Part shown: positions 1-64,000 of the stretch, in pieces
Layout of the letters: every line of letters begins with the position of its first letter
How positions within the stretch are numbered: position 1 is the first letter of the stretch
Source: a phage
Length of the DNA: 64,000 nt
Reading direction: 5' to 3' (one strand)
Sequence record: PZ452609.1
Notes under the pieces: model-generated
What the model saw: the letters and a program-made list of their open reading frames with translations, nothing else
Databases searched by the model: none
What the model was told of the DNA's origin: nothing
Program-made: the position numbers and the translations under genes

Positions 1-777
1 CTCAAAAGTAGGTGCATGGAACTCTTCATTGTTCATCAGTTCATAAACCTGTTTCATATGGTTCTGATAAATCTGAGTATCTCCAAAGACACCTATCAAG
101 TACCGTGGAGTGTATCCAGTCATCTTACAAAGAACTTCTAAGATGAAACCATAAGACGCAATATTAAACGGAAGTCCTAAAAAGGTGTCTACTGAACGTT
201 GATACCACTGTAAGTCAACTTCACCCTCATTAGTGATATAAATCTGAAACAGAACATGACAAGGTGCTAAAGCCATTGAGTTTGCTGCAATATCTGCTGC
301 ATTCCAAGCATTAACAAGCATGTAACGGTCTGTGATATCACCCTTCATCTTCGTTACTAAGGCCTCTAGCTGGTCTACAACACAACCATTATGACCTTCA
401 AAGTTTCTCCACTGAACCCCATAGATTCTCCCACCTGCATCTTCTAACCAATCTTGTTCAGAAGAATAATTAGAACTTAACCAGCGTTTAAAATCATCTG
501 ACCAGATAGTCCAGCGTTCCCCATCATTTTCACCCCAAGTGCGATAACGGAGTTCACCAAGTTTATTCTCACCGTTCAGGAACCATAGAGCTTCCCCAAT
601 AACTTGCCGTGTAAACACCTGTTTAGATGTTAAAAGCGGGAAACCAGTTCGCATATCAAAACGAAACTTAGGTGGAGCAAATGCAGAGATAACATCTCCA
701 GTTCGTGTAGTACGCAGTTCACCGACTGATAAAACATGGTTCAGGATATTTTTATAACTTGAATCTGCTTGTGACAT
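1..777 (-). CDS. td: thymidylate synthase; truncated at window edge (C-terminal part missing)
   Basis: Minus-strand ORF starts MSQADSSYKNIL..., contains the ..MALAPCHVLFQ.. active-site Cys motif; runs off position 1. Confidence 0.85.
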   Translation of the reverse strand, partial: MSQADSSYKNILNHVLSVGELRTTRTGDVISAFAPPKFRFDMRTGFPLLTSKQVFTRQVIGEALWFLNGENKLGELRYRTWGENDGERWTIWSDDFKRWLSSNYSSEQDWLEDAGGRIYGVQWRNFEGHNGCVVDQLEALVTKMKGDITDRYMLVNAWNAADIAANSMALAPCHVLFQIYITNEGEVDLQWYQRSVDTFLGLPFNIASYGFILEVLCKMTGYTPRYLIGVFGDTQIYQNHMKQVYELMNNEEFHAPTFE

Positions 778-778
778 A

Positions 779-1324
779 TCAAAAGTGTCCTTTTACTTGT
801 GGAACATAAATCTCAAAGGTTGCTTTACCATCATCTGAGGGTCTTGACTGCACCTTTGCAAACACACGGCTATCATACAGTTTATCGAAGAAGTTTTCAA
901 AAGGTAAATACACAGTGGCCTCTTCAGTAACTTTATGGAAAACTGTATGGAAAACTACACCAGCATACGGCAAAGCATCGACAAGAACACCTGCACCACC
1001 AATTACAAAGACATCTTCATCAATAGAGCTATCAAGATACTTCAAAAATGCTCCAAAGGATTCTTTACTAGCCTTAGCATACATTACATCATCTTTGTCA
1101 AAGTCTATACCCAAATATGGAACAGAGTTCGTTAAGACGAGGTTTGTACGTTCTGGTAATGGTTTACTACCCAGAGTCTTAAAAGTTTCATTACCCATGA
1201 CTACCAAGTTGCCTTTAGTGAGTCTCTTAAACTCTTGCATATCCTGTTTATGTCGAGGCCACGGCATACCAGTTGGAGTACCGAACTCCCCATGTTCACC
1301 ACTTGCAAAGATTAATTTAATCAT
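779..1324 (-). CDS. frd: dihydrofolate reductase
   Basis: 181 aa; MIKLIFA..GMPWPRHKQDMQEF..VVMGNETFKTL DHFR-like pattern; directly upstream of td. Confidence 0.8.
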   Translation of the reverse strand: MIKLIFASGEHGEFGTPTGMPWPRHKQDMQEFKRLTKGNLVVMGNETFKTLGSKPLPERTNLVLTNSVPYLGIDFDKDDVMYAKASKESFGAFLKYLDSSIDEDVFVIGGAGVLVDALPYAGVVFHTVFHKVTEEATVYLPFENFFDKLYDSRVFAKVQSRPSDDGKATFEIYVPQVKGHF

Positions 1325-1581
1325 TTTGTAAATCCTTTCTTAATGAACCAGTTGATAACATTCTTCACAGCTTTATTGCTATGGTATATTAAGTGTGGTG
1401 TAGGTTGGTATGAACCATAAGCCCAGAAAGCAATGATTTCATTACACTCTGTACACCTTGTACTCTCTTCAGCGATATGACCGTTGACTATTTCACTTAC
1501 CTCGCCTTGCAAGTCTGTACACCCACAATGTGGACATCGGATAGGTGTTCCATCAGACTCATAGCAGTGTTCAATTTTCAT
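1321..1581 (-). CDS. small Cys-rich zinc-ribbon protein
   Basis: 86 aa, CPHCGC..CTEC motifs. Confidence 0.45.
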   Translation of the reverse strand: MKIEHCYESDGTPIRCPHCGCTDLQGEVSEIVNGHIAEESTRCTECNEIIAFWAYGSYQPTPHLIYHSNKAVKNVINWFIKKGFTK

Positions 1582-2097
1582 CTATTTAACCTCAAAAACT
1601 GGTTCAAGAACCAATATAAAGTCTACACAGTCATCTTCTTCATCCAGAATACCATCAAAGTTCTTAGGAACGAAGTCGAAGAGGCTCATCACAAAACAGT
1701 CAGAAGTAACCTTTATAGTTCCTCCCATGTTCTCTACAGTTAACACTGTACGACTTTCTTTTACCTCCCTCAGAAGATTACTCACAAAGTCATCTAAGAA
1801 GTACTTCATCAGTGACTTGAAACCTTTAGGGTAATCTGTACCAGAGTATGTTTCAATCTGAGGGACAAGCTTAACATTTATGCTAGTCTTTGTTAAGAAT
1901 GCACTAGAGAACATACTGTCAGGTAGTTTACAAACAATCTTTCCAGTACCTTCATGTTCAATCTCAACAAAACCAGCTTCATCGCCACATGTAACTATTT
2001 TAAAAGATGCTTCATTCTCATACTGTGAAGCCATAAACTTTTTAAGCATTTCTTTAAGGAAATCTGCATGAGCATCTTGTAAGTAGATATCAATCAT
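1582..2097 (-). CDS. hypothetical protein
   Basis: 171-aa ORF tightly packed with neighbours. Confidence 0.45.
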   Translation of the reverse strand: MIDIYLQDAHADFLKEMLKKFMASQYENEASFKIVTCGDEAGFVEIEHEGTGKIVCKLPDSMFSSAFLTKTSINVKLVPQIETYSGTDYPKGFKSLMKYFLDDFVSNLLREVKESRTVLTVENMGGTIKVTSDCFVMSLFDFVPKNFDGILDEEDDCVDFILVLEPVFEVK

Positions 2098-2110
2098 AGT
2101 TAATCACCTA

Positions 2111-2470
2111 TTAAGGGAACAAACACTTAATGTCATCGTTTTTGAAAACGAAACTTGTGTAGTTGTGACCGTCAACATCCAGCCAAACAGCCTGAACATC
2201 TACACCATCAAGATTTTGGTAAAGCTCTTTGATGAAGTGGTCTTTTACAATCTGACTGCTAGTTGTTTCCAGCTTAATGTTCGAGATTGCTGAACCTACA
2301 GCCATGTAGCCCATGACACGTTTCTTCTCAGTGTGCTTAATCTTACCATCTTTGTAAGCCATAATGAGATTGGAAAGAATTTTTACACCGTAGTACTTTT
2401 CAAGGTGAGTAGGTGCACCATAAAAGCCTAATGCGAAGTTTTCAGAGTGGATAATGTTTTCACGTTTCAT
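2111..2470 (-). CDS. hypothetical protein
   Basis: 119-aa ORF. Confidence 0.4.
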   Translation of the reverse strand: MKRENIIHSENFALGFYGAPTHLEKYYGVKILSNLIMAYKDGKIKHTEKKRVMGYMAVGSAISNIKLETTSSQIVKDHFIKELYQNLDGVDVQAVWLDVDGHNYTSFVFKNDDIKCLFP

Positions 2471-2471
2471 A

Positions 2472-2801
2472 TTAATCTGCCAACCTTAAATTGAAATTAA
2501 CACCAAATTTTTCACACACTTCCAACATATACTCAAGAGAGACATTCCCAGTGAGGTGGATTATGTTGGATACACGAGCTTGAGAGATACCACAAATTTT
2601 AGCGACTTGTTCTTGAGAAAGACCTCTGGATTTAATCTCTCTCTTAAAACGATGTGCAACGAAGTCTCTCATTTCGTCTACATCCATTGGACAAATATAA
2701 CTCTCCATTTCAGCCTCTCTATCAGCCTCCCAATCATCTTGTGGAGCATAAGGGTCAAAAACCTCATTCATCTTTCTTCTTCCGTTTACGTGAAGTATCA
2801 A
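2472..2801 (-). CDS. helix-turn-helix DNA-binding protein
   Basis: LSQEQVAKICGISQARVSNI resembles an XRE-type HTH; start may be an internal Met. Confidence 0.45.
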   Translation of the reverse strand: MILHVNGRRKMNEVFDPYAPQDDWEADREAEMESYICPMDVDEMRDFVAHRFKREIKSRGLSQEQVAKICGISQARVSNIIHLTGNVSLEYMLEVCEKFGVNFNLRLAD

Positions 2802-2976
2802 TTAATGAGTCTATGTTTGTAGCTCTGACCTTTTCACGTTCATCATTAAGATAATCATCAAGAGCCTTTTCAATCTGTGAATCATCTTGACAGATGACTG
2901 TAAAGACTGTAAAGCCGTCTGTATCGTCAATTATCTTACCATAACCGCTTCTGGGATGTAACTTTTTAAGAGCCAT
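2764..2976 (-). CDS. hypothetical small protein
   Basis: 70-aa ORF overlapping the 5' end of the HTH ORF. Confidence 0.3.
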   Translation of the reverse strand: MALKKLHPRSGYGKIIDDTDGFTVFTVICQDDSQIEKALDDYLNDEREKVRATNIDSLIDTSRKRKKKDE

Positions 2977-2977
2977 A

Positions 2978-3361
2978 TCAAATACCTGTGCAGCTTCTGT
3001 TTTCTAAGAAATACTCAACACCATACATAGCTTTTTGCATCAAATCTTCTTTAAACTGGATACGGTGGTTGAGCATCGCCTGTACATCAATATCATCATG
3101 GTGCTTCTCTTTAATATTTGCAGATTGCAGGAAATACTCTGCAAGAACGCGATATTGATAGTCAGTCACCTTATCAGTCATCTCTGTCAAAGACTCTTCA
3201 GAAATTGGTTTTAGTAGCTCACCATTAGCTAGAGCAACACCTTTTACAATCTGACAAGTATCCTCTGGGACACCTGATAAGTTCACATTTGGCAGTTCTG
3301 TTGCATTGACTGGTAAATTCATTGCCATAACCATTGCAGCAGCTAATAAAATCTTTTTCAT
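2978..3361 (-). CDS. secreted/periplasmic protein
   Basis: N-terminal signal-peptide-like MKKILLAAAMVMAMNLPVNA. Confidence 0.45.
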   Translation of the reverse strand: MKKILLAAAMVMAMNLPVNATELPNVNLSGVPEDTCQIVKGVALANGELLKPISEESLTEMTDKVTDYQYRVLAEYFLQSANIKEKHHDDIDVQAMLNHRIQFKEDLMQKAMYGVEYFLENRSCTGI

Positions 3362-3469
3362 AATGACCTCAAAGTTATATTAAATTTTGTATTACATTGA
3401 GTATAAAAATAAGCTATAACACCTGACTTGTCAACAGATTTTATAGCTTATTTGGCAGATTTTTTATAA

Positions 3470-3720
3470 GGCTACTGCCATCCTTCCATACCAAACCCGA
3501 CCTTACCTCACCTTATCTTACCTTACCCCACCCTACCAGACCTCATTAAAAGACCCTCTTCAAAGACCTTTTAAAAAGGTAAGTCTCATTTTAATGTAGC
3601 TGAGACTAACTACCCATACTGTACCGCACCTGACCCGACCTGACCAGACCTAACATTACCGTGCCACACCGTACCGAACAGAACACTGCCATACCTCACA
3701 TCACTTAAAAACCCTCTTAG
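3470..3720. repeat. strand-biased C/A-rich degenerate repeat tract (ccttacc/cctgacc/ccgtacc units)
   Basis: Noncoding region between the ligase stop and the upstream minus-strand gene; almost no G on the plus strand. Confidence 0.55.
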
Positions 3721-3952
3721 AAGACTCTTAAGTGATGCTGGTGAGTACCCGTTGGTTTATGCTGCTCAGTATACTCACCAAATTTTCTATGTCAACAACT
3801 TTTTATATAAAAGTCCTGATAGCTATATGTGTTACAAAACAGAATATTGTGAACAAAACACCCATTGCAAAAGATGTGTCCAAAAGCTTACTTGCAATGT
3901 ATGACAATACAAAGACAACCAGTATAAACAGAATGACTGTACTGAACATAGT

Positions 3953-5053
3953 TTACTCATAATCCCTAATAACTAGCCCTACAGGAAACTGTAAAGAACC
4001 CTTACGAGTCATCTTCTGGAACTGAACCGTTAAAGGTTTCCCGATAAACTCATCAGGATGCTCAGCAAGGTACTGTTTCTTCTCATGAGTAGTCTTCCAT
4101 GAGACATCTACAAAGACGTTAGGAAGAGTCTCTACAACGAACTTACCATGACCACGTTTATCAGTCTTTACACCAGTCACTTTAAACTCTTCAGTGTGCA
4201 TCTTCTTGTGCTTAATCAAGAAGTATGAACGGTGACAACACTCATAGAAGGAGTCTTCAGAGATTGAACGGTACATTGCACCTTCAAACTTAACTTCAAC
4301 CCACTTATCATGAGCTTCATCAAATTCTTCCCAAGAGTTTACACGACGAGACTTAACAGGGACAACTTTACAGCCATCTCCCAAGTCATTCAATGGTGAA
4401 GTCTCAATAATATCCCTACGTTCAGGCCACGTCTTAGTGCTATCACAGATGTCATACCAGTAAAACTTAAGAAGATGTCTGTCTGGGTTGTCTTCATTTT
4501 TAATCATGGAGACAATATCTTCTAAGTCCCACCCATGAGCATAAACCTCCCCGTCAAACTCATCAACGTCTGCATGGAGTCTTAACATAGTCATAATGTC
4601 AGGTGTTAGCTCAGTAGGTATTTTATAAACAGTATTCTCACGAGAATAAGCCGTGAAACTAACTGAATCATCACCTCTTGAAATTCTACAACGGACACCA
4701 TCAAGTTTTGGTTGAGCATCAGCAGGGAACTTCAGATACTTTGCATGGCTAACCTTTGCAGCATCATGAGCAAGCTGTACACCTACCTTCTCAGTATTCT
4801 GTGCAGACTCTTTTGTGTAAGCGTAACCTTTACGGTCTACTTGTTTCTTATACTTAGCAGAAACTTCAAAGAGAGCTTGCTGTTCAGCGTTACGCTCATT
4901 CTTTTTACCGATGTTCTTAGGCTCTGCTGTGTACTCTTCAAACATCATCTTGCCATTTTCTTTACCATAGGTTGTGATAACTTTGTCACCTACAGCAACA
5001 CATGACCAGACGTTGAAGGAACCATCTTTATTTTGTTTGTACAGAATTGTCAT
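3953..5053 (-). CDS. ATP-dependent DNA ligase
   Basis: KLDGVR adenylation motif; start moved to MTILYKQ with GAGG RBS upstream. Confidence 0.8.
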   Translation of the reverse strand: MTILYKQNKDGSFNVWSCVAVGDKVITTYGKENGKMMFEEYTAEPKNIGKKNERNAEQQALFEVSAKYKKQVDRKGYAYTKESAQNTEKVGVQLAHDAAKVSHAKYLKFPADAQPKLDGVRCRISRGDDSVSFTAYSRENTVYKIPTELTPDIMTMLRLHADVDEFDGEVYAHGWDLEDIVSMIKNEDNPDRHLLKFYWYDICDSTKTWPERRDIIETSPLNDLGDGCKVVPVKSRRVNSWEEFDEAHDKWVEVKFEGAMYRSISEDSFYECCHRSYFLIKHKKMHTEEFKVTGVKTDKRGHGKFVVETLPNVFVDVSWKTTHEKKQYLAEHPDEFIGKPLTVQFQKMTRKGSLQFPVGLVIRDYE

Positions 5054-5258
5054 TTTTAACCTCTGAGTGATACCAAGTGTCACAAGCATTACATGCGTAA
5101 AGCTCTAAGTCATTTTTATCTGGTTTATGGAAACAGTTTGACCCACAACGACACCGGAATAACTTACCATCAACACGAAGAATGAATGTTTCAAGCTCAC
5201 CCTCTTCTGTAAGGACGGCGTTATTATATTTGTTATCTTTATCCATTTGTACTCTCAC
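5028..5258 (-). CDS. small zinc-ribbon protein
   Basis: 76 aa, CRCGSNC..CNACD. Confidence 0.35.
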   Translation of the reverse strand: MRVQMDKDNKYNNAVLTEEGELETFILRVDGKLFRCRCGSNCFHKPDKNDLELYACNACDTWYHSEVKNDNSVQTK

Positions 5259-5402
5259 CTGTGTCAGATTTCATATAAGACCTGTCGCTAAACCTTTTAA
5301 TGAAATGTACAACGCATTTCGGTGTATCTTTTGCATCTTTGATGTGCAACCTTTCGAAACTGCGCACTGTGAAGGTTGCATCTGTCATTGTTTGCTTAGG
5401 TT

Positions 5403-5609
5403 TCATTTTCTCTTACCACCAATCTCTACGTCGATAACTTGAACATCACCAGCAACATCAAACTTATGAATGATGCTCTCAACAGTATAAGTCCAACCAT
5501 CAATGCGAACCAACTCACCTTCTCGTGGGACGATTGGATTACGTTGAGCTATGGTTGTAGTGGAGTGAACAACATCATAACGATAGGTATAGTTTACTAA
5601 TACTTCCAT
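5403..5609 (-). CDS. hypothetical protein
   Basis: Start moved to MEVLVNYT, which has a GAGG RBS. Confidence 0.35.
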   Translation of the reverse strand: MEVLVNYTYRYDVVHSTTTIAQRNPIVPREGELVRIDGWTYTVESIIHKFDVAGDVQVIDVEIGGKRK

Positions 5610-5619
5610 CGTGAAAACC

Positions 5620-5877
5620 TCACTCAATAACCGTAGTATGTGATTGACCATTTTTGCCATAGCTATAAGATGTTGTTGTTTGAGAGTTTGGGCATCTGAC
5701 AACAACAATATCTCTGCTTATAGCATCACCATTGAGTTTGTAGATTTTGCAGTCTTGCATCTCTGGAGGGAGGCTGTAAGAAGCATCTTTGTTTTCATAA
5801 GATGGGTTGCAGCCAGCCAGAAAAATTACTCCAAGTGCAACCATTGCTTTCACACAACTCTTAACCTTATTGTTCAC
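5620..5877 (-). CDS. putative lipoprotein
   Basis: Lipobox-like ..FLAGC.. after a hydrophobic N-terminus; GTG start with GAGAGG RBS. Confidence 0.45.
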   Translation of the reverse strand: MNNKVKSCVKAMVALGVIFLAGCNPSYENKDASYSLPPEMQDCKIYKLNGDAISRDIVVVRCPNSQTTTSYSYGKNGQSHTTVIE

Positions 5878-6009
5878 GATAGTCTACCTCTCTGTATGTT
5901 TTTAAATAGTGAGTGATGAGTTCTGGTAAGTCACTACGTTTAACGTTTGAACGAAGAAGTGTCCAGTCAAAACCTTTACCAACCCTTCCCCAGAGACTGT
6001 ACATTTTCT

Positions 6010-6243
6010 TCATAGCAACTCCAGAATATCAATACGTTCGCCTTTGAGTACTCCAGTACGGTCTTTTGCAATCTTACCGTCAACGATAAGGATGTGTGTA
6101 GACCTTAAAGCGTCGTTGTTAAAGGTTTTTACGAACTTGCTAGGCATGACTACAATGGACATCTCCTGAATTAACTCTGGAGTGTAGCAGTTATCATGAA
6201 GTTGCTGAATAACGTCTGCAAGTGTCATTTTTGATGTCTCCAA
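6010..6243 (-). CDS. hypothetical protein
   Basis: 77-aa ORF. Confidence 0.35.
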   Translation of the reverse strand: METSKMTLADVIQQLHDNCYTPELIQEMSIVVMPSKFVKTFNNDALRSTHILIVDGKIAKDRTGVLKGERIDILELL

Positions 6244-6434
6244 TATTCAATATCTACAAGTTCTTGTGCAATGCTTTTAAGGTTACTTTTAAGGAAAACT
6301 TTCTCACCACCAGACAGGGAAGTGTTATCAATGAGTCTACTCATTCTCTCAAACAACTTCTGCTTACGGTTCTTGATAGTTTCCTTTGAAGCACCTTTCA
6401 TCATCGCTGCGTGGGTTCTTCCACGATGGCTCAT
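6225..6434 (-). CDS. hypothetical protein
   Basis: 69-aa ORF. Confidence 0.3.
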   Translation of the reverse strand: MSHRGRTHAAMMKGASKETIKNRKQKLFERMSRLIDNTSLSGGEKVFLKSNLKSIAQELVDIEYWRHQK

Positions 6435-6495
6435 AAGCCCTCCTATATAAGATATAGTATAAGGTACTCTTCCATGAGAACCTTGTCAATACTAA

Positions 6496-9195
6496 TTAGT
6501 GAACCTCAAGCCAGCTTTTACCAACCTTACCAGTACCTGTAACAAGTGTTTCTTTCTTAAGACCTAAGTTTTTAGAAGCTTGTCCATAATACCAGTCAGT
6601 AACTGCTTTCACTTCTGCCGTCATACTTTCTGGACATTCCCAACTTGTTTCATCGTGATATGCGCAGAGCAAACGAGCACCAATAGCTGGTTGACGACCA
6701 TTCAATTTCATCAAACCTTCGTCAATCATACGACGACAAGCAAGGTTGATTGCCTCATTTTGAATCTGAGCCTCTGAACCCATCAAAAGGTAGTTCAACA
6801 GTTTGTGTGGAGATTTACACCACAACCAAGCTCCAGCAACCTTTACGAAGCCCCCTTTAGAGATTGCAGCGGTCTTACCAAACACCTCTTCAAGTGCCTT
6901 CTTAGTTGCTTTGTAGTCAGCTTCCAAGTTATCTAATAGTTTCTTAATCTTTGGCAAACGCACAAAGTAAGTCTGTTTAGTTAATGCACCTTCCTGAGTA
7001 GTGGCTGCCTTAATAGTTTTAGCAAACTTTTCATCACCTGCACCGAACAGTAGTGCATAGATACCATTCTTAGCTTTCTTACGACCTTTGCTAATCTCAT
7101 GAAGAAGATTCTCATCCTGAGTAGCTCGACAAGTCAAGATATCCTGCTCATCATTCAAGCTAAAGTAAATACTGTTCAGTGTATGTGCATCAGTCCCTGA
7201 ATAGACAACGTACAGGTCATTCTCAGAGTCATAGCGAAGGTACTTATCAATTTCTGGGTTTAGGTACTCATCAAAATGTTTGCAGTAATAGCGTCCATCT
7301 TCTTGACGAATAAACTCAATCTCTTCTTTACCTTGCGTTACCGCTTTGGTGAAGTCTTTGTCACCCATAAAGTTACAAAGGAGAACTAGCTGGGCTGAGT
7401 TCATGTCTACAGAGACAACATTAGTACCTTCTTCACAAATCCACACTGCCCTCATTGGTTCCCCATAGACAGCCGCACCAGACGGTACGTTTACAATACC
7501 ATATTGTGTCATACGTCCAGTTGAAGTACCAAATACCATTGCACCAGCACTAAGGCGACCATCTGGACGAATCTGGTTCAGCCAACCTTTCTCGTCATCC
7601 TTTGAGTTCTCAATAGTTCTGCGTCTGTGCATCAAAGTGTAGTACTTAGCAATCTTCTGTCCAAGCTCACCTTCAATCGTATCATAAGATGATTCAGTAA
7701 GTTTTGGTGAAGTACGGATTAAGCAAGGCTCAAGCAAATCTGTGTATTTCTTCACAGACCAGTTATGCTCAATGTACTGTACACCTTCATGCTCAACATA
7801 GCTCAAACCACACCGCTCAACCATTTCCTGCCACTTAGGATGCTTTGTAATCATCTTTTTATTGTCTTTGAAACGACAAACTTTGACAGGGCGACCATCT
7901 GAGTCTTTCTTGTAGTTCCAGTCATCTGGAATCCAACCAACTGATTTCAAGTAGTCTTTAACAACTGCTACCTGAGTCATACGAGAAACTTCAAACTCAA
8001 TTGGTGTATATGGTGCATCAATCAAACCTGTGTAGCGACTCGACTCAAGCTCAAAGTGGTTAACAACGTGGCTATTATAGTACTTCACAGTTTTGACTGT
8101 TTTTACTGGCTTCCAGTCTTTGCATTTCTTACCAATCTTTGCGTTCAACTCATTGCAAATTGCACGAGCATCCTTCATTGCTACAAAGCCTTCCTTGTAC
8201 TCTTCACCAGTTACAGAGTTGGTTGGTGTATAGCAATTTCTCTTTTCAATGTTAAAAATCTTTGTAGTTGGCTTACCAAATGGCTTGATTTCGTATGTCT
8301 GCATCTCACCGTTACGTACCTGTTGACGATACTTTGTTTTAGGGTACTTGGTAATTCTCTTCAGTCCATCTGCATGACCGAATGTTTCAACATACTCATT
8401 CCAAGCTTTTGCAAACTCTTCTCCAGTGACTTTACCTTTGGTCTTAATAGTTGGAGGTAGATGTGGTTCAACCTCTGAAGCAAGTTCATTAGTCAATTTG
8501 TCAAGCTCCTTTACATGGAACTCCATAAGCTCTTTATCAGCTTTCCAACCATTGATAGCCTGTTGGCTCATCCAGAAAGATGTCTCTTTAGCTCGCATGT
8601 AAGTTTCATAAGTGTCTATACCACACTTCTTAAGCTTGAGATACTCGTTATCAAGTGCCCGTTTAGTTTTGGCGTTAATACGGATATCTTCTACAACACG
8701 AGTGAAGATTTCTGCATTCCACACACCCCAATGCTCAATCTCTGGTTTACGAACACCAACACGAGCACCCCATGCAGCCAAACCATGAGCACCTTTATAA
8801 CCCTTTGGAGTTGGTCTATCCATCCACTGAACACGAGACTGGATAAGAGAGTCCTGAAAGAAATTACTCCACGGCTTACATTTTGGATTATCAAAGTTCC
8901 ATAAATCCGGTGCAATGTGATTGAAAACCCACCAGTCATAACCGAGACCATTATGGATACAAAGTCGTTTTGCCTTCAACGCAAACTCAATACCTTCACG
9001 TAATCCACCCTTGATGTACTTAGTGTACTTGTGACCGAGAATAGGCTCATCAGTAAAGACCCATACTGGTGGTTCTTCGTCGTCAGATTTGTAGTCTGCA
9101 AAAGCCATTACGTGAACTTTAGTGAACTCAAGGAGTAAACCATCAGTTTCTGTATCACCAACCAAATGTAAGTTTTTAAAATCTACGTTTTCCAT
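6496..9195 (-). CDS. DNA polymerase, family A (T7/PolI-like) with 3'-5' exonuclease domain
   Basis: Exo motifs GDTETDGL and HNGLGYDW; polymerase motifs K..KNGIYALLFGAG and YHDE; start placed at MENVDFKN with GAGGGA RBS. Confidence 0.85.
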   Translation of the reverse strand: MENVDFKNLHLVGDTETDGLLLEFTKVHVMAFADYKSDDEEPPVWVFTDEPILGHKYTKYIKGGLREGIEFALKAKRLCIHNGLGYDWWVFNHIAPDLWNFDNPKCKPWSNFFQDSLIQSRVQWMDRPTPKGYKGAHGLAAWGARVGVRKPEIEHWGVWNAEIFTRVVEDIRINAKTKRALDNEYLKLKKCGIDTYETYMRAKETSFWMSQQAINGWKADKELMEFHVKELDKLTNELASEVEPHLPPTIKTKGKVTGEEFAKAWNEYVETFGHADGLKRITKYPKTKYRQQVRNGEMQTYEIKPFGKPTTKIFNIEKRNCYTPTNSVTGEEYKEGFVAMKDARAICNELNAKIGKKCKDWKPVKTVKTVKYYNSHVVNHFELESSRYTGLIDAPYTPIEFEVSRMTQVAVVKDYLKSVGWIPDDWNYKKDSDGRPVKVCRFKDNKKMITKHPKWQEMVERCGLSYVEHEGVQYIEHNWSVKKYTDLLEPCLIRTSPKLTESSYDTIEGELGQKIAKYYTLMHRRRTIENSKDDEKGWLNQIRPDGRLSAGAMVFGTSTGRMTQYGIVNVPSGAAVYGEPMRAVWICEEGTNVVSVDMNSAQLVLLCNFMGDKDFTKAVTQGKEEIEFIRQEDGRYYCKHFDEYLNPEIDKYLRYDSENDLYVVYSGTDAHTLNSIYFSLNDEQDILTCRATQDENLLHEISKGRKKAKNGIYALLFGAGDEKFAKTIKAATTQEGALTKQTYFVRLPKIKKLLDNLEADYKATKKALEEVFGKTAAISKGGFVKVAGAWLWCKSPHKLLNYLLMGSEAQIQNEAINLACRRMIDEGLMKLNGRQPAIGARLLCAYHDETSWECPESMTAEVKAVTDWYYGQASKNLGLKKETLVTGTGKVGKSWLEVH

Positions 9196-9254
9196 TTTTA
9201 CTCCCTCTAAAATCATTAACCCCATACATTACTGCAAAAAATTATAAAAAGCAA

Positions 9255-9278
9255 GTTGACAATGTACTTGACAAGGTG
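9255..9278 (+). promoter_or_regulatory. conserved double TTGACA element (copy 1)
   Basis: gttgacaatgtacttgacaaggtg in the divergent region between the polymerase start and the plus-strand block. Confidence 0.5.
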
Positions 9279-9452
9279 TTAATCTTTGCGAAGTGGGTTT
9301 TTACTTAAAAGGTTACTTAACAGTTTAACTATACAGATACTTTAAAACTCTTAAAAGATTATTTAATAGCTTTTAAAAAGCTTTAAAGTATAACGTATAG
9401 AATACGTTAAGATAAAAGATTAAAACTTAATAGTTACTTAAAAGAGGCTTAC

Positions 9453-9875
9453 ATGCAGAAAATGTTTGTTCACCCAGACATAGCTGACTTTGTTAGAGCT
9501 TTGCAGAAGTTGGAAGAACTTGACATTGCTGCTCAACGGGAATATGCTCACCATCACAGGAGAATGGTTGATATACAACATGAAATAGAGTTATCAGAAG
9601 ACTATGAAGATGACTTAAAATGCTCTGTGTTCGAGCATATGAAAGACGTTGCTATAGCTAGACGTAAAGCTAAAGATACAGTTGCTTTACTAGATTCTCT
9701 TAAAAAGAGGTTGCAAAGTGGTACAGACCTGTGTAATCTAGCATCACTGATTAACGATGTTGAAACTTCTTGGGACAGGCATTACTATCCACGTTCTGAA
9801 AAGACACTTGACTTTTCTTCATCTGAAAACTTAAAATGCTCTAGAAAGAAACTTAACCAACTGAGAGAGAAATAA
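9453..9875 (+). CDS. hypothetical protein
   Basis: 140-aa ORF downstream of promoter-like element. Confidence 0.45.
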   Translation: MQKMFVHPDIADFVRALQKLEELDIAAQREYAHHHRRMVDIQHEIELSEDYEDDLKCSVFEHMKDVAIARRKAKDTVALLDSLKKRLQSGTDLCNLASLINDVETSWDRHYYPRSEKTLDFSSSENLKCSRKKLNQLREK

Positions 9876-9876
9876 T

Positions 9877-10677
9877 ATGAATACTACTGTAGACCAAATG
9901 CTTAAAGAAAAAGGTATTGATGAAGCATTTTTAATCAATGCTGTAGAAAGCATGGCTATGATTCTTCGTGGAAATAACTATACAGAACAGTTTATGCCAA
10001 AAAGCTATAACTTGCCTGAAGATAAAACTGATAACGGTGCTTTTGCAGAGCAGGTTAATATGATGTTGTCAGATACTACACTTGCCCTTGCATCTATTGC
10101 AGTCGGTGTTGATGCGCTTGCAGAGTTCATTTTTTATGAAATGCAAAAGAATGACTATATCAGGATGTCAGATGAAGAAAAGGAACTATTGCTGACTAAG
10201 GATACTGATTTCCTTATTGACACACTAATCTCATCAACAAGTGCTGTTATGGCAGTTCTTGAGAAGCGCATGGAAGAGAAACTTTCACGATATGAAAAAC
10301 TTGATTGGGGCGTAGAAGAGTTAAGCCCACGAATCAAAGAAATTATCCAGCAAACTAAAGAGTCTTTGGAAGAAGCTGTTGAAAATGACTCTGTAGCTAA
10401 TATAGAACCTCTTCAGGTGAAAGTTGCACTGATGATTCCAGCTATCTCTACGATGATGAATATCGTTGCACTAATCCAACTTTCACAGATGATGGGTGTA
10501 AGTATTGAGTTCATTGAAGAGATGACTGGTGGCGTTAGTATGCAAGCAATCAATGATGTTTTGGTGAACATCGGTGCTTCAATCATTGAAGAGAAACTAC
10601 GCATTAACTTCGGTGATGATTTTGTGAAGCAAATCTCAGCTATGGCTGAAAAAGAGTCTGCTGAGCAACTGCACTAA
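9877..10677 (+). CDS. hypothetical protein
   Basis: 266-aa ORF. Confidence 0.45.
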   Translation: MNTTVDQMLKEKGIDEAFLINAVESMAMILRGNNYTEQFMPKSYNLPEDKTDNGAFAEQVNMMLSDTTLALASIAVGVDALAEFIFYEMQKNDYIRMSDEEKELLLTKDTDFLIDTLISSTSAVMAVLEKRMEEKLSRYEKLDWGVEELSPRIKEIIQQTKESLEEAVENDSVANIEPLQVKVALMIPAISTMMNIVALIQLSQMMGVSIEFIEEMTGGVSMQAINDVLVNIGASIIEEKLRINFGDDFVKQISAMAEKESAEQLH

Positions 10678-10738
10678 GTCTTTATAAATCTTACAAGCCT
10701 CCTTAGTTGGGGGCTTTTTAGTAATTAAGGGAGATAAA

Positions 10739-11482
10739 ATGAGTAATATTATCGCATTTACTGGAAAGGCACGTTCTGGAAAAGACACCTCATGTTCTAT
10801 TGTGAAGAACATCTTAGAGGATGAGTACGGCTACAATGTTGCTGTAATGGCCTTTGCAGACAACCTTAAACTGTCTGCATCAAAGATATTTGACCTGACT
10901 TGGAATGACCTGTATGGTGAAACTAAAGAGACTCCACAAGTATTTGACTTATCATATCCTGAACTGATGTTTAAAGTTACGGAAGCTATGGAGTTCACCT
11001 TCAGAGATGAACGTTACCATATGGACTTCAAGCTTATGTCAGAGTTAACCGGACGATTAATCATGGAGCTTAAGAAGGTTGCTAAACCTACCCTATTAAC
11101 ACGTCTGGGATTTAGTAAAAAGTATAAATTCTCATCAAGACAAATTCAACAGATTTGGGGTACTGAAGTTGTCCGTAAAGTAATGGGCGACAAGTTCTGG
11201 TCTAAAGACCTTGAAAAAAGAATGGTTAGATTCCATGAAATGTGCTCACTTAGAAATCAATATGGTTTTGTCTTAATCAGTGATTTAAGATTTGACTCTG
11301 AAGCTGAATGGCTGAGTAGATTTGCACACCAAACTATTGAAGTAAAAAGAGACAATGTGGACAAGGTTTCATCACATGTTTCAGAAAATGGGATTTCTAC
11401 AAAATATGAGCGTGACATTATTCATAATAATGGTACTCTTGCAGACCTTGAGAACAAGCTAAGAGCCATCATTAAAGTTTAA
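10739..11482 (+). CDS. deoxynucleoside monophosphate kinase-like P-loop protein
   Basis: N-terminal FTGKARSGKDT resembles the T4 gp1 dNMP kinase P-loop GVKRSGKDT. Confidence 0.55.
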   Translation: MSNIIAFTGKARSGKDTSCSIVKNILEDEYGYNVAVMAFADNLKLSASKIFDLTWNDLYGETKETPQVFDLSYPELMFKVTEAMEFTFRDERYHMDFKLMSELTGRLIMELKKVAKPTLLTRLGFSKKYKFSSRQIQQIWGTEVVRKVMGDKFWSKDLEKRMVRFHEMCSLRNQYGFVLISDLRFDSEAEWLSRFAHQTIEVKRDNVDKVSSHVSENGISTKYERDIIHNNGTLADLENKLRAIIKV

Positions 11483-11490
11483 AAGAGATA

Positions 11491-11691
11491 ATGAAGATGA
11501 GAGTAAAAGACAATTTTAAAGTTATTGACCACCGTTTAGTGGAACTCTCATCTCTTTCCAATGAGGTAATGATTGAACGTCTTAAGAGAGTTGAATCACG
11601 AAGGAAAGAGATTGCAGATGAAATTCATGAACTGGACAAGATTGAAAATGGATTGAAGGCAGAACTACAACGAAGAGGTGCTAATGTCTAA
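11491..11691 (+). CDS. hypothetical small protein
   Basis: 66-aa ORF. Confidence 0.35.
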   Translation: MKMRVKDNFKVIDHRLVELSSLSNEVMIERLKRVESRRKEIADEIHELDKIENGLKAELQRRGANV

Positions 11692-13669
11692 AGGTCGTAA
11701 ATTGAAAGAGGCTGGTCAGTTTGTTGGTCATTGCGCATGTCCACGTTGTGGTTCATCAGATGCTGGTTCAATCTATCATCATGACGATGATTCTTATTCA
11801 ATGACTTGCTTTAGTTGTAACAAAGGTTTCCCAGAGTGGGATTTTGATAAAGGACAAATCGTGAGCACTTATTCTACTGGTTCAGACAATAAAAACCGTA
11901 CTTTCCGTGGAATGGATTTAGACGATGTAAAAGAAAACCTAGAAGCAATGGACTTGAAAGATAGGAAGATTCCTGCAAAAGTCCTTGAACGCTTAGGTAT
12001 CAAGGTTGACATTGACAGTGACGGTGAAATTGATGCGCACTTCTATCCAACTTACAAACGTAATGAAGATGGTAAGCTAGAACATGTTGGCTACCGTGTT
12101 CGTCACCGTTACCCAGAAGACCATCCAAAAGAGCACCTACGTGGTAAGCTAAAAGACTTTTCAGGTGGTGTTGGAGACATTAAAGGTGAACTGGCAATGT
12201 TCGGTTCATGGATTGCTCCAGAAGGTGGTAACCGTCTATTCATCTGGGAAGGTGAGATGGAATGTGCGACAGCAATCTATATGACCTCTCTTGCGATTAA
12301 AGACAAGTCTCGTCGTAAGAATTACTGTCATGTATCTGTTCCGTCAGGTGCAAACATTAAGTCTATCAAAGATAACTATCAGTACATCACATCATTTGAT
12401 GAAATTTACTTGTGCTTTGATAACGATGAAGCAGGTGCTAAAGCTACCAAAGAGGCTGCTGGTATCTTACCTATTGAGAAGGTTCGTTTATTCCAGTATC
12501 CAGAGGGTGTAAAAGACCTTAACGAATGGTGGACAAAGTTCTATAAAGAGAAAGACACAGTTCTGGAAGGATTTAAGCAGCGTATCTACAACGCACCTCG
12601 TTACTGTCCTGCTGGTATCAAGAACTTTGCAGATGGTTTTGAGGCAATGAAGAATCGTGGTCAGATTCCATTGATTCCTTTCCCAGAATCTTTCGGGGAT
12701 TTGAACAGACTGACTTACGGTGGTTATGGTTTGGGTGAGATTACAACTATTGCAGCACCATCTTCAGTAGGTAAGTCAGCTTACACTCGTGAGATGATTT
12801 ATTCAGCTTGGAAAGAAACTGATTACAATATCGGTGTAATTCCGGTTGAAGATACCTATGAAGAGTTGATGGAGATGCTCTGTGCAATCCACCTGAGCAA
12901 GCAGATTTCTGAGATTCCTTATGACGAACGTGATTGGGATGAATTGAAGGAGGCACACGCAGAACTGTCTAAAGGTCGTCGTATCCACATCGTTGACCAT
13001 CAAGGGGCAATTGACCAAGATAACTTGCTGGAATTTGTTGATTATCTGGTTAACAGTTTAGACTGCAAGATTATTATTCTTGACCCTATTACGTTGGCTC
13101 TGTCACGTTCAGATACGGATGAAGAGGAAGTTTTATCTGAGCTATTGCGTCGTTGCAAACGCTACCAGTATGCACAAGTGAACGTCTGTCACGTTCGTAA
13201 GAGTGCAGGTGGTCAGAAGGCTAACTCTGAAGGTGGGGATATCTCTGAAGAGGATATTAAAGGCTCTGGTGCGTATTTCCAGATTTCTATGAACAACATT
13301 CTGTTAATGCGTAACAAGGTTGACCCAGACCCTGTTAAGAAAAACTTGACAAAAATCAAGCTAACTAAATGTCGTCGTCATGGTAAGTCAACGGGTATTG
13401 CTGGTCATACTTGGTACAATCCAGATACAGGACGCCTCATCAAAGCATCTGGTTGCGGAGTTGACATTGATGGTGCAGCAGAAAATATTCGCCAACAGTT
13501 TGGTATTGGTGAAGCTGAAGACCATTATGATGACTCTTTGCCTCATTATGAGGATGAAGTGTTTGACCGTGAGACTGGTGAAGTCTATACTGAAGAGCAG
13601 CGTCAAAGCTCAACGATTCCACCTGTATTAAGTGAGGATGCAGATGACTGCCCATTCGAAACTGAGTGA
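11684..13669 (+). CDS. DNA primase-helicase (T7 gp4-like)
   Basis: N-terminal Cys4 zinc ribbon (CACPRCG..CFSCNKG), central primase-like region, Walker A AAPSSVGKSA; ATG start with GAGGTG RBS. Confidence 0.8.
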   Translation: MSKGRKLKEAGQFVGHCACPRCGSSDAGSIYHHDDDSYSMTCFSCNKGFPEWDFDKGQIVSTYSTGSDNKNRTFRGMDLDDVKENLEAMDLKDRKIPAKVLERLGIKVDIDSDGEIDAHFYPTYKRNEDGKLEHVGYRVRHRYPEDHPKEHLRGKLKDFSGGVGDIKGELAMFGSWIAPEGGNRLFIWEGEMECATAIYMTSLAIKDKSRRKNYCHVSVPSGANIKSIKDNYQYITSFDEIYLCFDNDEAGAKATKEAAGILPIEKVRLFQYPEGVKDLNEWWTKFYKEKDTVLEGFKQRIYNAPRYCPAGIKNFADGFEAMKNRGQIPLIPFPESFGDLNRLTYGGYGLGEITTIAAPSSVGKSAYTREMIYSAWKETDYNIGVIPVEDTYEELMEMLCAIHLSKQISEIPYDERDWDELKEAHAELSKGRRIHIVDHQGAIDQDNLLEFVDYLVNSLDCKIIILDPITLALSRSDTDEEEVLSELLRRCKRYQYAQVNVCHVRKSAGGQKANSEGGDISEEDIKGSGAYFQISMNNILLMRNKVDPDPVKKNLTKIKLTKCRRHGKSTGIAGHTWYNPDTGRLIKASGCGVDIDGAAENIRQQFGIGEAEDHYDDSLPHYEDEVFDRETGEVYTEEQRQSSTIPPVLSEDADDCPFETE

Positions 13670-14078
13670 TAGTTATAAAAGAGAGGGGTTCACACCCTTC
13701 TTTGAAGAAAAAAGTTTAAATAAATTTCAGGAAGAGTGTTTGACAAAGGTTGATAGGTTCTATAGAATGCTCTACATGAAATGTGATGGAGGTGTTGAGG
13801 TAGAAGAAAAGTTCCACCACAGTATTATCACAGTCACTATTACTATACCTCAGCATAATATTGGTTGGCTGTTTATAATGAAAGAAAATGTGTTTGAATA
13901 TCAAGTATATCGGAGAATATCATGAAACACTCTAAAGCATTTGAAAAAGTTTTTGGGGATTCCTTAAAAGCCACTGCTGGAAAACCAGCAAAGTACTATG
14001 AAGAGAAGCGTGTAAGAACTGGAAAAACTGCACGTAAAGCAGCTTCTAAAGATAAGCACAACTTCCAGTAATTAATCT

Positions 14079-14107
14079 TTGACAATAGAGTATCAACAAA
14101 TTAGAAT
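14079..14107 (+). promoter_or_regulatory. sigma70-like promoter upstream of the SSB-like gene
   Basis: TTGACA, 17-bp spacer, TAGAAT. Confidence 0.45.
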
Positions 14108-14143
14108 TGGTACTCTTCATAAATTGAGATAGAGGTTTAAATA

Positions 14144-15001
14144 ATGTCTAAAGTTGTTAAAATGAAAGCTCCGGTAGAGAAGTACAACGGTACTGAACGT
14201 CAAACTCTGCGTTACCTGCTGAAAGATGTATGGTTTTATTACCTGAATACTTCACCACGTCCGGGAAAAGGTAAGTCTATTGATAAGAAATTCCCAGGCA
14301 AAGACTGTAACTACAGCGTTTCAATTCTGGCAGAAGATGGTAACAAGCTGTTTAAAGAGTTTACTAAGTCTAAGAAAAACCCAGAAGGTTGGGATAAAGT
14401 TACTACTGAAGCAGTTGATGCAGATGACTTCGAAGAGAAGTTTGGTTGCAAACCACCATTTGAAGCAGACACTTACTACATCTTGAAAGTAAGTCGTGCA
14501 GCAGCTTATAAAGATGGTGCTGTATGGACAGCTAAACAGTCATTCCCTGTAATGCTGATTGAAGAAGTAAATGGTAAGCGTGTAGCTGTTAAGCAGCCGA
14601 TGAAGAAAATCAAAGCTCAAGCATCTGACAAACATGAAGATGATAAGAACTATGATGTAATTCATCCAGATATTGCAGTTGGTAACGGTTCTTTTGGTAG
14701 CGTGATTCTTTCTACTCACTTCTACACTTTTGAGAACAATGTTCTGACAAAACCTATTCAGGAACAGTTTATCATTGATACTCTTGTACCTTACACTGGT
14801 GGTAACGGTGCTAACGGTGAACCTGAACTGGATGAAGACGAACTGGCTATGCTTGGTCTTGATGGTGTCGAAGATAACGGTGAAATCACTGAAGAAGACG
14901 CAACAGACCATAAATCTTCGAATGATTCTGATGATGGCGATGACGAAGATTTGCCAGACCCAGATGACGAAGAAGATGAAGACTTCGATACAGAAGACTA
15001 A
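14144..15001 (+). CDS. single-stranded DNA-binding protein-like
   Basis: 285 aa with strongly acidic C-terminal tail (..DDGDDEDLPDPDDEEDEDFDTED) as in phage SSBs. Confidence 0.45.
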   Translation: MSKVVKMKAPVEKYNGTERQTLRYLLKDVWFYYLNTSPRPGKGKSIDKKFPGKDCNYSVSILAEDGNKLFKEFTKSKKNPEGWDKVTTEAVDADDFEEKFGCKPPFEADTYYILKVSRAAAYKDGAVWTAKQSFPVMLIEEVNGKRVAVKQPMKKIKAQASDKHEDDKNYDVIHPDIAVGNGSFGSVILSTHFYTFENNVLTKPIQEQFIIDTLVPYTGGNGANGEPELDEDELAMLGLDGVEDNGEITEEDATDHKSSNDSDDGDDEDLPDPDDEEDEDFDTED

Positions 15002-15063
15002 TCTCTAAAAGTTACTTTAAAGCCCTGTACTTAGTATGGGGCTTTTTCATATGGAGAGCCATA

Positions 15064-16104
15064 ATGGAGAAGTACACATTAACAAAGCTTCCCGATTCAG
15101 TTACACATGTCTTTATTGACTCTGACAGTATTGCCTATAAAGGTGCTTGTGTAGTTGAGAAAGCAAAGTATAAATACGTTAATAAACTCACAGCAGAAGA
15201 GTCTGAACCATTTGATAATGCGAAAGATGCTGCAAGATGGTTAGCAGACCAGAGAATCCTTGTGGAAGAGCTTGGCCTGACATTTGAGGAAGATGAATGG
15301 GAAAGACAAACTTGGAAAGAAGCTAAGAGTGAAAAAGAAGCTATCATGGCTACTCAACAGGTGCTTCAGGAATGGCTTAAGATTGTTGGTAAAGAAAGAA
15401 CTTGGGTAGGTTATTTAACAGAGAAGGGTGTGCATAAACATAAAGACATTAAAGGTCTTGAGCACCAATATCAAGGTAATCGTAAAGATGCTGTCACACC
15501 AACACACTTAGTCGCTTGTCGTGAATACCTTTTATCCAGACCAGAGTTCAAGCTCTTAAAGGGGGGCTTCGAAGCCGATTCAATCGTAATTGCTAAAGCT
15601 GAAAAGATGGGTAAGAAGGCTGCTCTTATGAGTATTGACAAAGACCTTCGACAAGCTGAAGGAACTTATTGTATTGATATGACTTATGAAAAATCACCAC
15701 TAATCTTTATTGCTGATAATAATGTTGGTGATATCTGGGATTGTCCTATCAAATCAAAACCAAAAGCTGCAAAAACAGTTGGTGTAGGTTTTAAATTCTT
15801 GTGCTATCAGGCTGTTGCTGGAGATAATGCAGACAACTACTTCGGACTTAAAGGTGCTGGTAAAGTGGCTGTGATGAATGCTTTAGATGGTAAAGAGACC
15901 TACAAAGAGTGTCTTGATGCTATCTATGAACTCTATGCTAAAAAAGACTCTTACACCTATGTATCATGGGATGGACAGACAGTTACAAAGACACCGTTAG
16001 AGCTAATGGAACAGCATTTCTGGATAGCTTATCAAGAAAGAAATCCAAAAGATAATTTCTCTTTTAAGAAATATAATTGGGAGCCGTGTATGAATGAAGA
16101 TTAA
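15064..16104 (+). CDS. 5'-3' exonuclease / flap endonuclease
   Basis: N-terminal VFIDSDSIAY and H3TH-like GLKGAGKVAV motifs. Confidence 0.5.
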   Translation: MEKYTLTKLPDSVTHVFIDSDSIAYKGACVVEKAKYKYVNKLTAEESEPFDNAKDAARWLADQRILVEELGLTFEEDEWERQTWKEAKSEKEAIMATQQVLQEWLKIVGKERTWVGYLTEKGVHKHKDIKGLEHQYQGNRKDAVTPTHLVACREYLLSRPEFKLLKGGFEADSIVIAKAEKMGKKAALMSIDKDLRQAEGTYCIDMTYEKSPLIFIADNNVGDIWDCPIKSKPKAAKTVGVGFKFLCYQAVAGDNADNYFGLKGAGKVAVMNALDGKETYKECLDAIYELYAKKDSYTYVSWDGQTVTKTPLELMEQHFWIAYQERNPKDNFSFKKYNWEPCMNED

Positions 16105-16591
16105 AGGATTTGGCAATTGCCCCACCTATGGTCATTGGGTGTCTTTATGTGGGGAAGTTGACCCCACTAAACATTTTGGTTTTGTCTATTTAGTACACTG
16201 TAAGAAAACCGGACAATATTATATCGGAAAGAAACAGCTTAATAGTGTGACTAAAAGAAAAGTTGCTGGCAAGACTCGGAAGAAGGTAGTCACTAAGGAG
16301 AGTGATTGGATGACTTATGAAACTTCTTCTGAGTATATTAAAAAAGATATTGAGAGCTTTGGAAAAGAATTTTTTGACTTTTACATTATTCAGACCTACT
16401 ACACAAAAGGTGGCCTAGTCTATGGTGAAGCAAATCTTCAACATAAATTCGATGTAATGACAAAAAGGATTGACTCTAAGCTCAGACTCTTCTACAATGC
16501 CAATATTGCAGCAATTAAGTTTATTACTAAAGAAACTTATGAAGATGCTGAAAAAAGAATCCATAAGGTAATGAAAGCAAACTGTGCTTGA
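16094..16591 (+). CDS. putative GIY-YIG endonuclease
   Basis: GFVYLV..GQYYIGKK matches GIY-(10 aa)-YIG spacing. Confidence 0.4.
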   Translation: MKIKGFGNCPTYGHWVSLCGEVDPTKHFGFVYLVHCKKTGQYYIGKKQLNSVTKRKVAGKTRKKVVTKESDWMTYETSSEYIKKDIESFGKEFFDFYIIQTYYTKGGLVYGEANLQHKFDVMTKRIDSKLRLFYNANIAAIKFITKETYEDAEKRIHKVMKANCA

Positions 16592-16597
16592 TAACTA

Positions 16598-16861
16598 TTG
16601 AGAGAGAATAAAATGTTTAATAAAAGCAAAGCTGTGAGTCATGTAGCAAAAGTTGACAGTAAGATTGAAGAACTTGAGCGCATTCTTGCAAATGCTAGAG
16701 AGTCGATAATTAAAGAAGTTGAAGCTGTTGAATCTCAAATGCAGCACCTAATGCTTAAACGCCAAGAGCTACGTGAACATCTGGAATATATTGAAACACG
16801 AGAGCTAAAGGTTAACAGATATTTTAAGGAGTCCAAATGTTTAACTCAAGAGAATCAGTAA
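16598..16861 (+). CDS. hypothetical coiled-coil protein
   Basis: 87-aa ORF. Confidence 0.3.
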   Translation: MRENKMFNKSKAVSHVAKVDSKIEELERILANARESIIKEVEAVESQMQHLMLKRQELREHLEYIETRELKVNRYFKESKCLTQENQ

Positions 16862-17592
16862 AAAACTGGAATCTTCGTTGCGGAAAAACTCAAAAACAAC
16901 CATACAGTAATGAGTATTGGGAGTCTTTGAAATCTCAATCTCTGTGTATGCTTGAAGAAGCAAAAGAGCTTGTAAAAGCGATTGAAGAGAAAGACCCCAT
17001 TGAGACACTGGATGCTCAGGCAGATTTGCAATATGTTCTTGACGGTTTGATTTACCTGTCACAACATGACCATAACGGTGCTATGAAAGCTGTTTGCCAT
17101 AATAATGACCTGAAATACACAGACGATTATGAAGAAGCTTTAAAACGTCTTGCAGATATTGAGAAGCGTACTGGTCAAGATTGTATTGTCAGAATGTCAG
17201 TAGTTGATGGTAAAGAGTGGTACGCAATTGTTCGTGTAGCCGATGGGAAGATTATGAAGCAATCGAATCTCCCAAAAGTACAGCTTGGTGAATACATTGT
17301 AGAACTTGAAAGCCAAGAACTTTTTGTGGTAGTATCTGAGACATGCGTTATCTGCAAAGGTATTGTAGGTAGCTTAAAGGATTTGGGTGTAGATGGTTTT
17401 GTAGAAGTTAATCCAATTACCTCTAAAGCAGATAAAGATTTCTGTAAAGAGAACGGACTATGGATTGCAGATATTGTCTACTATGATGGTGAGCAGTTCC
17501 ATGTAACCTCATACCCGAAACTGAATTATGATGCTAATAACCTGAAGTGCTGGTTAAAAGGGGTTGGTTATAATGGATTCACAGAACATTAA
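16837..17592 (+). CDS. hypothetical protein
   Basis: 251-aa ORF. Confidence 0.45.
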   Translation: MFNSRESVKNWNLRCGKTQKQPYSNEYWESLKSQSLCMLEEAKELVKAIEEKDPIETLDAQADLQYVLDGLIYLSQHDHNGAMKAVCHNNDLKYTDDYEEALKRLADIEKRTGQDCIVRMSVVDGKEWYAIVRVADGKIMKQSNLPKVQLGEYIVELESQELFVVVSETCVICKGIVGSLKDLGVDGFVEVNPITSKADKDFCKENGLWIADIVYYDGEQFHVTSYPKLNYDANNLKCWLKGVGYNGFTEH

Positions 17593-17896
17593 TAAAGAAG
17601 GTGTGGCTCAGAAGAGCCACTTCTCAAACTACAATATTTCTATGACGGTGTTTATGAATGACCCGTTACTAGAAAAATATGGTGAGACTCCAGATACACT
17701 TCTGGACAATGAACAAGTTTTAAAAGCAGTCCTGTACAAATACGGGATTGATATTGAGAAAGAATATTCTTTTGAAATCTGCCAACACAGGAATACTTTT
17801 GGTAAAGTTGTAATGGCTCCACTATTCATGGGTGTAGAAAGAACTGACTATGGTTGGTTATATCTAAAAAGAAACTTGGAGAAATACCGTGTCTAA
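17564..17896 (+). CDS. hypothetical protein
   Basis: 110-aa ORF. Confidence 0.35.
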   Translation: MVIMDSQNINKEGVAQKSHFSNYNISMTVFMNDPLLEKYGETPDTLLDNEQVLKAVLYKYGIDIEKEYSFEICQHRNTFGKVVMAPLFMGVERTDYGWLYLKRNLEKYRV

Positions 17897-18224
17897 AGCA
17901 AAAAAGCTATCTTATGATGACATTATCTCAGGTGCTAAATTAGGTGTTGATAGTATCGGACAAGATGTTAAGCACGGTGACACAGTTATGTACTGTGACG
18001 ACCGAAGAGGCAGAAGCGCAATCTTGTTTGGAAGAATTGTTTGCAAAATGCGAGGCAATTACGTTGTTGCAGACATGGATGTGAATGTCACACAAAAACT
18101 TGAAACAATTATGGATGATAGTACACCATCATGGTTCCTGAATTGTATGCACACCTCTTCAGTCACAAAGGTAAGTGATAAGTTTTACGATATGTGGCAG
18201 AATGAGCAAATTTTCAAGATTTAA
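17889..18224 (+). CDS. hypothetical protein
   Basis: 111-aa ORF. Confidence 0.35.
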   Translation: MSKAKKLSYDDIISGAKLGVDSIGQDVKHGDTVMYCDDRRGRSAILFGRIVCKMRGNYVVADMDVNVTQKLETIMDDSTPSWFLNCMHTSSVTKVSDKFYDMWQNEQIFKI

Positions 18225-18228
18225 ACTA

Positions 18229-18253
18229 GGGAGCCTCTTCGGAGGCTCTTTTC
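18229..18253 (+). terminator. rho-independent terminator (UUCG-type loop)
   Basis: gggagcctc-ttcg-gaggctc then ttttc. Confidence 0.55.
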
Positions 18254-18270
18254 ATCTGTAGGATTTAAAA

Positions 18271-20505
18271 ATGATTAAGACAATTAAAAAATCAAACGGC
18301 ACAGTAGTAAGCTTTGACCCAGAAAGACTGAATAAGTGGGCATCATGGGCAGACAAGCGTGGAATTATCTGGTCAGAAGTCACTATGGAAGCTATGAAAC
18401 GTGTCTATGAAGGTTGCACCACAAAAGAGATGCACCAAGCCATGATTGATGTTTGTGTTGATAAACAAACTCAAGAGTACTCAGATATGGCTGGACGGCT
18501 ACTTCTGGGTATTATCTACAAAGAAGCCTTTGGAGGCTTTACTAAGGTTCCTACGCTGATTACCTTCGTTAAAAATATGGAGAGAGCAGGACTTTGGGAG
18601 AAGATGGATTATTCACAGGAAGAGCTTGAATATCTGCAAGGTTACATCGTACACTCAAAAGATATCTCTTACGGCTATGCAGTATTGAAACAGTTCAGAG
18701 ACAAGTATGGTATCCGTGATATTAAAACTGGAAGACTTTTTGAGTCACCACAATTTATGTTTATGGGCATGGCTATGAAAGCCTTTGAGAAGCAACCAAA
18801 GCACCGTAGACTACAAGATGTTATCAAGCTGTACACTTACCTATCTGACCTGAAGATTAACGCTCCTACGCCTTATTTAAACGGTTTAAGAGCAACTAAA
18901 TCAGGCTATGCGTCATGCTGTTTGATTAAGGCAAATGATACTGCTGAATCACTTGGTATTGCTGCAAAGGTTGCTTATGATATGACTACAAAGCAAGCTG
19001 GTATTGGTATGCTGATGGAGACTCGCACTATTGGTGATGGTATCCGTCAAAATACGATTGAGCACATGGGTAAGCTACCTTATTACAAGCTTGTACGTTC
19101 ATCTGTAGAGGCAAACAAACAGAAGAGTCGTGGTGGTTCAGCTAATAACTTCTACACTGCTCTAGACCCGCAGATTGAAGATTTACTGCGTTTGAAGCAC
19201 CCTACAACGGTTCCTTCTAAACGTATTAATGAGATGGACTACTCATTCGGTACAAACGATTATTTCTGGCAGTGTGTTCAGTATGATACAGATTGGTTGC
19301 TATTCTCTTACAAAGATGCACCAAAACTCTATGACATGTTCTACACAGCATCTGCTGATGAGTTTGCTATGGCAGTTGGTCATGCAGTACATTCAGGTGT
19401 TAAACACAGACGAGTCAAGGCTCGTGAAATTGCTAAGCTGTTTATTCAACAGCGTTATGCTACAGGTCGTGTGTATCCATTCTTCACTAACAATGCAAAC
19501 ACACATACACCATTTAAAGAACCATTGAAGATGTCAAATCTTTGTATGGAAATTGTATTGCCAGTGTATGGTTTTGAGAAAGAGACAGACCTTTACAGAG
19601 ACGATGCTGTGAAAGAGGATGGTGAGGTAGCTCTTTGCTTCCTAGCTAGTTTGGTTGCAGGGAGAATTTCAGAAGATGAATACGCTGACGTTGCTTATTA
19701 TGCTCTTGCAATGGTTGACTCCGTTATTGACCTTATGGATTATCCGTATCCGTCGATGCGTAACCATGTTCAGAAGCGTCGTTCTGTTGGGATTGGCCTT
19801 ACAAATGTGGCTCATTACCTTGCGAAGAACTACGTGAACTATTCTTCAAGAGCAGGTAAGACGAAGCTTCATGAGCTTGCTGAAATGCACTCTTACTACT
19901 TACACGAAGCTTCTTTGAGACTTGCTAAAGAACGTGGTGTACCTGAGTATATGAAGTTCACTAAGTATCCTGAAGGGTGGGTTCCTCCAAAGACAGCTAA
20001 CAAGAAGATTGATGAAAAGCATGATGCGAAACTACGATATGATTGGGATGACTTAGCACAACGTATCAAAGAGAATGGTGGAATCCGAAACTCTGTATTA
20101 GAAGCTTACATGCCTAATGAGAGTTCTTCACTAGCAACTAATACGACAAATGGCTTGTACCCAATTCGTGACTTTATTTTAACTAAAAAGTCTGCAACTG
20201 GTAACGTACTGTTTATTGTTCCAGATTATGAAGAGTTGAAGTATGTCTATGAAATTGCTTGGGATATTGACACCTTTGATATGATTGATTGTTATGCAAT
20301 TGTTCAAAAGTTCACTGGTCAAGCTATCTCTTCAGACTTCTATGTTGACTATGCAAAGTCTAAGAAGGTATCATTGGCTCAAGCTCTGAAGTACATGATT
20401 TATGCCAACTCGGTAGGTATGAAAACCATGTACTACCTTAACAGTCGCATTGGTGTAGGTAAATCTGCACTGCAAGATGCTTATTGCGAGGGCTGCGGTG
20501 TTTAG
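18271..20505 (+). CDS. nrdA: ribonucleoside-diphosphate reductase alpha subunit (class Ia)
   Basis: 744 aa; N-terminal ATP-cone-like region; followed by nrdB and a redoxin. Confidence 0.85.
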   Translation: MIKTIKKSNGTVVSFDPERLNKWASWADKRGIIWSEVTMEAMKRVYEGCTTKEMHQAMIDVCVDKQTQEYSDMAGRLLLGIIYKEAFGGFTKVPTLITFVKNMERAGLWEKMDYSQEELEYLQGYIVHSKDISYGYAVLKQFRDKYGIRDIKTGRLFESPQFMFMGMAMKAFEKQPKHRRLQDVIKLYTYLSDLKINAPTPYLNGLRATKSGYASCCLIKANDTAESLGIAAKVAYDMTTKQAGIGMLMETRTIGDGIRQNTIEHMGKLPYYKLVRSSVEANKQKSRGGSANNFYTALDPQIEDLLRLKHPTTVPSKRINEMDYSFGTNDYFWQCVQYDTDWLLFSYKDAPKLYDMFYTASADEFAMAVGHAVHSGVKHRRVKAREIAKLFIQQRYATGRVYPFFTNNANTHTPFKEPLKMSNLCMEIVLPVYGFEKETDLYRDDAVKEDGEVALCFLASLVAGRISEDEYADVAYYALAMVDSVIDLMDYPYPSMRNHVQKRRSVGIGLTNVAHYLAKNYVNYSSRAGKTKLHELAEMHSYYLHEASLRLAKERGVPEYMKFTKYPEGWVPPKTANKKIDEKHDAKLRYDWDDLAQRIKENGGIRNSVLEAYMPNESSSLATNTTNGLYPIRDFILTKKSATGNVLFIVPDYEELKYVYEIAWDIDTFDMIDCYAIVQKFTGQAISSDFYVDYAKSKKVSLAQALKYMIYANSVGMKTMYYLNSRIGVGKSALQDAYCEGCGV

Positions 20506-20560
20506 TTTTAACAACTATGAGGGTCGTAAAAGACCCTCTAAAAATAACTTTGGAGAGAGT

Positions 20561-20818
20561 ATGAAGGACTTAATAGCAAATCATGAGTGGCCAATTTATC
20601 TGCTCTACAAACCTCGGAAAACGTTGTACTATGTAAGTAGCACAGATATGATGATAAAACAAAATGATGACTCATGGGTTGATGGTGTGTCATACATCTC
20701 TACAGCAGATGGTAAAATCTATGCAAGACCATATGAAATGTTCAATGAAGAAAATTGGGAAGTTCTAGACCGAAAACAAGCCTTAGAAATGATAAAGAAA
20801 GGAGAAATCACACTATGA
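20561..20818 (+). CDS. hypothetical protein
   Basis: Start moved to MKDLIANHEW with GGAGAG RBS. Confidence 0.35.
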   Translation: MKDLIANHEWPIYLLYKPRKTLYYVSSTDMMIKQNDDSWVDGVSYISTADGKIYARPYEMFNEENWEVLDRKQALEMIKKGEITL

Positions 20819-21888
20819 TTAACCAACACCCAATCTTTTTAGGTGGTGAGAGAAAGACATTTGACTCACTTAATAAGCACTACCCAAAAATCTTTGAGCT
20901 ATATAAACAACAAAAAGCGCAAGACTGGTCAGAAGATGAGTTTCCTTTTGAACAATCACGTCTTGATTTTGAGAGTGTGCCAGCATCAATGTCAGGTGTA
21001 ATGCTTGAGATTCTTAAGTGGCAGTGGGAAGCAGATACCCAAGTTGCTAAGAGCTTGGCATTCGCCTTTGCACCATTCATCTCTGATGACATCTATGCAA
21101 CTGCAATTATGAAGCAGTCTGAGATTGAAAACCTACATGCTCTTACTTACTCAGAGATTGTAAGGCAATGTATTAAAAACCCTGAAACAATCTTAGATGA
21201 GATTAACCAGAATGTTGCTGTACAAGACCGATTAAAAACTGTGAATCGTGTTCTTGAAGAATTACTGGATGAAGGTATAAACTATCGCCTGAGTTATGTC
21301 CGTGATTCACTTCTTGACAAAGACCCTTTACACTTCCATAAAGTGATTCTGAAAGGGCTGTTTGCAGTGACTGCACTTGAAGGTATATCTTTTATGGCAT
21401 CCTTTGCATGTACTTTTGCACTTGATGCTCAAGATAAATTTCAGGGTATTGCTCAAGCTGTCCAGAAAATTATGCTTGACGAAATCCTTCACACTAAAAT
21501 TGATATTGAAGTTTTAAAAGAAACTTTAAGAGATGATGAGTGGCAGAAAGCTTTTCAACAAATTCTTCCAGAGATTAAAGTAATCTTAGATGAAGTAGTT
21601 GAAAGTGAAGAGAAATGGTCGTATTATATCTTCTCTGAAGGACGTGCTGTAGTTGGGTTAAATACAAAACTTCTTCATGAGTGGGTTTACTATAATGCTG
21701 CCCCACTGTATGATATGTTTGGTATTCCCAGAGATTTTGTAGCTCCTAAAGAACCACCTTTGAAGTATATGATTAAGAAGATGGAAATTGATAAAGAGCA
21801 GAATGCTAATCAGGAGCAACAGAACGGTGCGTACCTGTTGAATACTGTTGTAGATGATTTGAATAGTGGATTTTTAGAGGTTCCTTAA
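20815..21888 (+). CDS. nrdB: ribonucleoside-diphosphate reductase beta subunit
   Basis: Ferritin-like ORF downstream of nrdA; start at MINQHPIF with AAAGGAG RBS. Confidence 0.8.
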   Translation: MINQHPIFLGGERKTFDSLNKHYPKIFELYKQQKAQDWSEDEFPFEQSRLDFESVPASMSGVMLEILKWQWEADTQVAKSLAFAFAPFISDDIYATAIMKQSEIENLHALTYSEIVRQCIKNPETILDEINQNVAVQDRLKTVNRVLEELLDEGINYRLSYVRDSLLDKDPLHFHKVILKGLFAVTALEGISFMASFACTFALDAQDKFQGIAQAVQKIMLDEILHTKIDIEVLKETLRDDEWQKAFQQILPEIKVILDEVVESEEKWSYYIFSEGRAVVGLNTKLLHEWVYYNAAPLYDMFGIPRDFVAPKEPPLKYMIKKMEIDKEQNANQEQQNGAYLLNTVVDDLNSGFLEVP

Positions 21889-22130
21889 TGACTTATGTGA
21901 TTTACTCCAAAACTGGATGCCCTCAGTGTGAGACTGCAAAGAATTTTGCAAAAACTCGTGGTATTGACCATGTTGTGAGAATGTTAGGGCAGGATTATGA
22001 ACTGTCAGACCTGATGGATATTGCACAGATGCCAGTTCGTCAGATGCCATTCATCATGAAAACTGATGGACAAAACCTAAAGCCTGTTGGGACGCTACAG
22101 AATTTTATGGCAGAGGTGAATAATGCTTAA
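21888..22130 (+). CDS. glutaredoxin/NrdH-like redoxin
   Basis: 80 aa with CPQC active-site motif near N-terminus, adjacent to RNR genes. Confidence 0.65.
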   Translation: MTYVIYSKTGCPQCETAKNFAKTRGIDHVVRMLGQDYELSDLMDIAQMPVRQMPFIMKTDGQNLKPVGTLQNFMAEVNNA

Positions 22131-22329
22131 ACGCATTTGGGAAGGTTTGGTTGTTGATGCACCAGCTATTGTGATTGGTATGCTGATTGTTAACCTATTT
22201 ACTGATTTTGAACAAGGTTCATTGTTTGGGGCCATGTTACTATGGGTTATCTTTGAAATATTAGAGATACAGTTAGGCATCACTGAAAAACTTAGAAAAC
22301 TCGTTTCTAAGTTTTCTAAAAAGATTTAA
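22123..22329 (+). CDS. small hydrophobic protein
   Basis: 68-aa hydrophobic ORF. Confidence 0.3.
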   Translation: MLKRIWEGLVVDAPAIVIGMLIVNLFTDFEQGSLFGAMLLWVIFEILEIQLGITEKLRKLVSKFSKKI

Positions 22330-22333
22330 AATG

Positions 22334-22359
22334 AAAGGGTCTCTTCGGAGACCTTTTTA
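22334..22359 (+). terminator. rho-independent terminator (UUCG-type loop)
   Basis: aagggtctc-ttcg-gagacc then ttttt. Confidence 0.6.
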
Positions 22360-22377
22360 GCATGTAAAGGGGCAATA

Positions 22378-24522
22378 ATGAACAAAGTACAGATTATTAA
22401 AAAGAACGGCTCACTTGAAGAACCCGATATCAAAAAAGTTTTAGCAGCAGTAGCTAAGTCAGCTAACAGGGTTGGATATAAAGAACTTCCACCAGATGTT
22501 ACCCAAGCTCTTGAGTCAGCATTTATGAGGATTTTGGTAAAGTCCACTAAGCAGAATAATTTGCTTATCTCGGTAAATGATATTCACAGTATTGTTGAAG
22601 GTGCTTTGGCAGAGGTCAATCACGAGATTTATGAGTCTTACTCAACATACAGAAATTACCGTAAAGAGGTTGCTCAAAATTGGGACGAACTCTACCAGAA
22701 GACTAAAGATACACTCTTCTTAGGTGACCGTGAAAATGCTAACTTTGACAGCAGTTTAATTTCTACGAAAGGTTCAATTATCCGTGGTTACCTGACTAAA
22801 GAAATCTTTAAACAGTATCATCTAACACCAGAGGAACTTGAAGCCATTGAGAAAGGCTTTATCTATATCCACGATTTGAGAGACCTGATTTTTGGTGGTA
22901 TTAACTGTTGCCTGTTTGACATTGGTAAAGTACTAAAAGGTGGCTTTGAAATGTCCGGCATTGAGTACTGTGAACCTAAATCTGTACTGTCAGCGTTGCA
23001 GGTTATTGGTGACGTAGTACTTTCAGCAACTGCACAGCAATTTGGTGGTTTTACTTTAGCAGAGATTGATAAGGTACTTGTACCGTATGCTAAGAAGTCT
23101 CTACGCTATCATGCTGAGAAAGCATCATCTTATGGTATTCCTAAAGAGCATTACCACAATTATGTAATGGAGCAGTTACAAATTGAACTGACTCAAGGTT
23201 TTCAGTCACTTGAGATGAAACTAAATACCGTACCTTGTAGCCGTGGTGATTTTGCATTCACAACTTTAACATTTGGTTTACTTGACTCAGATATGTCTAA
23301 TGAGGATAATCGACTACAATACATGATTGCAAGTACTCTCCTAGATGTTCGTATGAATGGACAAGGCAAGAGTAAAAAACCTGTTGTATTCCCTAAACTG
23401 GTTTATATTTATGACCAGAAGAGACATGATGAGAATATCTGTCAAGGTCACCTGTACAGTAAAGCTATTGAGTGTTGCTCTAAAGCAATGTACCCAGATT
23501 TCTTAAGTGTGTCTGGTCATGGTGCTGTAGCAGAGGCTTTTGAGCGTTCTGGTAAGGTAATTTCACCGATGGGTTGCAGAGCCTTCTTATCTCCATATTT
23601 TAATGAGGATGGGGAAGAGTTTTACGTTGGTCGTGCTAACATTGGTGCTGTATCTTTGAACTTGCCAATGATTTACCAGTACTCTAAAGAGAATGGTTTA
23701 GATTTCTGGAAAGAGCTTGATAAGTACCTAGAGATGATTCGCAACTTCCACAAGAAACGCTACGAAATGATTGCTAATATGCCAGCAAGTTCTAACCCTC
23801 TTGCGTTCACACAAGGTGGTCTGTACAAAGGAACTAAGAAACCTACTGACAAGGTTGGTTGGGATATTGTGAAGTCCTTCACAGCTTCTTTTGGTGTTAC
23901 TGCGCTTGATGAGTTGTCTGTTCTTGCTGAAGGTAAACGACTTCATGAAGTTGGAAGCTATAGTTTTGCATATGATGTTCTGGCATACATTAACATGAAA
24001 ACCGAAGAGTTTAAAAATGAAGATGGCTTCTTATATGCCGTCTATGGTACTCCAGCAGAATCACTATGTGGGACTCAGCTAAAACAGTTCAGAGATATGT
24101 TTGGGGTTATCAAAGGTGTTTCCGATAAGGAATACTTTACAAACAGTTTCCATATGAATGTTGCAGCAGACATCTCACCATTTGAGAAGCAGGACTTAGA
24201 AGAGCCATTCTTCCATATCTGTAGAGGCGGTAGAATCCAGTATGTAAGAGTAGCTAACCCAGAAAACTTATCAGCACTTAAGAGCTGTATTACAAGAGGG
24301 ATGTTGAAAGGTTTCTATCAGGGACTTAACTTTGACTTAGCAATCTGTGAACATTGTGGTAACAGGCCAAAGGCTGATGTTGAAGAATGTGAAGTTTGTC
24401 ACTCACATGATATCTCTGTGATTAACAGGGTGTGTGGGTATCTTGGATGGACTAAGATTAAAGGTGAATCCCGAATGAACGATGCAAAAATCGCTGAGAT
24501 TCGTGACAGAGTTTCTATGTAA
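22378..24522 (+). CDS. nrdD: anaerobic ribonucleoside-triphosphate reductase
   Basis: 714 aa; C-terminal Cys cluster and glycyl-radical motif RVCGYLG. Confidence 0.85.
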   Translation: MNKVQIIKKNGSLEEPDIKKVLAAVAKSANRVGYKELPPDVTQALESAFMRILVKSTKQNNLLISVNDIHSIVEGALAEVNHEIYESYSTYRNYRKEVAQNWDELYQKTKDTLFLGDRENANFDSSLISTKGSIIRGYLTKEIFKQYHLTPEELEAIEKGFIYIHDLRDLIFGGINCCLFDIGKVLKGGFEMSGIEYCEPKSVLSALQVIGDVVLSATAQQFGGFTLAEIDKVLVPYAKKSLRYHAEKASSYGIPKEHYHNYVMEQLQIELTQGFQSLEMKLNTVPCSRGDFAFTTLTFGLLDSDMSNEDNRLQYMIASTLLDVRMNGQGKSKKPVVFPKLVYIYDQKRHDENICQGHLYSKAIECCSKAMYPDFLSVSGHGAVAEAFERSGKVISPMGCRAFLSPYFNEDGEEFYVGRANIGAVSLNLPMIYQYSKENGLDFWKELDKYLEMIRNFHKKRYEMIANMPASSNPLAFTQGGLYKGTKKPTDKVGWDIVKSFTASFGVTALDELSVLAEGKRLHEVGSYSFAYDVLAYINMKTEEFKNEDGFLYAVYGTPAESLCGTQLKQFRDMFGVIKGVSDKEYFTNSFHMNVAADISPFEKQDLEEPFFHICRGGRIQYVRVANPENLSALKSCITRGMLKGFYQGLNFDLAICEHCGNRPKADVEECEVCHSHDISVINRVCGYLGWTKIKGESRMNDAKIAEIRDRVSM

Positions 24523-24676
24523 AACTTGACATGGTGGTGTGAGTCTTGATAGGCTTACATCACCTTTTTTATTGGATGTTAGATATGGCAGAGAGTATTA
24601 TTGGGTTGTTCATAGGTTCTGTCTTACTAGGGTTCTTTTTAGGACTCTCTTATTGTGAATTAAGAGGCAAGTTAAA

Positions 24677-24877
24677 ATGTTTAAAATATCAAAAGCGTTG
24701 ATATACATTCTCCACATTCTAATCTTCTTCTTTGGGGTTAGTGTTATGGTATGGGGTTTTTCAGACCCACAATGGAGTTTCGCATATCAGGGTCAGATGG
24801 ATTTATGGTCATGCTTCAAACCATTTTTAGGGTTAGTCATAGCATTCAGTGCATTGCCAACTAAGGTGAAATTATGA
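24677..24877 (+). CDS. small membrane protein
   Basis: 66-aa hydrophobic ORF. Confidence 0.3.
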   Translation: MFKISKALIYILHILIFFFGVSVMVWGFSDPQWSFAYQGQMDLWSCFKPFLGLVIAFSALPTKVKL

Positions 24878-25269
24878 TTAAGTTGAACAAAAAACAGTTA
24901 GAGTGGATTAAAGATTATGCCTCAGAGTGTGGCTCTTGCGAAAAGAATCACGTAAGATATTCAACATTCCATACGACCTTCACATTGTACATCAGCGACA
25001 ACGTTCTAAGTGATTCCGTAGAAGATGGCGTAGCGTTACCTAATGAATTGCTTGACAAATTAGCTGTAGTCTCTGGAACTTGGTCTGAAGAAGACGGTCA
25101 TGAATTATCTAACGATGTTGTCTTCTACACTCTTGAAAACATTATGAATCCAGAGTACATTATACTAATGACTTGTGCACAAGATTGTGTGCCATTACAA
25201 AACTTCATTAAAGAACACTGCGAAGAATTTATTACTAAACAGGTTCCTTGTCAGGTGGTGTTTGAATGA
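24874..25269 (+). CDS. hypothetical protein
   Basis: 131-aa ORF. Confidence 0.4.
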   Translation: MIKLNKKQLEWIKDYASECGSCEKNHVRYSTFHTTFTLYISDNVLSDSVEDGVALPNELLDKLAVVSGTWSEEDGHELSNDVVFYTLENIMNPEYIILMTCAQDCVPLQNFIKEHCEEFITKQVPCQVVFE

Positions 25270-25565
25270 GTAAAACAATTCGAAGAAAAGGTTTAAAGAA
25301 CGTTCATGGACTCTATGAGTGGAGAAATGAGGTACGTAACAGAGAAAATGCTTCAGATGTCTACTTCCATTCTGATATGATGTCCAGAAAAGGTGGCTCT
25401 TACGACTTCACAAGCCAGCCTTGTAGAGAGATTAAGAAGGCCACTAAACGTCTTACAAGAACACAAATAAGGCAGCTTTCTAAGACATCCTTCTTAGATG
25501 AAGATTTTGATATTGATAGCAAGTCTCCAAAGAAAGCCGCTAAGAACACTTATATGTATTGGTGA
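25266..25565 (+). CDS. hypothetical protein
   Basis: 99-aa ORF. Confidence 0.35.
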   Translation: MSKTIRRKGLKNVHGLYEWRNEVRNRENASDVYFHSDMMSRKGGSYDFTSQPCREIKKATKRLTRTQIRQLSKTSFLDEDFDIDSKSPKKAAKNTYMYW

Positions 25566-25574
25566 GGTAACTAG

Positions 25575-26060
25575 ATGAATTACATGGAGATTCGACCATT
25601 TGACACAGCTAATGGTGAAGGGGTTCGTGTAAGCCTCTTCGTAGCTGGTTGTAAGCATCACTGTGAAGGTTGCTTTAATAAGGAATCTTGGAAGTTTAAT
25701 GCTGGTAAAGAGTTCACTTATGCAAACCTTTATGGCATCATTAAGTTAATGGATGATAATGCCATCAGTGGGCTGTCAATACTTGGTGGAGAACCTCTAG
25801 ATGATAGAAATATTCAAGAGGTTACCAACATATGCAAACGTATTAAAACCGTTTACCCAGAAAAATCTATCTGGCTCTGGACAGGTTTTCAGTTACATGA
25901 AAAAATTCACCTTGATGTGATGAAATATGTTGACGTGGTGATTGATGGTAAGTATGATTCATCTAAACCAACAGTTAAACCGTATCGTGGTTCAGATAAC
26001 CAAAACCTCTGGAGAAAAGAGTACGGATGGCAAGGTGATTGTCAGTGGAGAGCAGAGTAA
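25575..26060 (+). CDS. nrdG: anaerobic RNR activating protein (radical SAM)
   Basis: N-terminal CKHHCEGC (CxxxCxxC) radical-SAM cluster motif. Confidence 0.8.
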   Translation: MNYMEIRPFDTANGEGVRVSLFVAGCKHHCEGCFNKESWKFNAGKEFTYANLYGIIKLMDDNAISGLSILGGEPLDDRNIQEVTNICKRIKTVYPEKSIWLWTGFQLHEKIHLDVMKYVDVVIDGKYDSSKPTVKPYRGSDNQNLWRKEYGWQGDCQWRAE

Positions 26061-26184
26061 ATCTCGTTATAAAGTAGGTTATCGGTAAAAGCCACTTTAC
26101 AATGTTCTACAGAACAAACTTAACCGTTGGTATCACTGAAGAAGAACTTAAAACATTTTGTGAAAAGATTGAGAGAGATATGAA

Positions 26185-26448
26185 ATGGGACTCTGGAATA
26201 GTTTTAAATCAAAAGTGAAAGCAGCACTAGCTTCATTAGGTATGCTCACTGGTGTTGATGTGACTCATCTTATGCAGAACTTCAAGATGGATGAGAAACT
26301 GGCTAATGAGATTATGAAAAGCATCTATGTAGGCCGTGGCAAAGGTGGTAAGAAGCAAGCCCATCGTCCGACTGGTGCAGCAGCAATTAAACGCGCAGCT
26401 AAGAAAGCTCGTAACCGTAACCGTAAACGTAATAAGAAGGCTAAATAA
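26185..26448 (+). CDS. small basic protein
   Basis: Lys/Arg-rich C-terminus (KRAAKKARNRNRKRNKKAK). Confidence 0.35.
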   Translation: MGLWNSFKSKVKAALASLGMLTGVDVTHLMQNFKMDEKLANEIMKSIYVGRGKGGKKQAHRPTGAAAIKRAAKKARNRNRKRNKKAK

Positions 26449-26450
26449 TC

Positions 26451-26771
26451 ATGAGCAAAGTTTATAACACTCGTAAATTACAGATTTTCTTACTGTGCCA
26501 GTTTATGGCTAGAGAACATAACTCCTACTATTGTGGTACAGGATTCATTAGTGATAATGATGGCTCATATCTCCCATTCAAAGAGGCTGTAAAACTCTTC
26601 AATGAAGAGAAAAGCTCTGAGAAAGATATTGAAAAGGTTAAATTAACCTATAGTAAGAAAGATAAGAAGATTATCTGCCTAGATAACTTTGTGAAAGTTA
26701 CCAAAGAAACTAAAGAGTTAATGGAAGAAAGTGAAATTCCATTCACAAGAATCTTGAAAGTAGCTCAGTAA
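26451..26771 (+). CDS. hypothetical protein
   Basis: 106-aa ORF. Confidence 0.35.
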   Translation: MSKVYNTRKLQIFLLCQFMAREHNSYYCGTGFISDNDGSYLPFKEAVKLFNEEKSSEKDIEKVKLTYSKKDKKIICLDNFVKVTKETKELMEESEIPFTRILKVAQ

Positions 26772-26822
26772 ACAGATACTATAAGGGGACTGTAAAGGTT
26801 CCCTTTTTATTTTGGAGGTAAA

Positions 26823-27338
26823 ATGTATCTGTCAAACCTGAAACGTTCGGTTGCAATGTCAGTTCTAAGACTCAGCTTTGATGAGCGTCAAGAGTTTATA
26901 GACTCCCACAAATATGACCCTTCAAATTCTAATCACATGGTTCTTTGGAATCGTGGTAACTTACGTGAAAGAGCACTTGTCCGTTATTACCCACACTACA
27001 CAATAGATAACCTGTATGAATGGTGTGTTGTGAAGAACACCATTGCAACACTGAACAATCTTTGCAGGTATACGGGTAAGCAAATATTTACATTAGGTCA
27101 TCACAAACCTGTTACAAAAGGTGGTGAACATCACTGTGCAAACTGGTTTATCCAAACTAAAGCTGATAACCAGAAGCAAGGAGATAGCCTCCTAAGTATC
27201 CCTAAGATGACCTATGAAGAGCAAGAGAAATATATCAAAAATAATATGCCAGATGTGCTTGACAACAACTATACAGATTTGGCAATATCTCTCCTGTTGA
27301 AGTTCGAGACAGTTTATAGGGCAACTTATAATGACTAA
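26823..27338 (+). CDS. putative HNH endonuclease
   Basis: GHHKPVTKGGEHHCANW..N HNH-like motif. Confidence 0.4.
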   Translation: MYLSNLKRSVAMSVLRLSFDERQEFIDSHKYDPSNSNHMVLWNRGNLRERALVRYYPHYTIDNLYEWCVVKNTIATLNNLCRYTGKQIFTLGHHKPVTKGGEHHCANWFIQTKADNQKQGDSLLSIPKMTYEEQEKYIKNNMPDVLDNNYTDLAISLLLKFETVYRATYND

Positions 27339-27609
27339 AGAAAAGTGGGAGATTTTACCATTAGTCAGTGAAGGAGGTAATGGTTGTGAAATGTACATGA
27401 TACGTGGTCATGTTCCAGAGCCAATTGCACTTGAGATGGTAAACAACTTTACAGATGGTTCTTACAAAGACTTAGGCGAACCAACTGTCAAGCAACAATG
27501 GGTTAAACCTGTACCAGACAGCACAGGTAACTGTAGTGTACTTTATCACGTTGTAGACCCTGCAAAATGCAAATCTGCAATGGCAGTAACAAACGTAACT
27601 TTTGATTGA
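27331..27609 (+). CDS. hypothetical protein
   Basis: 92-aa ORF. Confidence 0.35.
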   Translation: MTKEKWEILPLVSEGGNGCEMYMIRGHVPEPIALEMVNNFTDGSYKDLGEPTVKQQWVKPVPDSTGNCSVLYHVVDPAKCKSAMAVTNVTFD

Positions 27610-27620
27610 GAGAGAAAACT

Positions 27621-28502
27621 ATGAAAACATCTATCCGTGTTACAGTTCATTCACCAACTAAAGGGACTCATGAAGAAGAGTTTAACATCGTCCAATTCCC
27701 TTCTGGTGAGATTGGTGGACACTTTTCGCCAGAGTTTGTTGATTTTACTGCTTATGCAGCATCATCCATCAACAATGTGATTATGATTGTAAAAGGTTAT
27801 GACAAGGACACATTGTTTGCTGTGGCACTTGCTAAAGAAGCAATTGATGATTTAATTCCTCATGATTATGCTTTAAAGACTGTCATCTTTTACTACTTAC
27901 CAAATGCACGATATGACCGTCACATGTTTAAAGGTGACGCAGCAGCTTTAAAGGTTTTTGCTAAACAGATTAATGCAATGGGATTTGGCGCAGTCTGTGC
28001 AGTTGACCCTCACAGCTATGTACCAGATAACCTGTTTAACTGCTTCCAGAGTATTCCTCAAAAGGAGATTGCAGTCCACTATGCAAATGACCCACTGGTT
28101 GATTACTTAGTAGCCCCAGATGCAGGTGCTGCTAAGAAGGTTGCAGAGACCGCTAAAGAGGTGGATAAACCATATATCACAATGTCTAAGGTGCGTAACC
28201 TTAAGACTGGTGAAATTACTGGTATGCGAATCCTTGATGATGTTGATTTGACAGATAAAACCGTCATGATTCTGGATGATATCTGTGATGGTGGTCGAAC
28301 CTTCATAGAAGCAGCTAAGCATCTCCGTGAAGCAGGTACAAAACGTGTGGAACTCTATGTAACACATGGTATCTTCTCTAAAGATGTTGAAAACCTTCTT
28401 GACAATGGTATTGACCATATCTACACTACAAACTCTTTAGGGGAAGCTAAAGACCGTGGCTTAACACATTATGGTCAAGTTACTGTAGCAAACCTTGATT
28501 GA
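27621..28502 (+). CDS. ribose-phosphate pyrophosphokinase (Prs)-like enzyme; candidate ADP-ribose pyrophosphokinase
   Basis: PRPP-binding-loop-like ILDDICDGGRT; ATG start with GAGAGAG RBS; immediately upstream of the Nampt-like gene. Confidence 0.7.
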   Translation: MKTSIRVTVHSPTKGTHEEEFNIVQFPSGEIGGHFSPEFVDFTAYAASSINNVIMIVKGYDKDTLFAVALAKEAIDDLIPHDYALKTVIFYYLPNARYDRHMFKGDAAALKVFAKQINAMGFGAVCAVDPHSYVPDNLFNCFQSIPQKEIAVHYANDPLVDYLVAPDAGAAKKVAETAKEVDKPYITMSKVRNLKTGEITGMRILDDVDLTDKTVMILDDICDGGRTFIEAAKHLREAGTKRVELYVTHGIFSKDVENLLDNGIDHIYTTNSLGEAKDRGLTHYGQVTVANLD

Positions 28503-28511
28503 AACTTTATA

Positions 28512-28532
28512 GGGGCTTAAAAGCCCCATTTT
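28512..28532 (+). terminator. rho-independent terminator
   Basis: ggggcttaaaagcccc then atttt. Confidence 0.5.
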
Positions 28533-28547
28533 GAGAGAGATTAAAAG

Positions 28548-30329
28548 ATGACTAAATCACTTTATGCAGTACCAGCAGGTTTAAATGCAGATGCTTACAA
28601 ATCTGGTCATGTTTACCAGTATCCTAGTGCAACAGAATACTTGATGTTCAACCTGACACCACGTAGTGATAAATGGTTTAACAGCCCTTTAGCAATTGAC
28701 GGTGTAGTGGCTTTTGGTATTCAACGTTTTGTTAAAGATTACTTGATAGACCACTGGAATGCCACTTTCTTTGAACGTGATAAAAAAGAAGCCATTGATG
28801 AAATCTTAGAAGTCATGAATGGTGTTCTGGGTAAAGATGCTATCGGTCGAGAGCATTGGGAAGCACTTCACGACTTAGGTTATCTACCAGTTGAAGTATA
28901 CGCTGTAGAAGAAGGCACAGTTGTTCCAATGCGTGTCCCGATGATTGTCTTTCAGAACACTGTTTCAGGTTTTCATTGGGTAGCAGGTTATCTGGAAGAT
29001 GCTTTCTCTGCTGAAATTTGGAAGGCTTGCACCATTGCAACTATTGCATTGCATTACAAACGCATCTGTAAGAAGTGGGCTGACCTTACTTGTGACAATG
29101 ACTTACATTTACCTTATCAGTGCCATGATTTTGCTATGCGTGGTATGTCCGGCTTTACTGATGACGCATTTAACGCTGTAGGTCACTTAACCAGCTTTAA
29201 AGGGACTGATAGCTTCCCTGCTGTATACACGGCTAAACGAATCTATGGACAGTCCTACCCAATCTCTGATATTGGTAGCTCTGTACCAGCCACTGAGCAC
29301 TCTGTAATGTGTGCAAACATTGCTTGGGAAGGTGGTAATGAGTTGATTGAAGAAGAAAGACGCTTTAAAGGTGAGTTACAAACCTTCCGTCGTTTCTTAA
29401 CAGAAACTTACCCAACAGGTATTGCAAGTATTGTTTCAGATACTTATAACTTCTGGAGAACTGTGTCAGAAATCTTACCAGCACTTCGTAAAGAAATTAT
29501 GGAACGTGATGGCAAACTGGTAATTCGCCCTGACTCTGGAGACCCTGTACATATTGTCACAGGTTATAAAGCAATCCACTTAGAATGTGCTAAGAAGGCT
29601 TATTACGAGCACCTAAGCAAGCTGGAAGTCAGTGACACAATGTTGAATGCTGTTCTTAACATGAAGCTTGAAAACATCAACTATGGTATTGCTGGATGGC
29701 TACTGTCAGAAGGCTACGAAATGGTTGTTGACAGAGAAGACTTTGAAGTTGCTGATACAGTGATGTTGAAGAACGCTTATATGGTTGGTTCTGCAAACGT
29801 TGTAACACGCCCTGTAGCAGAGATTGATGGAGCTATTAAGACCTTGTATAACATCTTTGGAGGAACTATCAACTCTAAAGGTTTTAAGGTACTGGATGAG
29901 CACATTGGACTTATCTATGGCGACTCTATCACGTTGGAACGTGCAAACGAAATCCTGAAGCGTCTGTATGAAATGGGGTTTGCAAGCTCTAACGTGGTGT
30001 TTGGTGTAGGCTCTTACACTTACCAGTACATGACTCGTGACACCTTTGCATTTGCTGTCAAAGCAACTCTTGCAAGCATTGGTGGCAAAGAGATTATGCT
30101 TGCAAAAGACCCTAAAACAGATAGTGGTGTTAAGAAATCTGCCTTTGGTGGTGTAGCACCTATGTGGGATGGTGAGAATTTGAAAGCTGTAGATGGCTAT
30201 GGATTCCAGAGCTTTGCAGATGCACTTGAACATCCAGCTTGTGCTTTACGTTTAGTCTTTAGCGACTCTGAGCAGTACGGTTACACAACTCTTGGTGATA
30301 TTCGAAATAATATTGACAAGCAGCTTTAA
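28548..30329 (+). CDS. nicotinamide phosphoribosyltransferase (Nampt/NadV) family enzyme
   Basis: N-terminal NADAYKSGHVYQYP matches the Nampt DSYKxxHxxQYP signature; 593 aa. Confidence 0.8.
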   Translation: MTKSLYAVPAGLNADAYKSGHVYQYPSATEYLMFNLTPRSDKWFNSPLAIDGVVAFGIQRFVKDYLIDHWNATFFERDKKEAIDEILEVMNGVLGKDAIGREHWEALHDLGYLPVEVYAVEEGTVVPMRVPMIVFQNTVSGFHWVAGYLEDAFSAEIWKACTIATIALHYKRICKKWADLTCDNDLHLPYQCHDFAMRGMSGFTDDAFNAVGHLTSFKGTDSFPAVYTAKRIYGQSYPISDIGSSVPATEHSVMCANIAWEGGNELIEEERRFKGELQTFRRFLTETYPTGIASIVSDTYNFWRTVSEILPALRKEIMERDGKLVIRPDSGDPVHIVTGYKAIHLECAKKAYYEHLSKLEVSDTMLNAVLNMKLENINYGIAGWLLSEGYEMVVDREDFEVADTVMLKNAYMVGSANVVTRPVAEIDGAIKTLYNIFGGTINSKGFKVLDEHIGLIYGDSITLERANEILKRLYEMGFASSNVVFGVGSYTYQYMTRDTFAFAVKATLASIGGKEIMLAKDPKTDSGVKKSAFGGVAPMWDGENLKAVDGYGFQSFADALEHPACALRLVFSDSEQYGYTTLGDIRNNIDKQL

Positions 30330-30344
30330 AAGTATATGATAAGA

Positions 30345-30365
30345 GGCTCCTACGGGAGCCTTTTT
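30345..30365 (+). terminator. rho-independent terminator
   Basis: ggctcc-tacg-ggagcc then ttttt. Confidence 0.6.
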
Positions 30366-30382
30366 AATTTCTGGAGAATGCT

Positions 30383-30727
30383 ATGGACAACCTTTCCATA
30401 TGGTTTAACAATAAACCTGTACAACCGAAATACTTACAAGTTGCCTATACAGACATCCTTAAAGTTCTCGGTAAAGAAAAGTTTGAAAAGTTTTGTGAAG
30501 GTATCTACAATCACCACTGCCAATTTGCTACAAAAGAAGGTATGTTTGTCATAGAACAGTTCTTTGGCAGAGACCCAGATGACTACGAAGAGATTAGCTT
30601 TGTAATGAAATACATGATAGAGTATATTGAAAATCGTGGATTCGAAGTTAATCCTGAATTTTATGAACATGAGGGTGTACCTTTAGCAAAAGGTTTCGAT
30701 GGCATACTCATTAACTGGACTTGGTGA
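30383..30727 (+). CDS. hypothetical protein
   Basis: 114-aa ORF. Confidence 0.4.
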   Translation: MDNLSIWFNNKPVQPKYLQVAYTDILKVLGKEKFEKFCEGIYNHHCQFATKEGMFVIEQFFGRDPDDYEEISFVMKYMIEYIENRGFEVNPEFYEHEGVPLAKGFDGILINWTW

Positions 30728-31068
30728 AAACTATGAAAATCAAAGAGATGAACATCAACATTATCTTAGAAGAACGTTGGGAGAACATTAAGAAACCTGA
30801 AGATGGTAAAAAGTTCCTTAACAAAATTTTAGTAGCAGCTAAAGAAGAACTGACTGGCAAGATTGCAGCAGCAATCACAATAAAAGTTTGTGTAAAAGGT
30901 CTTCCAGACCATCACCAATTTGCACTTGACGAGTTTAAAAAAAGCTTCTACAATCCAAACAAACAGATGCTTGAAAGTAACTTTGCAGTATCTACAAGTA
31001 TCGTCCATGACAGAAGCTTTATCCTTTACAAAAACATGAGGGGTGAGTCATGCAAGCATATTGGGTAG
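30721..31068 (+). CDS. hypothetical protein
   Basis: 115-aa ORF. Confidence 0.4.
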   Translation: MVKTMKIKEMNINIILEERWENIKKPEDGKKFLNKILVAAKEELTGKIAAAITIKVCVKGLPDHHQFALDEFKKSFYNPNKQMLESNFAVSTSIVHDRSFILYKNMRGESCKHIG

Positions 31069-31226
31069 AAATTTTACTGTCACTTGGTAGTGTAGCAGTC
31101 CTTGTTTATCTTCTTTGTAAGTACTTTGCAGAACACAAGAAGTGTGACTACTGTAACGGAGAAGGGTATACAAGAGCAGGTTGTTGCCCTATGTGTGGTG
31201 GTTCTGGTAAAATGTTTAATAAGTAA
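31050..31226 (+). CDS. small membrane-anchored zinc-ribbon protein
   Basis: 58-aa ORF not in the track (MQAYWVEILLSLGSVAVLVYLL..CDYCNG..CPMCGG) with GAGGGGTG RBS. Confidence 0.4.
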   Translation: MQAYWVEILLSLGSVAVLVYLLCKYFAEHKKCDYCNGEGYTRAGCCPMCGGSGKMFNK

Positions 31227-31254
31227 TTTAACAGTAAACTAAGAGGAAAGTATT

Positions 31255-33621
31255 ATGCGCATGGTAAATGACCACGCAGAAGTGATTAAGAGTTCAACTT
31301 CTTTAGAGACGTCTCAAGCACAGATTACAATGACACCTGAGATGTTCAGCCTTTTGAGTTCTGGTGTATATACCTTTAAAGAAAGGGCAGTGATTCGTGA
31401 ACTGTCATGTAACGCAGTAGATGCTCAGAAAGAAGCTGGAAAAGAGAACATTCCGTTCCATGTGCATTTACCTACTCGTTTTGAGCCTTACTTTGAAGTT
31501 CGTGATTTTGGAACTGGATTGACTCATGATAAAGTTATGAGTTTGTACCTAAACTACGGGGCTTCTACGAAGAATGACTCTAATGACTACATTGGTGCAA
31601 TGGGTATCGGCTCAAAATCCCCATTTGCAATTGCTCAGTCATTCACAGTATCTAGCTATGTTGATGGTGTTGTTAATAAGTACTCTGTTTATCTTGAGAA
31701 TGGTATCCCTCAAGTAACTAAGCTGACCACTAACCCAACAAAAGAACCTAATGGTTTAGCTGTACGTGTGGCAGTTGCTGACCACCGTATCTCAAAGTTC
31801 TTTGAAGAAGCTGGAAATGTGTACTCATACTTCACTGTAAAACCAGAAAGTAATATTGAGTACGACGATGTATTAGCAGATATGAACGTCATTGCCCGTG
31901 AAGAAGGTGTTTATGATGCCATGATTCATAAGCAAAGCTGGCGTTCTAGTGGTAACAGGACAGAGTTTAATGTGGTGATGGGTAATATTGCCTATCCAGT
32001 GAACATGGAAGCATTACTTGGTGATGATTTCTTCAAAGTCTTGCCAGAGTTTTTCCGTAGGAGCGTAGACCTTGTAAACATCTACATGCCTATTGGTTCA
32101 GTTGCTATAGCAGCTTCTCGTGAAGCATTGCAGATGAATGATACGACAAAAAATGTTATCATCGAGGCTACCAAAAAGATAACTGAAGCAATTACAAAGG
32201 ATGTTATCAAGAAAGTTAATAGCCAACCTACACTCATGGATGCTGCACAGGCTTATGCAGAGCTACGTTTGAACTCACGAGAGATGTTTAATGCTGTGTG
32301 TCCAAAGCTAGAGTGGGGAGGCATTAAGCTTGATTCTCTGGAAGAAGAATTGTTAAACATTCGTCGTGGAATTATCTACGCAGAAGACGGCTCAGTCATT
32401 TATGAACGTGACGGTAAAGGCAATATTAAGGTTGATAGGAACGGGAACAATATCCCTAAAGTAGATTATCTTTATGACCCAGTTGCTTATGTCAAGTTCA
32501 ACTCTTTAGAGAGTAAGATTCGTGCAACAGCACTTTCCTACACTCAAGAGGCAAGCATGTTCAATATCTTTGGTGCAATGCGTAAAAGCCAAATTGAACA
32601 GTTTTTGTTCGTGATTAATGACCGTCGCAATAAAAACGGTACTGAGAAGACTGTAGGACGCAATCAAATTTTGCGTGGTGCATGTCGAGACTACGCCAGT
32701 GAGTCAAATCTGTTTCACAGATACAATGGTATTGTCTTTGTATTCTCGACTGAAAAAGAGTTAGATGATTTAATCAATCTACACAAACTTGATAAAAGCT
32801 TGTTAAAGATTGTGAAGATGTCTGATAAGGAACACCACTATCAGCGTAAAGAAGCTGTAAGGGGTGTTGTAAAACTCTGGAAAGCTGTTCCAGCAGAAAC
32901 TAAAGCTTCATACAAAGAGGTGTCAGAAGACTTAGACACAATTGAAGAGCCTCAGCTTTATATTAAGGCAGTAGGTGACACAGTTGATGGTAGATGTTTT
33001 TGCTCATCTCCAGAGGATGTAGCTAAGTCAGTTGCTAATGTTACAGGCAAGACAGTCTATGTTTTCCGAAAAGCAAATTGGAAAAAGATACCAGAAGACT
33101 GGATTGAAGTAGATGAGAAGCTCTTGAACGACAGCTTAACTGATGTTCATTGGATTAACCATAACAGGTATATGACACGCATCTACATGGATGGTGTCCT
33201 CGACCTTACAAGCAGTTGGATTATTGCCAGAAACTTTACGTTCAATAACAGGAAGATTTCTCGCGGGTATTGTTATTCAAGGGATACTATTAAGACAATC
33301 TTCTTAGAAGGGAATGAAGATGCTGTTGAGGCAATGTTCGGTAAGATTCAGTATGTGGCTGCACCGTTTGCATACACTTACACTATCAGTGTTCTTCAGG
33401 ATTTGAAGTCATGCCTTGATAATGACACAAAACTGTACAAAAAGATTAAAAAAGCAGGTGACCGCATGGTTATCAAGCTGACAAACTATCTTTCAAAAAG
33501 AAAACAAGAAAACTTCTTGCTTTCACACTTAGATTGGAATAAAGTATCACCTATCGAAGTGAGTAAGTTTTTAGGCTTTAATGTGAAATGTGTTCCAGAA
33601 GGTACAACAATTTACGATTAA
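31255..33621 (+). CDS. rIIA: rIIA-like protein (ATPase-fold)
   Basis: AVIRELSCNAVDAQ, RDFGTGL and NDYIGAMGIGSKSPF match T4 rIIA N-terminal motifs. Confidence 0.8.
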   Translation: MRMVNDHAEVIKSSTSLETSQAQITMTPEMFSLLSSGVYTFKERAVIRELSCNAVDAQKEAGKENIPFHVHLPTRFEPYFEVRDFGTGLTHDKVMSLYLNYGASTKNDSNDYIGAMGIGSKSPFAIAQSFTVSSYVDGVVNKYSVYLENGIPQVTKLTTNPTKEPNGLAVRVAVADHRISKFFEEAGNVYSYFTVKPESNIEYDDVLADMNVIAREEGVYDAMIHKQSWRSSGNRTEFNVVMGNIAYPVNMEALLGDDFFKVLPEFFRRSVDLVNIYMPIGSVAIAASREALQMNDTTKNVIIEATKKITEAITKDVIKKVNSQPTLMDAAQAYAELRLNSREMFNAVCPKLEWGGIKLDSLEEELLNIRRGIIYAEDGSVIYERDGKGNIKVDRNGNNIPKVDYLYDPVAYVKFNSLESKIRATALSYTQEASMFNIFGAMRKSQIEQFLFVINDRRNKNGTEKTVGRNQILRGACRDYASESNLFHRYNGIVFVFSTEKELDDLINLHKLDKSLLKIVKMSDKEHHYQRKEAVRGVVKLWKAVPAETKASYKEVSEDLDTIEEPQLYIKAVGDTVDGRCFCSSPEDVAKSVANVTGKTVYVFRKANWKKIPEDWIEVDEKLLNDSLTDVHWINHNRYMTRIYMDGVLDLTSSWIIARNFTFNNRKISRGYCYSRDTIKTIFLEGNEDAVEAMFGKIQYVAAPFAYTYTISVLQDLKSCLDNDTKLYKKIKKAGDRMVIKLTNYLSKRKQENFLLSHLDWNKVSPIEVSKFLGFNVKCVPEGTTIYD

Positions 33622-33700
33622 AGTGTTTGACAAGGGGCTTTGAAGCCCCTTAGAATAGCCTCACAAATTGATTGATTAACTAACAAGAGAGAGTAATAAG

Positions 33701-34810
33701 ATGACTACTAAAACTAAAGCACAGATTGACGCAGAAATTTACAAACTGGTTAAAGAAGGTAAGCTGACTAAAACAGCTATTGCACAGAAGTTCAATACTT
33801 CAACCCGTTCAGTTGGTCGTGCTGTAGAGCGTCATGAAGCAACCTTAAAAGGCAAGAAGAAGGCAACTTCTACACCAGCTACGAAGACTTTGAAACAATT
33901 TGCTAAGACTTTTAAAAAGAAAGCTGGCAAACCAGTTGAAAAGGTCGTTAAAGACACTGTACAGAAAGCTCCAGTAAATAAACTGCACGAAGCTATGCAG
34001 AAAGATGACAAGATTGAGTACATGATTACTGGTGATTCTGTAATTATGACTTATGGTTCAGAATCTGAAATTGTTGAGTCTACTCATCCGAACTATCAAG
34101 AGATTGTAGTTCATGTTGTGAAAGGTCAGTTCAAGAAAGCATTTGAACTGATGAACATTCGTAAGTCTATCGAAAACTTCACTCAGGGTGCTATCACAAT
34201 CAAAGGCGACAAGCTATTCTACGGTGCTGTTGAGATGCGTTCTACTCTGGTTGACCGTATTCTTCACATGATGAAAACTGGCGATAAAGGTTTTGAACGA
34301 CTTGTAATGTTCTTCGAAAAACTGATGGAAAACCCATCTAAAGATTCTGTAGAACAACTTTGGGGATTTGTATCTCACCTTGATGTTGAAATTGATGAAG
34401 AAGGCTACATCATTGGTTGGAAGAAAGTCTCTACTCGTGAAGGCAAGCTGGTTGACTCTCACACCTACAAAGTGCCTAATGATTTGGGTAACATTGTAGA
34501 AATGCCACGTTGGATGGTTGATAATAACCGTAACGTAACTTGCTCTCAAGGTCTTCATGTTGGTGCTTGGGATTATGTTCGTTGCTTCTCAGGTGATACA
34601 ATCCTGAAGGTTCGCGTACATCCACGAGATGTTGTATCTGTTCCAACTGATTACAATGATATGAAGATGCGTTCCTCTCGTTATGAAGTTGCAGCAATCG
34701 TTGATAATCAACGTAAAGTGCTGGAAGCATGGGACGGTAAGACTGAAGCTTTGCATGTCATCGTTGGCACTGCTGGTGAACTCATCTCTCAACGTAAACG
34801 TGAAATCTAA
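33701..34810 (+). CDS. rIIB: rIIB-like protein
   Basis: LFYGAVEMRSTLVDRIL, IVEMPRWMVD and VHPRDVVSVPTDYNDMKMRSSRYEV match T4 rIIB. Confidence 0.8.
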   Translation: MTTKTKAQIDAEIYKLVKEGKLTKTAIAQKFNTSTRSVGRAVERHEATLKGKKKATSTPATKTLKQFAKTFKKKAGKPVEKVVKDTVQKAPVNKLHEAMQKDDKIEYMITGDSVIMTYGSESEIVESTHPNYQEIVVHVVKGQFKKAFELMNIRKSIENFTQGAITIKGDKLFYGAVEMRSTLVDRILHMMKTGDKGFERLVMFFEKLMENPSKDSVEQLWGFVSHLDVEIDEEGYIIGWKKVSTREGKLVDSHTYKVPNDLGNIVEMPRWMVDNNRNVTCSQGLHVGAWDYVRCFSGDTILKVRVHPRDVVSVPTDYNDMKMRSSRYEVAAIVDNQRKVLEAWDGKTEALHVIVGTAGELISQRKREI

Positions 34811-34826
34811 TAAGTAATTTCTTAAA

Positions 34827-34849
34827 AGGCTGCTTCGGCGGCCTTTTTT
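34827..34849 (+). terminator. rho-independent terminator (UUCG-type loop)
   Basis: aggctgc-ttcg-gcggcct then tttttt, after rIIB. Confidence 0.6.
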
Positions 34850-34910
34850 ATTTGTATTTTGTGCAGAGTGCTGTATAATTGATGTCACGATAAACTAAAC
34901 AGGAGAACCA

Positions 34911-35459
34911 ATGAAGAAATTGATTCTAGGTTTGTGCTTAATGTTTACAGCACACTTATCTTATGCAGTTGACTGCCCAGAACTATCAATTAGCCAAAAA
35001 GTGAACATGTTAAAAGCTTACCAGTATGGTGAGAATAACATGGGTAAAGGTTGGGGTATCACTCTAGCAGCTATAGCCTTACAAGAGTCAGAGTTAGGTC
35101 TGAAGGTAGAAAATAAAAAGACCCATGACTATGGTATCTTCCAGAATCACTTGAAGACTGTTGTAAAGCGTAACAAAATTAGTCCTAATGTTGCTAAAAA
35201 GAAACTCTTAAAAGATTTTGACTATGCCGCAAAAGAAACACATAAAGAGCTTGAGTTTTGGACGAAGGTGCATGGTCACCCAAAGTCAAAGAAGACTTTA
35301 CAAAAAGTTTTAGCATCATATAATGCTGGGTATTCGTACAGAATCCCTAAAGCTAAGAAATATTCTCAAGATGTCTATAACAACATGAAAGTTATTGCTC
35401 AATGTGAATTTGCAACAAACATTTCTAAGGTAAACCATGAAAAAATTAAAAAAGTCTGA
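34911..35459 (+). CDS. secreted protein
   Basis: Signal-peptide-like MKKLILGLCLMFTAHLSYA. Confidence 0.45.
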   Translation: MKKLILGLCLMFTAHLSYAVDCPELSISQKVNMLKAYQYGENNMGKGWGITLAAIALQESELGLKVENKKTHDYGIFQNHLKTVVKRNKISPNVAKKKLLKDFDYAAKETHKELEFWTKVHGHPKSKKTLQKVLASYNAGYSYRIPKAKKYSQDVYNNMKVIAQCEFATNISKVNHEKIKKV

Positions 35460-36132
35460 TGAAGTCCTGTGCCACGCTTATGACTTACATCCTCATGAGT
35501 TAGGTCTTGATTCCTGTGTATGGACTCCAGAACAGTGTAGGGATTTTGAAGACACTGCAAGAGAAGTTGTATGTTCACTGGAAGAGTTCCACACATCAGA
35601 ACCAATTGTGAACGTTGTGGACAAAGAGACTGGACAAACTATAGGTGTAAGGCGCGATAGTTTAGTCATAGTCAATAAAGACCTTGTAGAAAAAGGTAAC
35701 CTCATCTTAGCAGATATTGATGGTGTTCTTACAAATTTTAATCACGAAGATTGCTCAACGGAATTGACTGATGGTTCATTCTCACAGTACACTAATCTTC
35801 TTGATTCTGTAAGAGCAAAGCCAACATATGTTTTCAACATTATTGATGCAATTGCAAATCATGCAGCAGTTGGACTCTTGACAGCAAGAGGTGAATCTCA
35901 GAGAATACCTACTGAGATGTTTTTAAGGCACAATATAGAGCATGATTACTTGCTTTTTATGCGTGGTTTTGGAACTAACTCTATAAGTGCAGAAAGTTTG
36001 AAAGTGAGGATGATTCAGTCTTGCATTCTTCCTTACTTTAATATAGTATGCTTTATAGAAGATACAGAGAATAATGTTCAGAAGGTAAACAGAATCCTTC
36101 CACACATTAAAACTATGTTAGTTAAACATTGA
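35437..36132 (+). CDS. hypothetical protein
   Basis: 231-aa ORF. Confidence 0.4.
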   Translation: MKKLKKSDEVLCHAYDLHPHELGLDSCVWTPEQCRDFEDTAREVVCSLEEFHTSEPIVNVVDKETGQTIGVRRDSLVIVNKDLVEKGNLILADIDGVLTNFNHEDCSTELTDGSFSQYTNLLDSVRAKPTYVFNIIDAIANHAAVGLLTARGESQRIPTEMFLRHNIEHDYLLFMRGFGTNSISAESLKVRMIQSCILPYFNIVCFIEDTENNVQKVNRILPHIKTMLVKH

Positions 36133-36143
36133 GAGAAGAACTT

Positions 36144-36608
36144 ATGAACAATATTATTACGGTAGCACTGGACGATACGGCAAACAAATCTGAAGTAGTT
36201 CGTAAAATGATTCAAGGTAACTTTGAAGGTAAAATTTTCCGTGCTGTTAATGTAAAAGCTGATGGTAGCATTCGTGAATATCGTGCATTGTTGAACGTTA
36301 AGAAGCACGTAAAAGGTGTTGGTTCAACGACTGCACACAAAGAAAACCTGATGACTATCTATGATATGGGTAAGGCTTCAGAGTTAGGTGCTGAAGGTAT
36401 CGTTAAAGAAGGTGCTCCGTATCGCTCTTTCAATCTGGAAACTACTCTTATGCTTTCCTTTACAAGTGGTTCCAAAACAATCACTTATCTCTTTACTGAT
36501 GCTGCAACGGTATCTGCTATTAAGGATAGCACTGTCAAAGCTGGCGTAGTTGCTGCTGCAAAAGCTTCTTCGATGGCTGCAAATATCCTTGCTAAAGTCC
36601 TCGGTTAA
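36144..36608 (+). CDS. hypothetical protein
   Basis: Start moved to MNNIITV with GAGAGAAG RBS; followed by terminator. Confidence 0.45.
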   Translation: MNNIITVALDDTANKSEVVRKMIQGNFEGKIFRAVNVKADGSIREYRALLNVKKHVKGVGSTTAHKENLMTIYDMGKASELGAEGIVKEGAPYRSFNLETTLMLSFTSGSKTITYLFTDAATVSAIKDSTVKAGVVAAAKASSMAANILAKVLG

Positions 36609-36620
36609 GGTTAAGATACA

Positions 36621-36641
36621 GGCTCCTTCGGGAGCCTTTTT
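36621..36641 (+). terminator. rho-independent terminator (UUCG-type loop)
   Basis: ggctcc-ttcg-ggagcc then ttttt. Confidence 0.6.
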
Positions 36642-36660
36642 CATTTCAGGAGATTGTTAA

Positions 36661-37008
36661 ATGACATTTAAAGAGTTCTGTCAAGCTACTTTCATAATTG
36701 TTTTCTTAGTTGGGGCAGGTGTCTGGGGAGGATACTCTTACAGAGACTACCAAGTTGCTGAAACTGAGCTAAACAACCAGAAGCTAATAAGTGTTGCTAA
36801 AGATGCTTATCAGGAAGGATTAGCTACACTGAGCACCAATTACAAAAATGATTTGAAAGACGTGCTTGCTAAGAATAAGCACACAAAAGAGGTACTGACA
36901 TATGAAAAGACTAAGCCAGAGTTTTATAATGTTTGTGTTACTGATAACTATGTCAGGGTGTTCAACGAACAAAGTGAGCAATACATTCAAAAACTCCCAA
37001 GTAAGTGA
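36661..37008 (+). CDS. membrane protein; possible i-spanin
   Basis: N-terminal TM segment FIIVFLVGAGVWGG, then coiled-coil-like region; 3' end overlaps the next ORF. Confidence 0.35.
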   Translation: MTFKEFCQATFIIVFLVGAGVWGGYSYRDYQVAETELNNQKLISVAKDAYQEGLATLSTNYKNDLKDVLAKNKHTKEVLTYEKTKPEFYNVCVTDNYVRVFNEQSEQYIQKLPSK

Positions 37009-37168
37009 AAGTGATAAGTACACTCAGGAAGATGTAAGATATGCTGTCAAAGGTAACACTGGTGCAGACTTATCAGAAGCCCTTGAGTTTTATCGTGACG
37101 GGTACTATCAGTGTACTATGAAAGCTAACAACTTGATTGATATGATTTTATTAGGGAATAAGCAGTAA
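36902..37168 (+). CDS. lipoprotein; possible o-spanin
   Basis: Signal + lipobox FVLLITMSGC; out-of-frame overlap with upstream membrane protein. Confidence 0.35.
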   Translation: MKRLSQSFIMFVLLITMSGCSTNKVSNTFKNSQVSESDKYTQEDVRYAVKGNTGADLSEALEFYRDGYYQCTMKANNLIDMILLGNKQ

Positions 37169-37440
37169 TGACACAAAGTAATGATGAAACTTTCTACACA
37201 GAAGGTTACTTACTTCTACCGAGACCGAAAGATACTTACATGAGGATTGATTTCTTACCTACGATTATGGATAATGTAATGTGTCACATCTTTATGCAAG
37301 GTATCACAGCACAGCTTAAGCATGTTGGTAAAGAGTGCAAAATAAAGGTTGACACTCATCCAGAAATCAAAGAGAATCACTACACATGGTTCCTACCAGA
37401 CTCTAAAGAAATCTTAGCAGTTCTTAAAACGAGGAAATGA
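37168..37440 (+). CDS. hypothetical protein
   Basis: 90-aa ORF. Confidence 0.35.
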   Translation: MTQSNDETFYTEGYLLLPRPKDTYMRIDFLPTIMDNVMCHIFMQGITAQLKHVGKECKIKVDTHPEIKENHYTWFLPDSKEILAVLKTRK

Positions 37441-37751
37441 TTATGCAATTCCAGCCAACAAATCGTGGATTTTCTTATGCAGAATTTAAAGATGCTAAAG
37501 GGGAAATTTGTACTTTACAAGAGAGTTCATCATACGAACCATGTATCTGGTTAGGTGCTAAAGAGGTCTCTGTTCAGTACCTAGATAATGGCTGGAAAAC
37601 ACTTGATATCCCAGCATTAGTTGGTAAAGATTTTATAGGTAATCAAAGAATGAAGCTCAATCAAGAACAGGTAAAAGAGTTGTTGCCGTACCTTCAATAC
37701 TTTGCTGAAAATGGTGAATTACCAACAGAGGAACTTACAAATGCAGATTAA
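37437..37751 (+). CDS. hypothetical protein
   Basis: 104-aa ORF. Confidence 0.35.
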   Translation: MIMQFQPTNRGFSYAEFKDAKGEICTLQESSSYEPCIWLGAKEVSVQYLDNGWKTLDIPALVGKDFIGNQRMKLNQEQVKELLPYLQYFAENGELPTEELTNAD

Positions 37752-38067
37752 TGGAAGAGACTTTGTAGCCGTTTACTACGAGAAAGGTAAAGAAGTTGGC
37801 GTAGCGCAAGTATCTTATGGCAATGGTGGGTGGCTATATGGAACAATCGCAGTAGTTGGAACGAGAAGTGATACAAAAACTTTTAAAGATTGTGTTGACC
37901 TTCTTGAAGAATCCATTCAGAATCATTGGTGTCTGATATGGATGACTGACAACGAAGTGATAGAACGCTTCAAAAAGATTGATATCAACATTGATAGTAT
38001 TGAGCATGTTGATTTATATGAGCTAACTGAGAAGGTAAACTATGAGAGTAATTCTAGCCAGAGATAA
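37741..38067 (+). CDS. hypothetical protein
   Basis: Start moved to MQINGRDF with GAGGA RBS. Confidence 0.35.
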   Translation: MQINGRDFVAVYYEKGKEVGVAQVSYGNGGWLYGTIAVVGTRSDTKTFKDCVDLLEESIQNHWCLIWMTDNEVIERFKKIDINIDSIEHVDLYELTEKVNYESNSSQR

Positions 38068-38269
38068 AAAGACACGGAAACTCATCCGGTCAGCAGTATT
38101 CATTGGAAGAAATGAAGTCATCCCGTTTACAGCAAACGATGTGATAGCCTACAGGAAAAACTTAGTGTTTAGTGATTGCTTGCGTGGCTTCATCTCCCAA
38201 CCGTTGGAAGATTTTAAAAGCCGTTGTGGTAAAGGTATCATCATTCAAGAGGCAATTATCAATGGCTGA
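38042..38269 (+). CDS. hypothetical protein
   Basis: 75-aa ORF. Confidence 0.3.
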   Translation: MRVILARDKKTRKLIRSAVFIGRNEVIPFTANDVIAYRKNLVFSDCLRGFISQPLEDFKSRCGKGIIIQEAIING

Positions 38270-38462
38270 CTTCTGCAAAGACTGTTCTATCGAAATGTTC
38301 GGACGTGATACAGGTGACTTAAAAGGTCTTATCACTGAAGATGACTTTAAAGCTGGTTATGCAATGCCAGTAATCTGTGAAGGTTGTGGGTGCATCTGGG
38401 TAGACCACGAAGGACAACGTGTAAAACCTTCAGAAGACAAAGAATCTTGGGAGAGATGTTAA
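38263..38462 (+). CDS. small zinc-ribbon protein
   Basis: Start at MADFCKDCS; CKDCS..CEGCGC. Confidence 0.3.
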
Positions 38463-39248
38463 ATGGGTATTGTAAAAATAATTAATGGTGATATCTTTGC
38501 CGCATTTGATAAAGGTAAGTTTGACATCATCGGTCACGGTTGCAACTGTATGAATTTAATGGGTGCAGGTATCGCTGACAAGATTTCTAAACTTTACCCA
38601 AAAGCATATGAGACCGATACAGAAGTTTATCTGTATGCAGGTGGTATAGGACACAAACCCTGTGAAAATTTACTGGGTAATTTCTCTGTAGCACGTTTAA
38701 AACAAGGTCGTATAGCTAACCTTTACACTCAGCTTAAGACTGGTAAAGATGCCCGATACAGTGCTTTAGAGTCATCTTTGAAACAGCTTAACAGATACTG
38801 TGAAGTTAATCAGTTGAAGAAGGTTGGTTTACCTATGATTGGTGCAGGTATCGGTGGACTTGACCCTCAAGCCGTCACAGTTATCATTAATCAGGTGATG
38901 AAGAGTGTAGATGTTTATCTGTATGTCTACGAAGGAGAGATGTACCACAAGTTACGCTCAGGTTGGAATAACTACTGTGAACCAGAATACTTTGCAGGTG
39001 TAGTAACGTTCAAAGATGATACAGTTACCCTCTTCAGACGAAGAAAAGGTAAGATACATCAAAGTAACCCTCCGGTTGAGAAGATGTCTCTAAGTAACGC
39101 TCTAGTTACCCACCTGTCGAAGAGCAATCACAGGATAGCCGTAACATTTGGCAGTGATGCAGATACATATATTTATGCAAGAACTGATGAGGATATCGAG
39201 ACGGTCTTCTCTTCACCAGAAGTTACCTTCTTAGACGCAAAGAACTAA
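38463..39248 (+). CDS. macro-domain protein (ADP-ribose binding/processing)
   Basis: GHGCNCMNLMGAGIA and a second GAGIGG glycine-rich motif typical of macro domains. Confidence 0.7.
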   Translation: MGIVKIINGDIFAAFDKGKFDIIGHGCNCMNLMGAGIADKISKLYPKAYETDTEVYLYAGGIGHKPCENLLGNFSVARLKQGRIANLYTQLKTGKDARYSALESSLKQLNRYCEVNQLKKVGLPMIGAGIGGLDPQAVTVIINQVMKSVDVYLYVYEGEMYHKLRSGWNNYCEPEYFAGVVTFKDDTVTLFRRRKGKIHQSNPPVEKMSLSNALVTHLSKSNHRIAVTFGSDADTYIYARTDEDIETVFSSPEVTFLDAKN

Positions 39249-39317
39249 GAAACTCTGTATAATATTCACAATAGACTAAGCCTTCTTTATCTGGTAAATT
39301 TTTCAGGTAAGGAGGGC

Positions 39318-39501
39318 TTTTTCATTTCAGGATTGTGCAGGTAGAGTTCTGTAGAGAAATCTGTAGAGAGAATTTTGAACTCCAAAGAGAAAATTCATTT
39401 TCAAACTGTGCAGGTAATCTCCAAAGAGCTTTTTCATTTTCAAAACGTGCAGACCCCGCTCAGGTCGGGCAAGAAAAATCATTTTAGAATCGTGCAGGTA
39501 G
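39318..39501. repeat. four direct repeats of about 22 bp (tcatttYcaNaaYYgtgcagg), iteron-like
   Basis: Copies near 39318, 39391, 39428 and 39474, followed by a polypyrimidine tract 39524-39553. Confidence 0.6.
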
Positions 39502-39676
39502 GTTTTTATAGAGAGCCAGACCAACCCCTCTCCCCCTCTTACTCCACCTCTCCCCAAAAGTCAAGAGAAAAATTTGTAGCGGGTTGAAAAATAATTCTTG
39601 ATTTGTGTTCTGTTTTGTGGTAGTCGTGCGCGCCCGTTCATTTCCCAACCTTACAAAAAATATTTAATAAAAACCG

Positions 39677-39705
39677 TTGACACGCCAAACAAGTTTACGT
39701 ACTAT
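39677..39705 (+). promoter_or_regulatory. sigma70-like promoter heading the small-ORF array
   Basis: TTGACA, 17-bp spacer, TACTAT. Confidence 0.5.
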
Positions 39706-39754
39706 TTGCATCAGACGGGCAAGCAAGCCCACTTCCTAAACTGGAGAATCGAAA

Positions 39755-39961
39755 ATGCTTTATAGTCGTGAATTGATGGTTACAACTAACGTTAACACAA
39801 AGGTAAAACGTTTTTACATGCAAGTATGTGGCGCATGGTCTAGAATATCAGAGGCTGACTATTGCAACTATGTAGAAACAGCTATAAACTCTAATTGCTA
39901 CCTTACAAGAAATACAAGAAAGTACATAAGACAGACAGCAGTTTATTACTACGATGCCTAA
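39755..39961 (+). CDS. small hypothetical protein (array member 1)
   Basis: Preceded by conserved leader ..ctaaactggagaatcgaaa-ATG. Confidence 0.5.
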   Translation: MLYSRELMVTTNVNTKVKRFYMQVCGAWSRISEADYCNYVETAINSNCYLTRNTRKYIRQTAVYYYDA

Positions 39962-40052
39962 TAAAGTACTTTACAAGGGGCTTAAAAGCTGATATCTTAA
40001 GCCCCAGATAAAGAGCTTTACCAAATCAACCCTTAAACTAGGAGATTCAAAA
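39962..40052 (+). promoter_or_regulatory. intergenic cassette type A (conserved-stem hairpin + conserved leader/RBS)
   Basis: taaagtactttacaaggggcttaa..ttaagccccagataaagagctttacc..ctaaactaggagattcaaaa. Confidence 0.6.
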
Positions 40053-40433
40053 ATGGCATATCGTGCACCTAAATTCATCAACAAAGACAACTTTCGCAAC
40101 GCACTGGAGAAGTCACTTGATGAGAATTTTAAAGGTAACGTTATTGTTGTTCACTCGTTTAATTTTAAGTATGATATCAATGGGAATAAAATTAACCATT
40201 ACACGGCGACAATGCTAGATGGTACTCTTTCAAGTGAAAAAGCCATTTTACATGCACTTGCTGGACGTGGTAAAAACCTGATAAGATGCGATAAGAGACG
40301 TTATCAGGGTGGCGCATATGGTTACGATGATGCTGTTTATCATCTTGAAAATATGGGCTATCAAGTAGAAAAAGCTGGAGTGTCTCAAATAATCGGTAGT
40401 GATGGTTATGTAACAATCTTCAAAATTAACTGA
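40053..40433 (+). CDS. small hypothetical protein (array member 2)
   Basis: Conserved leader with GGAG RBS. Confidence 0.5.
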   Translation: MAYRAPKFINKDNFRNALEKSLDENFKGNVIVVHSFNFKYDINGNKINHYTATMLDGTLSSEKAILHALAGRGKNLIRCDKRRYQGGAYGYDDAVYHLENMGYQVEKAGVSQIIGSDGYVTIFKIN

Positions 40434-40521
40434 TAAAGTACTTTACAAGGGGCTTATAGTTCGATAAAGTAAGCCCCAGATAAAGAGCTTTACCACTAAA
40501 TCCTAAATTGGAGATTCAAAA
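40434..40521 (+). promoter_or_regulatory. intergenic cassette type A
   Basis: Same stem as other type A copies, different loop sequence. Confidence 0.6.
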
Positions 40522-40812
40522 ATGGCTACTATCAAAAACGTTGTAATTCCTGTAAAAACTCGTGATGACGCTCGCATCATGGCGAAAAAGTTAGGCGGGA
40601 AAGTGGTTGACAACGGAAAACAATCTGCTGTAAGATGGGGTGTGAAGGCTGATAAACAGTTGAAGTTAAAAAATTCACCAATAAATCTTTTTACATGTGT
40701 AAACACTATCGGAAAGACAAATGTATACACGAAAAAGGCATATATTAGACGCGTAGCCTTAACATCTCCAATTCGTACAATGAGAGGTTATGCAAAGCTG
40801 AAAATTAACTGA
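40522..40812 (+). CDS. small hypothetical protein (array member 3)
   Basis: Conserved leader with GGAG RBS. Confidence 0.5.
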   Translation: MATIKNVVIPVKTRDDARIMAKKLGGKVVDNGKQSAVRWGVKADKQLKLKNSPINLFTCVNTIGKTNVYTKKAYIRRVALTSPIRTMRGYAKLKIN

Positions 40813-40900
40813 TAAAGTACTTTACAAGGGGCTTAAAAGTTGGTATCTTAAGCCCCAGATAAAGAGCTTTACCACTCAATCCTAAACTGGAGATTCAAAA
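40813..40900 (+). promoter_or_regulatory. intergenic cassette type A
   Basis: Same stem, different loop. Confidence 0.6.
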
Positions 40901-41197
40901 ATGAAATTATCAAATAAAGTTCGTGAAAATCTAAGCAAATTACTCAACAAAATTGATTTCATTGAAACATCAAGAAATAGCCATGATGTTATGGAATGGT
41001 TACACGGCAAAATAAAAGGTCGTCGTGTAGTGATTTGCTTATGGAATAGTTGCAGGGAGTATAAAAAACCTGTATTGCAAGTTAATATCTATGATGATAC
41101 TCTTAAAAGTCCTGTCAAATCTAAAAGCGATTTACTAGATTCTTATGAGATAACTGTAAATGGCAAAGTATCACGTAAAGAGGAAGCACCATGTTAA
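40901..41197 (+). CDS. small hypothetical protein (array member 4)
   Basis: Conserved leader with GGAG RBS. Confidence 0.5.
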   Translation: MKLSNKVRENLSKLLNKIDFIETSRNSHDVMEWLHGKIKGRRVVICLWNSCREYKKPVLQVNIYDDTLKSPVKSKSDLLDSYEITVNGKVSRKEEAPC

Positions 41198-41523
41198 TGA
41201 CTGGTATCACTGCAATCATTGCCATTTTCGCGCTCTATAAGGCATATAAAGCCTATAATCTAGCAAATAAGGCAATCACACAACAGGTTAGCAATAGCCT
41301 TGTAATGAGCTTTCTAGAGCGGTTGAGCGATGAACAATTAAAGCGGTTAGAAATGAGCTTCAGATTCAGGGCGAGAACTTATCAAATCAGCGACATTTTC
41401 AAAGATGATTTTCAATTAGTCGATGATTATAATTCTCTGATAAATGCTTTAAATATTAGTGACTTAAAAGACTATCATACTGTAATTGTTCAAGAGTTGA
41501 GCAAACGAAAACAAAACTGTTGA
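41191..41523 (+). CDS. small hypothetical protein (array member 5)
   Basis: Overlapping start with upstream ORF; N-terminal hydrophobic segment. Confidence 0.4.
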   Translation: MLMTGITAIIAIFALYKAYKAYNLANKAITQQVSNSLVMSFLERLSDEQLKRLEMSFRFRARTYQISDIFKDDFQLVDDYNSLINALNISDLKDYHTVIVQELSKRKQNC

Positions 41524-41612
41524 CACTGATTTTTAGATAGATTAAATTACACATCAACGGGGAGGCAATAAACACCCCACTAAATAAAGTCCTTAAACTA
41601 GGAGATTCTAAA
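41524..41612 (+). promoter_or_regulatory. intergenic cassette type B (TTGACA promoter-like box + GGGGAGG hairpin + conserved leader)
   Basis: ttgacactgatttttagatagattaaattacacatcaacggggagg..cccc..taaagtccttaaactaggagattc. Confidence 0.6.
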
Positions 41613-41885
41613 ATGTATACTACTAACAACGGTCGCACTTTAAATGTCACTCTACGTCACTATGTAGACGGTGTGATGCACTTTGAGGATTTACAGGCTG
41701 AGCAACATATCTTAGATTGGCAAGTCGCAGGACTCCAAAAAACTGCTACCGGATACGGCAAAAAGATTCCAACTAGCTGGAAAGTATACTATGAAGGACG
41801 TTTGCGCAGAATTTATCAGGATGTATGTAGCAATAGCACATCAAGTTACATCATAGTAAAAGGTAAAAAACTGCATTTAGTATAA
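41613..41885 (+). CDS. small hypothetical protein (array member 6)
   Basis: Conserved leader with GGAG RBS. Confidence 0.5.
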   Translation: MYTTNNGRTLNVTLRHYVDGVMHFEDLQAEQHILDWQVAGLQKTATGYGKKIPTSWKVYYEGRLRRIYQDVCSNSTSSYIIVKGKKLHLV

Positions 41886-41970
41886 AGTACTTTACAGGGG
41901 GCTTATTAGTCTGTACAGTAAGCCCCAGATAAAGAGCTTTACCACTCAATCCTAAATTGGAGATTCTAAA
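41886..41970 (+). promoter_or_regulatory. intergenic cassette type A
   Basis: Same stem, different loop. Confidence 0.6.
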
Positions 41971-42375
41971 ATGGCTATTAATAATCGTGAGTTGTCAATC
42001 TTAAAAGCACGTTTAACCGTTAATCGAATCAATGTTATTACATCATCAGCACCGGATGAAACATTGCACAACATTATCGGAAAGATTCAAAGCGTTATCT
42101 TAGACGTTGAAAACGTAAAAAACTCATTGGCTGACGTTGCAGCAGGTATCACGCTAGACGGTGCACAATATGAAATGGTCGACATGTTAGGCAAATCTAA
42201 GGTAATGAATAAAGAGTTAGACTTGAAAATGTTTAGATTTGCCGTGAAAGTGTGGCTATCTGTTGAGTATGATGCTAATTTTGCAATCGCTGATTTCTTT
42301 GCCACTTGGTTACAACGTAATTTGGCAAATCATGACTTTCGTGACATCTGCGACGCAATTTATGCAGAACTCTAA
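41971..42375 (+). CDS. small hypothetical protein (array member 7)
   Basis: Conserved leader with GGAG RBS. Confidence 0.5.
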   Translation: MAINNRELSILKARLTVNRINVITSSAPDETLHNIIGKIQSVILDVENVKNSLADVAAGITLDGAQYEMVDMLGKSKVMNKELDLKMFRFAVKVWLSVEYDANFAIADFFATWLQRNLANHDFRDICDAIYAEL

Positions 42376-42476
42376 AAATTTTATTGACACTGATTTTTAG
42401 ATAGATTAAATTACACATCAACGGGGAGGGAATGACCTTCCCCACTAAGTAAAGTCCTTAAACTAGGAGATTCAAA
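42376..42476 (+). promoter_or_regulatory. intergenic cassette type B
   Basis: Near-identical to the 41524 copy including the TTGACA box. Confidence 0.6.
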
Positions 42477-42674
42477 ATGGCTATTATCAACGGTTTAACC
42501 ATTGAAACCACGCACATCAAAGACATTAAAGTTGGTGATGTAGTTCTTTCCCACGGCGTAGAAAAAACAGTCACTGCAAAGGATATCAAAGATGATTCTT
42601 TCATGGGTAGAACTCTCTTCGGTGATTCTTATTGCTTAGGTTATCTTGCAGTTTTAAAAGTTGTCAAAAATTAA
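42477..42674 (+). CDS. small hypothetical protein (array member 8)
   Basis: Conserved leader with GGAG RBS. Confidence 0.45.
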   Translation: MAIINGLTIETTHIKDIKVGDVVLSHGVEKTVTAKDIKDDSFMGRTLFGDSYCLGYLAVLKVVKN

Positions 42675-42767
42675 CTGATAAAGTACTTTACAAGGGGCTT
42701 ATAGTTCGATAAAGTAAGCCCCAGATAAAGAGCTTTACCACTAAATCCTTAAACTAGGAGATTCAAA
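42675..42767 (+). promoter_or_regulatory. intergenic cassette type A
   Basis: Same stem, different loop. Confidence 0.6.
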
Positions 42768-43310
42768 ATGAAATGCTTTCACGGTACTACTCAAGAAAAC
42801 TTTATCAACCTGATTAATAACGGTGATAAACCATCAGGTGTATGGAATTGTTCGGATATGGACGGCAATTTTTACGTGTACCCAGAAAATAAACTCTATG
42901 GTGATGATGAGGAAGAGATAGCATCGGAAGGTATCCAGCAAGCTCTAGGAAATGCCACTATCACGGCAGCTTTTCAGATGAAAACTCAAAATATTGTTAT
43001 CTTAGAACTTGACATTCCAGAGGATGAGCTAAATGATGATTATTCTTGTGATAACATGTCAAATATAGCAAGCTTTACAGAGTACTTTGATGTAAATTGG
43101 ATTAAAAAGGTCTATACAACAGAGTTCAACGCTATGTATTCACCTTTTTGTCTCCCTTCACTGGATAACCCAAATTTAAATTATCTTGATGAAACATTGG
43201 AGCTACTTGCTAAAAGTATCCAACAATCCGACAGTATTCAGGTTTTTTGTGACATCATGGATACACTGACAGAAAACATTGTAGAGAGTGATTTAAAGGT
43301 CTTTTTCTAA
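42768..43310 (+). CDS. hypothetical protein (array member 9)
   Basis: Conserved leader with GGAG RBS. Confidence 0.5.
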   Translation: MKCFHGTTQENFINLINNGDKPSGVWNCSDMDGNFYVYPENKLYGDDEEEIASEGIQQALGNATITAAFQMKTQNIVILELDIPEDELNDDYSCDNMSNIASFTEYFDVNWIKKVYTTEFNAMYSPFCLPSLDNPNLNYLDETLELLAKSIQQSDSIQVFCDIMDTLTENIVESDLKVFF

Positions 43311-43376
43311 AAACCTATACATTCACCTTATAAACACTGATTAACCCCTTACAGGGGCTTTTAGAGGGCTTAAATC

Positions 43377-43610
43377 ATGCTTACAACCATTTATCTCATC
43401 CTTTCCATTTGTAACGGCCATTCATGTGACTTTAAAGGGCTTGAAGAGTTTACAGGAAGTAAAGAAAATGCTATTCAAGTTTGCCAGATAGCAAGACAAG
43501 ACTACCCCGCCAGTGATGATATACAATGTTACTTTAAGACAGAAGATGACGAAGGAATCTATTTCGACAGTGTCGATGGTCAATATGAAATTATCATTGA
43601 AAAAGACTAG
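43377..43610 (+). CDS. small hypothetical protein (array member 10)
   Basis: 77-aa ORF after a hairpin+T-run. Confidence 0.4.
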   Translation: MLTTIYLILSICNGHSCDFKGLEEFTGSKENAIQVCQIARQDYPASDDIQCYFKTEDDEGIYFDSVDGQYEIIIEKD

Positions 43611-43703
43611 ACAAGCCTGATAAAAGTCTGTAAATTATCAATCAACGGGGAGGGAATGACCTTCCCCACTAAGTAAAGTCCTTAAACTAGGAGATTCCAA
43701 AAA
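43611..43703 (+). promoter_or_regulatory. intergenic cassette type B
   Basis: caacggggagggaatgaccttccccactaagtaaagtccttaaactaggagattc. Confidence 0.6.
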
Positions 43704-43952
43704 ATGTATACTAAAACTCAACTAAAAAACATGGTTAGCAATGGCTTAATGGATGAAGTCTATAAAGAGTGTAGACGCTACGGGGAAATTAAGGATAAGA
43801 CTAGTTATGAGTATACCCACACAATAGACTTTAAAACCAATGAGAAGAGGACTGACCTTGTTACTGTAGTAGTGATTGAGTATAAACGAATTATTTGGAC
43901 CTTTGAGCTAGTAAAAGGTGAGTGCACAGAGATAGAATATAAAGACGCTTAA
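43704..43952 (+). CDS. small hypothetical protein (array member 11)
   Basis: Conserved leader with GGAG RBS. Confidence 0.5.
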   Translation: MYTKTQLKNMVSNGLMDEVYKECRRYGEIKDKTSYEYTHTIDFKTNEKRTDLVTVVVIEYKRIIWTFELVKGECTEIEYKDA

Positions 43953-44037
43953 AGTACTTTACATGGGGCTTATTAGTCTGTATAGTAAGCCCCAGATAAA
44001 GAGCTTTACCACTCAATCCTAAACTGGAGATTCTAAA
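43953..44037 (+). promoter_or_regulatory. intergenic cassette type A
   Basis: Same stem, different loop. Confidence 0.6.
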
Positions 44038-44379
44038 ATGGCTTATGTAACCGTAATTACCGATAAAGCTGGCTCATCTTGGTCAACTCAAGTAAGTGAT
44101 AAGATGTCACCTATGCAGTGCCTAAAATACTTTGAACAGTGGAACAAAGGCGAGGGTGTAAGCCCCTTTCAAGTGATGCAAATCATCCATACAGATAACG
44201 AAGGGAATAAAACGACCTTGAACAGTGAATACTACGCAAGCCGTTTTGAAACGAGAAGTAAAACAATGAAGCTTTTACGTGAATCCGGTTATGCACATAT
44301 TGCCGCTTTAATCTGGGATGACCTGCTAAAAAGTCAGCGTATCAGCTATGTAAAGCCTGAAAAAATCTTCATAAGTTAA
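44038..44379 (+). CDS. small hypothetical protein (array member 12)
   Basis: Conserved leader with GGAG RBS. Confidence 0.5.
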   Translation: MAYVTVITDKAGSSWSTQVSDKMSPMQCLKYFEQWNKGEGVSPFQVMQIIHTDNEGNKTTLNSEYYASRFETRSKTMKLLRESGYAHIAALIWDDLLKSQRISYVKPEKIFIS

Positions 44380-44519
44380 TCAATAACTTACAAAAAACTT
44401 TTAAAAAAGTGTTGACAATACCCATTGACATTGGTAACTTTGTTCGAGGGGGTTATCTAAAAGGGATTCACTTAATAGATTCTTTATAGATAAACTTAAA
44501 AAATTGCTTGCAAAGGCAA

Positions 44520-44600
44520 ATCAAAACAAGTATAGTACTAAACAACGGGGAGGGAATGACCTTCCCCACTAAGTAAAGTCCTTAAACTAGGAGATTCAAA
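44520..44600 (+). promoter_or_regulatory. intergenic cassette type B
   Basis: Same core; preceded by a double-TTGACA region at about 44410-44440. Confidence 0.55.
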
Positions 44601-45131
44601 ATGAACAAGTTTCAAGCTATCAACTACATTCGCTCATCTAACGTTATGACTAAACCCGTTAAAGATACCTTCGAATTTCGTTGCAACGGTGTACACTTTG
44701 CAACTATCACTAAATCAGAAAACGGGGCTTATTATATACATCGTCGTAATGTTTCTACTGTTGTAGTATCTCACTTTATGCAAGCTGTAGCAGAACTGTT
44801 ACCGCTATTCTTAGGTATTTACTTAGATGAGTGTAAAAACGTTCGCAACCACGTTAAAGACCTTTTAAATGGTTATAAAATGGCTTATGAACGTTCTATC
44901 AAGAATCTTAACAAGTTCTATAAAGCCCCTGAAAACACCGTATCAATAGCTTATGATGTAAGCGGTGAAATGGTCAACCTCTCCAATGTAGAACAAATTG
45001 GCCTTTATGATTTACGTCCTAGCGGTTATTCTAAGACTCTCGGTGAAGGCTTATCCTTCAATATCAAGAACTTAGAAAAAACTTTAAAAGATATTGAAAA
45101 AGATATTGACGAGACAATCAAAAGTCTGTAA
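44601..45131 (+). CDS. hypothetical protein (array member 13)
   Basis: Conserved leader with GGAG RBS. Confidence 0.5.
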   Translation: MNKFQAINYIRSSNVMTKPVKDTFEFRCNGVHFATITKSENGAYYIHRRNVSTVVVSHFMQAVAELLPLFLGIYLDECKNVRNHVKDLLNGYKMAYERSIKNLNKFYKAPENTVSIAYDVSGEMVNLSNVEQIGLYDLRPSGYSKTLGEGLSFNIKNLEKTLKDIEKDIDETIKSL

Positions 45132-45198
45132 ATTGTCAATCAACGGGGAGGGATTAACCTTCCCACTAAGTAAAGTCCTTAAACTAGGAGATTCAAAA
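45132..45198 (+). promoter_or_regulatory. intergenic cassette type B
   Basis: Same core hairpin and leader. Confidence 0.6.
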
Positions 45199-45462
45199 AT
45201 GGAACACGTAGAATTAACCACACTATTGCAGATTGCAACTGACAAAGAAGACGTAGCGTTGTTTCACCGTATCGAAAGTGATTTGTTCAATGGTGAAATC
45301 ATTAAAGAATCTTACGAAGTTGTCGGATTCAAAGATGGTAAAGCATTTGGCTTTTTTGACCTCGACAAAAGCAAAGCGGTTACAATGTACGATGTTCTAT
45401 CTTGTGAAATTCTGACAAAATACAACGAAAAAAGGCTTGCAACCTACGCCAATATGCAGTAA
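45199..45462 (+). CDS. small hypothetical protein (array member 14)
   Basis: Start moved to MEHVELTT directly after the conserved leader; the track ORF begins upstream inside the cassette. Confidence 0.45.
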   Translation: MEHVELTTLLQIATDKEDVALFHRIESDLFNGEIIKESYEVVGFKDGKAFGFFDLDKSKAVTMYDVLSCEILTKYNEKRLATYANMQ

Positions 45463-45530
45463 ATTACTAAACAACGGGGAGGGAATGACCTTCCCCACTA
45501 AATAAAGTCCTAAACTGGAGATTCTAAATT
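45463..45530 (+). promoter_or_regulatory. intergenic cassette type B
   Basis: Same core hairpin and leader. Confidence 0.6.
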
Positions 45531-45779
45531 ATGTCAACTATCCGCGTAACTGTTAATGCTTATGGCTGCCACCAACTTGATGCAAAATTCGATATCGGTG
45601 GAACAGATAACACCTTTGACCTTATCAAAATGCTGATTCAGCAGGTGATACCAGATTATAACCCTACTGATGACTTCTGGAAAGATGCCGTAAAAGAAGC
45701 CATAAACGAGGAATCTCACTACCATTATTGGGGTGACTTGATTGTCTCTCTGTACTACAGCAAACAAGGTTACAACTAA
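45531..45779 (+). CDS. small hypothetical protein (array member 15)
   Basis: Conserved leader with GGAG RBS; followed by terminator hairpins. Confidence 0.5.
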   Translation: MSTIRVTVNAYGCHQLDAKFDIGGTDNTFDLIKMLIQQVIPDYNPTDDFWKDAVKEAINEESHYHYWGDLIVSLYYSKQGYN

Positions 45780-46478
45780 TCGACGCAGCGGGGCTAAATA
45801 GCCCCAGATACCTGAAAAGCTCCTTCTCATAGGGGCTTTTTTACGTCTATAAAGAGACTCTATACAATCCCTTTCCTTTCCTTCCTAGAATCTATCCCGT
45901 ACCTTAAAAGCAATAACTCTATAGCTTACTCTATAACCCCTTATCAAATCAACTTAAATATAAGCCCATAACCCGAAAGGGAAGGGCAACCATTTAAACG
46001 CTCTATAAAGCCCTATAACAGCCTTATCAACCTAACTTAAGCAATCATATTAACCCACTCTAAAAAGCCCTTTATAGAGCTTTCTAGAGCCTTAAAAGAA
46101 TCTTATAAGGGTGTGAGCTTTATCATCTCGTTAGCTATCTTGTGAACTACTAAAAAGGGCTTGTTAGTGTCTTAAAAGTATGTTATAGGGGCTATAAAGT
46201 TACTTTGAAGTAGCTTAAAAGTTACGTAAATGCTAGCCCCCTTAACATTTTCTTAACAATTTCTTAACAATCCCTACATAGTTATGCTTTTAAGGCACTT
46301 GTTAGCAACTTGTTAGCCCCTTGTTAAATCTCTGTTAAGACCACGTAAAAGCCTTGTAAGAACCTTTGACATAGCCTTAAAAGCTCCTGTAAAGCCCTAT
46401 AAAGAGCTATCCATACAGTTGAGGGGTAGATACTAGGAAGAGGCTTAAAAGAGCTTACAAGGAGCTATAGAGAGCTTT

Positions 46479-46599
46479 TAAAAGGTATGTTTAGAGAATC
46501 ACTAAGAGAGAAAGGGAACGATAAGAAAAGAGATAGTGACCATGTTAATAGCTTGTTAAAAAGATTAAACACTTGTTAGGAACTTGTTAATTATCTTAA
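46479..46599. repeat. direct repeat copy 1 flanking the N gap
   Basis: About 120 bp identical to 46700-46818. Confidence 0.8.
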
Positions 46600-46699
46600 N
46601 NNNNNNNNNNNNNNNNNNNNNNNNNNNNNNNNNNNNNNNNNNNNNNNNNNNNNNNNNNNNNNNNNNNNNNNNNNNNNNNNNNNNNNNNNNNNNNNNNNN
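46600..46699. other. assembly gap (100 N)
   Basis: Run of exactly 100 n. Confidence 0.95.
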
Positions 46700-46818
46700 T
46701 AAAAGGTATGTTTAGAGAATCACTAAGAGAGAAAGGGAACGATAAGAAAAGAGATAGTGACCATGTTAATAGCTTGTTAAAAAGATTAAACACTTGTTAG
46801 GAACTTGTTAATTATCTT
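46700..46818. repeat. direct repeat copy 2 flanking the N gap
   Basis: Identical to 46479-46599. Confidence 0.8.
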
Positions 46819-47652
46819 AACAAAATAACTCTTTAAAATTAACTTGTTAGCTCTTGTTAGTTATCTGTTAAGATTCTGTAAAGCCCTACCAAAGCTTGTT
46901 AGAAAACTGTTAAGTTCTTGTTAGTTCTGTTAAGAAACTGTTAAGACCTTTGAAGAGATGTTAAGAGCTTGAGAGAGTTGTTAAGATGTTGTTAAGGATA
47001 TTTTAAAATTTTGCAAAGTACTTGTAAGGGAGCTGTTAAGGGCTACCAAGCAGATATACATCTTCTACAGATATTTTTGAGTTCCTTCAAAGACCCTAAA
47101 AAATGACTTGACAGTCTTATTTTATAAAAATTTTAAAATTCTGAATAATTACTTATACAGTCTTTTAAAAATACAGGTAGAAACAGGCTTATAAGATACC
47201 TTGTTAGTACCGTGTTAGACCTTGTGAGATAAGGTCTGTAAAGATATTCCTGTTAAGTTTGTTAAAACAGTCTATATAGAGGCTTAGTAGTGCCTAGTGA
47301 ACACCTATAGAGAGTATCATAGCTGACATAGAGATTAAGGGGTGTATAGAGGCTTCTAAGAGCGTATAGAGAGATGGTTAAGGTGATTGTATAGGTTGTT
47401 AAGAAGGCTTGTTAGAAGAGTGTTTAGAGGGCTATTTAGAAGGGTTATACAGAGGGGCTATTAAGACCACTAGATAGTTACTAAGACACTATATAGTACT
47501 ATATAACTATATATAGAGAGTAAGATTAAGAAGGTTGTTAAGAAGGATAGATATTTTATTCACATATGATGGTGACCCAGAGGTTGGAACAACCGATAAA
47601 ATTTTTATAAAAATTAAAAAAAGCCCCCAATTAAGGAGGCTCTTAAGATATT

Positions 47653-48276
47653 TTAAATCAGTGTTTCCAGAACTGTTTTTAGTGATGACTTGGTTGTCTG
47701 ATAAAAATGAGTAAAGCCGTTGTTATTATCGAATACCTGCATCATGATATCATCTCCCTTGATTGGGTACACTCGGATATCATAGTGAAAACCATTAAAG
47801 ACACAAGAGCCATTACAGAATGCACTAAAGTCATCCACTGAGATATACTCTTCATGTCCTGTGATTTTTATACAGATACCTTTACTCGGTCTCTTAGGAT
47901 TAATATCTTCCATCACAGACATATTCTGTCCACCAAGAGATACCATAGTGACCACTTTACGGTTCTTCTGTCTAAAGTACATCTTAACTTTCTGCAAAGT
48001 GTCTTCATAGAATGGATAAGACCTATCTACAAAGATTCCTTCAAGTGGCTCTTTACCATTTTCAACTTCTCGGTTATGCCGTACTGCAAAGATAATTTGT
48101 TCGAACCAGTCAAGATTTTCTTCGGAGAGTGCTTCCCGAACATCCTTCCAGTCAAGGACTAGATAGTTACCTTCAACATCTTTTAAGTTATCTTTTTCCA
48201 TATCTATCACACCATTATCGTAAAACTTGATATTCTGGTACTGCGAATTTATTACTATTGTTCTTGATGAGGTCAT
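47653..48276 (-). CDS. hypothetical protein
   Basis: 207-aa ORF. Confidence 0.45.
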   Translation of the reverse strand: MTSSRTIVINSQYQNIKFYDNGVIDMEKDNLKDVEGNYLVLDWKDVREALSEENLDWFEQIIFAVRHNREVENGKEPLEGIFVDRSYPFYEDTLQKVKMYFRQKNRKVVTMVSLGGQNMSVMEDINPKRPSKGICIKITGHEEYISVDDFSAFCNGSCVFNGFHYDIRVYPIKGDDIMMQVFDNNNGFTHFYQTTKSSLKTVLETLI

Positions 48277-48679
48277 CCTCTGAAACTAAAAATGTAATAC
48301 CACATAAGTGTCTGTAACGACTATCATACTCGAATATCTTAAACAGATATTTACCATCATGATAAACCTGTTGCACTTCACCTTCTGCAACAATCTCGCC
48401 TGTAATAAAATTTTTTAGTTTATACACATTACCGACCTTAGGTACTGTTTTCATCTCAGGCTCTTTTAGTGCTACACCTATTTTTACATCACCGAGTAAA
48501 TGAGAACTCTCAAAAGCTACGTGTTTCATATAGGCTTCTGAGCATTCCCAAATAAAACAATGTACAAGAACCTTAGCAGCATGTCTTGAGCAGTTCAACT
48601 TATCACAAATTTCTGTGTACATCTCATCTTTAGTAGAATTATCAAGCATTGCTCTTTGCACTACTTCTTTAATTTTCAT
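48215..48679 (-). CDS. hypothetical protein
   Basis: 154-aa ORF; 3' end overlaps downstream ORF. Confidence 0.4.
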   Translation of the reverse strand: MKIKEVVQRAMLDNSTKDEMYTEICDKLNCSRHAAKVLVHCFIWECSEAYMKHVAFESSHLLGDVKIGVALKEPEMKTVPKVGNVYKLKNFITGEIVAEGEVQQVYHDGKYLFKIFEYDSRYRHLCGITFLVSEDDLIKNNSNKFAVPEYQVLR

Positions 48680-49091
48680 AAGCTCTCCGAATAATCCTAT
48701 TAAGCATCTCTAAAGTCAGCTTTCCAGATTCTAAATGCGGCATAACAAGCTTTAAAGCTTTTTCAACATCATGCACAATATCAATTATACCTTCTTCATA
48801 GGCTTCTACGAGGATATCTTTTACACCGATATAGCCTTCATTGATAATGATTTGCATATCAAAATCTTCTGATTGCTTGTTTAACTTACCTCTCCAATAC
48901 CCATCAGCATTAAAAGATATCACTTCACACTCTTTAAAATCCATATCATCTGCATGGAATGGAGTAATTATTGTGCATTGGATTGGGTACTCTACACCAG
49001 TGGTGTCAACATCAAAGACCTTCACAGAAGTAAGTGGTTTCTTTGTTTTAGAGCAGTAAACTGTCAATCTTTTACCAATAAGCTCTTTCAT
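48669..49091 (-). CDS. hypothetical protein
   Basis: 140-aa ORF. Confidence 0.45.
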   Translation of the reverse strand: MKELIGKRLTVYCSKTKKPLTSVKVFDVDTTGVEYPIQCTIITPFHADDMDFKECEVISFNADGYWRGKLNKQSEDFDMQIIINEGYIGVKDILVEAYEEGIIDIVHDVEKALKLVMPHLESGKLTLEMLNRIIRRAYEN

Positions 49092-49143
49092 TTCGCTACC
49101 TTCTAAGTTCTACAAAGGGGCTATCAAGTAACCCCTCAAGCTA

Positions 49144-49368
49144 CTACTCAGACTTTTCAGTCTTCTTATCGGATTTCTTACTAGTCTTCTTCTCAGCTTT
49201 CTGTTCAGGTTCCTTCTCAGAAGTTGCCTTGATAACCATATCAAGAAGCTCTGATAAGTCACTCTTCAGCAAAGTAACAGGTTGCTCGTTGTAGAAGTTT
49301 TTGTCAAGGTAAACTTTGAACTCTTCTATAGAAGGAAATCCAAAAATTGGTACAGGCGTCTTAATCAT
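49144..49368 (-). CDS. hypothetical protein
   Basis: 74 aa with Lys/Glu-rich C-terminus. Confidence 0.35.
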   Translation of the reverse strand: MIKTPVPIFGFPSIEEFKVYLDKNFYNEQPVTLLKSDLSELLDMVIKATSEKEPEQKAEKKTSKKSDKKTEKSE

Positions 49369-49444
49369 TACTTAGTCTCTCCATAGGCATCTTTTAAGAT
49401 TGCCTTGTTAATCATTTCAGCGATTGCAAAACGAACACATACAG

Positions 49445-49978
49445 CTATAATTGTAGGTTGCATTCTTTACTTACCTCTTCAAGTTTAACCTCGGAATCCT
49501 TAAGTCGTTTCTTATGAACTCTGAATCTTATTAGTGAGATGATAATACCAGCTAAAGGAACAGTATACAAGTACCAGATATCATGTAGCTTTGCAGTAAT
49601 CTGTGTAATTGTCAAATCTTGAGCTATGCAGCTAATTGCTGATACTGCCAGTAACATTGCTAAGAAGAAAGCCAGTATCATAACAATATTCAGACAACCT
49701 CTGGCATGGTATTCATGCTTAATGCACTTATTCTTTTCGTCAACAACCCTGTTGTAGTCGTTTGTAAAGTCTCTGTAGAAAGCTTTCAAGTATTCTTGAG
49801 TGTAGCCTTCAAAGCAACCTGTACCATACCAATAATCACCACCAAAATGTGCTATGATACCGGTATCTCCATTTGGTTTGGTTACTCTTAAAGAGACATG
49901 ATGACCAGTCTTCTGGTAATCTATCTTATATCTTTCTTCGTAAATCATTTTCCAACCCCTCTCAATCTCTTGTTCCAT
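49445..49978 (-). CDS. membrane protein
   Basis: Internal hydrophobic segments (NIVMILAFFLAMLLAVSAISCIA). Confidence 0.45.
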   Translation of the reverse strand: MEQEIERGWKMIYEERYKIDYQKTGHHVSLRVTKPNGDTGIIAHFGGDYWYGTGCFEGYTQEYLKAFYRDFTNDYNRVVDEKNKCIKHEYHARGCLNIVMILAFFLAMLLAVSAISCIAQDLTITQITAKLHDIWYLYTVPLAGIIISLIRFRVHKKRLKDSEVKLEEVSKECNLQL

Positions 49979-50163
49979 TCAAGGTCAACAAATCTTTGCA
50001 GAACTTTTCCTCTAGGTGTTACACCTTTTAAATCTGCATCGTAACAATGGTAAAAGTCACCTTCAGCGTGTTTACCATAGCATTTTCTGATATTCTGGCT
50101 TCTGCGATACTGTTCTAACAAGGACAGTTTGTAGTAATCTTCAACTGTAGTTAGTTTTTTCAT
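49945..50163 (-). CDS. hypothetical protein
   Basis: 72-aa ORF. Confidence 0.35.
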   Translation of the reverse strand: MKKLTTVEDYYKLSLLEQYRRSQNIRKCYGKHAEGDFYHCYDADLKGVTPRGKVLQRFVDLEWNKRLRGVGK

Positions 50164-50705
50164 TCTTTCACCATAGCGTTTCTGAACTGGCGTTGTGTTT
50201 CTCTTGTAATTTCGTTTGGGGTAAACCCTGCTTTTAGCATATCTCTGAAAAGAACTTCTAAGTGGTCCCTCTCAATGATGTAAATAGCATTCTGAATAGC
50301 TGTTTTACGCTCCTTCAGGTCGCTGCTAATCTCTTCGCACTTGCTTGTAAGTTCTGTGTCAACTTTCTTATAGACTGGCATAACATGTGCATAACAGCCT
50401 TTATTGGTCTCCATGAAGAATTTAAAAGATTCCTCAGAGTCCTTTAAAGCAATCCCTATAAAGTTTTTGTAAGCACCTGTGAAAGATAAGGACTCAATCT
50501 CAGCAGTCGAGTATACAGTTCCAGCACACAGTCTTGCAGAAGTACTAAATGTGTGGTTTGGTGTTGTGTCAAAGTCTAAGTTCTTCAGTGGTTGAAAATA
50601 AACTGTTCCATTGTGTGAGATGTGTGTTACAACAGCCTCAACACTCTTTGAAGGATTCTGTTTAACATACAAAATAATTTTATCGTGTTCTTTCACTTTA
50701 GCCAT
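50160..50705 (-). CDS. hypothetical protein
   Basis: 181-aa ORF. Confidence 0.45.
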   Translation of the reverse strand: MAKVKEHDKIILYVKQNPSKSVEAVVTHISHNGTVYFQPLKNLDFDTTPNHTFSTSARLCAGTVYSTAEIESLSFTGAYKNFIGIALKDSEESFKFFMETNKGCYAHVMPVYKKVDTELTSKCEEISSDLKERKTAIQNAIYIIERDHLEVLFRDMLKAGFTPNEITRETQRQFRNAMVKE

Positions 50706-50777
50706 ATCTATTCTCCAGAAACTAAAAAGGGAACTACCTCTCGATAGCTCCCATCATAATCAATATTGTATACTCGG

Positions 50778-51359
50778 TCAAGAGTATTTTTTAGGCAGTA
50801 ATGCACTGCGCTTGTTACTCTCTTCACTCAACAGTGCGATAAATTCATCACCTTTACCCTTCCACGGACTAAATGTAGGGATGTGTTCTCTGATAGCATC
50901 AATCACTGTTTTCAGGGCGTTATTTTTTAACCACCAATCAGACACTGCCGAAGCTACAATATAATAAGCACCATCATCTGTGAAGATTGGCTCAGAGATA
51001 CATGGTGAAATCATAGTGGTAATGATAGAGCCATTATTCATGTAGTATGTTCTTTTTTCAACCTTATCAAGAAGCTTATGTAGGTCTGCAAAGAGACTCA
51101 CAACCTCTTTATGGTCAATATCTTTTTCAAGATTTGCTCTGTATTTCAGTAGTGCAGCATCAACCTCTTTATCATTGAATTTGAAGTATTGTACTTCTTC
51201 ATTCACGCATACACTGATGTTGTTAGTGTTTATCGTCAATTTGCACAGTTTGACTGGAGAATTGATGTTAGTCTGAAAAAGTGCTACACAGCCTTCTACA
51301 TTTCCGAAATGTTTTACTAATGTAACTTCTGGTTGGATATGCTCATGTTCTTCTGACAT
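50778..51359 (-). CDS. hypothetical protein
   Basis: 193-aa ORF. Confidence 0.45.
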   Translation of the reverse strand: MSEEHEHIQPEVTLVKHFGNVEGCVALFQTNINSPVKLCKLTINTNNISVCVNEEVQYFKFNDKEVDAALLKYRANLEKDIDHKEVVSLFADLHKLLDKVEKRTYYMNNGSIITTMISPCISEPIFTDDGAYYIVASAVSDWWLKNNALKTVIDAIREHIPTFSPWKGKGDEFIALLSEESNKRSALLPKKYS

Positions 51360-51703
51360 TACAGTTTCCTCATTAAATACTTTTTAAGTTGTGTGTTAGG
51401 TTTCTCAAAAACTTCTATAGAAGATATCTTAACAGATTCACCACGCATACCAGTATGTTTGAATATGTAGTACTCTAACATCCCTATATACTTTGCTGGT
51501 AAGTCATGCTTGACATACACCGTCACAGAATCTTCAAACTCAACAACCTTTGTACCATCTTTGTAGTTAAACTCTTTAGGATGGTTGTAGTTGTCTATGT
51601 CATACATTAAAAAGAGTCTTTTACGTTGTAAGTCAAGCTTATTTGTTAAAGACTCTTTGATATCTGAGAAGTTTTTGTAAACTGTGACATGGAGCTTACT
51701 CAT
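51359..51703 (-). CDS. hypothetical protein
   Basis: 114-aa ORF. Confidence 0.4.
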   Translation of the reverse strand: MSKLHVTVYKNFSDIKESLTNKLDLQRKRLFLMYDIDNYNHPKEFNYKDGTKVVEFEDSVTVYVKHDLPAKYIGMLEYYIFKHTGMRGESVKISSIEVFEKPNTQLKKYLMRKL

Positions 51704-51989
51704 CGTTAAACTCTCTGACGAAGAAATAGTTGACTTTGTTATTACCTACCATAAGGTCAAAGCAGGTATTTTCAAAAGGCTTGTTGTAGGCATCGTATGA
51801 AACATATGGGTCAGCTACTTGCTTAGTGCTTAACTTCTTACTTGATGGATTTAAGAGGCCACCATACAGCTTCTTGATAGCCTCTTCTACAACAGACCAG
51901 ATAATTTCGTCAGTAATTTCTTCGTACAGGTCAAGTTCACGCTCTAGTGAGAAGTCACAAATAGGGAAAACAACCTGTACTTTACTCAT
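51696..51989 (-). CDS. hypothetical protein
   Basis: 97-aa ORF. Confidence 0.4.
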   Translation of the reverse strand: MSKVQVVFPICDFSLERELDLYEEITDEIIWSVVEEAIKKLYGGLLNPSSKKLSTKQVADPYVSYDAYNKPFENTCFDLMVGNNKVNYFFVREFNDE

Positions 51990-52378
51990 TAACGAATAAC
52001 CTGTGAGACTTGAATTGCTTCAGTTACAGACAAATCACCAACTTTCTCTTCTTTGATAAAAGTGAATGTGAGTTCAACAGGCTCTTGCTCTTCTTGCTCA
52101 ACTGGAATGCCATTAAGCTCATCGCGGATTGATTGAGTTGTCCAGTCTTCTCCACCATCTGGATAATGGATGGCGTAAAGAGGAAACTCCATGTCATACC
52201 AGCCAAATACAGGGCAACCATCTGCATCATCTCGCATTCTGCGAAGGGTGCTACCTGAGCCTGTAAAGCGAAGACTAATATTTCCATTACACTCAAAAAT
52301 CACTGCGTCAGCAAGTCCAGCATCTTCTCGACCATCATGGCCAAAGGTGTCAACTTTTACTTGAATCTCTTTATTCAT
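51989..52378 (-). CDS. hypothetical protein
   Basis: 129-aa ORF. Confidence 0.4.
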   Translation of the reverse strand: MNKEIQVKVDTFGHDGREDAGLADAVIFECNGNISLRFTGSGSTLRRMRDDADGCPVFGWYDMEFPLYAIHYPDGGEDWTTQSIRDELNGIPVEQEEQEPVELTFTFIKEEKVGDLSVTEAIQVSQVIR

Positions 52379-52769
52379 AAAAACCTCTCTCTGCTTGTTC
52401 TATTTTTGCTCTTAAAGCTTCGCAATGTTGTAAATGATAGTTAGCTTCTTGTTCATGTGTTGCTAACTGCCTTTCCAGAACAGTTTTATAATAACTTGCG
52501 AGTTGCTCTTTTGTCAATGGGTGCTCTGAAATAATATCAAGTCCACTTTCACCAAGAGGGTTGAATTGTCCATGTTCGTTGACATTGTAAGTCTCAAACT
52601 TGAACAGGCCATTGTTCACAGACTCAATAGGTGACAGCTCAACAAGCTCTACAGTAAACCGTGTATATACCTTGTCACCTCTTGAAACCACATTGTTCCC
52701 GACAATGCGTACAAGCGAGCCATTACGAGTGTACTTAAAAGTTCCAAAGTCACTAGCCCAAAGTTTCAT
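52371..52769 (-). CDS. hypothetical protein
   Basis: 132-aa ORF. Confidence 0.4.
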   Translation of the reverse strand: MKLWASDFGTFKYTRNGSLVRIVGNNVVSRGDKVYTRFTVELVELSPIESVNNGLFKFETYNVNEHGQFNPLGESGLDIISEHPLTKEQLASYYKTVLERQLATHEQEANYHLQHCEALRAKIEQAERGFYE

Positions 52770-52783
52770 AGCTTTCTCCTTAG

Positions 52784-52810
52784 AAAATAAAAAAGGCTCC
52801 CGAAGGAGCC
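52784..52810 (-). terminator. rho-independent terminator on the minus strand downstream of lysozyme
   Basis: Minus-strand reading ggctcc-ttcg-ggagcc then tttttt. Confidence 0.55.
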
Positions 52811-52820
52811 TATGAAGATA

Positions 52821-53285
52821 TTACTTTGGGTATACACTGTCAAGATAAATGTCAGCTTCCATTCTACGTCTGTTTTTCAGACCGTTTGAAGTGACCTTCT
52901 TACCTTTGACTGTAACCTTGTTCCACCACTGCATAGCTTCTGCACAACCTACCTTATTACCAGCATTGTGGCGCTTGATAAATGTGGAATCCTGCATAGC
53001 TGTGATACCGATGTTGTATGTTTCACTTACAAGTGCATCGAACTCATTCTGAGTAGTTGGAACCTTGATAGCTTTGTTCACTGCTGCAACAAACTTCTCA
53101 ACATCCGCGAGAAGATACTGTTCAGCTTGTTCAGCAGTAATTTTCATACCCATCTTAACAGGTTTTCCGTCAATACGGATTGTCCCATACCCGATTGTTG
53201 GGATTCCGGCAGAATCTTCGTAAGCCTCTAACTCCAGACCTTCGAAGAACTTAATAGCATCTAAACCTTTTCTTGAGAGTTGCAT
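52821..53285 (-). CDS. endolysin, T4-type lysozyme (GH24)
   Basis: N-terminal FEGLELEAYEDSAGIPTIGYG..T contains the catalytic E-(8 aa)-D-(5 aa)-T spacing of GH24 lysozymes. Confidence 0.75.
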   Translation of the reverse strand: MQLSRKGLDAIKFFEGLELEAYEDSAGIPTIGYGTIRIDGKPVKMGMKITAEQAEQYLLADVEKFVAAVNKAIKVPTTQNEFDALVSETYNIGITAMQDSTFIKRHNAGNKVGCAEAMQWWNKVTVKGKKVTSNGLKNRRRMEADIYLDSVYPK

Positions 53286-54166
53286 TACGCCTCCCCTGCT
53301 GGGTTAACTGTAACTGTTGCTGCATTGGATGTTACAGAGCCACCTGCACCAGTAACTACACAGGTGTAGCTTCCTGCATCAGCAGCGGTCGCACCTTCTT
53401 TGGTGTAAGTTGCAGTAGTTGCATCAAGGATGTCTTCCTCACCTTTCTTCCACTGGTAACCTGTCGCACCTGTTGCCACAACATTCAGCGTTAAGGTCTC
53501 ACCTTCATTGATTTCTTGATTGGTTGGCTGTTGAGTGATTACCGGAAGTGCGTTAACAGTAACCGTTGCAGGGCTAGAAGTGACAGAACCACCTGCACCT
53601 GTTACAACGCAAGTGTATGAACCTGCATCAGAAGGTTCTACAGACTGTTTTGTGTAGGTTGCAGATGTGGCGCTAGTGATATCCTCACCATCCTTTTTCC
53701 ATTGATATCCAGTGGCATTAGTTGCAATAACGCTTAGGGTAAGTGTACCACCTTCATTTACTGTTTGATTGGTTGGTTGCTGAGTGATTGATGGTGGCTT
53801 GATAGCGTCCTTCAACTTAGCATTCAACATTGAGAATGGTTTAACTCTTGCCAGCCATTCACAATAAACTGTATCAACGTCTTTACCATTGATAATTGCA
53901 TATTGTAAGTCCATGAAGAAGTCAGAAGTTCTCATTTGAGCACCAACACTGTAAAGCAACTCATCACTAAATGGGACTTTATAGTCTGGTTTATAGTCAA
54001 ACTTCTCAACTTCTGCAATATCAGCTTCAGGCCAATACGAGCTATAGGTAAGTGGTAAAATAGCCTCTTGATATGTTCTAAAATCATACCTCTTACCAGC
54101 CTTTACGTTTGCAATGAAGCCCTTCACAAACTCTTTGAAGTCTGGGTAAGTCTTTGCTTTAATCAT
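53285..54166 (-). CDS. protein with two tandem Ig-like domains fused to a paralog-type N-terminal domain
   Basis: Two about 88-aa repeats (PxITQQPTNQ..NEG.TLTL.V.ATGATGYQWKK..GSYTCVVTGAGGSVTS); N-terminal 120 aa resemble the adjacent 123-aa ORF. Confidence 0.55.
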   Translation of the reverse strand: MIKAKTYPDFKEFVKGFIANVKAGKRYDFRTYQEAILPLTYSSYWPEADIAEVEKFDYKPDYKVPFSDELLYSVGAQMRTSDFFMDLQYAIINGKDVDTVYCEWLARVKPFSMLNAKLKDAIKPPSITQQPTNQTVNEGGTLTLSVIATNATGYQWKKDGEDITSATSATYTKQSVEPSDAGSYTCVVTGAGGSVTSSPATVTVNALPVITQQPTNQEINEGETLTLNVVATGATGYQWKKGEEDILDATTATYTKEGATAADAGSYTCVVTGAGGSVTSNAATVTVNPAGEA

Positions 54167-54534
54167 TTCTTTTCAGCCTCTAAATGTGCGTTTAGCCTAA
54201 AATAACCTTTGTGATTCGGAGATACATCACCAACAACAATACCTTTAACCTTATAACCTTTACCAATTATATACTGGATATCCATAAGGAATCTTCCAAG
54301 ACCAACAATATGGAACATTGGATATAATAGATTCTCAGAGTCTGGAATATTGATTTCGGGTTTGTAGGTGCATTGTTCGATTGTTGGTGTAATATCTTCT
54401 TCAGGCCATTTACTGAGTCTCCATGTCAAAGGTGTTGGGATAACATCATTAAGGTTGTACCTTTCACCATTTTGCACGGAATTGATATAGGATTGTAGGA
54501 AGCAATAAAAGTCTTTTGCACTCTTAGCTTTCAT
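54163..54534 (-). CDS. paralog of the N-terminal domain of the Ig-like protein
   Basis: MKAKSAKDF..NGERYNL..FLMDIQYII..LNAHLE parallels MIKAKTYPDF..AGKRYDF..FFMDLQYAI..LNAKLK. Confidence 0.5.
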   Translation of the reverse strand: MKAKSAKDFYCFLQSYINSVQNGERYNLNDVIPTPLTWRLSKWPEEDITPTIEQCTYKPEINIPDSENLLYPMFHIVGLGRFLMDIQYIIGKGYKVKGIVVGDVSPNHKGYFRLNAHLEAEKK

Positions 54535-54581
54535 TAAATATCCTTATAAATAGTTAAAGGGGCATCAGCCCCTATTCACAC

Positions 54582-55172
54582 TTAAGCTTTGGTCTTAAGT
54601 AGGTTCTTAAGTTTTTTAAGATTCATACTCTCATCAAACTTAAAACCAAATCCATTGACATAATCAATGAACTCGGATTTCTTACTAAGTGACAATGCGT
54701 AACTCATATCAAAGTTCTTACTTGTTTCTGCGTCTGGACTAGAGTTCACATCAAATGAAATTTCCGTAGGCTCTTGCTTACTTTTTCTCATATTATCAAC
54801 CAACAAACATGTATAGTTTGCTGGATAGAAATTTACACTACCATCAACGTAGCTGTACTTATTATTATGGATAAGGTTGGAAAAGACCTTAAGGAATGTT
54901 TCTGAGTCGTGGCAAACAAGTTTGAATTGGCTGCTCTCTCCAAGCGCAACTAATGAGTACGGACTTTCACTATCAAAGTCATAATTTGGATTCGATGCCG
55001 TTACTGTTACACGCATCAAGTTATTAGCAATAGTCTTCTGTTTAAAAGAATTTTGAACATAGTGAAGACCTCTATCACACTGATTGACTAGCTCTTTAAG
55101 TAGGTCATTTGCATATGGTGAATTAATTGATACAGAGCCATCACTATTGTAATTAAAACTTACTGTTAGCAT
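54582..55172 (-). CDS. hypothetical protein
   Basis: 196-aa ORF. Confidence 0.45.
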   Translation of the reverse strand: MLTVSFNYNSDGSVSINSPYANDLLKELVNQCDRGLHYVQNSFKQKTIANNLMRVTVTASNPNYDFDSESPYSLVALGESSQFKLVCHDSETFLKVFSNLIHNNKYSYVDGSVNFYPANYTCLLVDNMRKSKQEPTEISFDVNSSPDAETSKNFDMSYALSLSKKSEFIDYVNGFGFKFDESMNLKKLKNLLKTKA

Positions 55173-55399
55173 TTTTCAGTTCTCCTGCGATTTATAATTT
55201 TGCTGCAATAGAGAAACGAAGTAAACTCACTGGAAGAAACCATTAAGTGTTGTTCACTAGATTGAGCCATTGCCCTGAAATACATTCCAGTCAAAGCATC
55301 ATAGTGACTATTCTTTCCAATTGAGGTTATATAGCCATGACTCTTTGCAGTTTGATATAAATCTATAATATCTGCGATTTCTAATTGGGAACTACACAT
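55166..55399 (-). CDS. hypothetical protein
   Basis: 77-aa ORF. Confidence 0.35.
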   Translation of the reverse strand: MCSSQLEIADIIDLYQTAKSHGYITSIGKNSHYDALTGMYFRAMAQSSEQHLMVSSSEFTSFLYCSKIINRRRTEKC

Positions 55400-55563
55400 A
55401 GATAATCCTCTTGTCTTCTGTAATTTTGAAAGAACAGGTACAGACCAATTTCAGAGGATGAATAGTAGATTAACTCTACCCTTTTGGATTCCTTACAGTG
55501 ATTGGTATTCTTACCTTTCTTCGGTTTATTTGATTTTCTCATTAAGTCTCCTTTGTAGAACAA
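55381..55563 (-). CDS. small basic protein
   Basis: 60-aa ORF; first gene of the minus-strand block. Confidence 0.3.
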   Translation of the reverse strand: MFYKGDLMRKSNKPKKGKNTNHCKESKRVELIYYSSSEIGLYLFFQNYRRQEDYLCVVPN

Positions 55564-55640
55564 GGCAGACCTACAGCTTTAAGTAAGATGGTACAGTAAT
55601 CCATACAACAAGTCAAGAACTATTGCAAGTTAAAAAAGTT

Positions 55641-55664
55641 GTTGACAAAGTACTTGACAAGGTG
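55641..55664 (+). promoter_or_regulatory. conserved double TTGACA element (copy 2)
   Basis: gttgacaaagtacttgacaaggtg, 23 of 24 identical to copy 1, in the second divergent region. Confidence 0.5.
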
Positions 55665-55791
55665 TAGGCTTATAAATACTTAGAAGATAACTTAAAAGGT
55701 TCCTCTAAAAAGGCTATTTAAACAGATATCTTTCTGGATATCTATCTTTTATCTTAAAAGCCTTTTAAGAGGTCTTATAAGAGGCATACCA

Positions 55792-56163
55792 ATGAAAAAC
55801 AGAACAAACAAAGGCCAGTTTAAAAAAGGCCAGTCTGGAAACCCATCTGGAAGACCAAAAGGCTCTCGTAACAAAAGCTCACTTGTAAAAGCTCAACTGA
55901 CCATTGATAATTCTGCTGAGTTTGCTGCAAAGTTGTTTGAGGCGATTGTTACAAGGGACGCTGCTAAGCTTGCAGAGTTCGGGTTAAACACAGACGATGT
56001 AACCATCAAGAGCATGATTGAAGTCGGTAAAACTATCATGACCCACTCAGCAGGTGAGATGAAAGCAATTGCAGCAGACACTAAGAAGACTCCTGATAAC
56101 GGTGGTCAGTCTCAGACAGATAACAAACCAACGTTCTCTGCTGTTGCAACCCTTAAAAAATAA
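55792..56163 (+). CDS. hypothetical protein with basic GNPxGRPKG-type N-terminus
   Basis: KKGQSGNPSGRPKGSRNK motif. Confidence 0.45.
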   Translation: MKNRTNKGQFKKGQSGNPSGRPKGSRNKSSLVKAQLTIDNSAEFAAKLFEAIVTRDAAKLAEFGLNTDDVTIKSMIEVGKTIMTHSAGEMKAIAADTKKTPDNGGQSQTDNKPTFSAVATLKK

Positions 56164-56244
56164 TTTTAAAAGATGTTGACAGACTCTATAAAGTTGCTCT
56201 AAAGTCTGTCACATCAAACAACAAATGAGAGAAGAGAGTAAAAT

Positions 56245-57660
56245 ATGAGCGAGTTATTTAAACATGCGCACCTTCATGCAGGTCGAACTGAAAATGGTGC
56301 TGTAAACCATACTTCATCAATGTCTGCTCTTGTAGACTTTTACAAAGCTGCTGGTTCAAGCCGTAGCAATGTAGAAATCTTACCAGACCTGTTCTACAAA
56401 GCTTTGCGTGAGGATGTTGATGTTGCAGTTCGTATTTTACTGCATATGCGAGATGTACGAGAAGGTATGGGTGAGCGTAAAGCCTTCAGAGCTGTTTTAC
56501 TTCAAGCGATTGAAGACAAAGTTTTAGAGTCTACGCAGGTTCTTCGCATTATGGATAAGATTGCAGAACTTGGTCGTTTTGATGACTTCAAAATCTTCGT
56601 AGGTACTCGTTTCGAGACAGATGCCTTCAAACATTTAGAAGCAGCATTACTAGACCCTGCAACAGCAGGTTTGGCGGCTAAGTGGTTACCACGAGTCAAA
56701 CCACGTCATAAGCAGTTTGTAAAACGTTTCTGCAAGTTTGCCAACTTGAGTGAGAAAGAGTACCGCACACTGTTGTCTGCACTATCTGATACAGTTGAGC
56801 AAAAAATCTCTGCTAATGAGTTTGGTAAGATTGACTACAGTAAGATTCCTTCACTTGCTGCTGCACGTTACCAAAAACTGTTTAACCGTAAAGATGGAGA
56901 GCGTTACAAAGCTTACATCGAGTCCTTATCAAAAGGTGAGACTAAGATTAACGCTGGTGCTGTTTACCCATACGATGTGATTAAATCTGTCAAGTATGGT
57001 AATGCAGATGTTGCTAATGAGCAGTGGAAAGCACTACCAAACTGGATGGCAGAAGGTGAAAACATCTTGTGTATGTCTGATGTATCAAGTTCAATGTCTT
57101 GGGTGAATTTTGGCTCCATTACTGCTCTGGATATTGGTGTATCACTTGCCTTGTATGTAGCAGAACGCAATACAGGTTGCTTTAAGAATGAGTTGATGGT
57201 TTATTCAACAAACCCTCACTTCATCGAACTGAGTGGTGATTTACGAAACCGTCATCGTCAGGTGATGCGACACGTTGAATATGGCTCAACTAACTTACAA
57301 GCAGCTTTTGACCGCATTCTTGAAACAGGTAAAAGAAACAACTTGACTCAGAAAGATATGCCAAGTAAGCTTATCATCTTCTCCGATATGGAGTTTAATC
57401 AGGTTGATGGAGCTAACGGTCGTACAAACTTTGAAGCAATTCAGAGTAAGTACAAAAAAGCTGGATATGAGATGCCACAACTGGTATTCTGGTACTTAGC
57501 AAACCGTAATGGTACTTGCGAAGTATCTGTTAAGGATAACGGTGTAGCAATGGTATCAGGGTTCTCTCCAGCCACTTTAAAAGCTCTGCTTGGTGGTGAG
57601 AAGTTTGACCCAATCAGTGTAATGCTCAAAGCAGTAATGATTGACCGTTATATCTGGTAA
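56245..57660 (+). CDS. Ro60-like protein (TROVE-like N-terminal region + von Willebrand A domain)
   Basis: C-terminal MIDAS-like DVSSSM..STNLQ..FSDMEF (vWA); N-terminal NGAVNHTSSMSALVDFYKAAGSS follows the Ro60 TROVE pattern G.V...T....L..F...GS; immediately upstream of the tRNA cluster. Confidence 0.5.
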   Translation: MSELFKHAHLHAGRTENGAVNHTSSMSALVDFYKAAGSSRSNVEILPDLFYKALREDVDVAVRILLHMRDVREGMGERKAFRAVLLQAIEDKVLESTQVLRIMDKIAELGRFDDFKIFVGTRFETDAFKHLEAALLDPATAGLAAKWLPRVKPRHKQFVKRFCKFANLSEKEYRTLLSALSDTVEQKISANEFGKIDYSKIPSLAAARYQKLFNRKDGERYKAYIESLSKGETKINAGAVYPYDVIKSVKYGNADVANEQWKALPNWMAEGENILCMSDVSSSMSWVNFGSITALDIGVSLALYVAERNTGCFKNELMVYSTNPHFIELSGDLRNRHRQVMRHVEYGSTNLQAAFDRILETGKRNNLTQKDMPSKLIIFSDMEFNQVDGANGRTNFEAIQSKYKKAGYEMPQLVFWYLANRNGTCEVSVKDNGVAMVSGFSPATLKALLGGEKFDPISVMLKAVMIDRYIW

Positions 57661-57678
57661 AAAGTTTTAAAAAGGGTA

Positions 57679-57707
57679 TTGACAATGTGTTTAATACCCT
57701 TTAATAT
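57679..57707 (+). promoter_or_regulatory. sigma70-like promoter upstream of the tRNA cluster
   Basis: TTGACA, 17-bp spacer, TAATAT. Confidence 0.45.
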
Positions 57708-57825
57708 GTTCTACATAGAAACGAAATGAGAGCTTTTCTAAGATGCTGAAAAATATTTTAAAAAAGTTCTTGACAACCACTAAAAAATAATGTTAAAGTG
57801 GTTACATAAAGTTTGAAAAGTTTAT

Positions 57826-57905
57826 CTCCGTTTAGCTCAGTCTGGTTTAGCAGCACTTGCTTTGGGAGCAAGGGGTCGAGGGTTCAAATCCTTCAACGGA
57901 GACCA
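57826..57905 (+). tRNA. tRNA-Pro (anticodon TGG)
   Basis: Hand-folded cloverleaf, anticodon loop ttTGGga, T-loop ggttcaaatcc, 3' CCA encoded. Confidence 0.7.
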
Positions 57906-57912
57906 AATTAAT

Positions 57913-57990
57913 GTTCCAGTAGACAAAATGGTAAAGTCACCACTCTTTCAAAGTGGATATTTGAGGGTTCAAATCCCTTCTGGAACGCCA
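57913..57990 (+). tRNA. tRNA-Glu (anticodon TTC)
   Basis: Anticodon loop ctTTCaa; acceptor gttccag/ctggaac. Confidence 0.7.
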
Positions 57991-58080
57991 GTTTTGACAG
58001 AAGACCAATTACAGCAAACTTAATCTACTCATCTGAAAGTTAATCGGACAAAGAAGATATTTGGTCTGGTCATTAAGAAT

Positions 58081-58157
58081 TGCGGGTATAGAGAAAGGGC
58101 GTCTCACATGTCTCATTAGCATGGTATCGGCAGGTTCGACTCCTGCACCCGCCTCCA
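58081..58157 (+). tRNA. tRNA-Met (anticodon CAT); possible 1:72 mismatch (initiator-like) or register ambiguity
   Basis: Anticodon loop ctCATta; T-arm gcagg-ttcgact-cctgc. Confidence 0.6.
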
Positions 58158-58241
58158 AATTTACAGAAGACCGTTTACAGCAATATTTATTAAATTTTTA
58201 GCGGAAAAAATTGAAATATACGGTCTGGTAATACTAAACAT

Positions 58242-58318
58242 GGTTAGGAAGCACATAAGGTATGTGCGGTCGCCTGTTAAGCGAATGGCACAGGGTTCGA
58301 ATCCCTGACTAACCGCCA
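58242..58318 (+). tRNA. tRNA-Asn (anticodon GTT)
   Basis: Anticodon loop ctGTTaa. Confidence 0.65.
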
Positions 58319-58387
58319 AATTTAGGAGAGAAGCGATTGCTCACCGATTTGTAAGGTACAAGTCCTTAGCCTGAATAGAAATTAAAT

Positions 58388-58475
58388 GTGTCGTTATCCC
58401 GTAGATGGTAGCGGTGGGGACTGTAAATCCCTTGTCATTGAGACTCGGTAGGTTCGACTCCTACACGGCACACCA
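58388..58475 (+). tRNA. tRNA-Tyr (anticodon GTA), long variable arm
   Basis: Anticodon loop ctGTAaa; about 14-nt variable arm. Confidence 0.7.
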
Positions 58476-58480
58476 ATAAA

Positions 58481-58558
58481 GGTTATGTAGTTTAATTTGG
58501 TTAAAATACTCCCCTGTCACGGGAGATGATGAGGGTTCAAATCCCTTCGTAACCGCCA
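58481..58558 (+). tRNA. tRNA-Asp (anticodon GTC)
   Basis: Anticodon loop ctGTCac. Confidence 0.65.
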
Positions 58559-58705
58559 ATTTTGAGAGGGCTATTTAGCCCCTCCCTTAAAGGGTTCTTA
58601 CGAGTATTCTTTAAAGGAGCAGAAGACCAAATACAGCAAGTTATTTAAAATTTCAAGCCAATTTAATTTTGAAAAATTTAAAACTTGGTCTGGCTCAACA
58701 AATTT

Positions 58706-58838
58706 ACAGAAGACCGTTTACAGCAAAACTTAAACAATCTATTTCTCCGGTAAAGAAAAGGCGAAGGTTCGATTCCTTCACTCGGCAGATGTCGAGTTGG
58801 TGTAATGGTAGCACTTAAGATGATAAACAACGGTCTGG
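58706..58838 (+). ncRNA. permuted tRNA-like element, candidate Y RNA-like (YrlA-type) RNA
   Basis: Order is anticodon-like stem-loop, T-arm gaagg-ttcgatt-ccttc, acceptor 3' strand actcggc, short loop, acceptor 5' strand gtcgagt, D-arm tggtgtaatggtagcac; enclosed by an 8-bp helix agaccgtt/aacggtct. Confidence 0.45.
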
Positions 58839-58840
58839 TA

Positions 58841-58982
58841 ATTATCTTTGTAGATAAGTTATTAAGCTTACCTGTGAGTATGCGACCACAAAGGGTGAAA
58901 GGGTAAATTCTAGATTTAAACCCAAAAAGGCACATCGCTACAGACCTTAAGCAAGTCTGGGTAGCTTATCTACAAAGATAAT
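58841..58982. repeat. 19-bp perfect inverted repeat enclosing about 100 nt
   Basis: attatctttgtagataag at 58841 and cttatctacaaagataat at 58963. Confidence 0.7.
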
Positions 58983-58987
58983 TTAAT

Positions 58988-59063
58988 GGAAGTGTAGCAG
59001 AATGGTGATGCGGCAGACTTTTAATCTGACAGGCGATGGGTTCGAATCCCTCCACTTCTACCA
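58988..59063 (+). tRNA. tRNA-Lys (anticodon TTT)
   Basis: Anticodon loop ctTTTaa. Confidence 0.65.
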
Positions 59064-59141
59064 AATTCACCCTTAACTAAGAAACACCTGCGCGGCTGGA
59101 AACACCCACTCAACAGTTTCTCTAACTAGGGTACTTATTCT

Positions 59142-59218
59142 GGTTCAGTCGCAGATAAGGTAATGCAAGGGTCTCATAAGCCCTATGAATGTGGGTTCGA
59201 TTCCCATCTGAACCTCCA
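59142..59218 (+). tRNA. tRNA with CAT anticodon (Met or lysidine-type Ile2)
   Basis: Anticodon loop ctCATaa. Confidence 0.65.
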
Positions 59219-59219
59219 A

Positions 59220-59295
59220 GCTGGTATAGTTAAGAAGGTTATAACACTCCCCTGATAAGGGAACATCGGTGGTTCGATTCCACCTACCAGTACCA
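59220..59295 (+). tRNA. tRNA-Ile (anticodon GAT)
   Basis: Anticodon loop ctGATaa. Confidence 0.65.
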
Positions 59296-59310
59296 ATTTC
59301 AATAAAGTTG

Positions 59311-59339
59311 TTGACATTGAGATGTGACTACTTTATAGT
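59311..59339 (+). promoter_or_regulatory. strong sigma70-like promoter inside the tRNA cluster
   Basis: TTGACA, 17-bp spacer, TATAGT. Confidence 0.55.
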
Positions 59340-59570
59340 AACCTTAGTTTTCGTTGCGTAGCGTCTATTTTGCAAATTTAAAATAAATGCAAACGACAAT
59401 GTTTTTCTGGCAGTAGCTTGATAGGCTAAACACCAGTGAGGTCTTCCAATCCCTCATCAAAGAATTTGGCGTACTAGCCCACGGTATGATTAATAAGGTG
59501 GGCAACATTCTAAAGGGTATCCCTTATGGGGCTTGGCTTAAATGCAATGAGTACCCTTTAAAATGTTAAT

Positions 59571-59647
59571 GCACCCTTAGTTCAATTGGATAGAGCAACG
59601 GTCTTCTAAATCGTTAGTTACAGGTTCGAATCCTGTAGGGTGTGCCA
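59571..59647 (+). tRNA. tRNA-Arg (anticodon TCT)
   Basis: Anticodon loop ctTCTaa. Confidence 0.7.
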
Positions 59648-59795
59648 ATTAGTTAGCAGATTACTTAGACGACCTAAGCGGGTCTTCCTGTAGGGAGGTG
59701 GTCTGTATCTCATGTTTTCCAGAACATGTAAATAATCTGAGAAGGGGCTTTACAGTGTTGAGATAATACGGTAAGCTTCGAATTATAGTTTTAAT

Positions 59796-59866
59796 AGGGG
59801 TGAGCTATGGCAGCAATAGAGTCTCCAAAATTCTTGATTAGAGTTCGAATCTCTACACCCCTGCCA
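59796..59866 (+). tRNA. tRNA-Trp (anticodon CCA) with shortened D-arm
   Basis: Anticodon loop ctCCAaa; T-arm tagag-ttcgaat-ctcta; only about 71 nt. Confidence 0.5.
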
Positions 59867-59880
59867 GAAAAGGTGCTTGT

Positions 59881-60285
59881 ATGAAACTTTGTAGAAAATG
59901 TTCTCAAGAGAAGCCTTTAAGTTGCTTTCATAAAAGAGGGAATGGCTATCAGTCTGCTTGCAAAGATTGTAAAGCTAAGTACTCAGCAAAGAGATACAAA
60001 GAAGACCCTACTTATAAAGCAAAAAGGAAAGTTAGAGCAAAATATGACAAAAAGAGAAACAGAGAGTTCCTTAGTAGATATAAAAAGTTTTGCAAATGCA
60101 GAATATGTGGTGAATCCGAGCCAGTAGCTTTAGATTTTCATCACTTAGACCCTAAAGAGAAAGATTTTGCTCCAAGCAATCTTAAGACTTACTCTAGGGG
60201 AACTATTAAGCGTGAAGTTCGTAAGTGTGTTGTGCTTTGCTCAAACTGTCATAGGAAAGTTCATGCAGGACTGTTAAGTATTTAG
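59881..60285 (+). CDS. HNH endonuclease embedded in the tRNA cluster
   Basis: Cys-rich N-terminus plus FHHLDPKEKDF..CSNCHRKVH HNH motif. Confidence 0.7.
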   Translation: MKLCRKCSQEKPLSCFHKRGNGYQSACKDCKAKYSAKRYKEDPTYKAKRKVRAKYDKKRNREFLSRYKKFCKCRICGESEPVALDFHHLDPKEKDFAPSNLKTYSRGTIKREVRKCVVLCSNCHRKVHAGLLSI

Positions 60286-60298
60286 CAGTCTTATTAGG

Positions 60299-60388
60299 GG
60301 TAGGTAGCGGCTAATGGTAGCCAAACTGTCTTGAAAACAGTTGCCACTGTAGAGATACGGTGAGGGTTCGACTCCTTTACTTACCGCC
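60299..60388 (+). tRNA. tRNA-Ser (anticodon TGA), long variable arm
   Basis: Anticodon loop ctTGAaa; variable stem-loop gccactgtagagatacggt. Confidence 0.7.
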
Positions 60389-60642
60389 TAATAAGATTTA
60401 AAGCCAAGCTTCATTCGGATGTTGCTTTGGTATACCGCGTGTATTGTTGTACACACTGATAAAACACCTAGTAGGTGTCACGGAGAAGAGATAATATCAA
60501 GCTCTCCAAAGGTTCTAGTCACCGGATTAAACAAGACTATGCAAAGGCCTTTTTAGGTCTTTTAGAGGGCTTCTAAGGTCATTACAGCTTGTTGTGGAAC
60601 CTTGTTGCTTAGGTTCTTAGAAGTTCTCTAAAAAGGTTTAAT

Positions 60643-60721
60643 GGGAGATTGACGGCAACTTGGTAGACCTATCTCGCTTAGAACGAGATGCTTGAGGGTT
60701 CGAATCCCTTGTCTCCTACCA
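60643..60721 (+). tRNA. tRNA with TAG anticodon (Leu-type) but short variable arm
   Basis: Anticodon loop ctTAGaa; T-arm gaggg-ttcgaat-ccctt; irregular D-arm. Confidence 0.5.
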
Positions 60722-60728
60722 AATTAAT

Positions 60729-60804
60729 GCAGGTGTAGCAAAATGGTTATGCGGCTGACTCTTAATCAGTAAGACGATGGGTTCAATTCCCTCCACCTGT
60801 ACCA
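60729..60804 (+). tRNA. tRNA-Lys (anticodon CTT)
   Basis: Anticodon loop ctCTTaa. Confidence 0.65.
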
Positions 60805-60810
60805 AACAAT

Positions 60811-60886
60811 GGGGTCATAGTTTATATGGTTAAAATTCGAGTTTTGCAAACTTGGGAACTGAGTTCAATTCTCAGTGACTCCACCA
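60811..60886 (+). tRNA. tRNA-Ala (anticodon TGC)
   Basis: Anticodon loop ttTGCaa; G3:U70 wobble pair in acceptor stem. Confidence 0.75.
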
Positions 60887-60892
60887 ATTAGT

Positions 60893-60967
60893 GCATCCAT
60901 AGTTTAAACGGGAAAATTACAGTCTTCCAAACTGAGGTTGAGGGTTCGATTCCCTCTGGATGCTCCA
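60893..60967 (+). tRNA. tRNA-Gly (anticodon TCC)
   Basis: Anticodon loop ctTCCaa; discriminator U. Confidence 0.65.
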
Positions 60968-60974
60968 AATTAAT

Positions 60975-61050
60975 GCTCCTATCGTATAATTGGTTATTAC
61001 GGTTGCCTTGTAAGCAACTTATCAGGGTTCGAGTCCTTGTGGGAGCACCA
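60975..61050 (+). tRNA. tRNA-Thr (anticodon TGT)
   Basis: Anticodon loop ctTGTaa with perfect 5-bp anticodon stem. Confidence 0.7.
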
Positions 61051-61146
61051 ATTCAGAGGTCAAGTGAAAGACCGCTTTGAGTCAACTGAAGACCGTAACA
61101 AATTCCACGAAGTTGAGTTAGCGGCACAACTTCAGACCTCTTTCAT

Positions 61147-61221
61147 ACTCGCTTAGTTTATATGGTAAAACATCACCCTTACAAGATGAAGAAAAAGGTT
61201 CAAGTCCTTTAGTGAGTACCA
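61147..61221 (+). tRNA. tRNA-Val (anticodon TAC)
   Basis: Anticodon loop ctTACaa. Confidence 0.6.
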
Positions 61222-61222
61222 T

Positions 61223-61300
61223 GTTCCAGTATCCCAATTGGCAGAGGATGCAAGCTCAAACCTTGTATTAGTGACGGTTCGAATCCGTCTTGGAACACCA
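61223..61300 (+). tRNA. tRNA with CAA anticodon (Leu-type) but short variable arm
   Basis: Anticodon loop ctCAAac; T-arm gacgg-ttcgaat-ccgtc. Confidence 0.5.
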
Positions 61301-61305
61301 ATTTT

Positions 61306-61381
61306 GCAGGATTAGTTCAAATGGAAAGAGCAACAGTCTACGAAGCTGTTAATAGGGGTTCGAATCCCTTATCCTGCGCCA
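61306..61381 (+). tRNA. tRNA-Arg (anticodon ACG)
   Basis: Anticodon loop ctACGaa. Confidence 0.7.
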
Positions 61382-61398
61382 GATAAAAAGGTGATACT

Positions 61399-61641
61399 AT
61401 GCAAACATTAACAGTAGTTGAACATGAAAACTGTGAGAGTATTGAGTTTGTCAGGGTCATTGGTGTTGAACACCACATTTTCTTAAAAGTGGGATACTTA
61501 TGTGACCCCGCTAGAGTAGAAAGCTTTATACGTGATTGTTTTGGTGGTAGACATCTGAAGAGTGTTATTTTTGAGACAGTTTTACCAGAAGGTTTAGAAA
61601 CGAATAATAACATTTACCTCCTTACGAGGATTAGACAATGA
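61399..61641 (+). CDS. hypothetical protein (inside tRNA cluster)
   Basis: 80-aa ORF with AAGGTGA RBS. Confidence 0.45.
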   Translation: MQTLTVVEHENCESIEFVRVIGVEHHIFLKVGYLCDPARVESFIRDCFGGRHLKSVIFETVLPEGLETNNNIYLLTRIRQ

Positions 61642-62195
61642 GATACTTAAAGTATGCTTCATGGATTTTCTTAGCTTTGTTAGAGCCATTTGCAGCAATC
61701 TTAGCAGTTATCTTAGCACCTTTTGTAGTTCCATTCTACAGTGAGAAGAAAGGACACTTACCTTTCGGGTTCAGATGGATGGAGACTTATGACAACCCAA
61801 TTGATGGTGATGCAGGTCATATCAAACGATGGGCTAAGATTAGAAAGATTGGTAAGCTTGGTGTCTACATGCAGAGAGTTGGATGGCTCTGGAGAAACAA
61901 AGCTTATAACTTCTCTTACCATGTATTAGGAAGAGATGTAAAAGATGTTACTAAGTGGAAAGGTAATATCAACGTAAGTTCTAACCCTGAAGATAATCAG
62001 ACTGGTTATCTCCTAATGTGGAACAGTAATGCTTGGGGATTATTCGCTTTTGTGCCGTCAATCAAAATCTTTGGTAAACAATTTTACTGGAGAATTTATG
62101 TTGGGTGGAAACTTAAAAGTGTTGTCCCAGAAGAAAGAGCATTTTCAAGGGAAAGAGTTATGTTGGCATTCTTTATTCATCCACTAAGAAAGTAA
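61638..62195 (+). CDS. membrane protein (inside tRNA cluster)
   Basis: 185 aa with N-terminal TM segment. Confidence 0.45.
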   Translation: MRYLKYASWIFLALLEPFAAILAVILAPFVVPFYSEKKGHLPFGFRWMETYDNPIDGDAGHIKRWAKIRKIGKLGVYMQRVGWLWRNKAYNFSYHVLGRDVKDVTKWKGNINVSSNPEDNQTGYLLMWNSNAWGLFAFVPSIKIFGKQFYWRIYVGWKLKSVVPEERAFSRERVMLAFFIHPLRK

Positions 62196-62203
62196 AGATT
62201 TAA

Positions 62204-62279
62204 AGGGGATTAGTTTACAAGGTTAAAACCTCGGTCTTTGAAATCGAAGAAGTTGGTTCAATTCCAACATCCCCCGCCA
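62204..62279 (+). tRNA. tRNA-Gln (anticodon TTG)
   Basis: Anticodon loop ctTTGaa. Confidence 0.6.
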
Positions 62280-62281
62280 AT

Positions 62282-62360
62282 GCTCCATTACTCCAATTGG
62301 CAGAGAGGCCAGACTTAAAATCTGTGTTATGTATCGGTTCGAATCCGATATGGAGTACCA
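62282..62360 (+). tRNA. tRNA with TAA anticodon (Leu-type) but short variable arm
   Basis: Anticodon loop ctTAAaa; T-arm atcgg-ttcgaat-ccgat. Confidence 0.5.
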
Positions 62361-62365
62361 AATTT

Positions 62366-62441
62366 AGCGGTATAGCATAACTGGCAATGCAGCAGTCTCT
62401 GAAGCTGTCCTATTAAGGTTCAAATCCTTATGCCGCTGCCA
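62366..62441 (+). tRNA. tRNA-Gln (anticodon CTG)
   Basis: Anticodon loop ctCTGaa. Confidence 0.55.
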
Positions 62442-62472
62442 CTTCTAAGGATTCTTACGAGAGTCCTTAAAT

Positions 62473-62548
62473 GTGGCCTTATCATAAATGGTAATGACCC
62501 ATGCTGTGAACATGGTCTATACGGGTTCAAATCCCGTAGGTCACCCCA
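62473..62548 (+). tRNA. tRNA-His (anticodon GTG)
   Basis: Anticodon loop ctGTGaa with perfect anticodon stem. Confidence 0.7.
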
Positions 62549-62553
62549 ATTTA

Positions 62554-62630
62554 TAGTCCAAGTAGCTTATATGGTTAAAGCGCGTGTCTGAAAAACATGA
62601 GAAGAGGGTTCAAATCCCACTGGACTACCA
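62554..62630 (+). tRNA. tRNA-Phe (anticodon GAA), irregular acceptor register
   Basis: Anticodon loop ctGAAaa; D-stem gctt/aagc. Confidence 0.55.
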
Positions 62631-62646
62631 ATTTCAAAGGTGCTTA

Positions 62647-63381
62647 ATGAAAGAGATGACAGAACAAGGTAAGGAGATTTTCAATCTCTTAAAAACCGGT
62701 AAAGGGTTTTCTAACCCCCTTATTACTGGTGCAGCAGTTCTCGGTGGAACCGTAGCTGCCTCTACATCACTTGTAAGCTCTATTAGTTCTGTATCAGACC
62801 CTACAGTAAAGGATAAGATTGTTGCTGCTGGACTTACAACAGTTCTGCTTAACAGCTTTACCACGAGTCTGACAAGCACTACATCAACTACCAAAACACT
62901 AACAGATTACGGTCAAAAGTCCATTGATGAGTTTTCATCACGTATGCAGGTAGCAAAAGGTTACTCTAATGTTATGGGTGCAGCAGGTGAACAAGTTGGC
63001 TGTACACCATTTAGTGGTATTATGGGTGTTGCTACAGAGTATGGTCAAAAAGCTATTGATACGATTAACAGTGCACTAGATAGTGTTAATGGTGTGTTAA
63101 GTGACTTACAAGATGCTATTGACAAAGGTCTTGATACTATTTCTGATTTAGCTGAGCAAGCTGTTAGTAAGATTAATGAAGGTATTTCAAAAATTACAGC
63201 TTATGCAGATGAAGTTGTGCAGATGATTGAAGAAGAAGCTGCTCTTATTGCAGAGTACCTTAAAACGAATATCAATGGGTTCTTAGCAGGTATCTTACCA
63301 GACTGGTTTGATGATGCTTGTAAAACTGGTGTAATTGACACTATTGCAACACCAGAAATGAAGAACGCATTACAGAAATAA
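62647..63381 (+). CDS. hypothetical protein, Ser/Thr/Ala-rich
   Basis: Start moved to MKEMTEQ (AAAGGTG RBS) because the track start overlaps tRNA-Phe. Confidence 0.5.
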   Translation: MKEMTEQGKEIFNLLKTGKGFSNPLITGAAVLGGTVAASTSLVSSISSVSDPTVKDKIVAAGLTTVLLNSFTTSLTSTTSTTKTLTDYGQKSIDEFSSRMQVAKGYSNVMGAAGEQVGCTPFSGIMGVATEYGQKAIDTINSALDSVNGVLSDLQDAIDKGLDTISDLAEQAVSKINEGISKITAYADEVVQMIEEEAALIAEYLKTNINGFLAGILPDWFDDACKTGVIDTIATPEMKNALQK

Positions 63382-63383
63382 AT

Positions 63384-63476
63384 GGAAGATTAACCCTAAA
63401 AGGTAAGGGAGCAGTTTGCTAAACTGCCAGTAGCTGAGAAATCGGTGTACCAGTTCAAGTCTGGTATCTTCCTCCA
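63384..63476 (+). tRNA. tRNA-Ser (anticodon GCT), long variable arm
   Basis: Anticodon loop ttGCTaa; long variable stem-loop. Confidence 0.7.
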
Positions 63477-63480
63477 ATTT

Positions 63481-63556
63481 GAATCCGTGACAGAAACGGC
63501 TATGTGCCTGTCTGCAAAACAGGTTTATAAGGGTTCGAGTCCCTTCGGATTCTCCA
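63481..63556 (+). tRNA. tRNA-Cys (anticodon GCA)
   Basis: Anticodon loop ctGCAaa; discriminator U. Confidence 0.7.
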
Positions 63557-63593
63557 AGTTATTTTACTCTCTCTCAATTAAAATAATAATAAT

Positions 63594-63654
63594 GCCCTGC
63601 TATAAGTATTCTTCCTTTCGCTACCGAAGAGTATTTTTAGACAGGGCTTTTTTA
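63594..63654 (+). terminator. rho-independent terminator closing the tRNA cluster
   Basis: Long imperfect hairpin gccctg...cagggc followed by tttttt. Confidence 0.6.
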
Positions 63655-63778
63655 CAGAGTTATACTTTATAGGAAGACTTATACAGTATGTCTCTGACGT
63701 ACATTGTGGTTTCTCCTTGACGGTCTCTGTGCCGTCTTTTTTAAGGGGAAACATGGTTAACTATTTGGAGAAAACATA

Positions 63779-63979
63779 ATGAGCGAGACCGTTTATAAAG
63801 AACTTTATGAAGCTAATAAAAAGCTAGAATTTATGCAGAATACTATCATGGCAATTGCAGACAGATTGTCTGTAGCAACAGGTATTGATATTAAAGAAGC
63901 ATCTATGGATGCACTTCTTGATGCTGTTGATGCAAAGTTCGAAGTTAAGAAAGAAGAGACTGCTACAGACTCTGAATAA
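63779..63979 (+). CDS. hypothetical small protein
   Basis: 66-aa ORF. Confidence 0.4.
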   Translation: MSETVYKELYEANKKLEFMQNTIMAIADRLSVATGIDIKEASMDALLDAVDAKFEVKKEETATDSE

Positions 63980-64000
63980 TTCTATTTGCGGAGGTGCTTA

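Follow-up and report, generated by a model that had tools for sequence, protein, structure and literature searches.

A conserved phage RNA resembling the message part of tmRNA without a tRNA-like domain

The locus and its predicted transcript

The window analyzed here is a 64,000-nucleotide stretch of phage DNA (PZ452609.1). The region of interest lies in its tRNA cluster, directly before the gene for tRNA-Arg (59571-59647), and the promoter and all adjoining genes are on the plus strand. A DUF2828/DUF7788 gene is located just upstream of the cluster. The features discussed in the following are:

59311-59339, plus strand: sigma-70-type promoter, with −35 box TTGACA (59311-59316), 17-nt spacer and −10 box TATAGT (59334-59339); 11/12 match
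59346-59570, plus strand: predicted primary transcript or precursor, comprising the tag RNA and a 3′ module; its 5′ end is the predicted +1 and its 3′ end abuts tRNA-Arg
59346-59371, plus strand: 5′ arm with invariant AGUUUUCGU; resembles tmRNA nt 12-33, with complementarity to nt 96-106 of E. coli tmRNA
59383-59388, plus strand: resume context AUAAAU, directly 5′ of the resume codon GCA; its U (−5) and A (−4) correspond to U85 and A86 of E. coli
59389-59418, plus strand: start-less tag reading frame, GCA AAC GAC AAU GUU UUU CUG GCA GUA GCU (ANDNVFLAVA)
59419-59424, plus strand: tandem stops UGA UAG, the first in the loop of the helix-5-like hairpin
59407-59436, plus strand: helix-5-like two-tier hairpin, with outer stem 59407-59410/59433-59436 and inner stem 59414-59418/59424-59428
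59437-59469, plus strand: pseudoknot A, with stem 1 UGAGG/CCUCA (59437-59441/59452-59456) and stem 2 CCAA/UUGG (59446-59449/59466-59469)
59472-59503, plus strand: pseudoknot B, with stem 1 UACU/GGUA (59472-59475/59483-59486) and stem 2 GCCCAC/GUGGGC (59477-59482/59498-59503)
59487-59497, plus strand: conserved crossing loop of pseudoknot B, UGAUUAAUAAG
59504-59567, plus strand: 3′ stem-loop module, a long stem (59504-59520/59551-59567) around the conserved cargo CCCUUAUGGGGCUUGGCUUAAAUGCA

The promoter, TTGACA-17-TATAGT, is present as the original prediction described it. It matches at 11 of 12 positions and is the top-scoring site within the 7-kb tRNA cluster (57000-64000). Sites scoring at least 11/12 are enriched in this phage, with 8 in the 64-kb window where block-wise dinucleotide shuffles have 2.5 on average and 7 at most, so that a lone match of this quality is not decisive by itself. 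This one is convincing because of its position relative to a conserved block: the distance from the end of the −10 box to A59346, the predicted +1, is 7 nt, and A59346 is the first base of a block conserved across unrelated phages, the point at which cross-family conservation begins. Felix O1 has an identical promoter, and 38 of 124 homologous copies have a sigma-70-type promoter of their own with equal spacing; that of Klebsiella phage BUCT541 is TTGACA-17-TAGATT. RNase P, cutting at the adjoining tRNA-Arg, probably generates the 3′ end of the RNA. As read from its sequence, the region is a promoter-driven gene, predicted to be expressed as a structured RNA of ∼160 nt followed by a stem-loop module of ∼65 nt.

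Distribution of the family

The element shows 71-87% nucleotide identity across unrelated phage families. Its carriers, all of Enterobacterales, are Felix O1-, Vi1-, G7C-like and P1 phages, Klebsiella siphoviruses and lambdoid prophages, and its conservation spans at least six phage lineages; matches occur in 691 of 5426 complete E. coli genomes. The genomic contexts are very different. Neighboring tRNAs lie on the same strand in 51 of the 124 copies and on the opposite strand in none, and no tRNA is found within 3 kb of 73 copies. The tag RNA of P1 lies directly downstream of an annotated “dicF-like region”, within the C1-controlled ban operon, and in lambdoid prophages it sits in the leader of processed non-coding segments. 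Many copies have a promoter or a terminator directly upstream.

Fold and covariation

The minimum free energy (MFE) of the 226-nt region is −62.3 kcal/mol (z = −2.87), and only one of 200 shuffled sequences folds equally well. Since the opposite strand folds comparably (z = −3.21), thermodynamics alone cannot establish either the RNA or its strand; it is covariation that does so. In five helices, one pseudoknot included, compensatory double changes occur in 15 of 22 pairs and 91% of the alignment cells are paired, versus 28-51% with slid partners, a score reached by none of 500 shuffles. The covariance analysis that had been suggested as a check on the original prediction, a promoter-driven small RNA inside the tRNA cluster, came out in its favor, with a stronger result than expected, as did the conservation in unrelated phage families.

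The outer stem of the helix-5-like hairpin has compensatory changes in all four of its pairs and is 89% paired; the figure for the inner stem, where the alignment is poor, is 69%. In pseudoknot A, stem 1 is paired throughout (100%, with compensatory changes in 3 of 5 pairs) and stem 2 nearly so (99.2%, 3 of 4), occurring as CCAA/UUGG, CCGA/UCGG, CCAG/CUGG and UCGA/UCGA. Stem 1 of pseudoknot B is likewise 99.2% paired, with compensatory changes in 2 of 4 pairs (CACU/GGUG, CAGU/GCUG, CAUU/GAUG, UACU/GGUA). Direct inspection of the sequences shows that its stem 2 varies in length and sequence while complementarity is kept, as in GCGGGAG/CUCCCGC of Det7, GCCCUGA/UCAGGGC of locus L017 and AUCC/GGAU of locus L107. 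The P1-type copy retains the architecture with every pseudoknot stem recoded, stem 2 of pseudoknot A being GUCG/CGAC. Downstream of the tag there are two H-type pseudoknots and no third or fourth; upstream of it, most members have only a bulged hairpin, which is shortened by 16 nt in the window.

The long stem of the 3′ module is present in the MFE fold; in a constrained MFE fold of the whole RNA, the forced nested helices broke the module up. The Felix-like locus L099 has the same cargo within a covarying stem (UAAAGAGCA/UGCUCUUUA, against UAAAGGGUA/UACCCUUUA in the window), and both cargo and covarying stem recur in lambdoid prophages, a BUCT541-like phage and a P1-type plasmid. By sequence similarity, the region beyond ∼59504 is not conserved outside Felix-like phages. 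Two hairpins had been singled out originally. One of them, taaaggg-ta-tccctta, does not belong to the conserved fold, as the relatives support the long-range stem 59504-59520/59551-59567 instead. The other, tcgttgc/gcaaacga, can pair and both of its strands are invariant in the family; if formed, it would sequester the resume codon.

Resume codon and tag reading frame

The segment ATAAATGCAAACGA is invariant among the first four families compared, and the resume context matches both the Rfam consensus of permuted tmRNA, with high posterior probability, and the “resume consensus” of ARAGORN, a program that picks out the tag as well. The frame that follows encodes ANDNVFLAVA in the window, compared to ANDENYALAA in the ssrA tag of E. 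coli. Read from the upstream stop (59360) to the resume codon, the sequence has no in-frame ATG, GTG or TTG. The stop UGA (59419-59421) falls within the loop closed by 59414-59418/59424-59428. The tag is ten codons long in 123 of the 124 copies, with 17 ten-residue variants, and in 38 distinct sequences the stop is always codon 11 (35 TAA, 2 TAG, 1 TGA). The phage tag keeps an AN(D/E) start and a hydrophobic, Ala-rich C-terminus, and its middle residues differ from those of E. coli; codon 10 occurs as GCU, GCC, GCG and GCA.

The synonymous share of single-base codon differences is 53% in the tag frame, versus 2.5% and 20% in the other two forward frames (57.5% versus 2.5% and 12.9% in alignment A2), and third-position entropy is 1.22, versus 0.75 and 0.62. 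The antisense frame that shares its wobble positions with the tag frame has an equally high synonymous share (64.9%) and is excluded only because it is flanked by stops on both sides and has no start. Judged by these substitution patterns, the tag frame is under selection at the amino-acid level. The earlier reading of the region as a small RNA was thus right yet unspecific, in that the sequence also supports a tmRNA-type resume codon and a tag frame, which it had missed.

Absence of a tRNA-like domain

The RNA corresponds to the message part of tmRNA without the tRNA-like domain: it has no acceptor stem, T-arm or CCA end. ARAGORN, Rfam and reading of the sequence revealed neither a G3:U70 acceptor pair nor a T-arm or CCA in 59346-59570, and the former two agree with the original statement that the region contains no recognizable tRNA. 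Its 5′ end is AGUUUUCG, at the promoter, and its 3′ part forms a closed stem-loop, after which comes tRNA-Arg.

With default settings, ARAGORN leaves the window and 123 of the 124 contexts without a tmRNA call, and reports a permuted tmRNA in one Felix-like locus. With the threshold lowered to 90%, it calls a permuted tmRNA in the window, which we reject because base-by-base inspection shows its “tRNA domains” to be composed of the promoter/leader and the 3′ half of tRNA-Lys. A further lowered-threshold call at 60793-61247 (tag AQLQTSFILA) extends across genuine tRNA genes and seems spurious. No Rfam family reaches its threshold over the region, where the only matches are sub-threshold tmRNA matches on the tag. 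The tmRNA and permuted-tmRNA models do align the resume and tag region: RF00023 scores 11.9 bits against a gathering score of 47, covering only model positions 84-140, and RF04321, the best sub-threshold match, scores 29.2 bits against 47 (E = 3e-4 over a short region), with the T-arm of tRNA-Ile serving as “acceptor piece” in its alignment. At six other loci, the Rfam tmRNA models gave nothing at E<0.1.

We searched for a separate acceptor piece in the flanks of the Det7, SP-058 and BUCT541 copies, among stem modules with a T-arm, in a permuted tRNA-like element and among intra-window partners of the arm; no candidate had G3:U70 and none co-occurred with the family as a whole. The pair at position 3:70 is C3:G70 in the permuted element of the window, A3:U70 in L099, and U3:G70 in the T-arm module and the Det7 element. 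The permuted element, which has a closed acceptor, is found in Felix-like loci only (14 of 124 copies). A Y RNA (YrlA) was also considered and rejected, as a 461-nt region has no such Rfam match at E≤10 and the ends of the RNA are unpaired in the conserved structure. Nor is the RNA likely to be the Y RNA partner of the possibly Ro-like product of the upstream DUF2828/DUF7788 gene, since many carriers lack such a neighbor in the contexts examined.

The 5′ arm and its complementarity to host tmRNA

In 33 diverse copies, positions G2-U5 of the 5′ arm are invariant and U6 and C7 nearly so. The arm is similar to the D-loop/P2a region of tmRNA (nt 12-33, UUCGAC...AUUUGCG), and AGUUUUCGU is perfectly complementary to nt 97-105 of E. 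coli tmRNA, in the tag codons GAC GAA AAC U. RNAduplex gives −23.5 kcal/mol for the arm of the window on host tmRNA, and the best host site ends at nt ∼106 for 54 of 57 arms, which, as the arms share descent, are not 54 independent events. The mean duplex energy of the arms is −25.2 kcal/mol, versus −18.6±5.2 for other 26-nt segments of the same RNAs, 12.5% of which reach the mean of the arms. For most arms, 0-10 of 200 shuffled hosts match as well, and about 8 of 30 distinct arms do no better than with shuffled hosts. We consider these statistics for an antisense arm to be of moderate strength. On the same target, the host's own homologous 5′ region reaches only −13.2, and pairing of the arm with the body of its own RNA gives −8 to −19. 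Most family members have additional blocks that pair with host nt 75-81 and, spanning the resume codon, with nt 87-91.

The arm does not vary between phages of E. coli, Salmonella and Klebsiella, and comparison with ssrA of E. coli showed no host-specific covariation. In Salmonella, ssrA presumably reads GAA ACC at the target, which would mean a mismatch inside the 9-mer. The AGUUUU of the arm also fits the RNase E consensus, RN↓WUU. Either an RNase E site or the likeness to the D-loop/P2a region could explain the invariance of the arm without antisense action.

A possible template supplied in trans, and other explanations

We know of no way for a start-less frame to be read other than trans-translation. 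A start-less frame that is conserved as a peptide is therefore probably read by ribosomes already engaged in this process. As the RNA has no tRNA-like domain, the alanyl-tRNA-like function must come from elsewhere, most plausibly from the host's Ala-tmRNA-SmpB. The phage RNA would then act as an alternative template, and the products of stalled ribosomes in infected cells would receive a phage-specified tag. That this message-half RNA supplies such a template to host trans-translation is the explanation that we tentatively favor from the sequence patterns, with somewhat less than even confidence. The invariant 5′ arm is perhaps the tether to host tmRNA; its pairing would mask the host template and hold that of the phage beside the host's tRNA-like domain. 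The proposal in this complete form, with a stand-alone tmRNA template in diverse enterobacterial phages whose arm anneals to the host resume region, masks the host tag and offers the phage tag to rescued ribosomes, appears rather unlikely to be correct in all its parts. In all cases of trans-translation known to us, the template belongs, covalently or structurally, to the tmRNA that carries the tRNA-like domain, and the host's own template, tethered in cis, should compete strongly with that of the phage.

The complementarity of the 5′ arm to the host's resume region and the initial codons of its tag would also suit an untranslated antagonist or decoy of host trans-translation, acting either as an antisense RNA that blocks or destabilizes host tmRNA, or by mimicking the mRNA-like domain and thereby titrating factors such as ribosomal protein S1, SmpB or RNase R. 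The lack of a tRNA-like domain makes canonical tmRNA function impossible, and an antagonist of this kind would be the mirror image of the tRNA-domain-only molecule of mycobacteriophage DS6A, which reportedly inhibits tmRNA and is a precedent for partial tmRNAs as inhibitors (PMC4131195, PMC11915505). A pure decoy or antisense RNA should, however, conserve nucleotides rather than amino acids, whereas the tag region varies mostly at synonymous positions. It has also kept exactly ten codons, a stop and a hydrophobic, Ala-rich C-terminus, and yet has diverged from the host sequence that it would supposedly mimic. We thus consider an untranslated antagonist or decoy doubtful.

Several observations could be taken to indicate a genuine two-piece, circularly permuted tmRNA, in which the coding piece would pair with a separate acceptor piece (T-arm, acceptor stem and CCA) encoded at another site. 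These are the permuted calls of ARAGORN in a Felix-like locus and the window, the rank of RF04321 among the sub-threshold Rfam matches, the resume context, which is closest to the permuted-tmRNA consensus, and the closed-acceptor permuted element, which lies ∼0.6 kb upstream in Felix-like clusters and has an encoded CCA in L099. Some prophage copies, moreover, are directly preceded by a stem module whose cargo contains the T-arm-like GGUUCGAAUCC. Published genome announcements based on ARAGORN also imply a tmRNA in Felix O1 and Moogle (PMC4319497, PMC4392139), whereas an exhaustive curated search found no ssrA in these phages (PMC4131195). The domains in the ARAGORN calls are, however, a bona fide tRNA 3′ half or the permuted element, combined with the promoter/leader or part of another tRNA, and whole tRNA genes intervene between them. 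In 38 of 124 copies the 5′ end is at a promoter, and the start AGUUUUC provides no acceptor strand. G3:U70 is absent from every candidate examined, the permuted element is restricted to Felix-like phages, and neither a tRNA nor a T-arm is called within 3 kb of 73 of the 124 copies. A two-piece tmRNA is therefore improbable and, even in a conservative reading, the “ssrA/tmRNA” calls of ARAGORN in Felix O1-like phages represent a recurring annotation error rather than complete tmRNAs.

The element is embedded in arrays of conserved long stems (GGUAAGAGCAUU...AGUGCUCUUUCC and GUUGUGG...CCACAAC), which look like RNase III-type processing stems and flank diverse cargos, tRNAs among them. Together with the fit of AGUUUU to an RNase E site and the very different genomic contexts, they could point to an element that mainly serves for processing or spacing within polycistronic tRNA/sRNA transcripts, or to a relic of a captured tmRNA fragment that spreads with mobile tRNA-cluster cassettes and has lost its role in translation. 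Conservation in at least six lineages, compensated pseudoknots and constraint on the tag at the peptide level would nevertheless not have been maintained in a relic, and 38 of 124 copies have a dedicated promoter exactly at the 5′ end, which leaves this explanation very unlikely.

Lastly, a conventional small protein gene is hardly credible: although open reading frames do exist, contrary to the original prediction (27 aa on the plus strand, 59486-59569, overlapping pseudoknot B and the 3′ module; 47 aa on the minus strand, 59365-59508; and an AUG-initiated +1 frame, MQTTMFFWQ), several database records annotate a “hypothetical protein” here, and minus-strand stop-free stretches of 39-59 codons occur in many family members, only 16% of the differences in the tag region are synonymous in the minus frame, whose register shifts from one family to another, the +1 frame has 2.5% and variable stop positions, the region of the 27-aa frame is not conserved outside Felix-like phages, the promoter and all neighboring genes are on the plus strand, and base-pair covariation, pseudoknots included, accounts for the conservation.

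Implications

By definition, a tmRNA combines a tRNA half and an mRNA half in a single particle. Here, a conserved and widespread phage RNA appears to have only the message half, and it is unannotated in such long-studied phages as P1, Felix O1 and the Vi1 type, which may thus tamper with ribosome rescue. In the literature we searched, including that on tag peptides and surveys of phage tmRNAs, we found no description of a phage-borne tmRNA consisting of the message half only. The middle residues of the E. coli tag reportedly bind SspB, and it is in these residues that the phage tag differs. If the tag is truly translated, phages would choose the label on the products of stalled ribosomes and hence whether or not these are destroyed via ClpXP/SspB, and trans-translation could use a template supplied in trans.

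Comparison with known systems

Small stable RNAs other than tRNAs are known from the tRNA cluster of T4, where species 1 and species 2 RNAs (rnaC, rnaD) are released by tRNA-processing enzymes; their function has long been obscure and, to our knowledge, no tmRNA-like tag frame has been reported for them. The DicF-type sRNAs of prophages are processed from longer transcripts; the tag RNA adjoins the dicF-like region in P1 and is associated with processed non-coding segments in lambdoid prophages. DicF, however, is a short antisense regulator of ftsZ with neither tag frame nor pseudoknots, and we detected no sequence relationship between the two.

With bacterial tmRNA (SsrA, RF00023), the phage RNA shares a resume GCA that follows an A/U-rich context (U at −5, A at −4), a start-less ten-codon tag with AN(D/E) start and hydrophobic, Ala-containing end, a stop in a hairpin loop followed by H-type pseudoknots, and a 5′ arm similar to nt 12-33. 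It differs in lacking the acceptor stem, T-arm, G3:U70 and CCA, in having two downstream pseudoknots rather than three and a bulged hairpin in place of PK1, and in its length of ∼160 nt as opposed to 363 nt.

Two-piece permuted tmRNAs (RF04321) occur in Alphaproteobacteria, some Betaproteobacteria and cyanobacteria, as well as in marine phages such as Melnitz (PMC9004378). They too have the tag template on an RNA separate from the strand with the CCA end, and their consensus is nearly identical to the resume context AUAAAUGCAAACGAUAAC of the phage RNA. In a true two-piece tmRNA, the coding piece supplies the 5′ acceptor strand as well as the P2 strand, and a co-transcribed acceptor piece is located just upstream, whereas the phage RNA has neither. 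These molecules nevertheless show that template and acceptor can function when assembled non-covalently.

The phage tmRNAs in the literature are complete, except for that of mycobacteriophage DS6A, which is proposed to interfere with host trans-translation (PMC4131195, PMC11915505). Like the RNA described here, it is a phage-encoded partial tmRNA with one functional half; DS6A, however, has kept the tRNA-like domain without a tag, whereas the present family has kept the tag template, that is, the opposite half.

Setting, promoter and folding

The source of the window is a Felix O1-like myovirus; a 275-nt query over the segment discussed here matches E. coli O157 typing phage 15 at 100% identity and Felix O1 at 99.6%. 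ARAGORN finds 27 tRNA genes in the window, all on the plus strand, at 57826-63556. The segment, which the original prediction placed inside the tRNA cluster and saw as free of recognisable tRNA, occupies a gap between two of these.

Features in window coordinates
59220-59295, plus strand, tRNA-Ile
59311-59339, plus strand, promoter TTGACA-17-TATAGT
59346-59570, plus strand, predicted transcript of tag RNA and 3' module
59571-59647, plus strand, tRNA-Arg

The promoter read from the sequence is real and, with an 11/12 match, the best in the 7-kb tRNA cluster; the 64-kb window holds 8 sites of this quality, against 2.5 expected from shuffles. The conserved 5' end of the tag RNA, (A/G)GUUUUCG, lies 7 nt past the -10 element. 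A similarly placed sigma-70 promoter precedes the 5' end in 38 of 124 copies, and in 66 the 5' end directly follows another stem module; other copies have a terminator before it or, in the case of Felix O1, an 89-nt insertion. This insertion, found in Felix O1 and a subset of its relatives, separates the TTGACA/TATAGT promoter from the conserved TAGTTTTCG (449-537 in the Felix O1 locus L127, aligning to window 59343/59344), so that the conserved 5' end must there arise from a second promoter in the insert or from 5' processing.

The 226 nt downstream of the promoter fold better than shuffles (z = -2.87). Because the opposite strand does so as well (z = -3.21), we relied on comparative evidence rather than on thermodynamics.

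The tag reading frame

Four aligned families share an invariant ATAAATGCAAACGA followed by a frame resembling the ssrA tag. The Rfam tmRNA and permuted-tmRNA models align exactly this resume/tag stretch, with 11.9 and 29.2 bits (gathering score 47), and ARAGORN recognises both a 'resume consensus' and the tag. In the window sequence, no in-frame start codon occurs between the upstream stop at 59360 and GCA.

Tag peptides
Window: GCA AAC GAC AAU GUU UUU CUG GCA GUA GCU UGA UAG, ANDNVFLAVA and two stops
Det7: ANDNTFLAVA
BUCT541: ANEEMYLAVA
SP-058: ANDDVVLMAA
P1-type copy: ANDDLMMVAA
E. coli ssrA: ANDENYALAA

The frame has exactly 10 codons in 123 of 124 copies, with 17 ten-residue variants; the sole exception, locus L080, has a 14-residue tag, is divergent throughout and was left out of later analyses. 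Among 38 distinct nucleotide versions, codon 11 is always a stop (TAA, TAG or TGA), all four GCN codons occur at codon 10, and third-position entropy in the tag frame is 1.22 vs 0.75 and 0.62. Single-base codon differences are synonymous in 53% of cases in the tag frame, compared with 2.5% and 20% in the two remaining forward frames; in A2, a 33-sequence alignment of tag RNA copies, the shares are 57.5%, 2.5% and 12.9%. Judged from these comparisons, the tag frame is evidently constrained at the peptide level.

The statement that the region contains no ORF free of tRNA overlap is not true to the letter. A 47-aa minus-strand ORF spans the core; it is not coding, because only 16% of changes in its frame are synonymous and its register differs between families. 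Only one antisense frame has a high synonymous fraction, which it owes to wobble positions in common with the tag frame; relatives show it closed by stops on both sides and lacking a start codon.

Secondary structure

An explicit structure was evaluated on A2.

Helices in window coordinates, with alignment cells paired and pairs with compensatory changes
H5 outer stem: 59407-10 / 59433-36, 89%, 4/4
Pseudoknot A stem 1: 59437-41 / 59452-56, 100%, 3/5
Pseudoknot A stem 2: 59446-49 / 59466-69, 99.2%, 3/4
Pseudoknot B stem 1: 59472-75 / 59483-86, 99.2%, 2/4
Pseudoknot B stem 2: 59477-82 / 59498-503, length and sequence vary between families, complementarity kept (direct reading)

Covariation in A2 bears out the expected structured RNA conserved in related phages: over the five helices scored, the inner H5 stem included and pseudoknot B stem 2 left out, 91% of cells are paired, compared with 28-51% when partners are slid, and none of 500 shuffles reached the covariation score. 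The inner H5 stem, in a poorly aligned part of A2, is only 69% paired. As in tmRNA helix 5, the inner hairpin has the stop codon of the tag in its loop. The loop crossing pseudoknot B stem 2, UGAUUAAUAA, is almost invariant. In the P1-type copy every pseudoknot stem is recoded and the whole architecture kept. This comparative evidence shows that the element is a true gene for a structured RNA on the plus strand and that it is a homologue of the tmRNA message domain.

A separate module of 65 nt ends the segment (59504-59567): a long stem holds the cargo CCCUUAUGGGGCUUGGCUUAAAUGCA, and lambdoid prophages, a BUCT541-like phage and P1-type plasmids have this cargo too, with compensatory changes in the stem. 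Within the cargo, UUAAAUGCA (59536-59548; equivalent in loci L015 and L125) nearly repeats the resume context AUAAAUGCA; the frame after it differs between families, reading AMSTL-stop in the window and APSALIVVAAQR-stop in the prophage type.

Distribution and genomic context

A blastn search of a phage collection matched 596 records. The central ~125 nt (window ~59380-59504) are 71-87% identical in groups unrelated to Felixounaviruses: Vi1-like Ackermannviridae (Det7, ~157 kb), G7C-like Schitoviridae (FSL SP-058, St11Ph5), Klebsiella siphoviruses of 46-50 kb (BUCT541) and several others. Det7, BUCT541 and SP-058 have the match inside or beside a tRNA cluster, on the strand of the tRNAs; over 124 copies, tRNAs within 3 kb are on the same strand in 51, on the opposite strand in 0 and absent in 73. 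A two-motif pattern scan of IMG/VR added at least 120 contigs.

Complete E. coli genomes contain a match in 691 of 5426 cases (150 chromosomal places, 591 on plasmids), unannotated by RefSeq/PGAP. One chromosomal copy belongs to a lambdoid prophage, where the Q antiterminator and the holin flank it. The plasmid example examined is P1-type, with the element in the C1-controlled ban operon in the order dicF-like region and terminator, tag RNA, tRNA-Asn, tRNA-Thr. In P1 itself (NC_005856; 1415-1516 and 1501-1769 in locus L135) the tag RNA stands ahead of trnA and trnT, and only the adjacent 'dicF-like region' is annotated; since the tag RNA directly follows that region, a string of non-coding RNAs opens the ban operon. 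Under a strict pattern, species-representative bacterial genomes gave matches only in Enterobacterales (Rosenbergiella, Pseudocitrobacter, Rouxiella, Erwinia, Pantoea); one in an Erysipelotrichaceae MAG was attributed to chance, since the element's flanking features are absent.

Neighbouring elements

A conserved inverted repeat of ~20 nt, CCACAACAGGTAAGAGCATT ... AGTGCTCTTTCCGTTGTGG, occurs in arrays and forms long stems round diverse cargos of 45-80 nt: the tag RNA, tRNAs, tRNA-like pieces with a T-arm, and the CCCUUAUGGGGCUUGGCUUAAAUGCA hairpin. Such arrays stand in lambdoid late leaders, P1 and siphoviruses. Rfam gives no match for them, and they resemble RNase III-type processing scaffolds or a small-RNA cassette system.

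Sites of inverted-repeat arrays
Loci L006, L007, L010, L012, L015, L021, L043, L049
L124: 3400-3870
L125: 3170-3260, 3615-3900
Window: 59504-59567

Between tRNA genes at 57990-58840 are four copies of cagaagacc(N2-3)ttacagcaa ... ggtctgg (near 58000/58062, 58165/58224, 58620/58687 and 58707/58833), each able to fold into a hairpin closed by AGACC/GGUCU; in Felix-type phages they may take the place of the inter-tRNA stem modules.

The window also holds a circularly permuted tRNA-like gene (58763-58830), shared with locus L099 and 12 other Felix-like loci, in the order T-arm (GAAGGttcgattCCTTC), 3' acceptor strand ACTCGGC-A, 3-nt linker, complementary 5' acceptor strand GTCGAGT, D-arm. The L099 variant, ACCCTTC-G-CCA...GAAGGGT, has 4 of 7 acceptor pairs compensatorily changed and CCA encoded; flanking AGACCGUU/AACGGUCU could close the gene at the place of the anticodon stem. 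ARAGORN calls no tRNA here, and Rfam gives a weak partial tRNA match at 58730-58780 (22 bits).

Directly upstream of the cluster, a 471-aa protein (56245-57660, plus strand) matches DUF7788 (E = 1.7e-43) and DUF2828 (E = 3.8e-29); it was considered as a possible Ro/TROVE-vWA-like RNA-binding protein with an RNA partner in the cluster, and no Y-RNA-like match was found. A 134-aa ORF within the cluster (59881-60285, plus strand) has weak, sub-threshold matches to HNH endonucleases (PF13391, PF21368; E ~ 0.006), and in Felix O1 the same tRNA-Ile/tag-RNA segment lies between annotated HNH endonucleases, consistent with homing-endonuclease-driven shuffling of the cluster.

In Det7, ~1.4 kb round the tag RNA (1798-3231 in locus L001) lack an annotated gene and contain further long-range helices, as well as a mini tRNA-like element (2259-2322; GGTGAGG ... 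GTGTGGTTCGATTCCACAC CCTCGCC A) with no anticodon arm and a reversed U3:G70 wobble. The feature table of FSL SP-058 (NC_021772) appears mis-registered: deposited tRNA coordinates are ~1.1 kb off the ARAGORN positions, and it also has a CDS that overlaps two of its tRNAs.

The 5' arm and host tmRNA

The 5' arm, the conserved 5' end of the tag RNA, contains an invariant AGUUUUCGU that is perfectly complementary to E. coli ssrA nt 97-105. Most families add two further pairings, of GCGAC with nt 87-91, across resume codon G90, and of UUUGCGG with nt 75-81. In RNAduplex, 54 of 57 arms, which are related by descent, have their best host site at one and the same position. The mean duplex energy is -25.2 kcal/mol, compared with -18.6 +/- 5.2 for other 26-nt stretches of these RNAs and -13.2 for the host's own homologous 5' region on the same target; shuffled hosts pair equally well with about 8 of the 30 distinct arms. 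The complementarity is moderate evidence for a tether to host tmRNA; the invariance of the arm could equally stem from an RNase E site or from homology to the D-loop/P2a region.

Absence of a tRNA-like domain

With default settings, ARAGORN calls a tmRNA neither in the window nor in 123 of 124 contexts. At a lowered threshold it reports a 'permuted tmRNA' in the window, whose 3' domain is the 3' half of a genuine tRNA-Lys and whose 5' domain is promoter/leader sequence; its permuted call in L099 combines the permuted tRNA-like element with part of tRNA-Lys, whole tRNA genes lying between. The Rfam permuted model uses the T-arm of tRNA-Ile in the window and finds nothing in six other loci. The candidate acceptor pieces, namely the T-arm-bearing prophage module, the Det7 mini element and the permuted gene (confined to Felix-like loci), all lack G3:U70. 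The tag RNA is thus without a tRNA-like domain. An 'ssrA' was stated for Felix O1 and Moogle in two genome announcements, on the basis of ARAGORN (PMC4319497, PMC4392139); in the curated exhaustive search of Hudson et al., the only viruses with ssrA were mycobacteriophages, Bacillus phage G and DS6A (PMC4131195).

Function and comparison with known systems

We are nearly certain that the element is a tmRNA-type RNA without a tRNA-like domain. That it serves as a tag template in trans-translation, broadly stated, is a tentative reading to which we give slightly less than even chances. Ribosomes that have entered trans-translation would then translate the tag frame. The alanyl-tRNA-like function would have to come in trans, the simplest source being host Ala-tmRNA-SmpB, with the 5' arm as candidate tether, pairing around the host ssrA resume codon. 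Because the arm evidence is moderate, we consider this full hijack of host tmRNA rather unlikely.

A processing element or relic is an improbable rival to use as a tag template. An untranslated antagonist or decoy of host tmRNA is weakened by the peptide-level constraint on the tag. A genuine two-piece tmRNA would need an acceptor piece hidden elsewhere, for which no candidate survives, every one examined having fallen through. A small protein gene is rejected.

We found no earlier description of the tag RNA in the full-text literature, in which subscription journals are sparsely covered, so that a prior one is possible. The closest known systems are tmRNA, the natural two-piece tmRNAs and the tRNA-domain-only molecule of DS6A. 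The tag RNA shares with tmRNA the tag and the stop codon in a loop, and it has two pseudoknots downstream of these; in contrast, it has no tRNA-like domain and stays below the Rfam gathering score. For these two reasons we do not class it as a tmRNA, and file it separately, as a stand-alone tmRNA message domain.

Follow-up and report, generated by a model that had tools for sequence, protein, structure and literature searches.

Leucine tRNAs lacking the long variable arm in the tRNA cluster of a Felix-O1-like phage: probable type I substrates of the host leucyl-tRNA synthetase

The tRNA cluster and its surroundings

The analyzed window (64,000 nucleotides of sequence record PZ452609.1) comes from a Felixounavirus, i.e. 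a Felix-O1-like phage of E. coli/Salmonella, and is about 98% identical to phage wV8. On the plus strand, ARAGORN detected 27 clustered tRNA genes (57826..63556) in which each of the 20 amino acids is represented; the promoter matches and the HNH ORF described below lie on this strand as well. Three of the genes have leucine anticodons: tRNA-Leu(UAG) at 60643..60721 (79 nt), tRNA-Leu(CAA) at 61223..61300 (78 nt) and tRNA-Leu(UAA) at 62282..62360 (79 nt). Long, paired variable arms were found in tRNA-Tyr (58388-58475, 88 nt), tRNA-Ser(UGA) (60299-60388, 90 nt) and tRNA-Ser(GCU) (63384-63476, 93 nt), in agreement with the first-pass annotation, and these tRNAs served as comparators within the cluster. 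Just 5' of the first tRNA, two sigma-70-like promoter matches (57679..57799; TTGACA-17-TAATAT and TTGACA-18-TAAAGT, 10/12 positions each) are located in a duplicated 27-nt box (repeat D6); the regional total of such matches was no higher than in shuffled sequence.

The phage has a G+C content of 38%, and its leucine codons are distributed as UUA 25%, CUU 28%, CUA 10% and CUG 16%; in E. coli, CUG makes up about 50% of leucine codons. Neither the large ORFs of the window nor the annotated genes within the initial 50 kb of wV8 include an aminoacyl-tRNA synthetase; window and wV8 segment jointly cover the genome except for about 6.6 kb, and a phage-encoded leucyl-tRNA synthetase (LeuRS) was therefore rejected. 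The cluster also contains at least one tRNA-like element, around 58700-58850, which is clearly non-translational. Four elements at 57990-58850 and a 471-aa DUF2828/vWA protein encoded upstream form an unproven side lead concerning Ro60 and Y RNA; a PDB sequence search with this protein returned no match, and no Rfam match to Y RNA was present in the window.

Three leucine tRNAs with short unpaired variable loops

For the three leucine genes, ARAGORN returned the same coordinates and anticodons as had been obtained by manual folding and revealed no hidden long arm. The possibility that the anticodons had been wrongly assigned, raised by the first-pass annotation, is thus excluded. The variable regions, previously put at 5-7 nt, are UGCUU (5 nt) in tRNA-Leu(UAG), AUUAGU (6 nt) in tRNA-Leu(CAA) and GUUAUGU (7 nt) in tRNA-Leu(UAA), all of them unpaired. 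A four-arm cloverleaf was obtained for all three tRNAs by ARAGORN, Rfam and RNAalifold alike, and with a total length of 78-79 nt including CCA, a long variable arm cannot fit. In unconstrained MFE folds of the UAG and CAA tRNAs, the acceptor, anticodon and T stems were recovered; three unpaired nucleotides were left between the anticodon and T stems, because the anticodon helix was lengthened to 7-8 bp. All three tRNAs possess the 7-bp acceptor, 5-bp anticodon and 5-bp T stems that we required of members of Rfam family RF00005 (tRNA) and score above its gathering score of 29 bits (UAG 30.5, CAA 44.0 and UAA 47.5 bits); the same holds for tRNA-Trp of the cluster (see below).

The least typical of the three is tRNA-Leu(UAG), whose D-arm of 22 nt (UGACGGCAACUUGGUAGACCUA) forms only 2-3 D-stem pairs. 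The D-arm measures 21 nt in the homologues from Felix O1a, SUSP1 and Arno162, and compared with Felix O1a and SUSP1 the copy in the window shows further changes in this arm. Class I tRNAs seldom have variable loops as long as 6 or 7 nt, a point against the explanation preferred below. A class II tRNA-Leu would be expected to contain a stem-loop in a variable region exceeding 10 nt, and none of the three does. Instead, they conform to type I tRNA-Leu in the sense of Fan et al. (2019), in which a leucine anticodon goes together with normal D and T arms and with a variable loop that is unpaired and short (no fewer than 5 nt, nucleotide 48 counted; PMC6614811).

Leucine identity and isotype scoring

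The leucine identity bases A73, U8, A14, A15-U48, G18G19 and A20a are present in all three phage tRNAs. The discriminator A73, a leucine identity rule for E. coli LeuRS (PMC9976931), was moreover found in all 11 distinct leucine tRNAs of Ounavirinae. In tRNA-Leu(CAA) and tRNA-Leu(UAA), the 20-nt D-arm is laid out like that of the E. coli leuZ, leuX and leuW genes (U8, 3-bp stem, 13.22 mismatch, A14 A15 U Y G18 G19 Y A20a G21), and U48, A73 and CCA are shared with these genes as well. In tRNA-Leu(UAG), all identity bases are present but the 22-nt D-arm leaves the register of G18G19 uncertain. The T-loop is UUCGAAU throughout, with U54-A58 and the partners U55 and C56 in place. While tRNA-Leu(CAA) begins with G1-C72, the acceptor of tRNA-Leu(UAA) resembles that of leuZ (G1.U72, C2-G71); C2-G71 is present in only this one of the three. 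We dropped G1.U72 as a feature special to these phage tRNAs, as it occurs in 31-37% of viral leucine tRNAs of both types and in leuZ. The likeness to the E. coli genes has its limits: leuZ, leuX and leuW possess variable arms of 13-15 nt and a G9 / G12-C23 / G13.A22 core unlike that of the phage, and core identity between the two sets is only 55-62%.

As a substitute for isotype-specific scoring, a custom covariance model (Leu-II) was built from 44 long-arm leucine tRNAs. Among the 27 tRNAs of the cluster, UAA ranked first (56.5 bits), CAA second (53.2 bits) and UAG fifth (45.9 bits) on this model, exceeding their general Rfam scores by 9.0, 9.2 and 15.4 bits, respectively. Of the 24 cluster tRNAs that match the general model, only the three leucine tRNAs gained on Leu-II, whereas the other 21 lost 6-36 bits. 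The functionality of tRNA-Leu(UAG) is the least secure, because of its poor D-stem, the lowest general tRNA score (30.5 bits) and its fifth place on the leucine model.

We further compared larger sets of sequences. A73 and U48 were present in 99-100% of sampled type I leucine tRNAs (at least 181 distinct viral and at least 142 distinct genomic sequences) and likewise in type II leucine tRNAs, compared with 36-56% of other class I tRNAs; both bases lie outside the search pattern. The sets were collected using a D-loop motif taken from these same phage tRNAs, so that statistics on the D-loop are partly circular, while A73, U48 and positions 9, 12, 13 and 23 are unaffected. Armless forms were collected with a gap of 14-16 nt; gaps of 17-21 nt (variable region 7-11 nt) retrieved mostly class II tRNAs with a small arm. 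Judging from these sequences, A15-U48 and the D-arm layout appear specific to leucine. Folding, the leucine identity set and the Leu-II scores thus all support the other alternative of the first-pass annotation, namely unusual class-I-like leucine tRNAs.

Conservation and covariation in Ounavirinae

Short leucine tRNAs proved to be general among related phages. All 17 leucine tRNA genes in six Ounavirinae loci are 77-79 nt long, and the serine and tyrosine tRNAs of these loci remain long-armed. The Ounavirinae examined carry short leucine tRNAs as their only leucine tRNAs. This pattern is not attributable to chance, since 17 of 17 genes are short here, as opposed to about 10-15% in an unselected viral sample. 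The armless trait is kept in five genus-level lineages, i.e. Felixounavirus, Suspvirus, Mooglevirus, Kolesnikvirus and the unclassified Pectobacterium phage Arno162. Both the CAA gene and the UAA gene recur without any change (100% identity) in Felix O1a, SUSP1 and Maleficent, yet the aligned region is only 87-96% identical across Felixounavirus, Suspvirus and Mooglevirus.

Among the 11 distinct Ounavirinae leucine tRNAs, pairing in the acceptor stem was complete (77 of 77), with 3-5 different pair types at each position of the stem, and 20 of 21 consensus pairs had changed on both sides. Canonical pairing reached 94.4%, compared with 59.8% in shuffles (maximum 69.3%). The figures for consensus pairs and canonical pairing come from a structure-anchored alignment, which leans towards the ARAGORN structure; MAFFT misaligned the acceptor of the UAG group by one column. 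Encoded CCA, U8, A15 and U48 were invariant in the 11 sequences. Taken together, the comparison indicates that Ounavirinae as a subfamily have inherited their leucine tRNAs in the armless form.

Type I leucine tRNAs in other genomes

Armless forms are not restricted to this subfamily. They represented about 10-15% of sampled viral leucine tRNAs, and chromosomal armless tRNA-Leu(UAA) occurs in many Actinobacteria. The first-pass annotation took class II to be the norm for tRNA-Leu of bacteria and phages; this premise stands only as a majority rule, because armless forms are frequent in phages and Actinobacteria. Type I tRNA-Leu is already known from Streptomyces (2019) and the phage trio is not unique; our literature search found no paper on phage type I tRNA-Leu.

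A subclass of type I cores could be defined in this analysis by A9 / C12-G23 / C13.A22, as opposed to G9 / G12-C23 / R13.A22 of type II. The signature is present in tRNA-Leu(CAA) and tRNA-Leu(UAA) of the window, with tRNA-Leu(UAG) standing outside that layout. It is also carried by five of the six Ounavirinae sequences with a 20-nt D-arm and by at least 60 viral and at least 92 genomic type I sequences, and it is absent among the signature classes listed for 271 viral type II sequences. By this signature, the CAA and UAA tRNAs appear to belong to a coherent class of type I tRNA-Leu shared with other phages and with actinobacterial chromosomes. Neither the UAA nor the CAA gene gave a BLAST match in 5,426 E. 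coli genomes.

We rejected a single origin of all armless leucine tRNAs. In some viral CAA lineages with cores 88-97% identical, variable regions of 6, 7, 8, 9 and 10 nt were observed, i.e. the arm shrinks stepwise from type II relatives whose cores are nearly the same, and Ounavirinae have no close type II relative.

A compact tRNA-Trp on a sporadic HNH cassette

The first-pass annotation had correctly noted a shortened D-arm in tRNA-Trp(CCA) (59796..59866, 71 nt; ARAGORN, Rfam 33.2 bits). Its D-arm consists of a 3-bp stem (GCU/AGC) and a 5-nt loop (AUGGC), the variable loop is 4 nt long, and 15 nt separate the acceptor and anticodon stems, a spacing which usually amounts to 19-21 nt. The sequence AGGGGUG...CACCCCU-G-CCA with anticodon loop CUCCAAA keeps A1-U72, G2-C71, G3-C70, G4-C69 and G73. 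The CCA anticodon, G73, the first acceptor pair and the three following G-C pairs are all as expected from the bacterial tryptophan identity rules (PMC9976931).

Directly 3' of tRNA-Trp, an ORF of 134 aa (59881..60285) gives weak Pfam matches (HNH_2 / AI2M-like_HNH) below the curated cut-offs, and its counterpart is annotated as an HNH endonuclease in wV8 and SUSP1. In relatives, tRNA-Trp and the HNH ORF are present or absent together, and most of the relatives retain only a 30-nt upstream flank. The tRNA-Trp gene was found in about 23 of 117 matching phage records; the RefSeq record of wV8 labels it as a pseudo 'tRNA-OTHER'. It is a compact tRNA of uncertain functionality which lies on a sporadic HNH cassette and keeps the bacterial tryptophan identity set.

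Charging by the host synthetase and comparison with known systems

The explanation that we consider probable is that the three genes encode functional type I leucine tRNAs which are charged by the host LeuRS and supply leucine codons preferred by the phage. Structure, conservation, covariation, identity elements, lack of a phage synthetase and distribution are direct observations; that the genes are expressed, that host LeuRS charges the tRNAs and that translation makes use of them is inferred. According to the model, the three tRNAs would be transcribed along with the rest of the 27-gene cluster, the transcripts already carrying gene-encoded CCA ends. LeuRS of E. coli/Salmonella would then aminoacylate them, reading A73 together with the D-loop/T-loop elbow (U8-A14, A15-U48, G18G19, A20a), with the long arm dispensable. 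In decoding, the UAA tRNA would read UUA/UUG, the CAA tRNA UUG, and the UAG tRNA CUA/CUG or possibly all CUN; the codons served would be leucine codons that are much more frequent in this low-G+C phage than in its host. SerRS and bacterial TyrRS make use of the long arm, which would explain why the Ser and Tyr tRNAs have retained it.

As for precedents, engineered armless or minimal variants of E. coli tRNA-Leu are still substrates of E. coli LeuRS (reviewed in PMC9976931), and a natural type I tRNA-Leu(CAA) of S. coelicolor is leucylated by bacterial LeuRS (Fan et al. 2019, NAR, PMC6614811). The same paper calls bacterial type I tRNA-Leu rare and reports that E. coli LeuRS, said to charge only type II, failed to leucylate the S. 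coelicolor tRNA. Like the phage tRNAs, the latter is of bacterial type, cytoplasmic and with normal D and T loops, and exists alongside class II Ser tRNAs (PMC6614811); its unpaired 5-nt variable loop ACAGC is similar to the NCAGU loops seen in type I leucine tRNAs from Ounavirinae and Actinobacteria. It differs in being chromosomal and in that the remaining four of its five isoacceptors are type II, whereas every leucine tRNA of the phage is type I and two of the phage loops have 6-7 nt. It also has C48, and its A73 is unused by its own LeuRS, while the phage tRNAs keep U48 and A73. The enzyme charging the phage tRNAs would be an enterobacterial LeuRS, i.e. the kind that failed on the Streptomyces tRNA; that tRNA, coming from another phylum and having C48 instead of U48, may lack the E. 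coli identity elements.

Other short or phage-borne leucine tRNAs resemble the trio in part. Those of T4, T5 and the rV5-like phage Ro1 likewise lie in tRNA clusters of enterobacterial phages and have A73, encoded CCA and a Leu-type D-loop; they differ in their greater length (85-89 nt, as in E. coli) and in the pairing of their variable arm. In animal mitochondria, tRNA-Leu combines a short variable loop with A73 as in the phage (PMC9976931). Its D/T-loop elbow is degenerate and it is served by its own LeuRS, in contrast to the canonical G18G19 and UUCGAAU T-loop of the phage tRNAs.

Alternative explanations

Charging by host LeuRS is compatible with an additional, rather unlikely proposal that the arm loss was adaptive. 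Without the arm, leucine tRNAs would escape host factors that grip it (tRNA toxins or nucleases serving in defence, or SerRS, which could mischarge them), and leucine decoding would outlast an attack on class II tRNAs of the host. The arms of phage tRNA-Leu do shrink repeatedly, as judged from the CAA lineages and the share of armless forms among viral leucine tRNAs, and a bacterial toxin dependent on the long arm exists (MenT3, acting on tRNA-Ser; PMC11541572). In addition, C2-G71 of E. coli tRNA-Leu is a SerRS antideterminant (PMC9976931), and its retention in one of three phage leucine tRNAs would be expected if the arm-dependent risk were gone. However, no defence of E. coli/Salmonella is known to target tRNA-Leu via its arm, the Ser and Tyr tRNAs of the phage remain long-armed, and defence evasion is no obvious driver of the chromosomal armless tRNA-Leu of Actinobacteria. 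Deletion bias under relaxed constraint fits the same data. In a broader form, which we regard as similarly doubtful, arm loss would be a phage strategy of counter-defence or fidelity, with phages as a main reservoir and vector of a distinct, ancient type I class chargeable by enterobacterial LeuRS; this runs contrary to the published generalisation on the E. coli enzyme.

It is very improbable that the three genes are decaying relics, i.e. former class II leucine tRNAs which fell out of use after a deletion had removed the arm. On the general tRNA model they do score near the bottom of the cluster, the UAG copy shows the D-arm changes mentioned above, and another type I tRNA-Leu was not accepted by E. 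coli LeuRS (PMC6614811). Against decay, the trait persists in five genus-level lineages, where stem changes are compensated and acceptor stems are completely paired; the CAA and UAA genes are identical in three genera, identity elements and CCA are intact, and the Ounavirinae examined have no other leucine tRNAs. Hardly any weight can be given to the possibility that the three carry another amino acid or none and act as tRNA-like decoys, regulators or primers: the cluster does harbour at least one such non-translational element (at about 58700-58850), but the three lack G3.U70 (Ala) and a long arm (Ser, Tyr), the remaining A73-accepting synthetases rely on anticodon recognition, A15-U48 and the layout of the D-arm are Leu-specific, and only these three tRNAs gain on the leucine model.

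Implications

A classical and well-sequenced family of E. coli/Salmonella phages relies for its leucine tRNAs wholly on armless ones, which keep every E. coli identity element. If these tRNAs are charged, as we consider probable, enterobacterial LeuRS would accept natural type I substrates, and the failure of E. coli LeuRS on the S. coelicolor tRNA would be traceable to particular nucleotides such as C48. The compact phage tRNAs would then represent natural test substrates for LeuRS recognition. A widespread architecture with its own tertiary-core signature also bears on tRNA annotation and on models of class II tRNA evolution. For the phage itself, the reading is an ordinary and practical one, i.e. 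its armless leucine tRNAs would supply codons that are rare in the host.

Leucine tRNAs of the window

In a megablast search of 50,697 phage records with 57600-64000, 412 records matched. Because the best matches (E. coli O157 typing phages 8 and 11 and phage wV8) were ~98% identical, the window can be assigned by sequence to the genus Felixounavirus (Ounavirinae), as a Felix-O1-like myovirus. In wV8 coordinates it spans ~56.6-88.5 kb and continues over 1-32 kb. ARAGORN detected a cluster of 27 tRNA genes for all 20 amino acids on the plus strand (57826-63556). Ahead of the cluster are two good promoter-like sites, and downstream of it a terminator-like hairpin; the count of promoter-like matches in the tRNA region was not above chance.

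Three genes of the cluster, all on the plus strand, encode tRNA-Leu with short unpaired variable loops: tRNA-Leu(UAG) (60643-60721, 79 nt, loop UGCUU), tRNA-Leu(CAA) (61223-61300, 78 nt, loop AUUAGU) and tRNA-Leu(UAA) (62282-62360, 79 nt, loop GUUAUGU). Their positions and anticodons were identical to those of the first-pass annotation, and its claim that they lack the long variable arm was borne out by cloverleaves, bracket strings and an arm-by-arm parse, in which the loops comprise 5, 6 and 7 unpaired nt and all three genes end in A73-CCA. All scored above the gathering score of the Rfam general tRNA model (30.5, 44.0 and 47.5 bits, respectively). In the same cluster, long paired arms form in the folds of tRNA-Tyr (88 nt) and of both Ser tRNAs (90 and 93 nt), again as first described. 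In the cluster, no tRNA scores lower or has a weaker D-stem than tRNA-Leu(UAG); its differences from the counterparts in the tRNA clusters of Felix O1a (L001, 4044-4121) and SUSP1 (L002, 4043-4120) are confined to the D-arm, namely one additional nt, a U-to-C change costing one D-stem pair, and an A-to-G change. In GenBank records of relatives, the armless Leu genes are entered as plain tRNA-Leu, with no comment.

Armless tRNA-Leu as a lineage trait

We compared the window with Felix O1a, SUSP1 (Suspvirus), Maleficent (Mooglevirus), Pectobacterium phage Arno162 and Erwinia phage phiEa104 (Kolesnikvirus). Every Leu tRNA gene in these six loci was short (17/17, 77-79 nt), and Ser and Tyr tRNAs were long-armed. 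In contrast, Leu tRNAs of T5, rV5-like Ro1 and T4 measure 85-89 nt and have paired arms, and those of E. coli K-12 (leuZ, leuX and leuW) measure 85-87 nt with arms of 13-15 nt. Since all the Ounavirinae genes are short and those of T5, Ro1 and T4 long-armed, the armless state is specific to Ounavirinae among the enterobacterial phages compared.

The 11 distinct Ounavirinae Leu sequences contain eight different acceptor stems, with 3-5 pair types at each position and 77/77 positions paired; pairing holds at 50/55 positions of the anticodon stem and 54/55 of the T stem. RNAalifold yielded a four-arm cloverleaf with both-side changes in 20/21 consensus pairs, on an alignment that was anchored on the ARAGORN parse and is therefore biased towards structure. 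Canonical pairing amounted to 94.4%, compared with 59.8% (maximum 69.3%) with shuffled partners. Neither the CAA nor the UAA gene differs between the window and Felix O1a, SUSP1 or Maleficent, yet the cluster as aligned shares only 96%, 88% and 87% identity, respectively, with these three.

Leucine identity

According to a review (PMC9976931), E. coli leucyl-tRNA synthetase (LeuRS) depends on A73, A15-U48, G18G19, A20a and D/T-loop contacts, whereas the anticodon and the arm are both dispensable and armless variants remain active. The 20-nt D-arm layout common to leuZ, leuX and leuW (U8, N9, a 3-bp stem, a 13.22 mismatch and A14 A15 U U G18 G19 C A20a G21) recurs in the phage CAA and UAA tRNAs, which also have U48, A73 and the T-loop UUCGAAU. 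The UAG tRNA possesses all identity bases, but its D-arm is 22 nt long with a weak stem. A73 and U48, which lay outside the pattern used to collect viral and genomic Leu sets, occur in 99-100% of type I (armless) and type II (long-armed) Leu tRNAs and in 36-56% of other class I tRNAs.

Isotype scoring was approximated with a covariance model trained on 44 Leu tRNAs that have the long arm and lack the search motif. Over 57500-63800, despite the missing arm, UAA ranked 1st (56.5 bits), CAA 2nd (53.2) and UAG 5th (45.9). Relative to the Rfam general model they gained 9.0, 9.2 and 15.4 bits, respectively; no others gained, and the other 21 of the 24 Rfam-matching tRNAs lost 6-36 bits. Unusual class-I-like Leu tRNAs, the first of two interpretations initially put forward, is thus correct, as judged by identity elements and the Leu model score.

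Distribution and origins of type I tRNA-Leu

A structural pattern (Leu D-loop, CUNAR anticodon loop, GGTTCRA) with a gap for a 4-6 nt variable loop matched at least 120 stretches in viral contigs and at least 120 in the genome collection. Among the viral matches listed, nearly all were tRNA-Leu with 4-6 nt loops by ARAGORN; among the genome matches listed (loci L247-L366), 87/120 were tRNA-Leu(UAA) with a 5-nt loop. The genomic matches were mostly stand-alone genes of Nocardia, Mycobacterium, Gordonia, Arthrobacter, Rothia, Bifidobacterium and other Actinobacteria, many of which carry a conserved stand-alone chromosomal tRNA-Leu(UAA) (for example L251 of Nocardia mikamii, L252 of Mycobacterium sp. 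and L257 of Paenarthrobacter; example sequence GCCCCCAUAGCCCAAUUGGCAGAGGCAGCGGACUUAAAAUCCGCCAAGUGUCGGUUCGAGUCCGACUGGGGGCA). Armless Leu tRNAs, at times several per locus, were also present in MAGs of Planctomycetota, Acidobacteriota, Bacteroidota and Cyanobacteria. These genes contradict the statement that the arm is absent in animal mitochondria only (PMC9976931). In a scan allowing any variable length, which runs through the collection in the same order as the fixed-gap scans, ~10-15% of the listed viral Leu tRNAs with this D-loop were armless. Altogether, at least 181 viral and at least 142 genomic distinct type I Leu sequences were collected.

As for their origins, some viral CAA lineages (including loci L055, L096, L103, L108 and L119) have variable regions of 6, 7, 8, 9 and 10 nt on cores that, outside this region, are 88-97% identical. 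Because such near-identical cores bear graded regions, arms shrink stepwise and repeatedly, and the boundary between phage type I and type II is a continuum. For the Ounavirinae tRNAs, no close type II relative was found among the collected sequences (top core identity 64-78%). The signature A9 / C12-G23 / C13.A22 occurs in 5/6 Ounavirinae tRNAs having a 20-nt D-arm and in at least 60 viral and at least 92 genomic type I sequences; for 271 viral type II Leu tRNAs, the signature classes listed do not include it, and these tRNAs use G9 / G12-C23 / R13.A22. Loops of this class are typically NCAGU or NNGUU, which the loop ACAGC of the Streptomyces coelicolor tRNA resembles. Given the shared core signature and the distant type II kin, the CAA and UAA tRNAs of the window are members of a coherent type I class, and fresh truncation of type II genes is ruled out.

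tRNA-Trp and other elements of the tRNA region

The shortened D-arm reported for tRNA-Trp (59796-59866, plus strand, 71 nt) was confirmed: the gene has a 3-bp D-stem, a 5-nt D-loop retaining GG, and a 4-nt variable loop. It conforms to the published bacterial Trp identity rules in its acceptor stem (A1-U72, G2-C71, G3-C70, G4-C69, G5-C68), in G73 and in the anticodon loop CUCCAAA. Together with an adjacent HNH ORF it is present in ~23/117 matching records, the others retaining just the 30-nt upstream flank; most relatives have no tRNA-Trp at all, and the SUSP1 copy shows one D-loop substitution. The nearest outside relative, from Vibrio phage K567, is 74 nt long with a compact canonical 4-bp D-stem and a 7-nt D-loop, and by this comparison of lengths the window gene represents a further 3-nt reduction.

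In the wV8 RefSeq record (NC_012749), Tyr (26485-26572), Trp (27798-27868) and His (30473-30548) are labelled pseudo 'tRNA-OTHER'; their window equivalents (58388, 59796 and 62473) have normal identities by ARAGORN, His with 53 bits in Rfam. Two plus-strand tRNAs have the anticodon CAT (58081-58157, without an RF00005 row in the Rfam table, and 59142-59218, abutting tRNA-Ile(GAT)); instead of an elongator Met, one of them may be a lysidine-dependent tRNA-Ile2 or an initiator. Within 59296-59570, the top promoter-like match of the region (59311-59339, TTGACA-17-TATAGT, 11/12) is followed by ~230 nt between tRNA-Ile and tRNA-Arg without an ORF of at least 50 aa. This stretch gave weak, sub-threshold Rfam matches to tmRNA and to permuted tmRNA (29.2 bits against a gathering score of 47) and may, like the tRNA regions of T4 and T5, specify a small RNA.

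A 34-nt box, CAGAAGACC-N3-TACAGCAA, occurs in four copies within 57990-58850 (at 57990, 58156, 58612 and 58699), each with a partner GGTCTGG 36-105 nt downstream. In the fold of the fourth (~58699-58850), a long closing stem encloses a permuted tRNA-like core (T-arm GAAGGUUCGAUUCCUUC, closed acceptor-like hairpin, D-arm), which is how bacterial Y RNAs (YrlA) are built. The region yielded no Rfam match to Y RNA and no evident copy of the published GNCGAA motif. The boxes are kept in Felix O1a, SUSP1 and Maleficent and missing in Arno162 and phiEa104. Upstream of them lies a 471-aa ORF (56245-57660; Pfam DUF2828 and DUF7788) without a PDB sequence match, whose product may be Ro60-like since it has a vWA-like DVSSSMS motif and is called 'RNA-binding protein' in the annotation of relatives. 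YrlA-like RNAs have been described in 22 phages, in a search limited to genomes in which a TROVE protein is annotated (Chen et al. 2014, PMC4201824). Polynucleotide kinase and phosphatase are annotated in wV8 (4139-4804 and 6854-7639; window ~35980-36640 and ~38690-39480 by extrapolated coordinates) and, with the tRNA cluster and the possible Ro60/Y RNA pair, hint at an RNA repair or quality-control module.

Probable codon supply and charging

Pfam identified DNA polymerase A, primase-helicase, NrdA, NrdD and a NAPRTase-family protein among window ORFs of at least 450 aa; of two more, one had no Pfam match and aligns by coordinates with wV8 rIIA, the other being the 471-aa DUF2828 protein. No synthetase was found among these ORFs or in the annotation of the first 50 kb of wV8, which together with the window covers the whole genome except ~6.6 kb; we therefore infer that host LeuRS charges the phage Leu tRNAs. 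Leu codons in 59 window ORFs (38.4% G+C) are UUA 24.8%, UUG 15.2%, CUU 27.6%, CUC 6.5%, CUA 10.1% and CUG 15.8%. CUG makes up roughly half of E. coli leucine codons and, given this difference, the anticodons UAA, CAA and UAG fit the excess demand of the phage. The armless tRNAs would supply Leu codons, and the arm could be dispensed with as the synthetase needs none. Such ordinary codon supply, with charging by the host enzyme, is in our view the probable mechanism. That arm loss is adaptive, through evasion of arm-dependent factors, is unlikely.

Ordinary supply by armless tRNAs has to be set against what is published on charging. In the literature searched, the term "type I tRNALeu" appeared solely in Fan et al. 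2019 (PMC6614811), who state that bacterial tRNA-Leu are almost all type II; there, S. coelicolor tRNA-Leu(CAA), with a 5-nt loop, is a substrate for leucylation by the S. coelicolor and human mitochondrial LeuRS but not by the E. coli enzyme. A Mycobacterium tuberculosis paper mentions in passing that only 3/5 Leu tRNAs have long loops, and no report of a phage type I tRNA-Leu was found in the same literature. Position 48 is C in the Streptomyces tRNA, while the E. coli-type A15-U48 pair is retained in the phage tRNAs, a difference that may explain why E. coli LeuRS rejects the Streptomyces tRNA. The type I form had thus already been described, and proves common; its occurrence here runs counter to one published claim and to a generalisation found in textbooks. 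The sharp point is that these phages carry it in hosts whose LeuRS is reported unable to charge type I tRNA-Leu.
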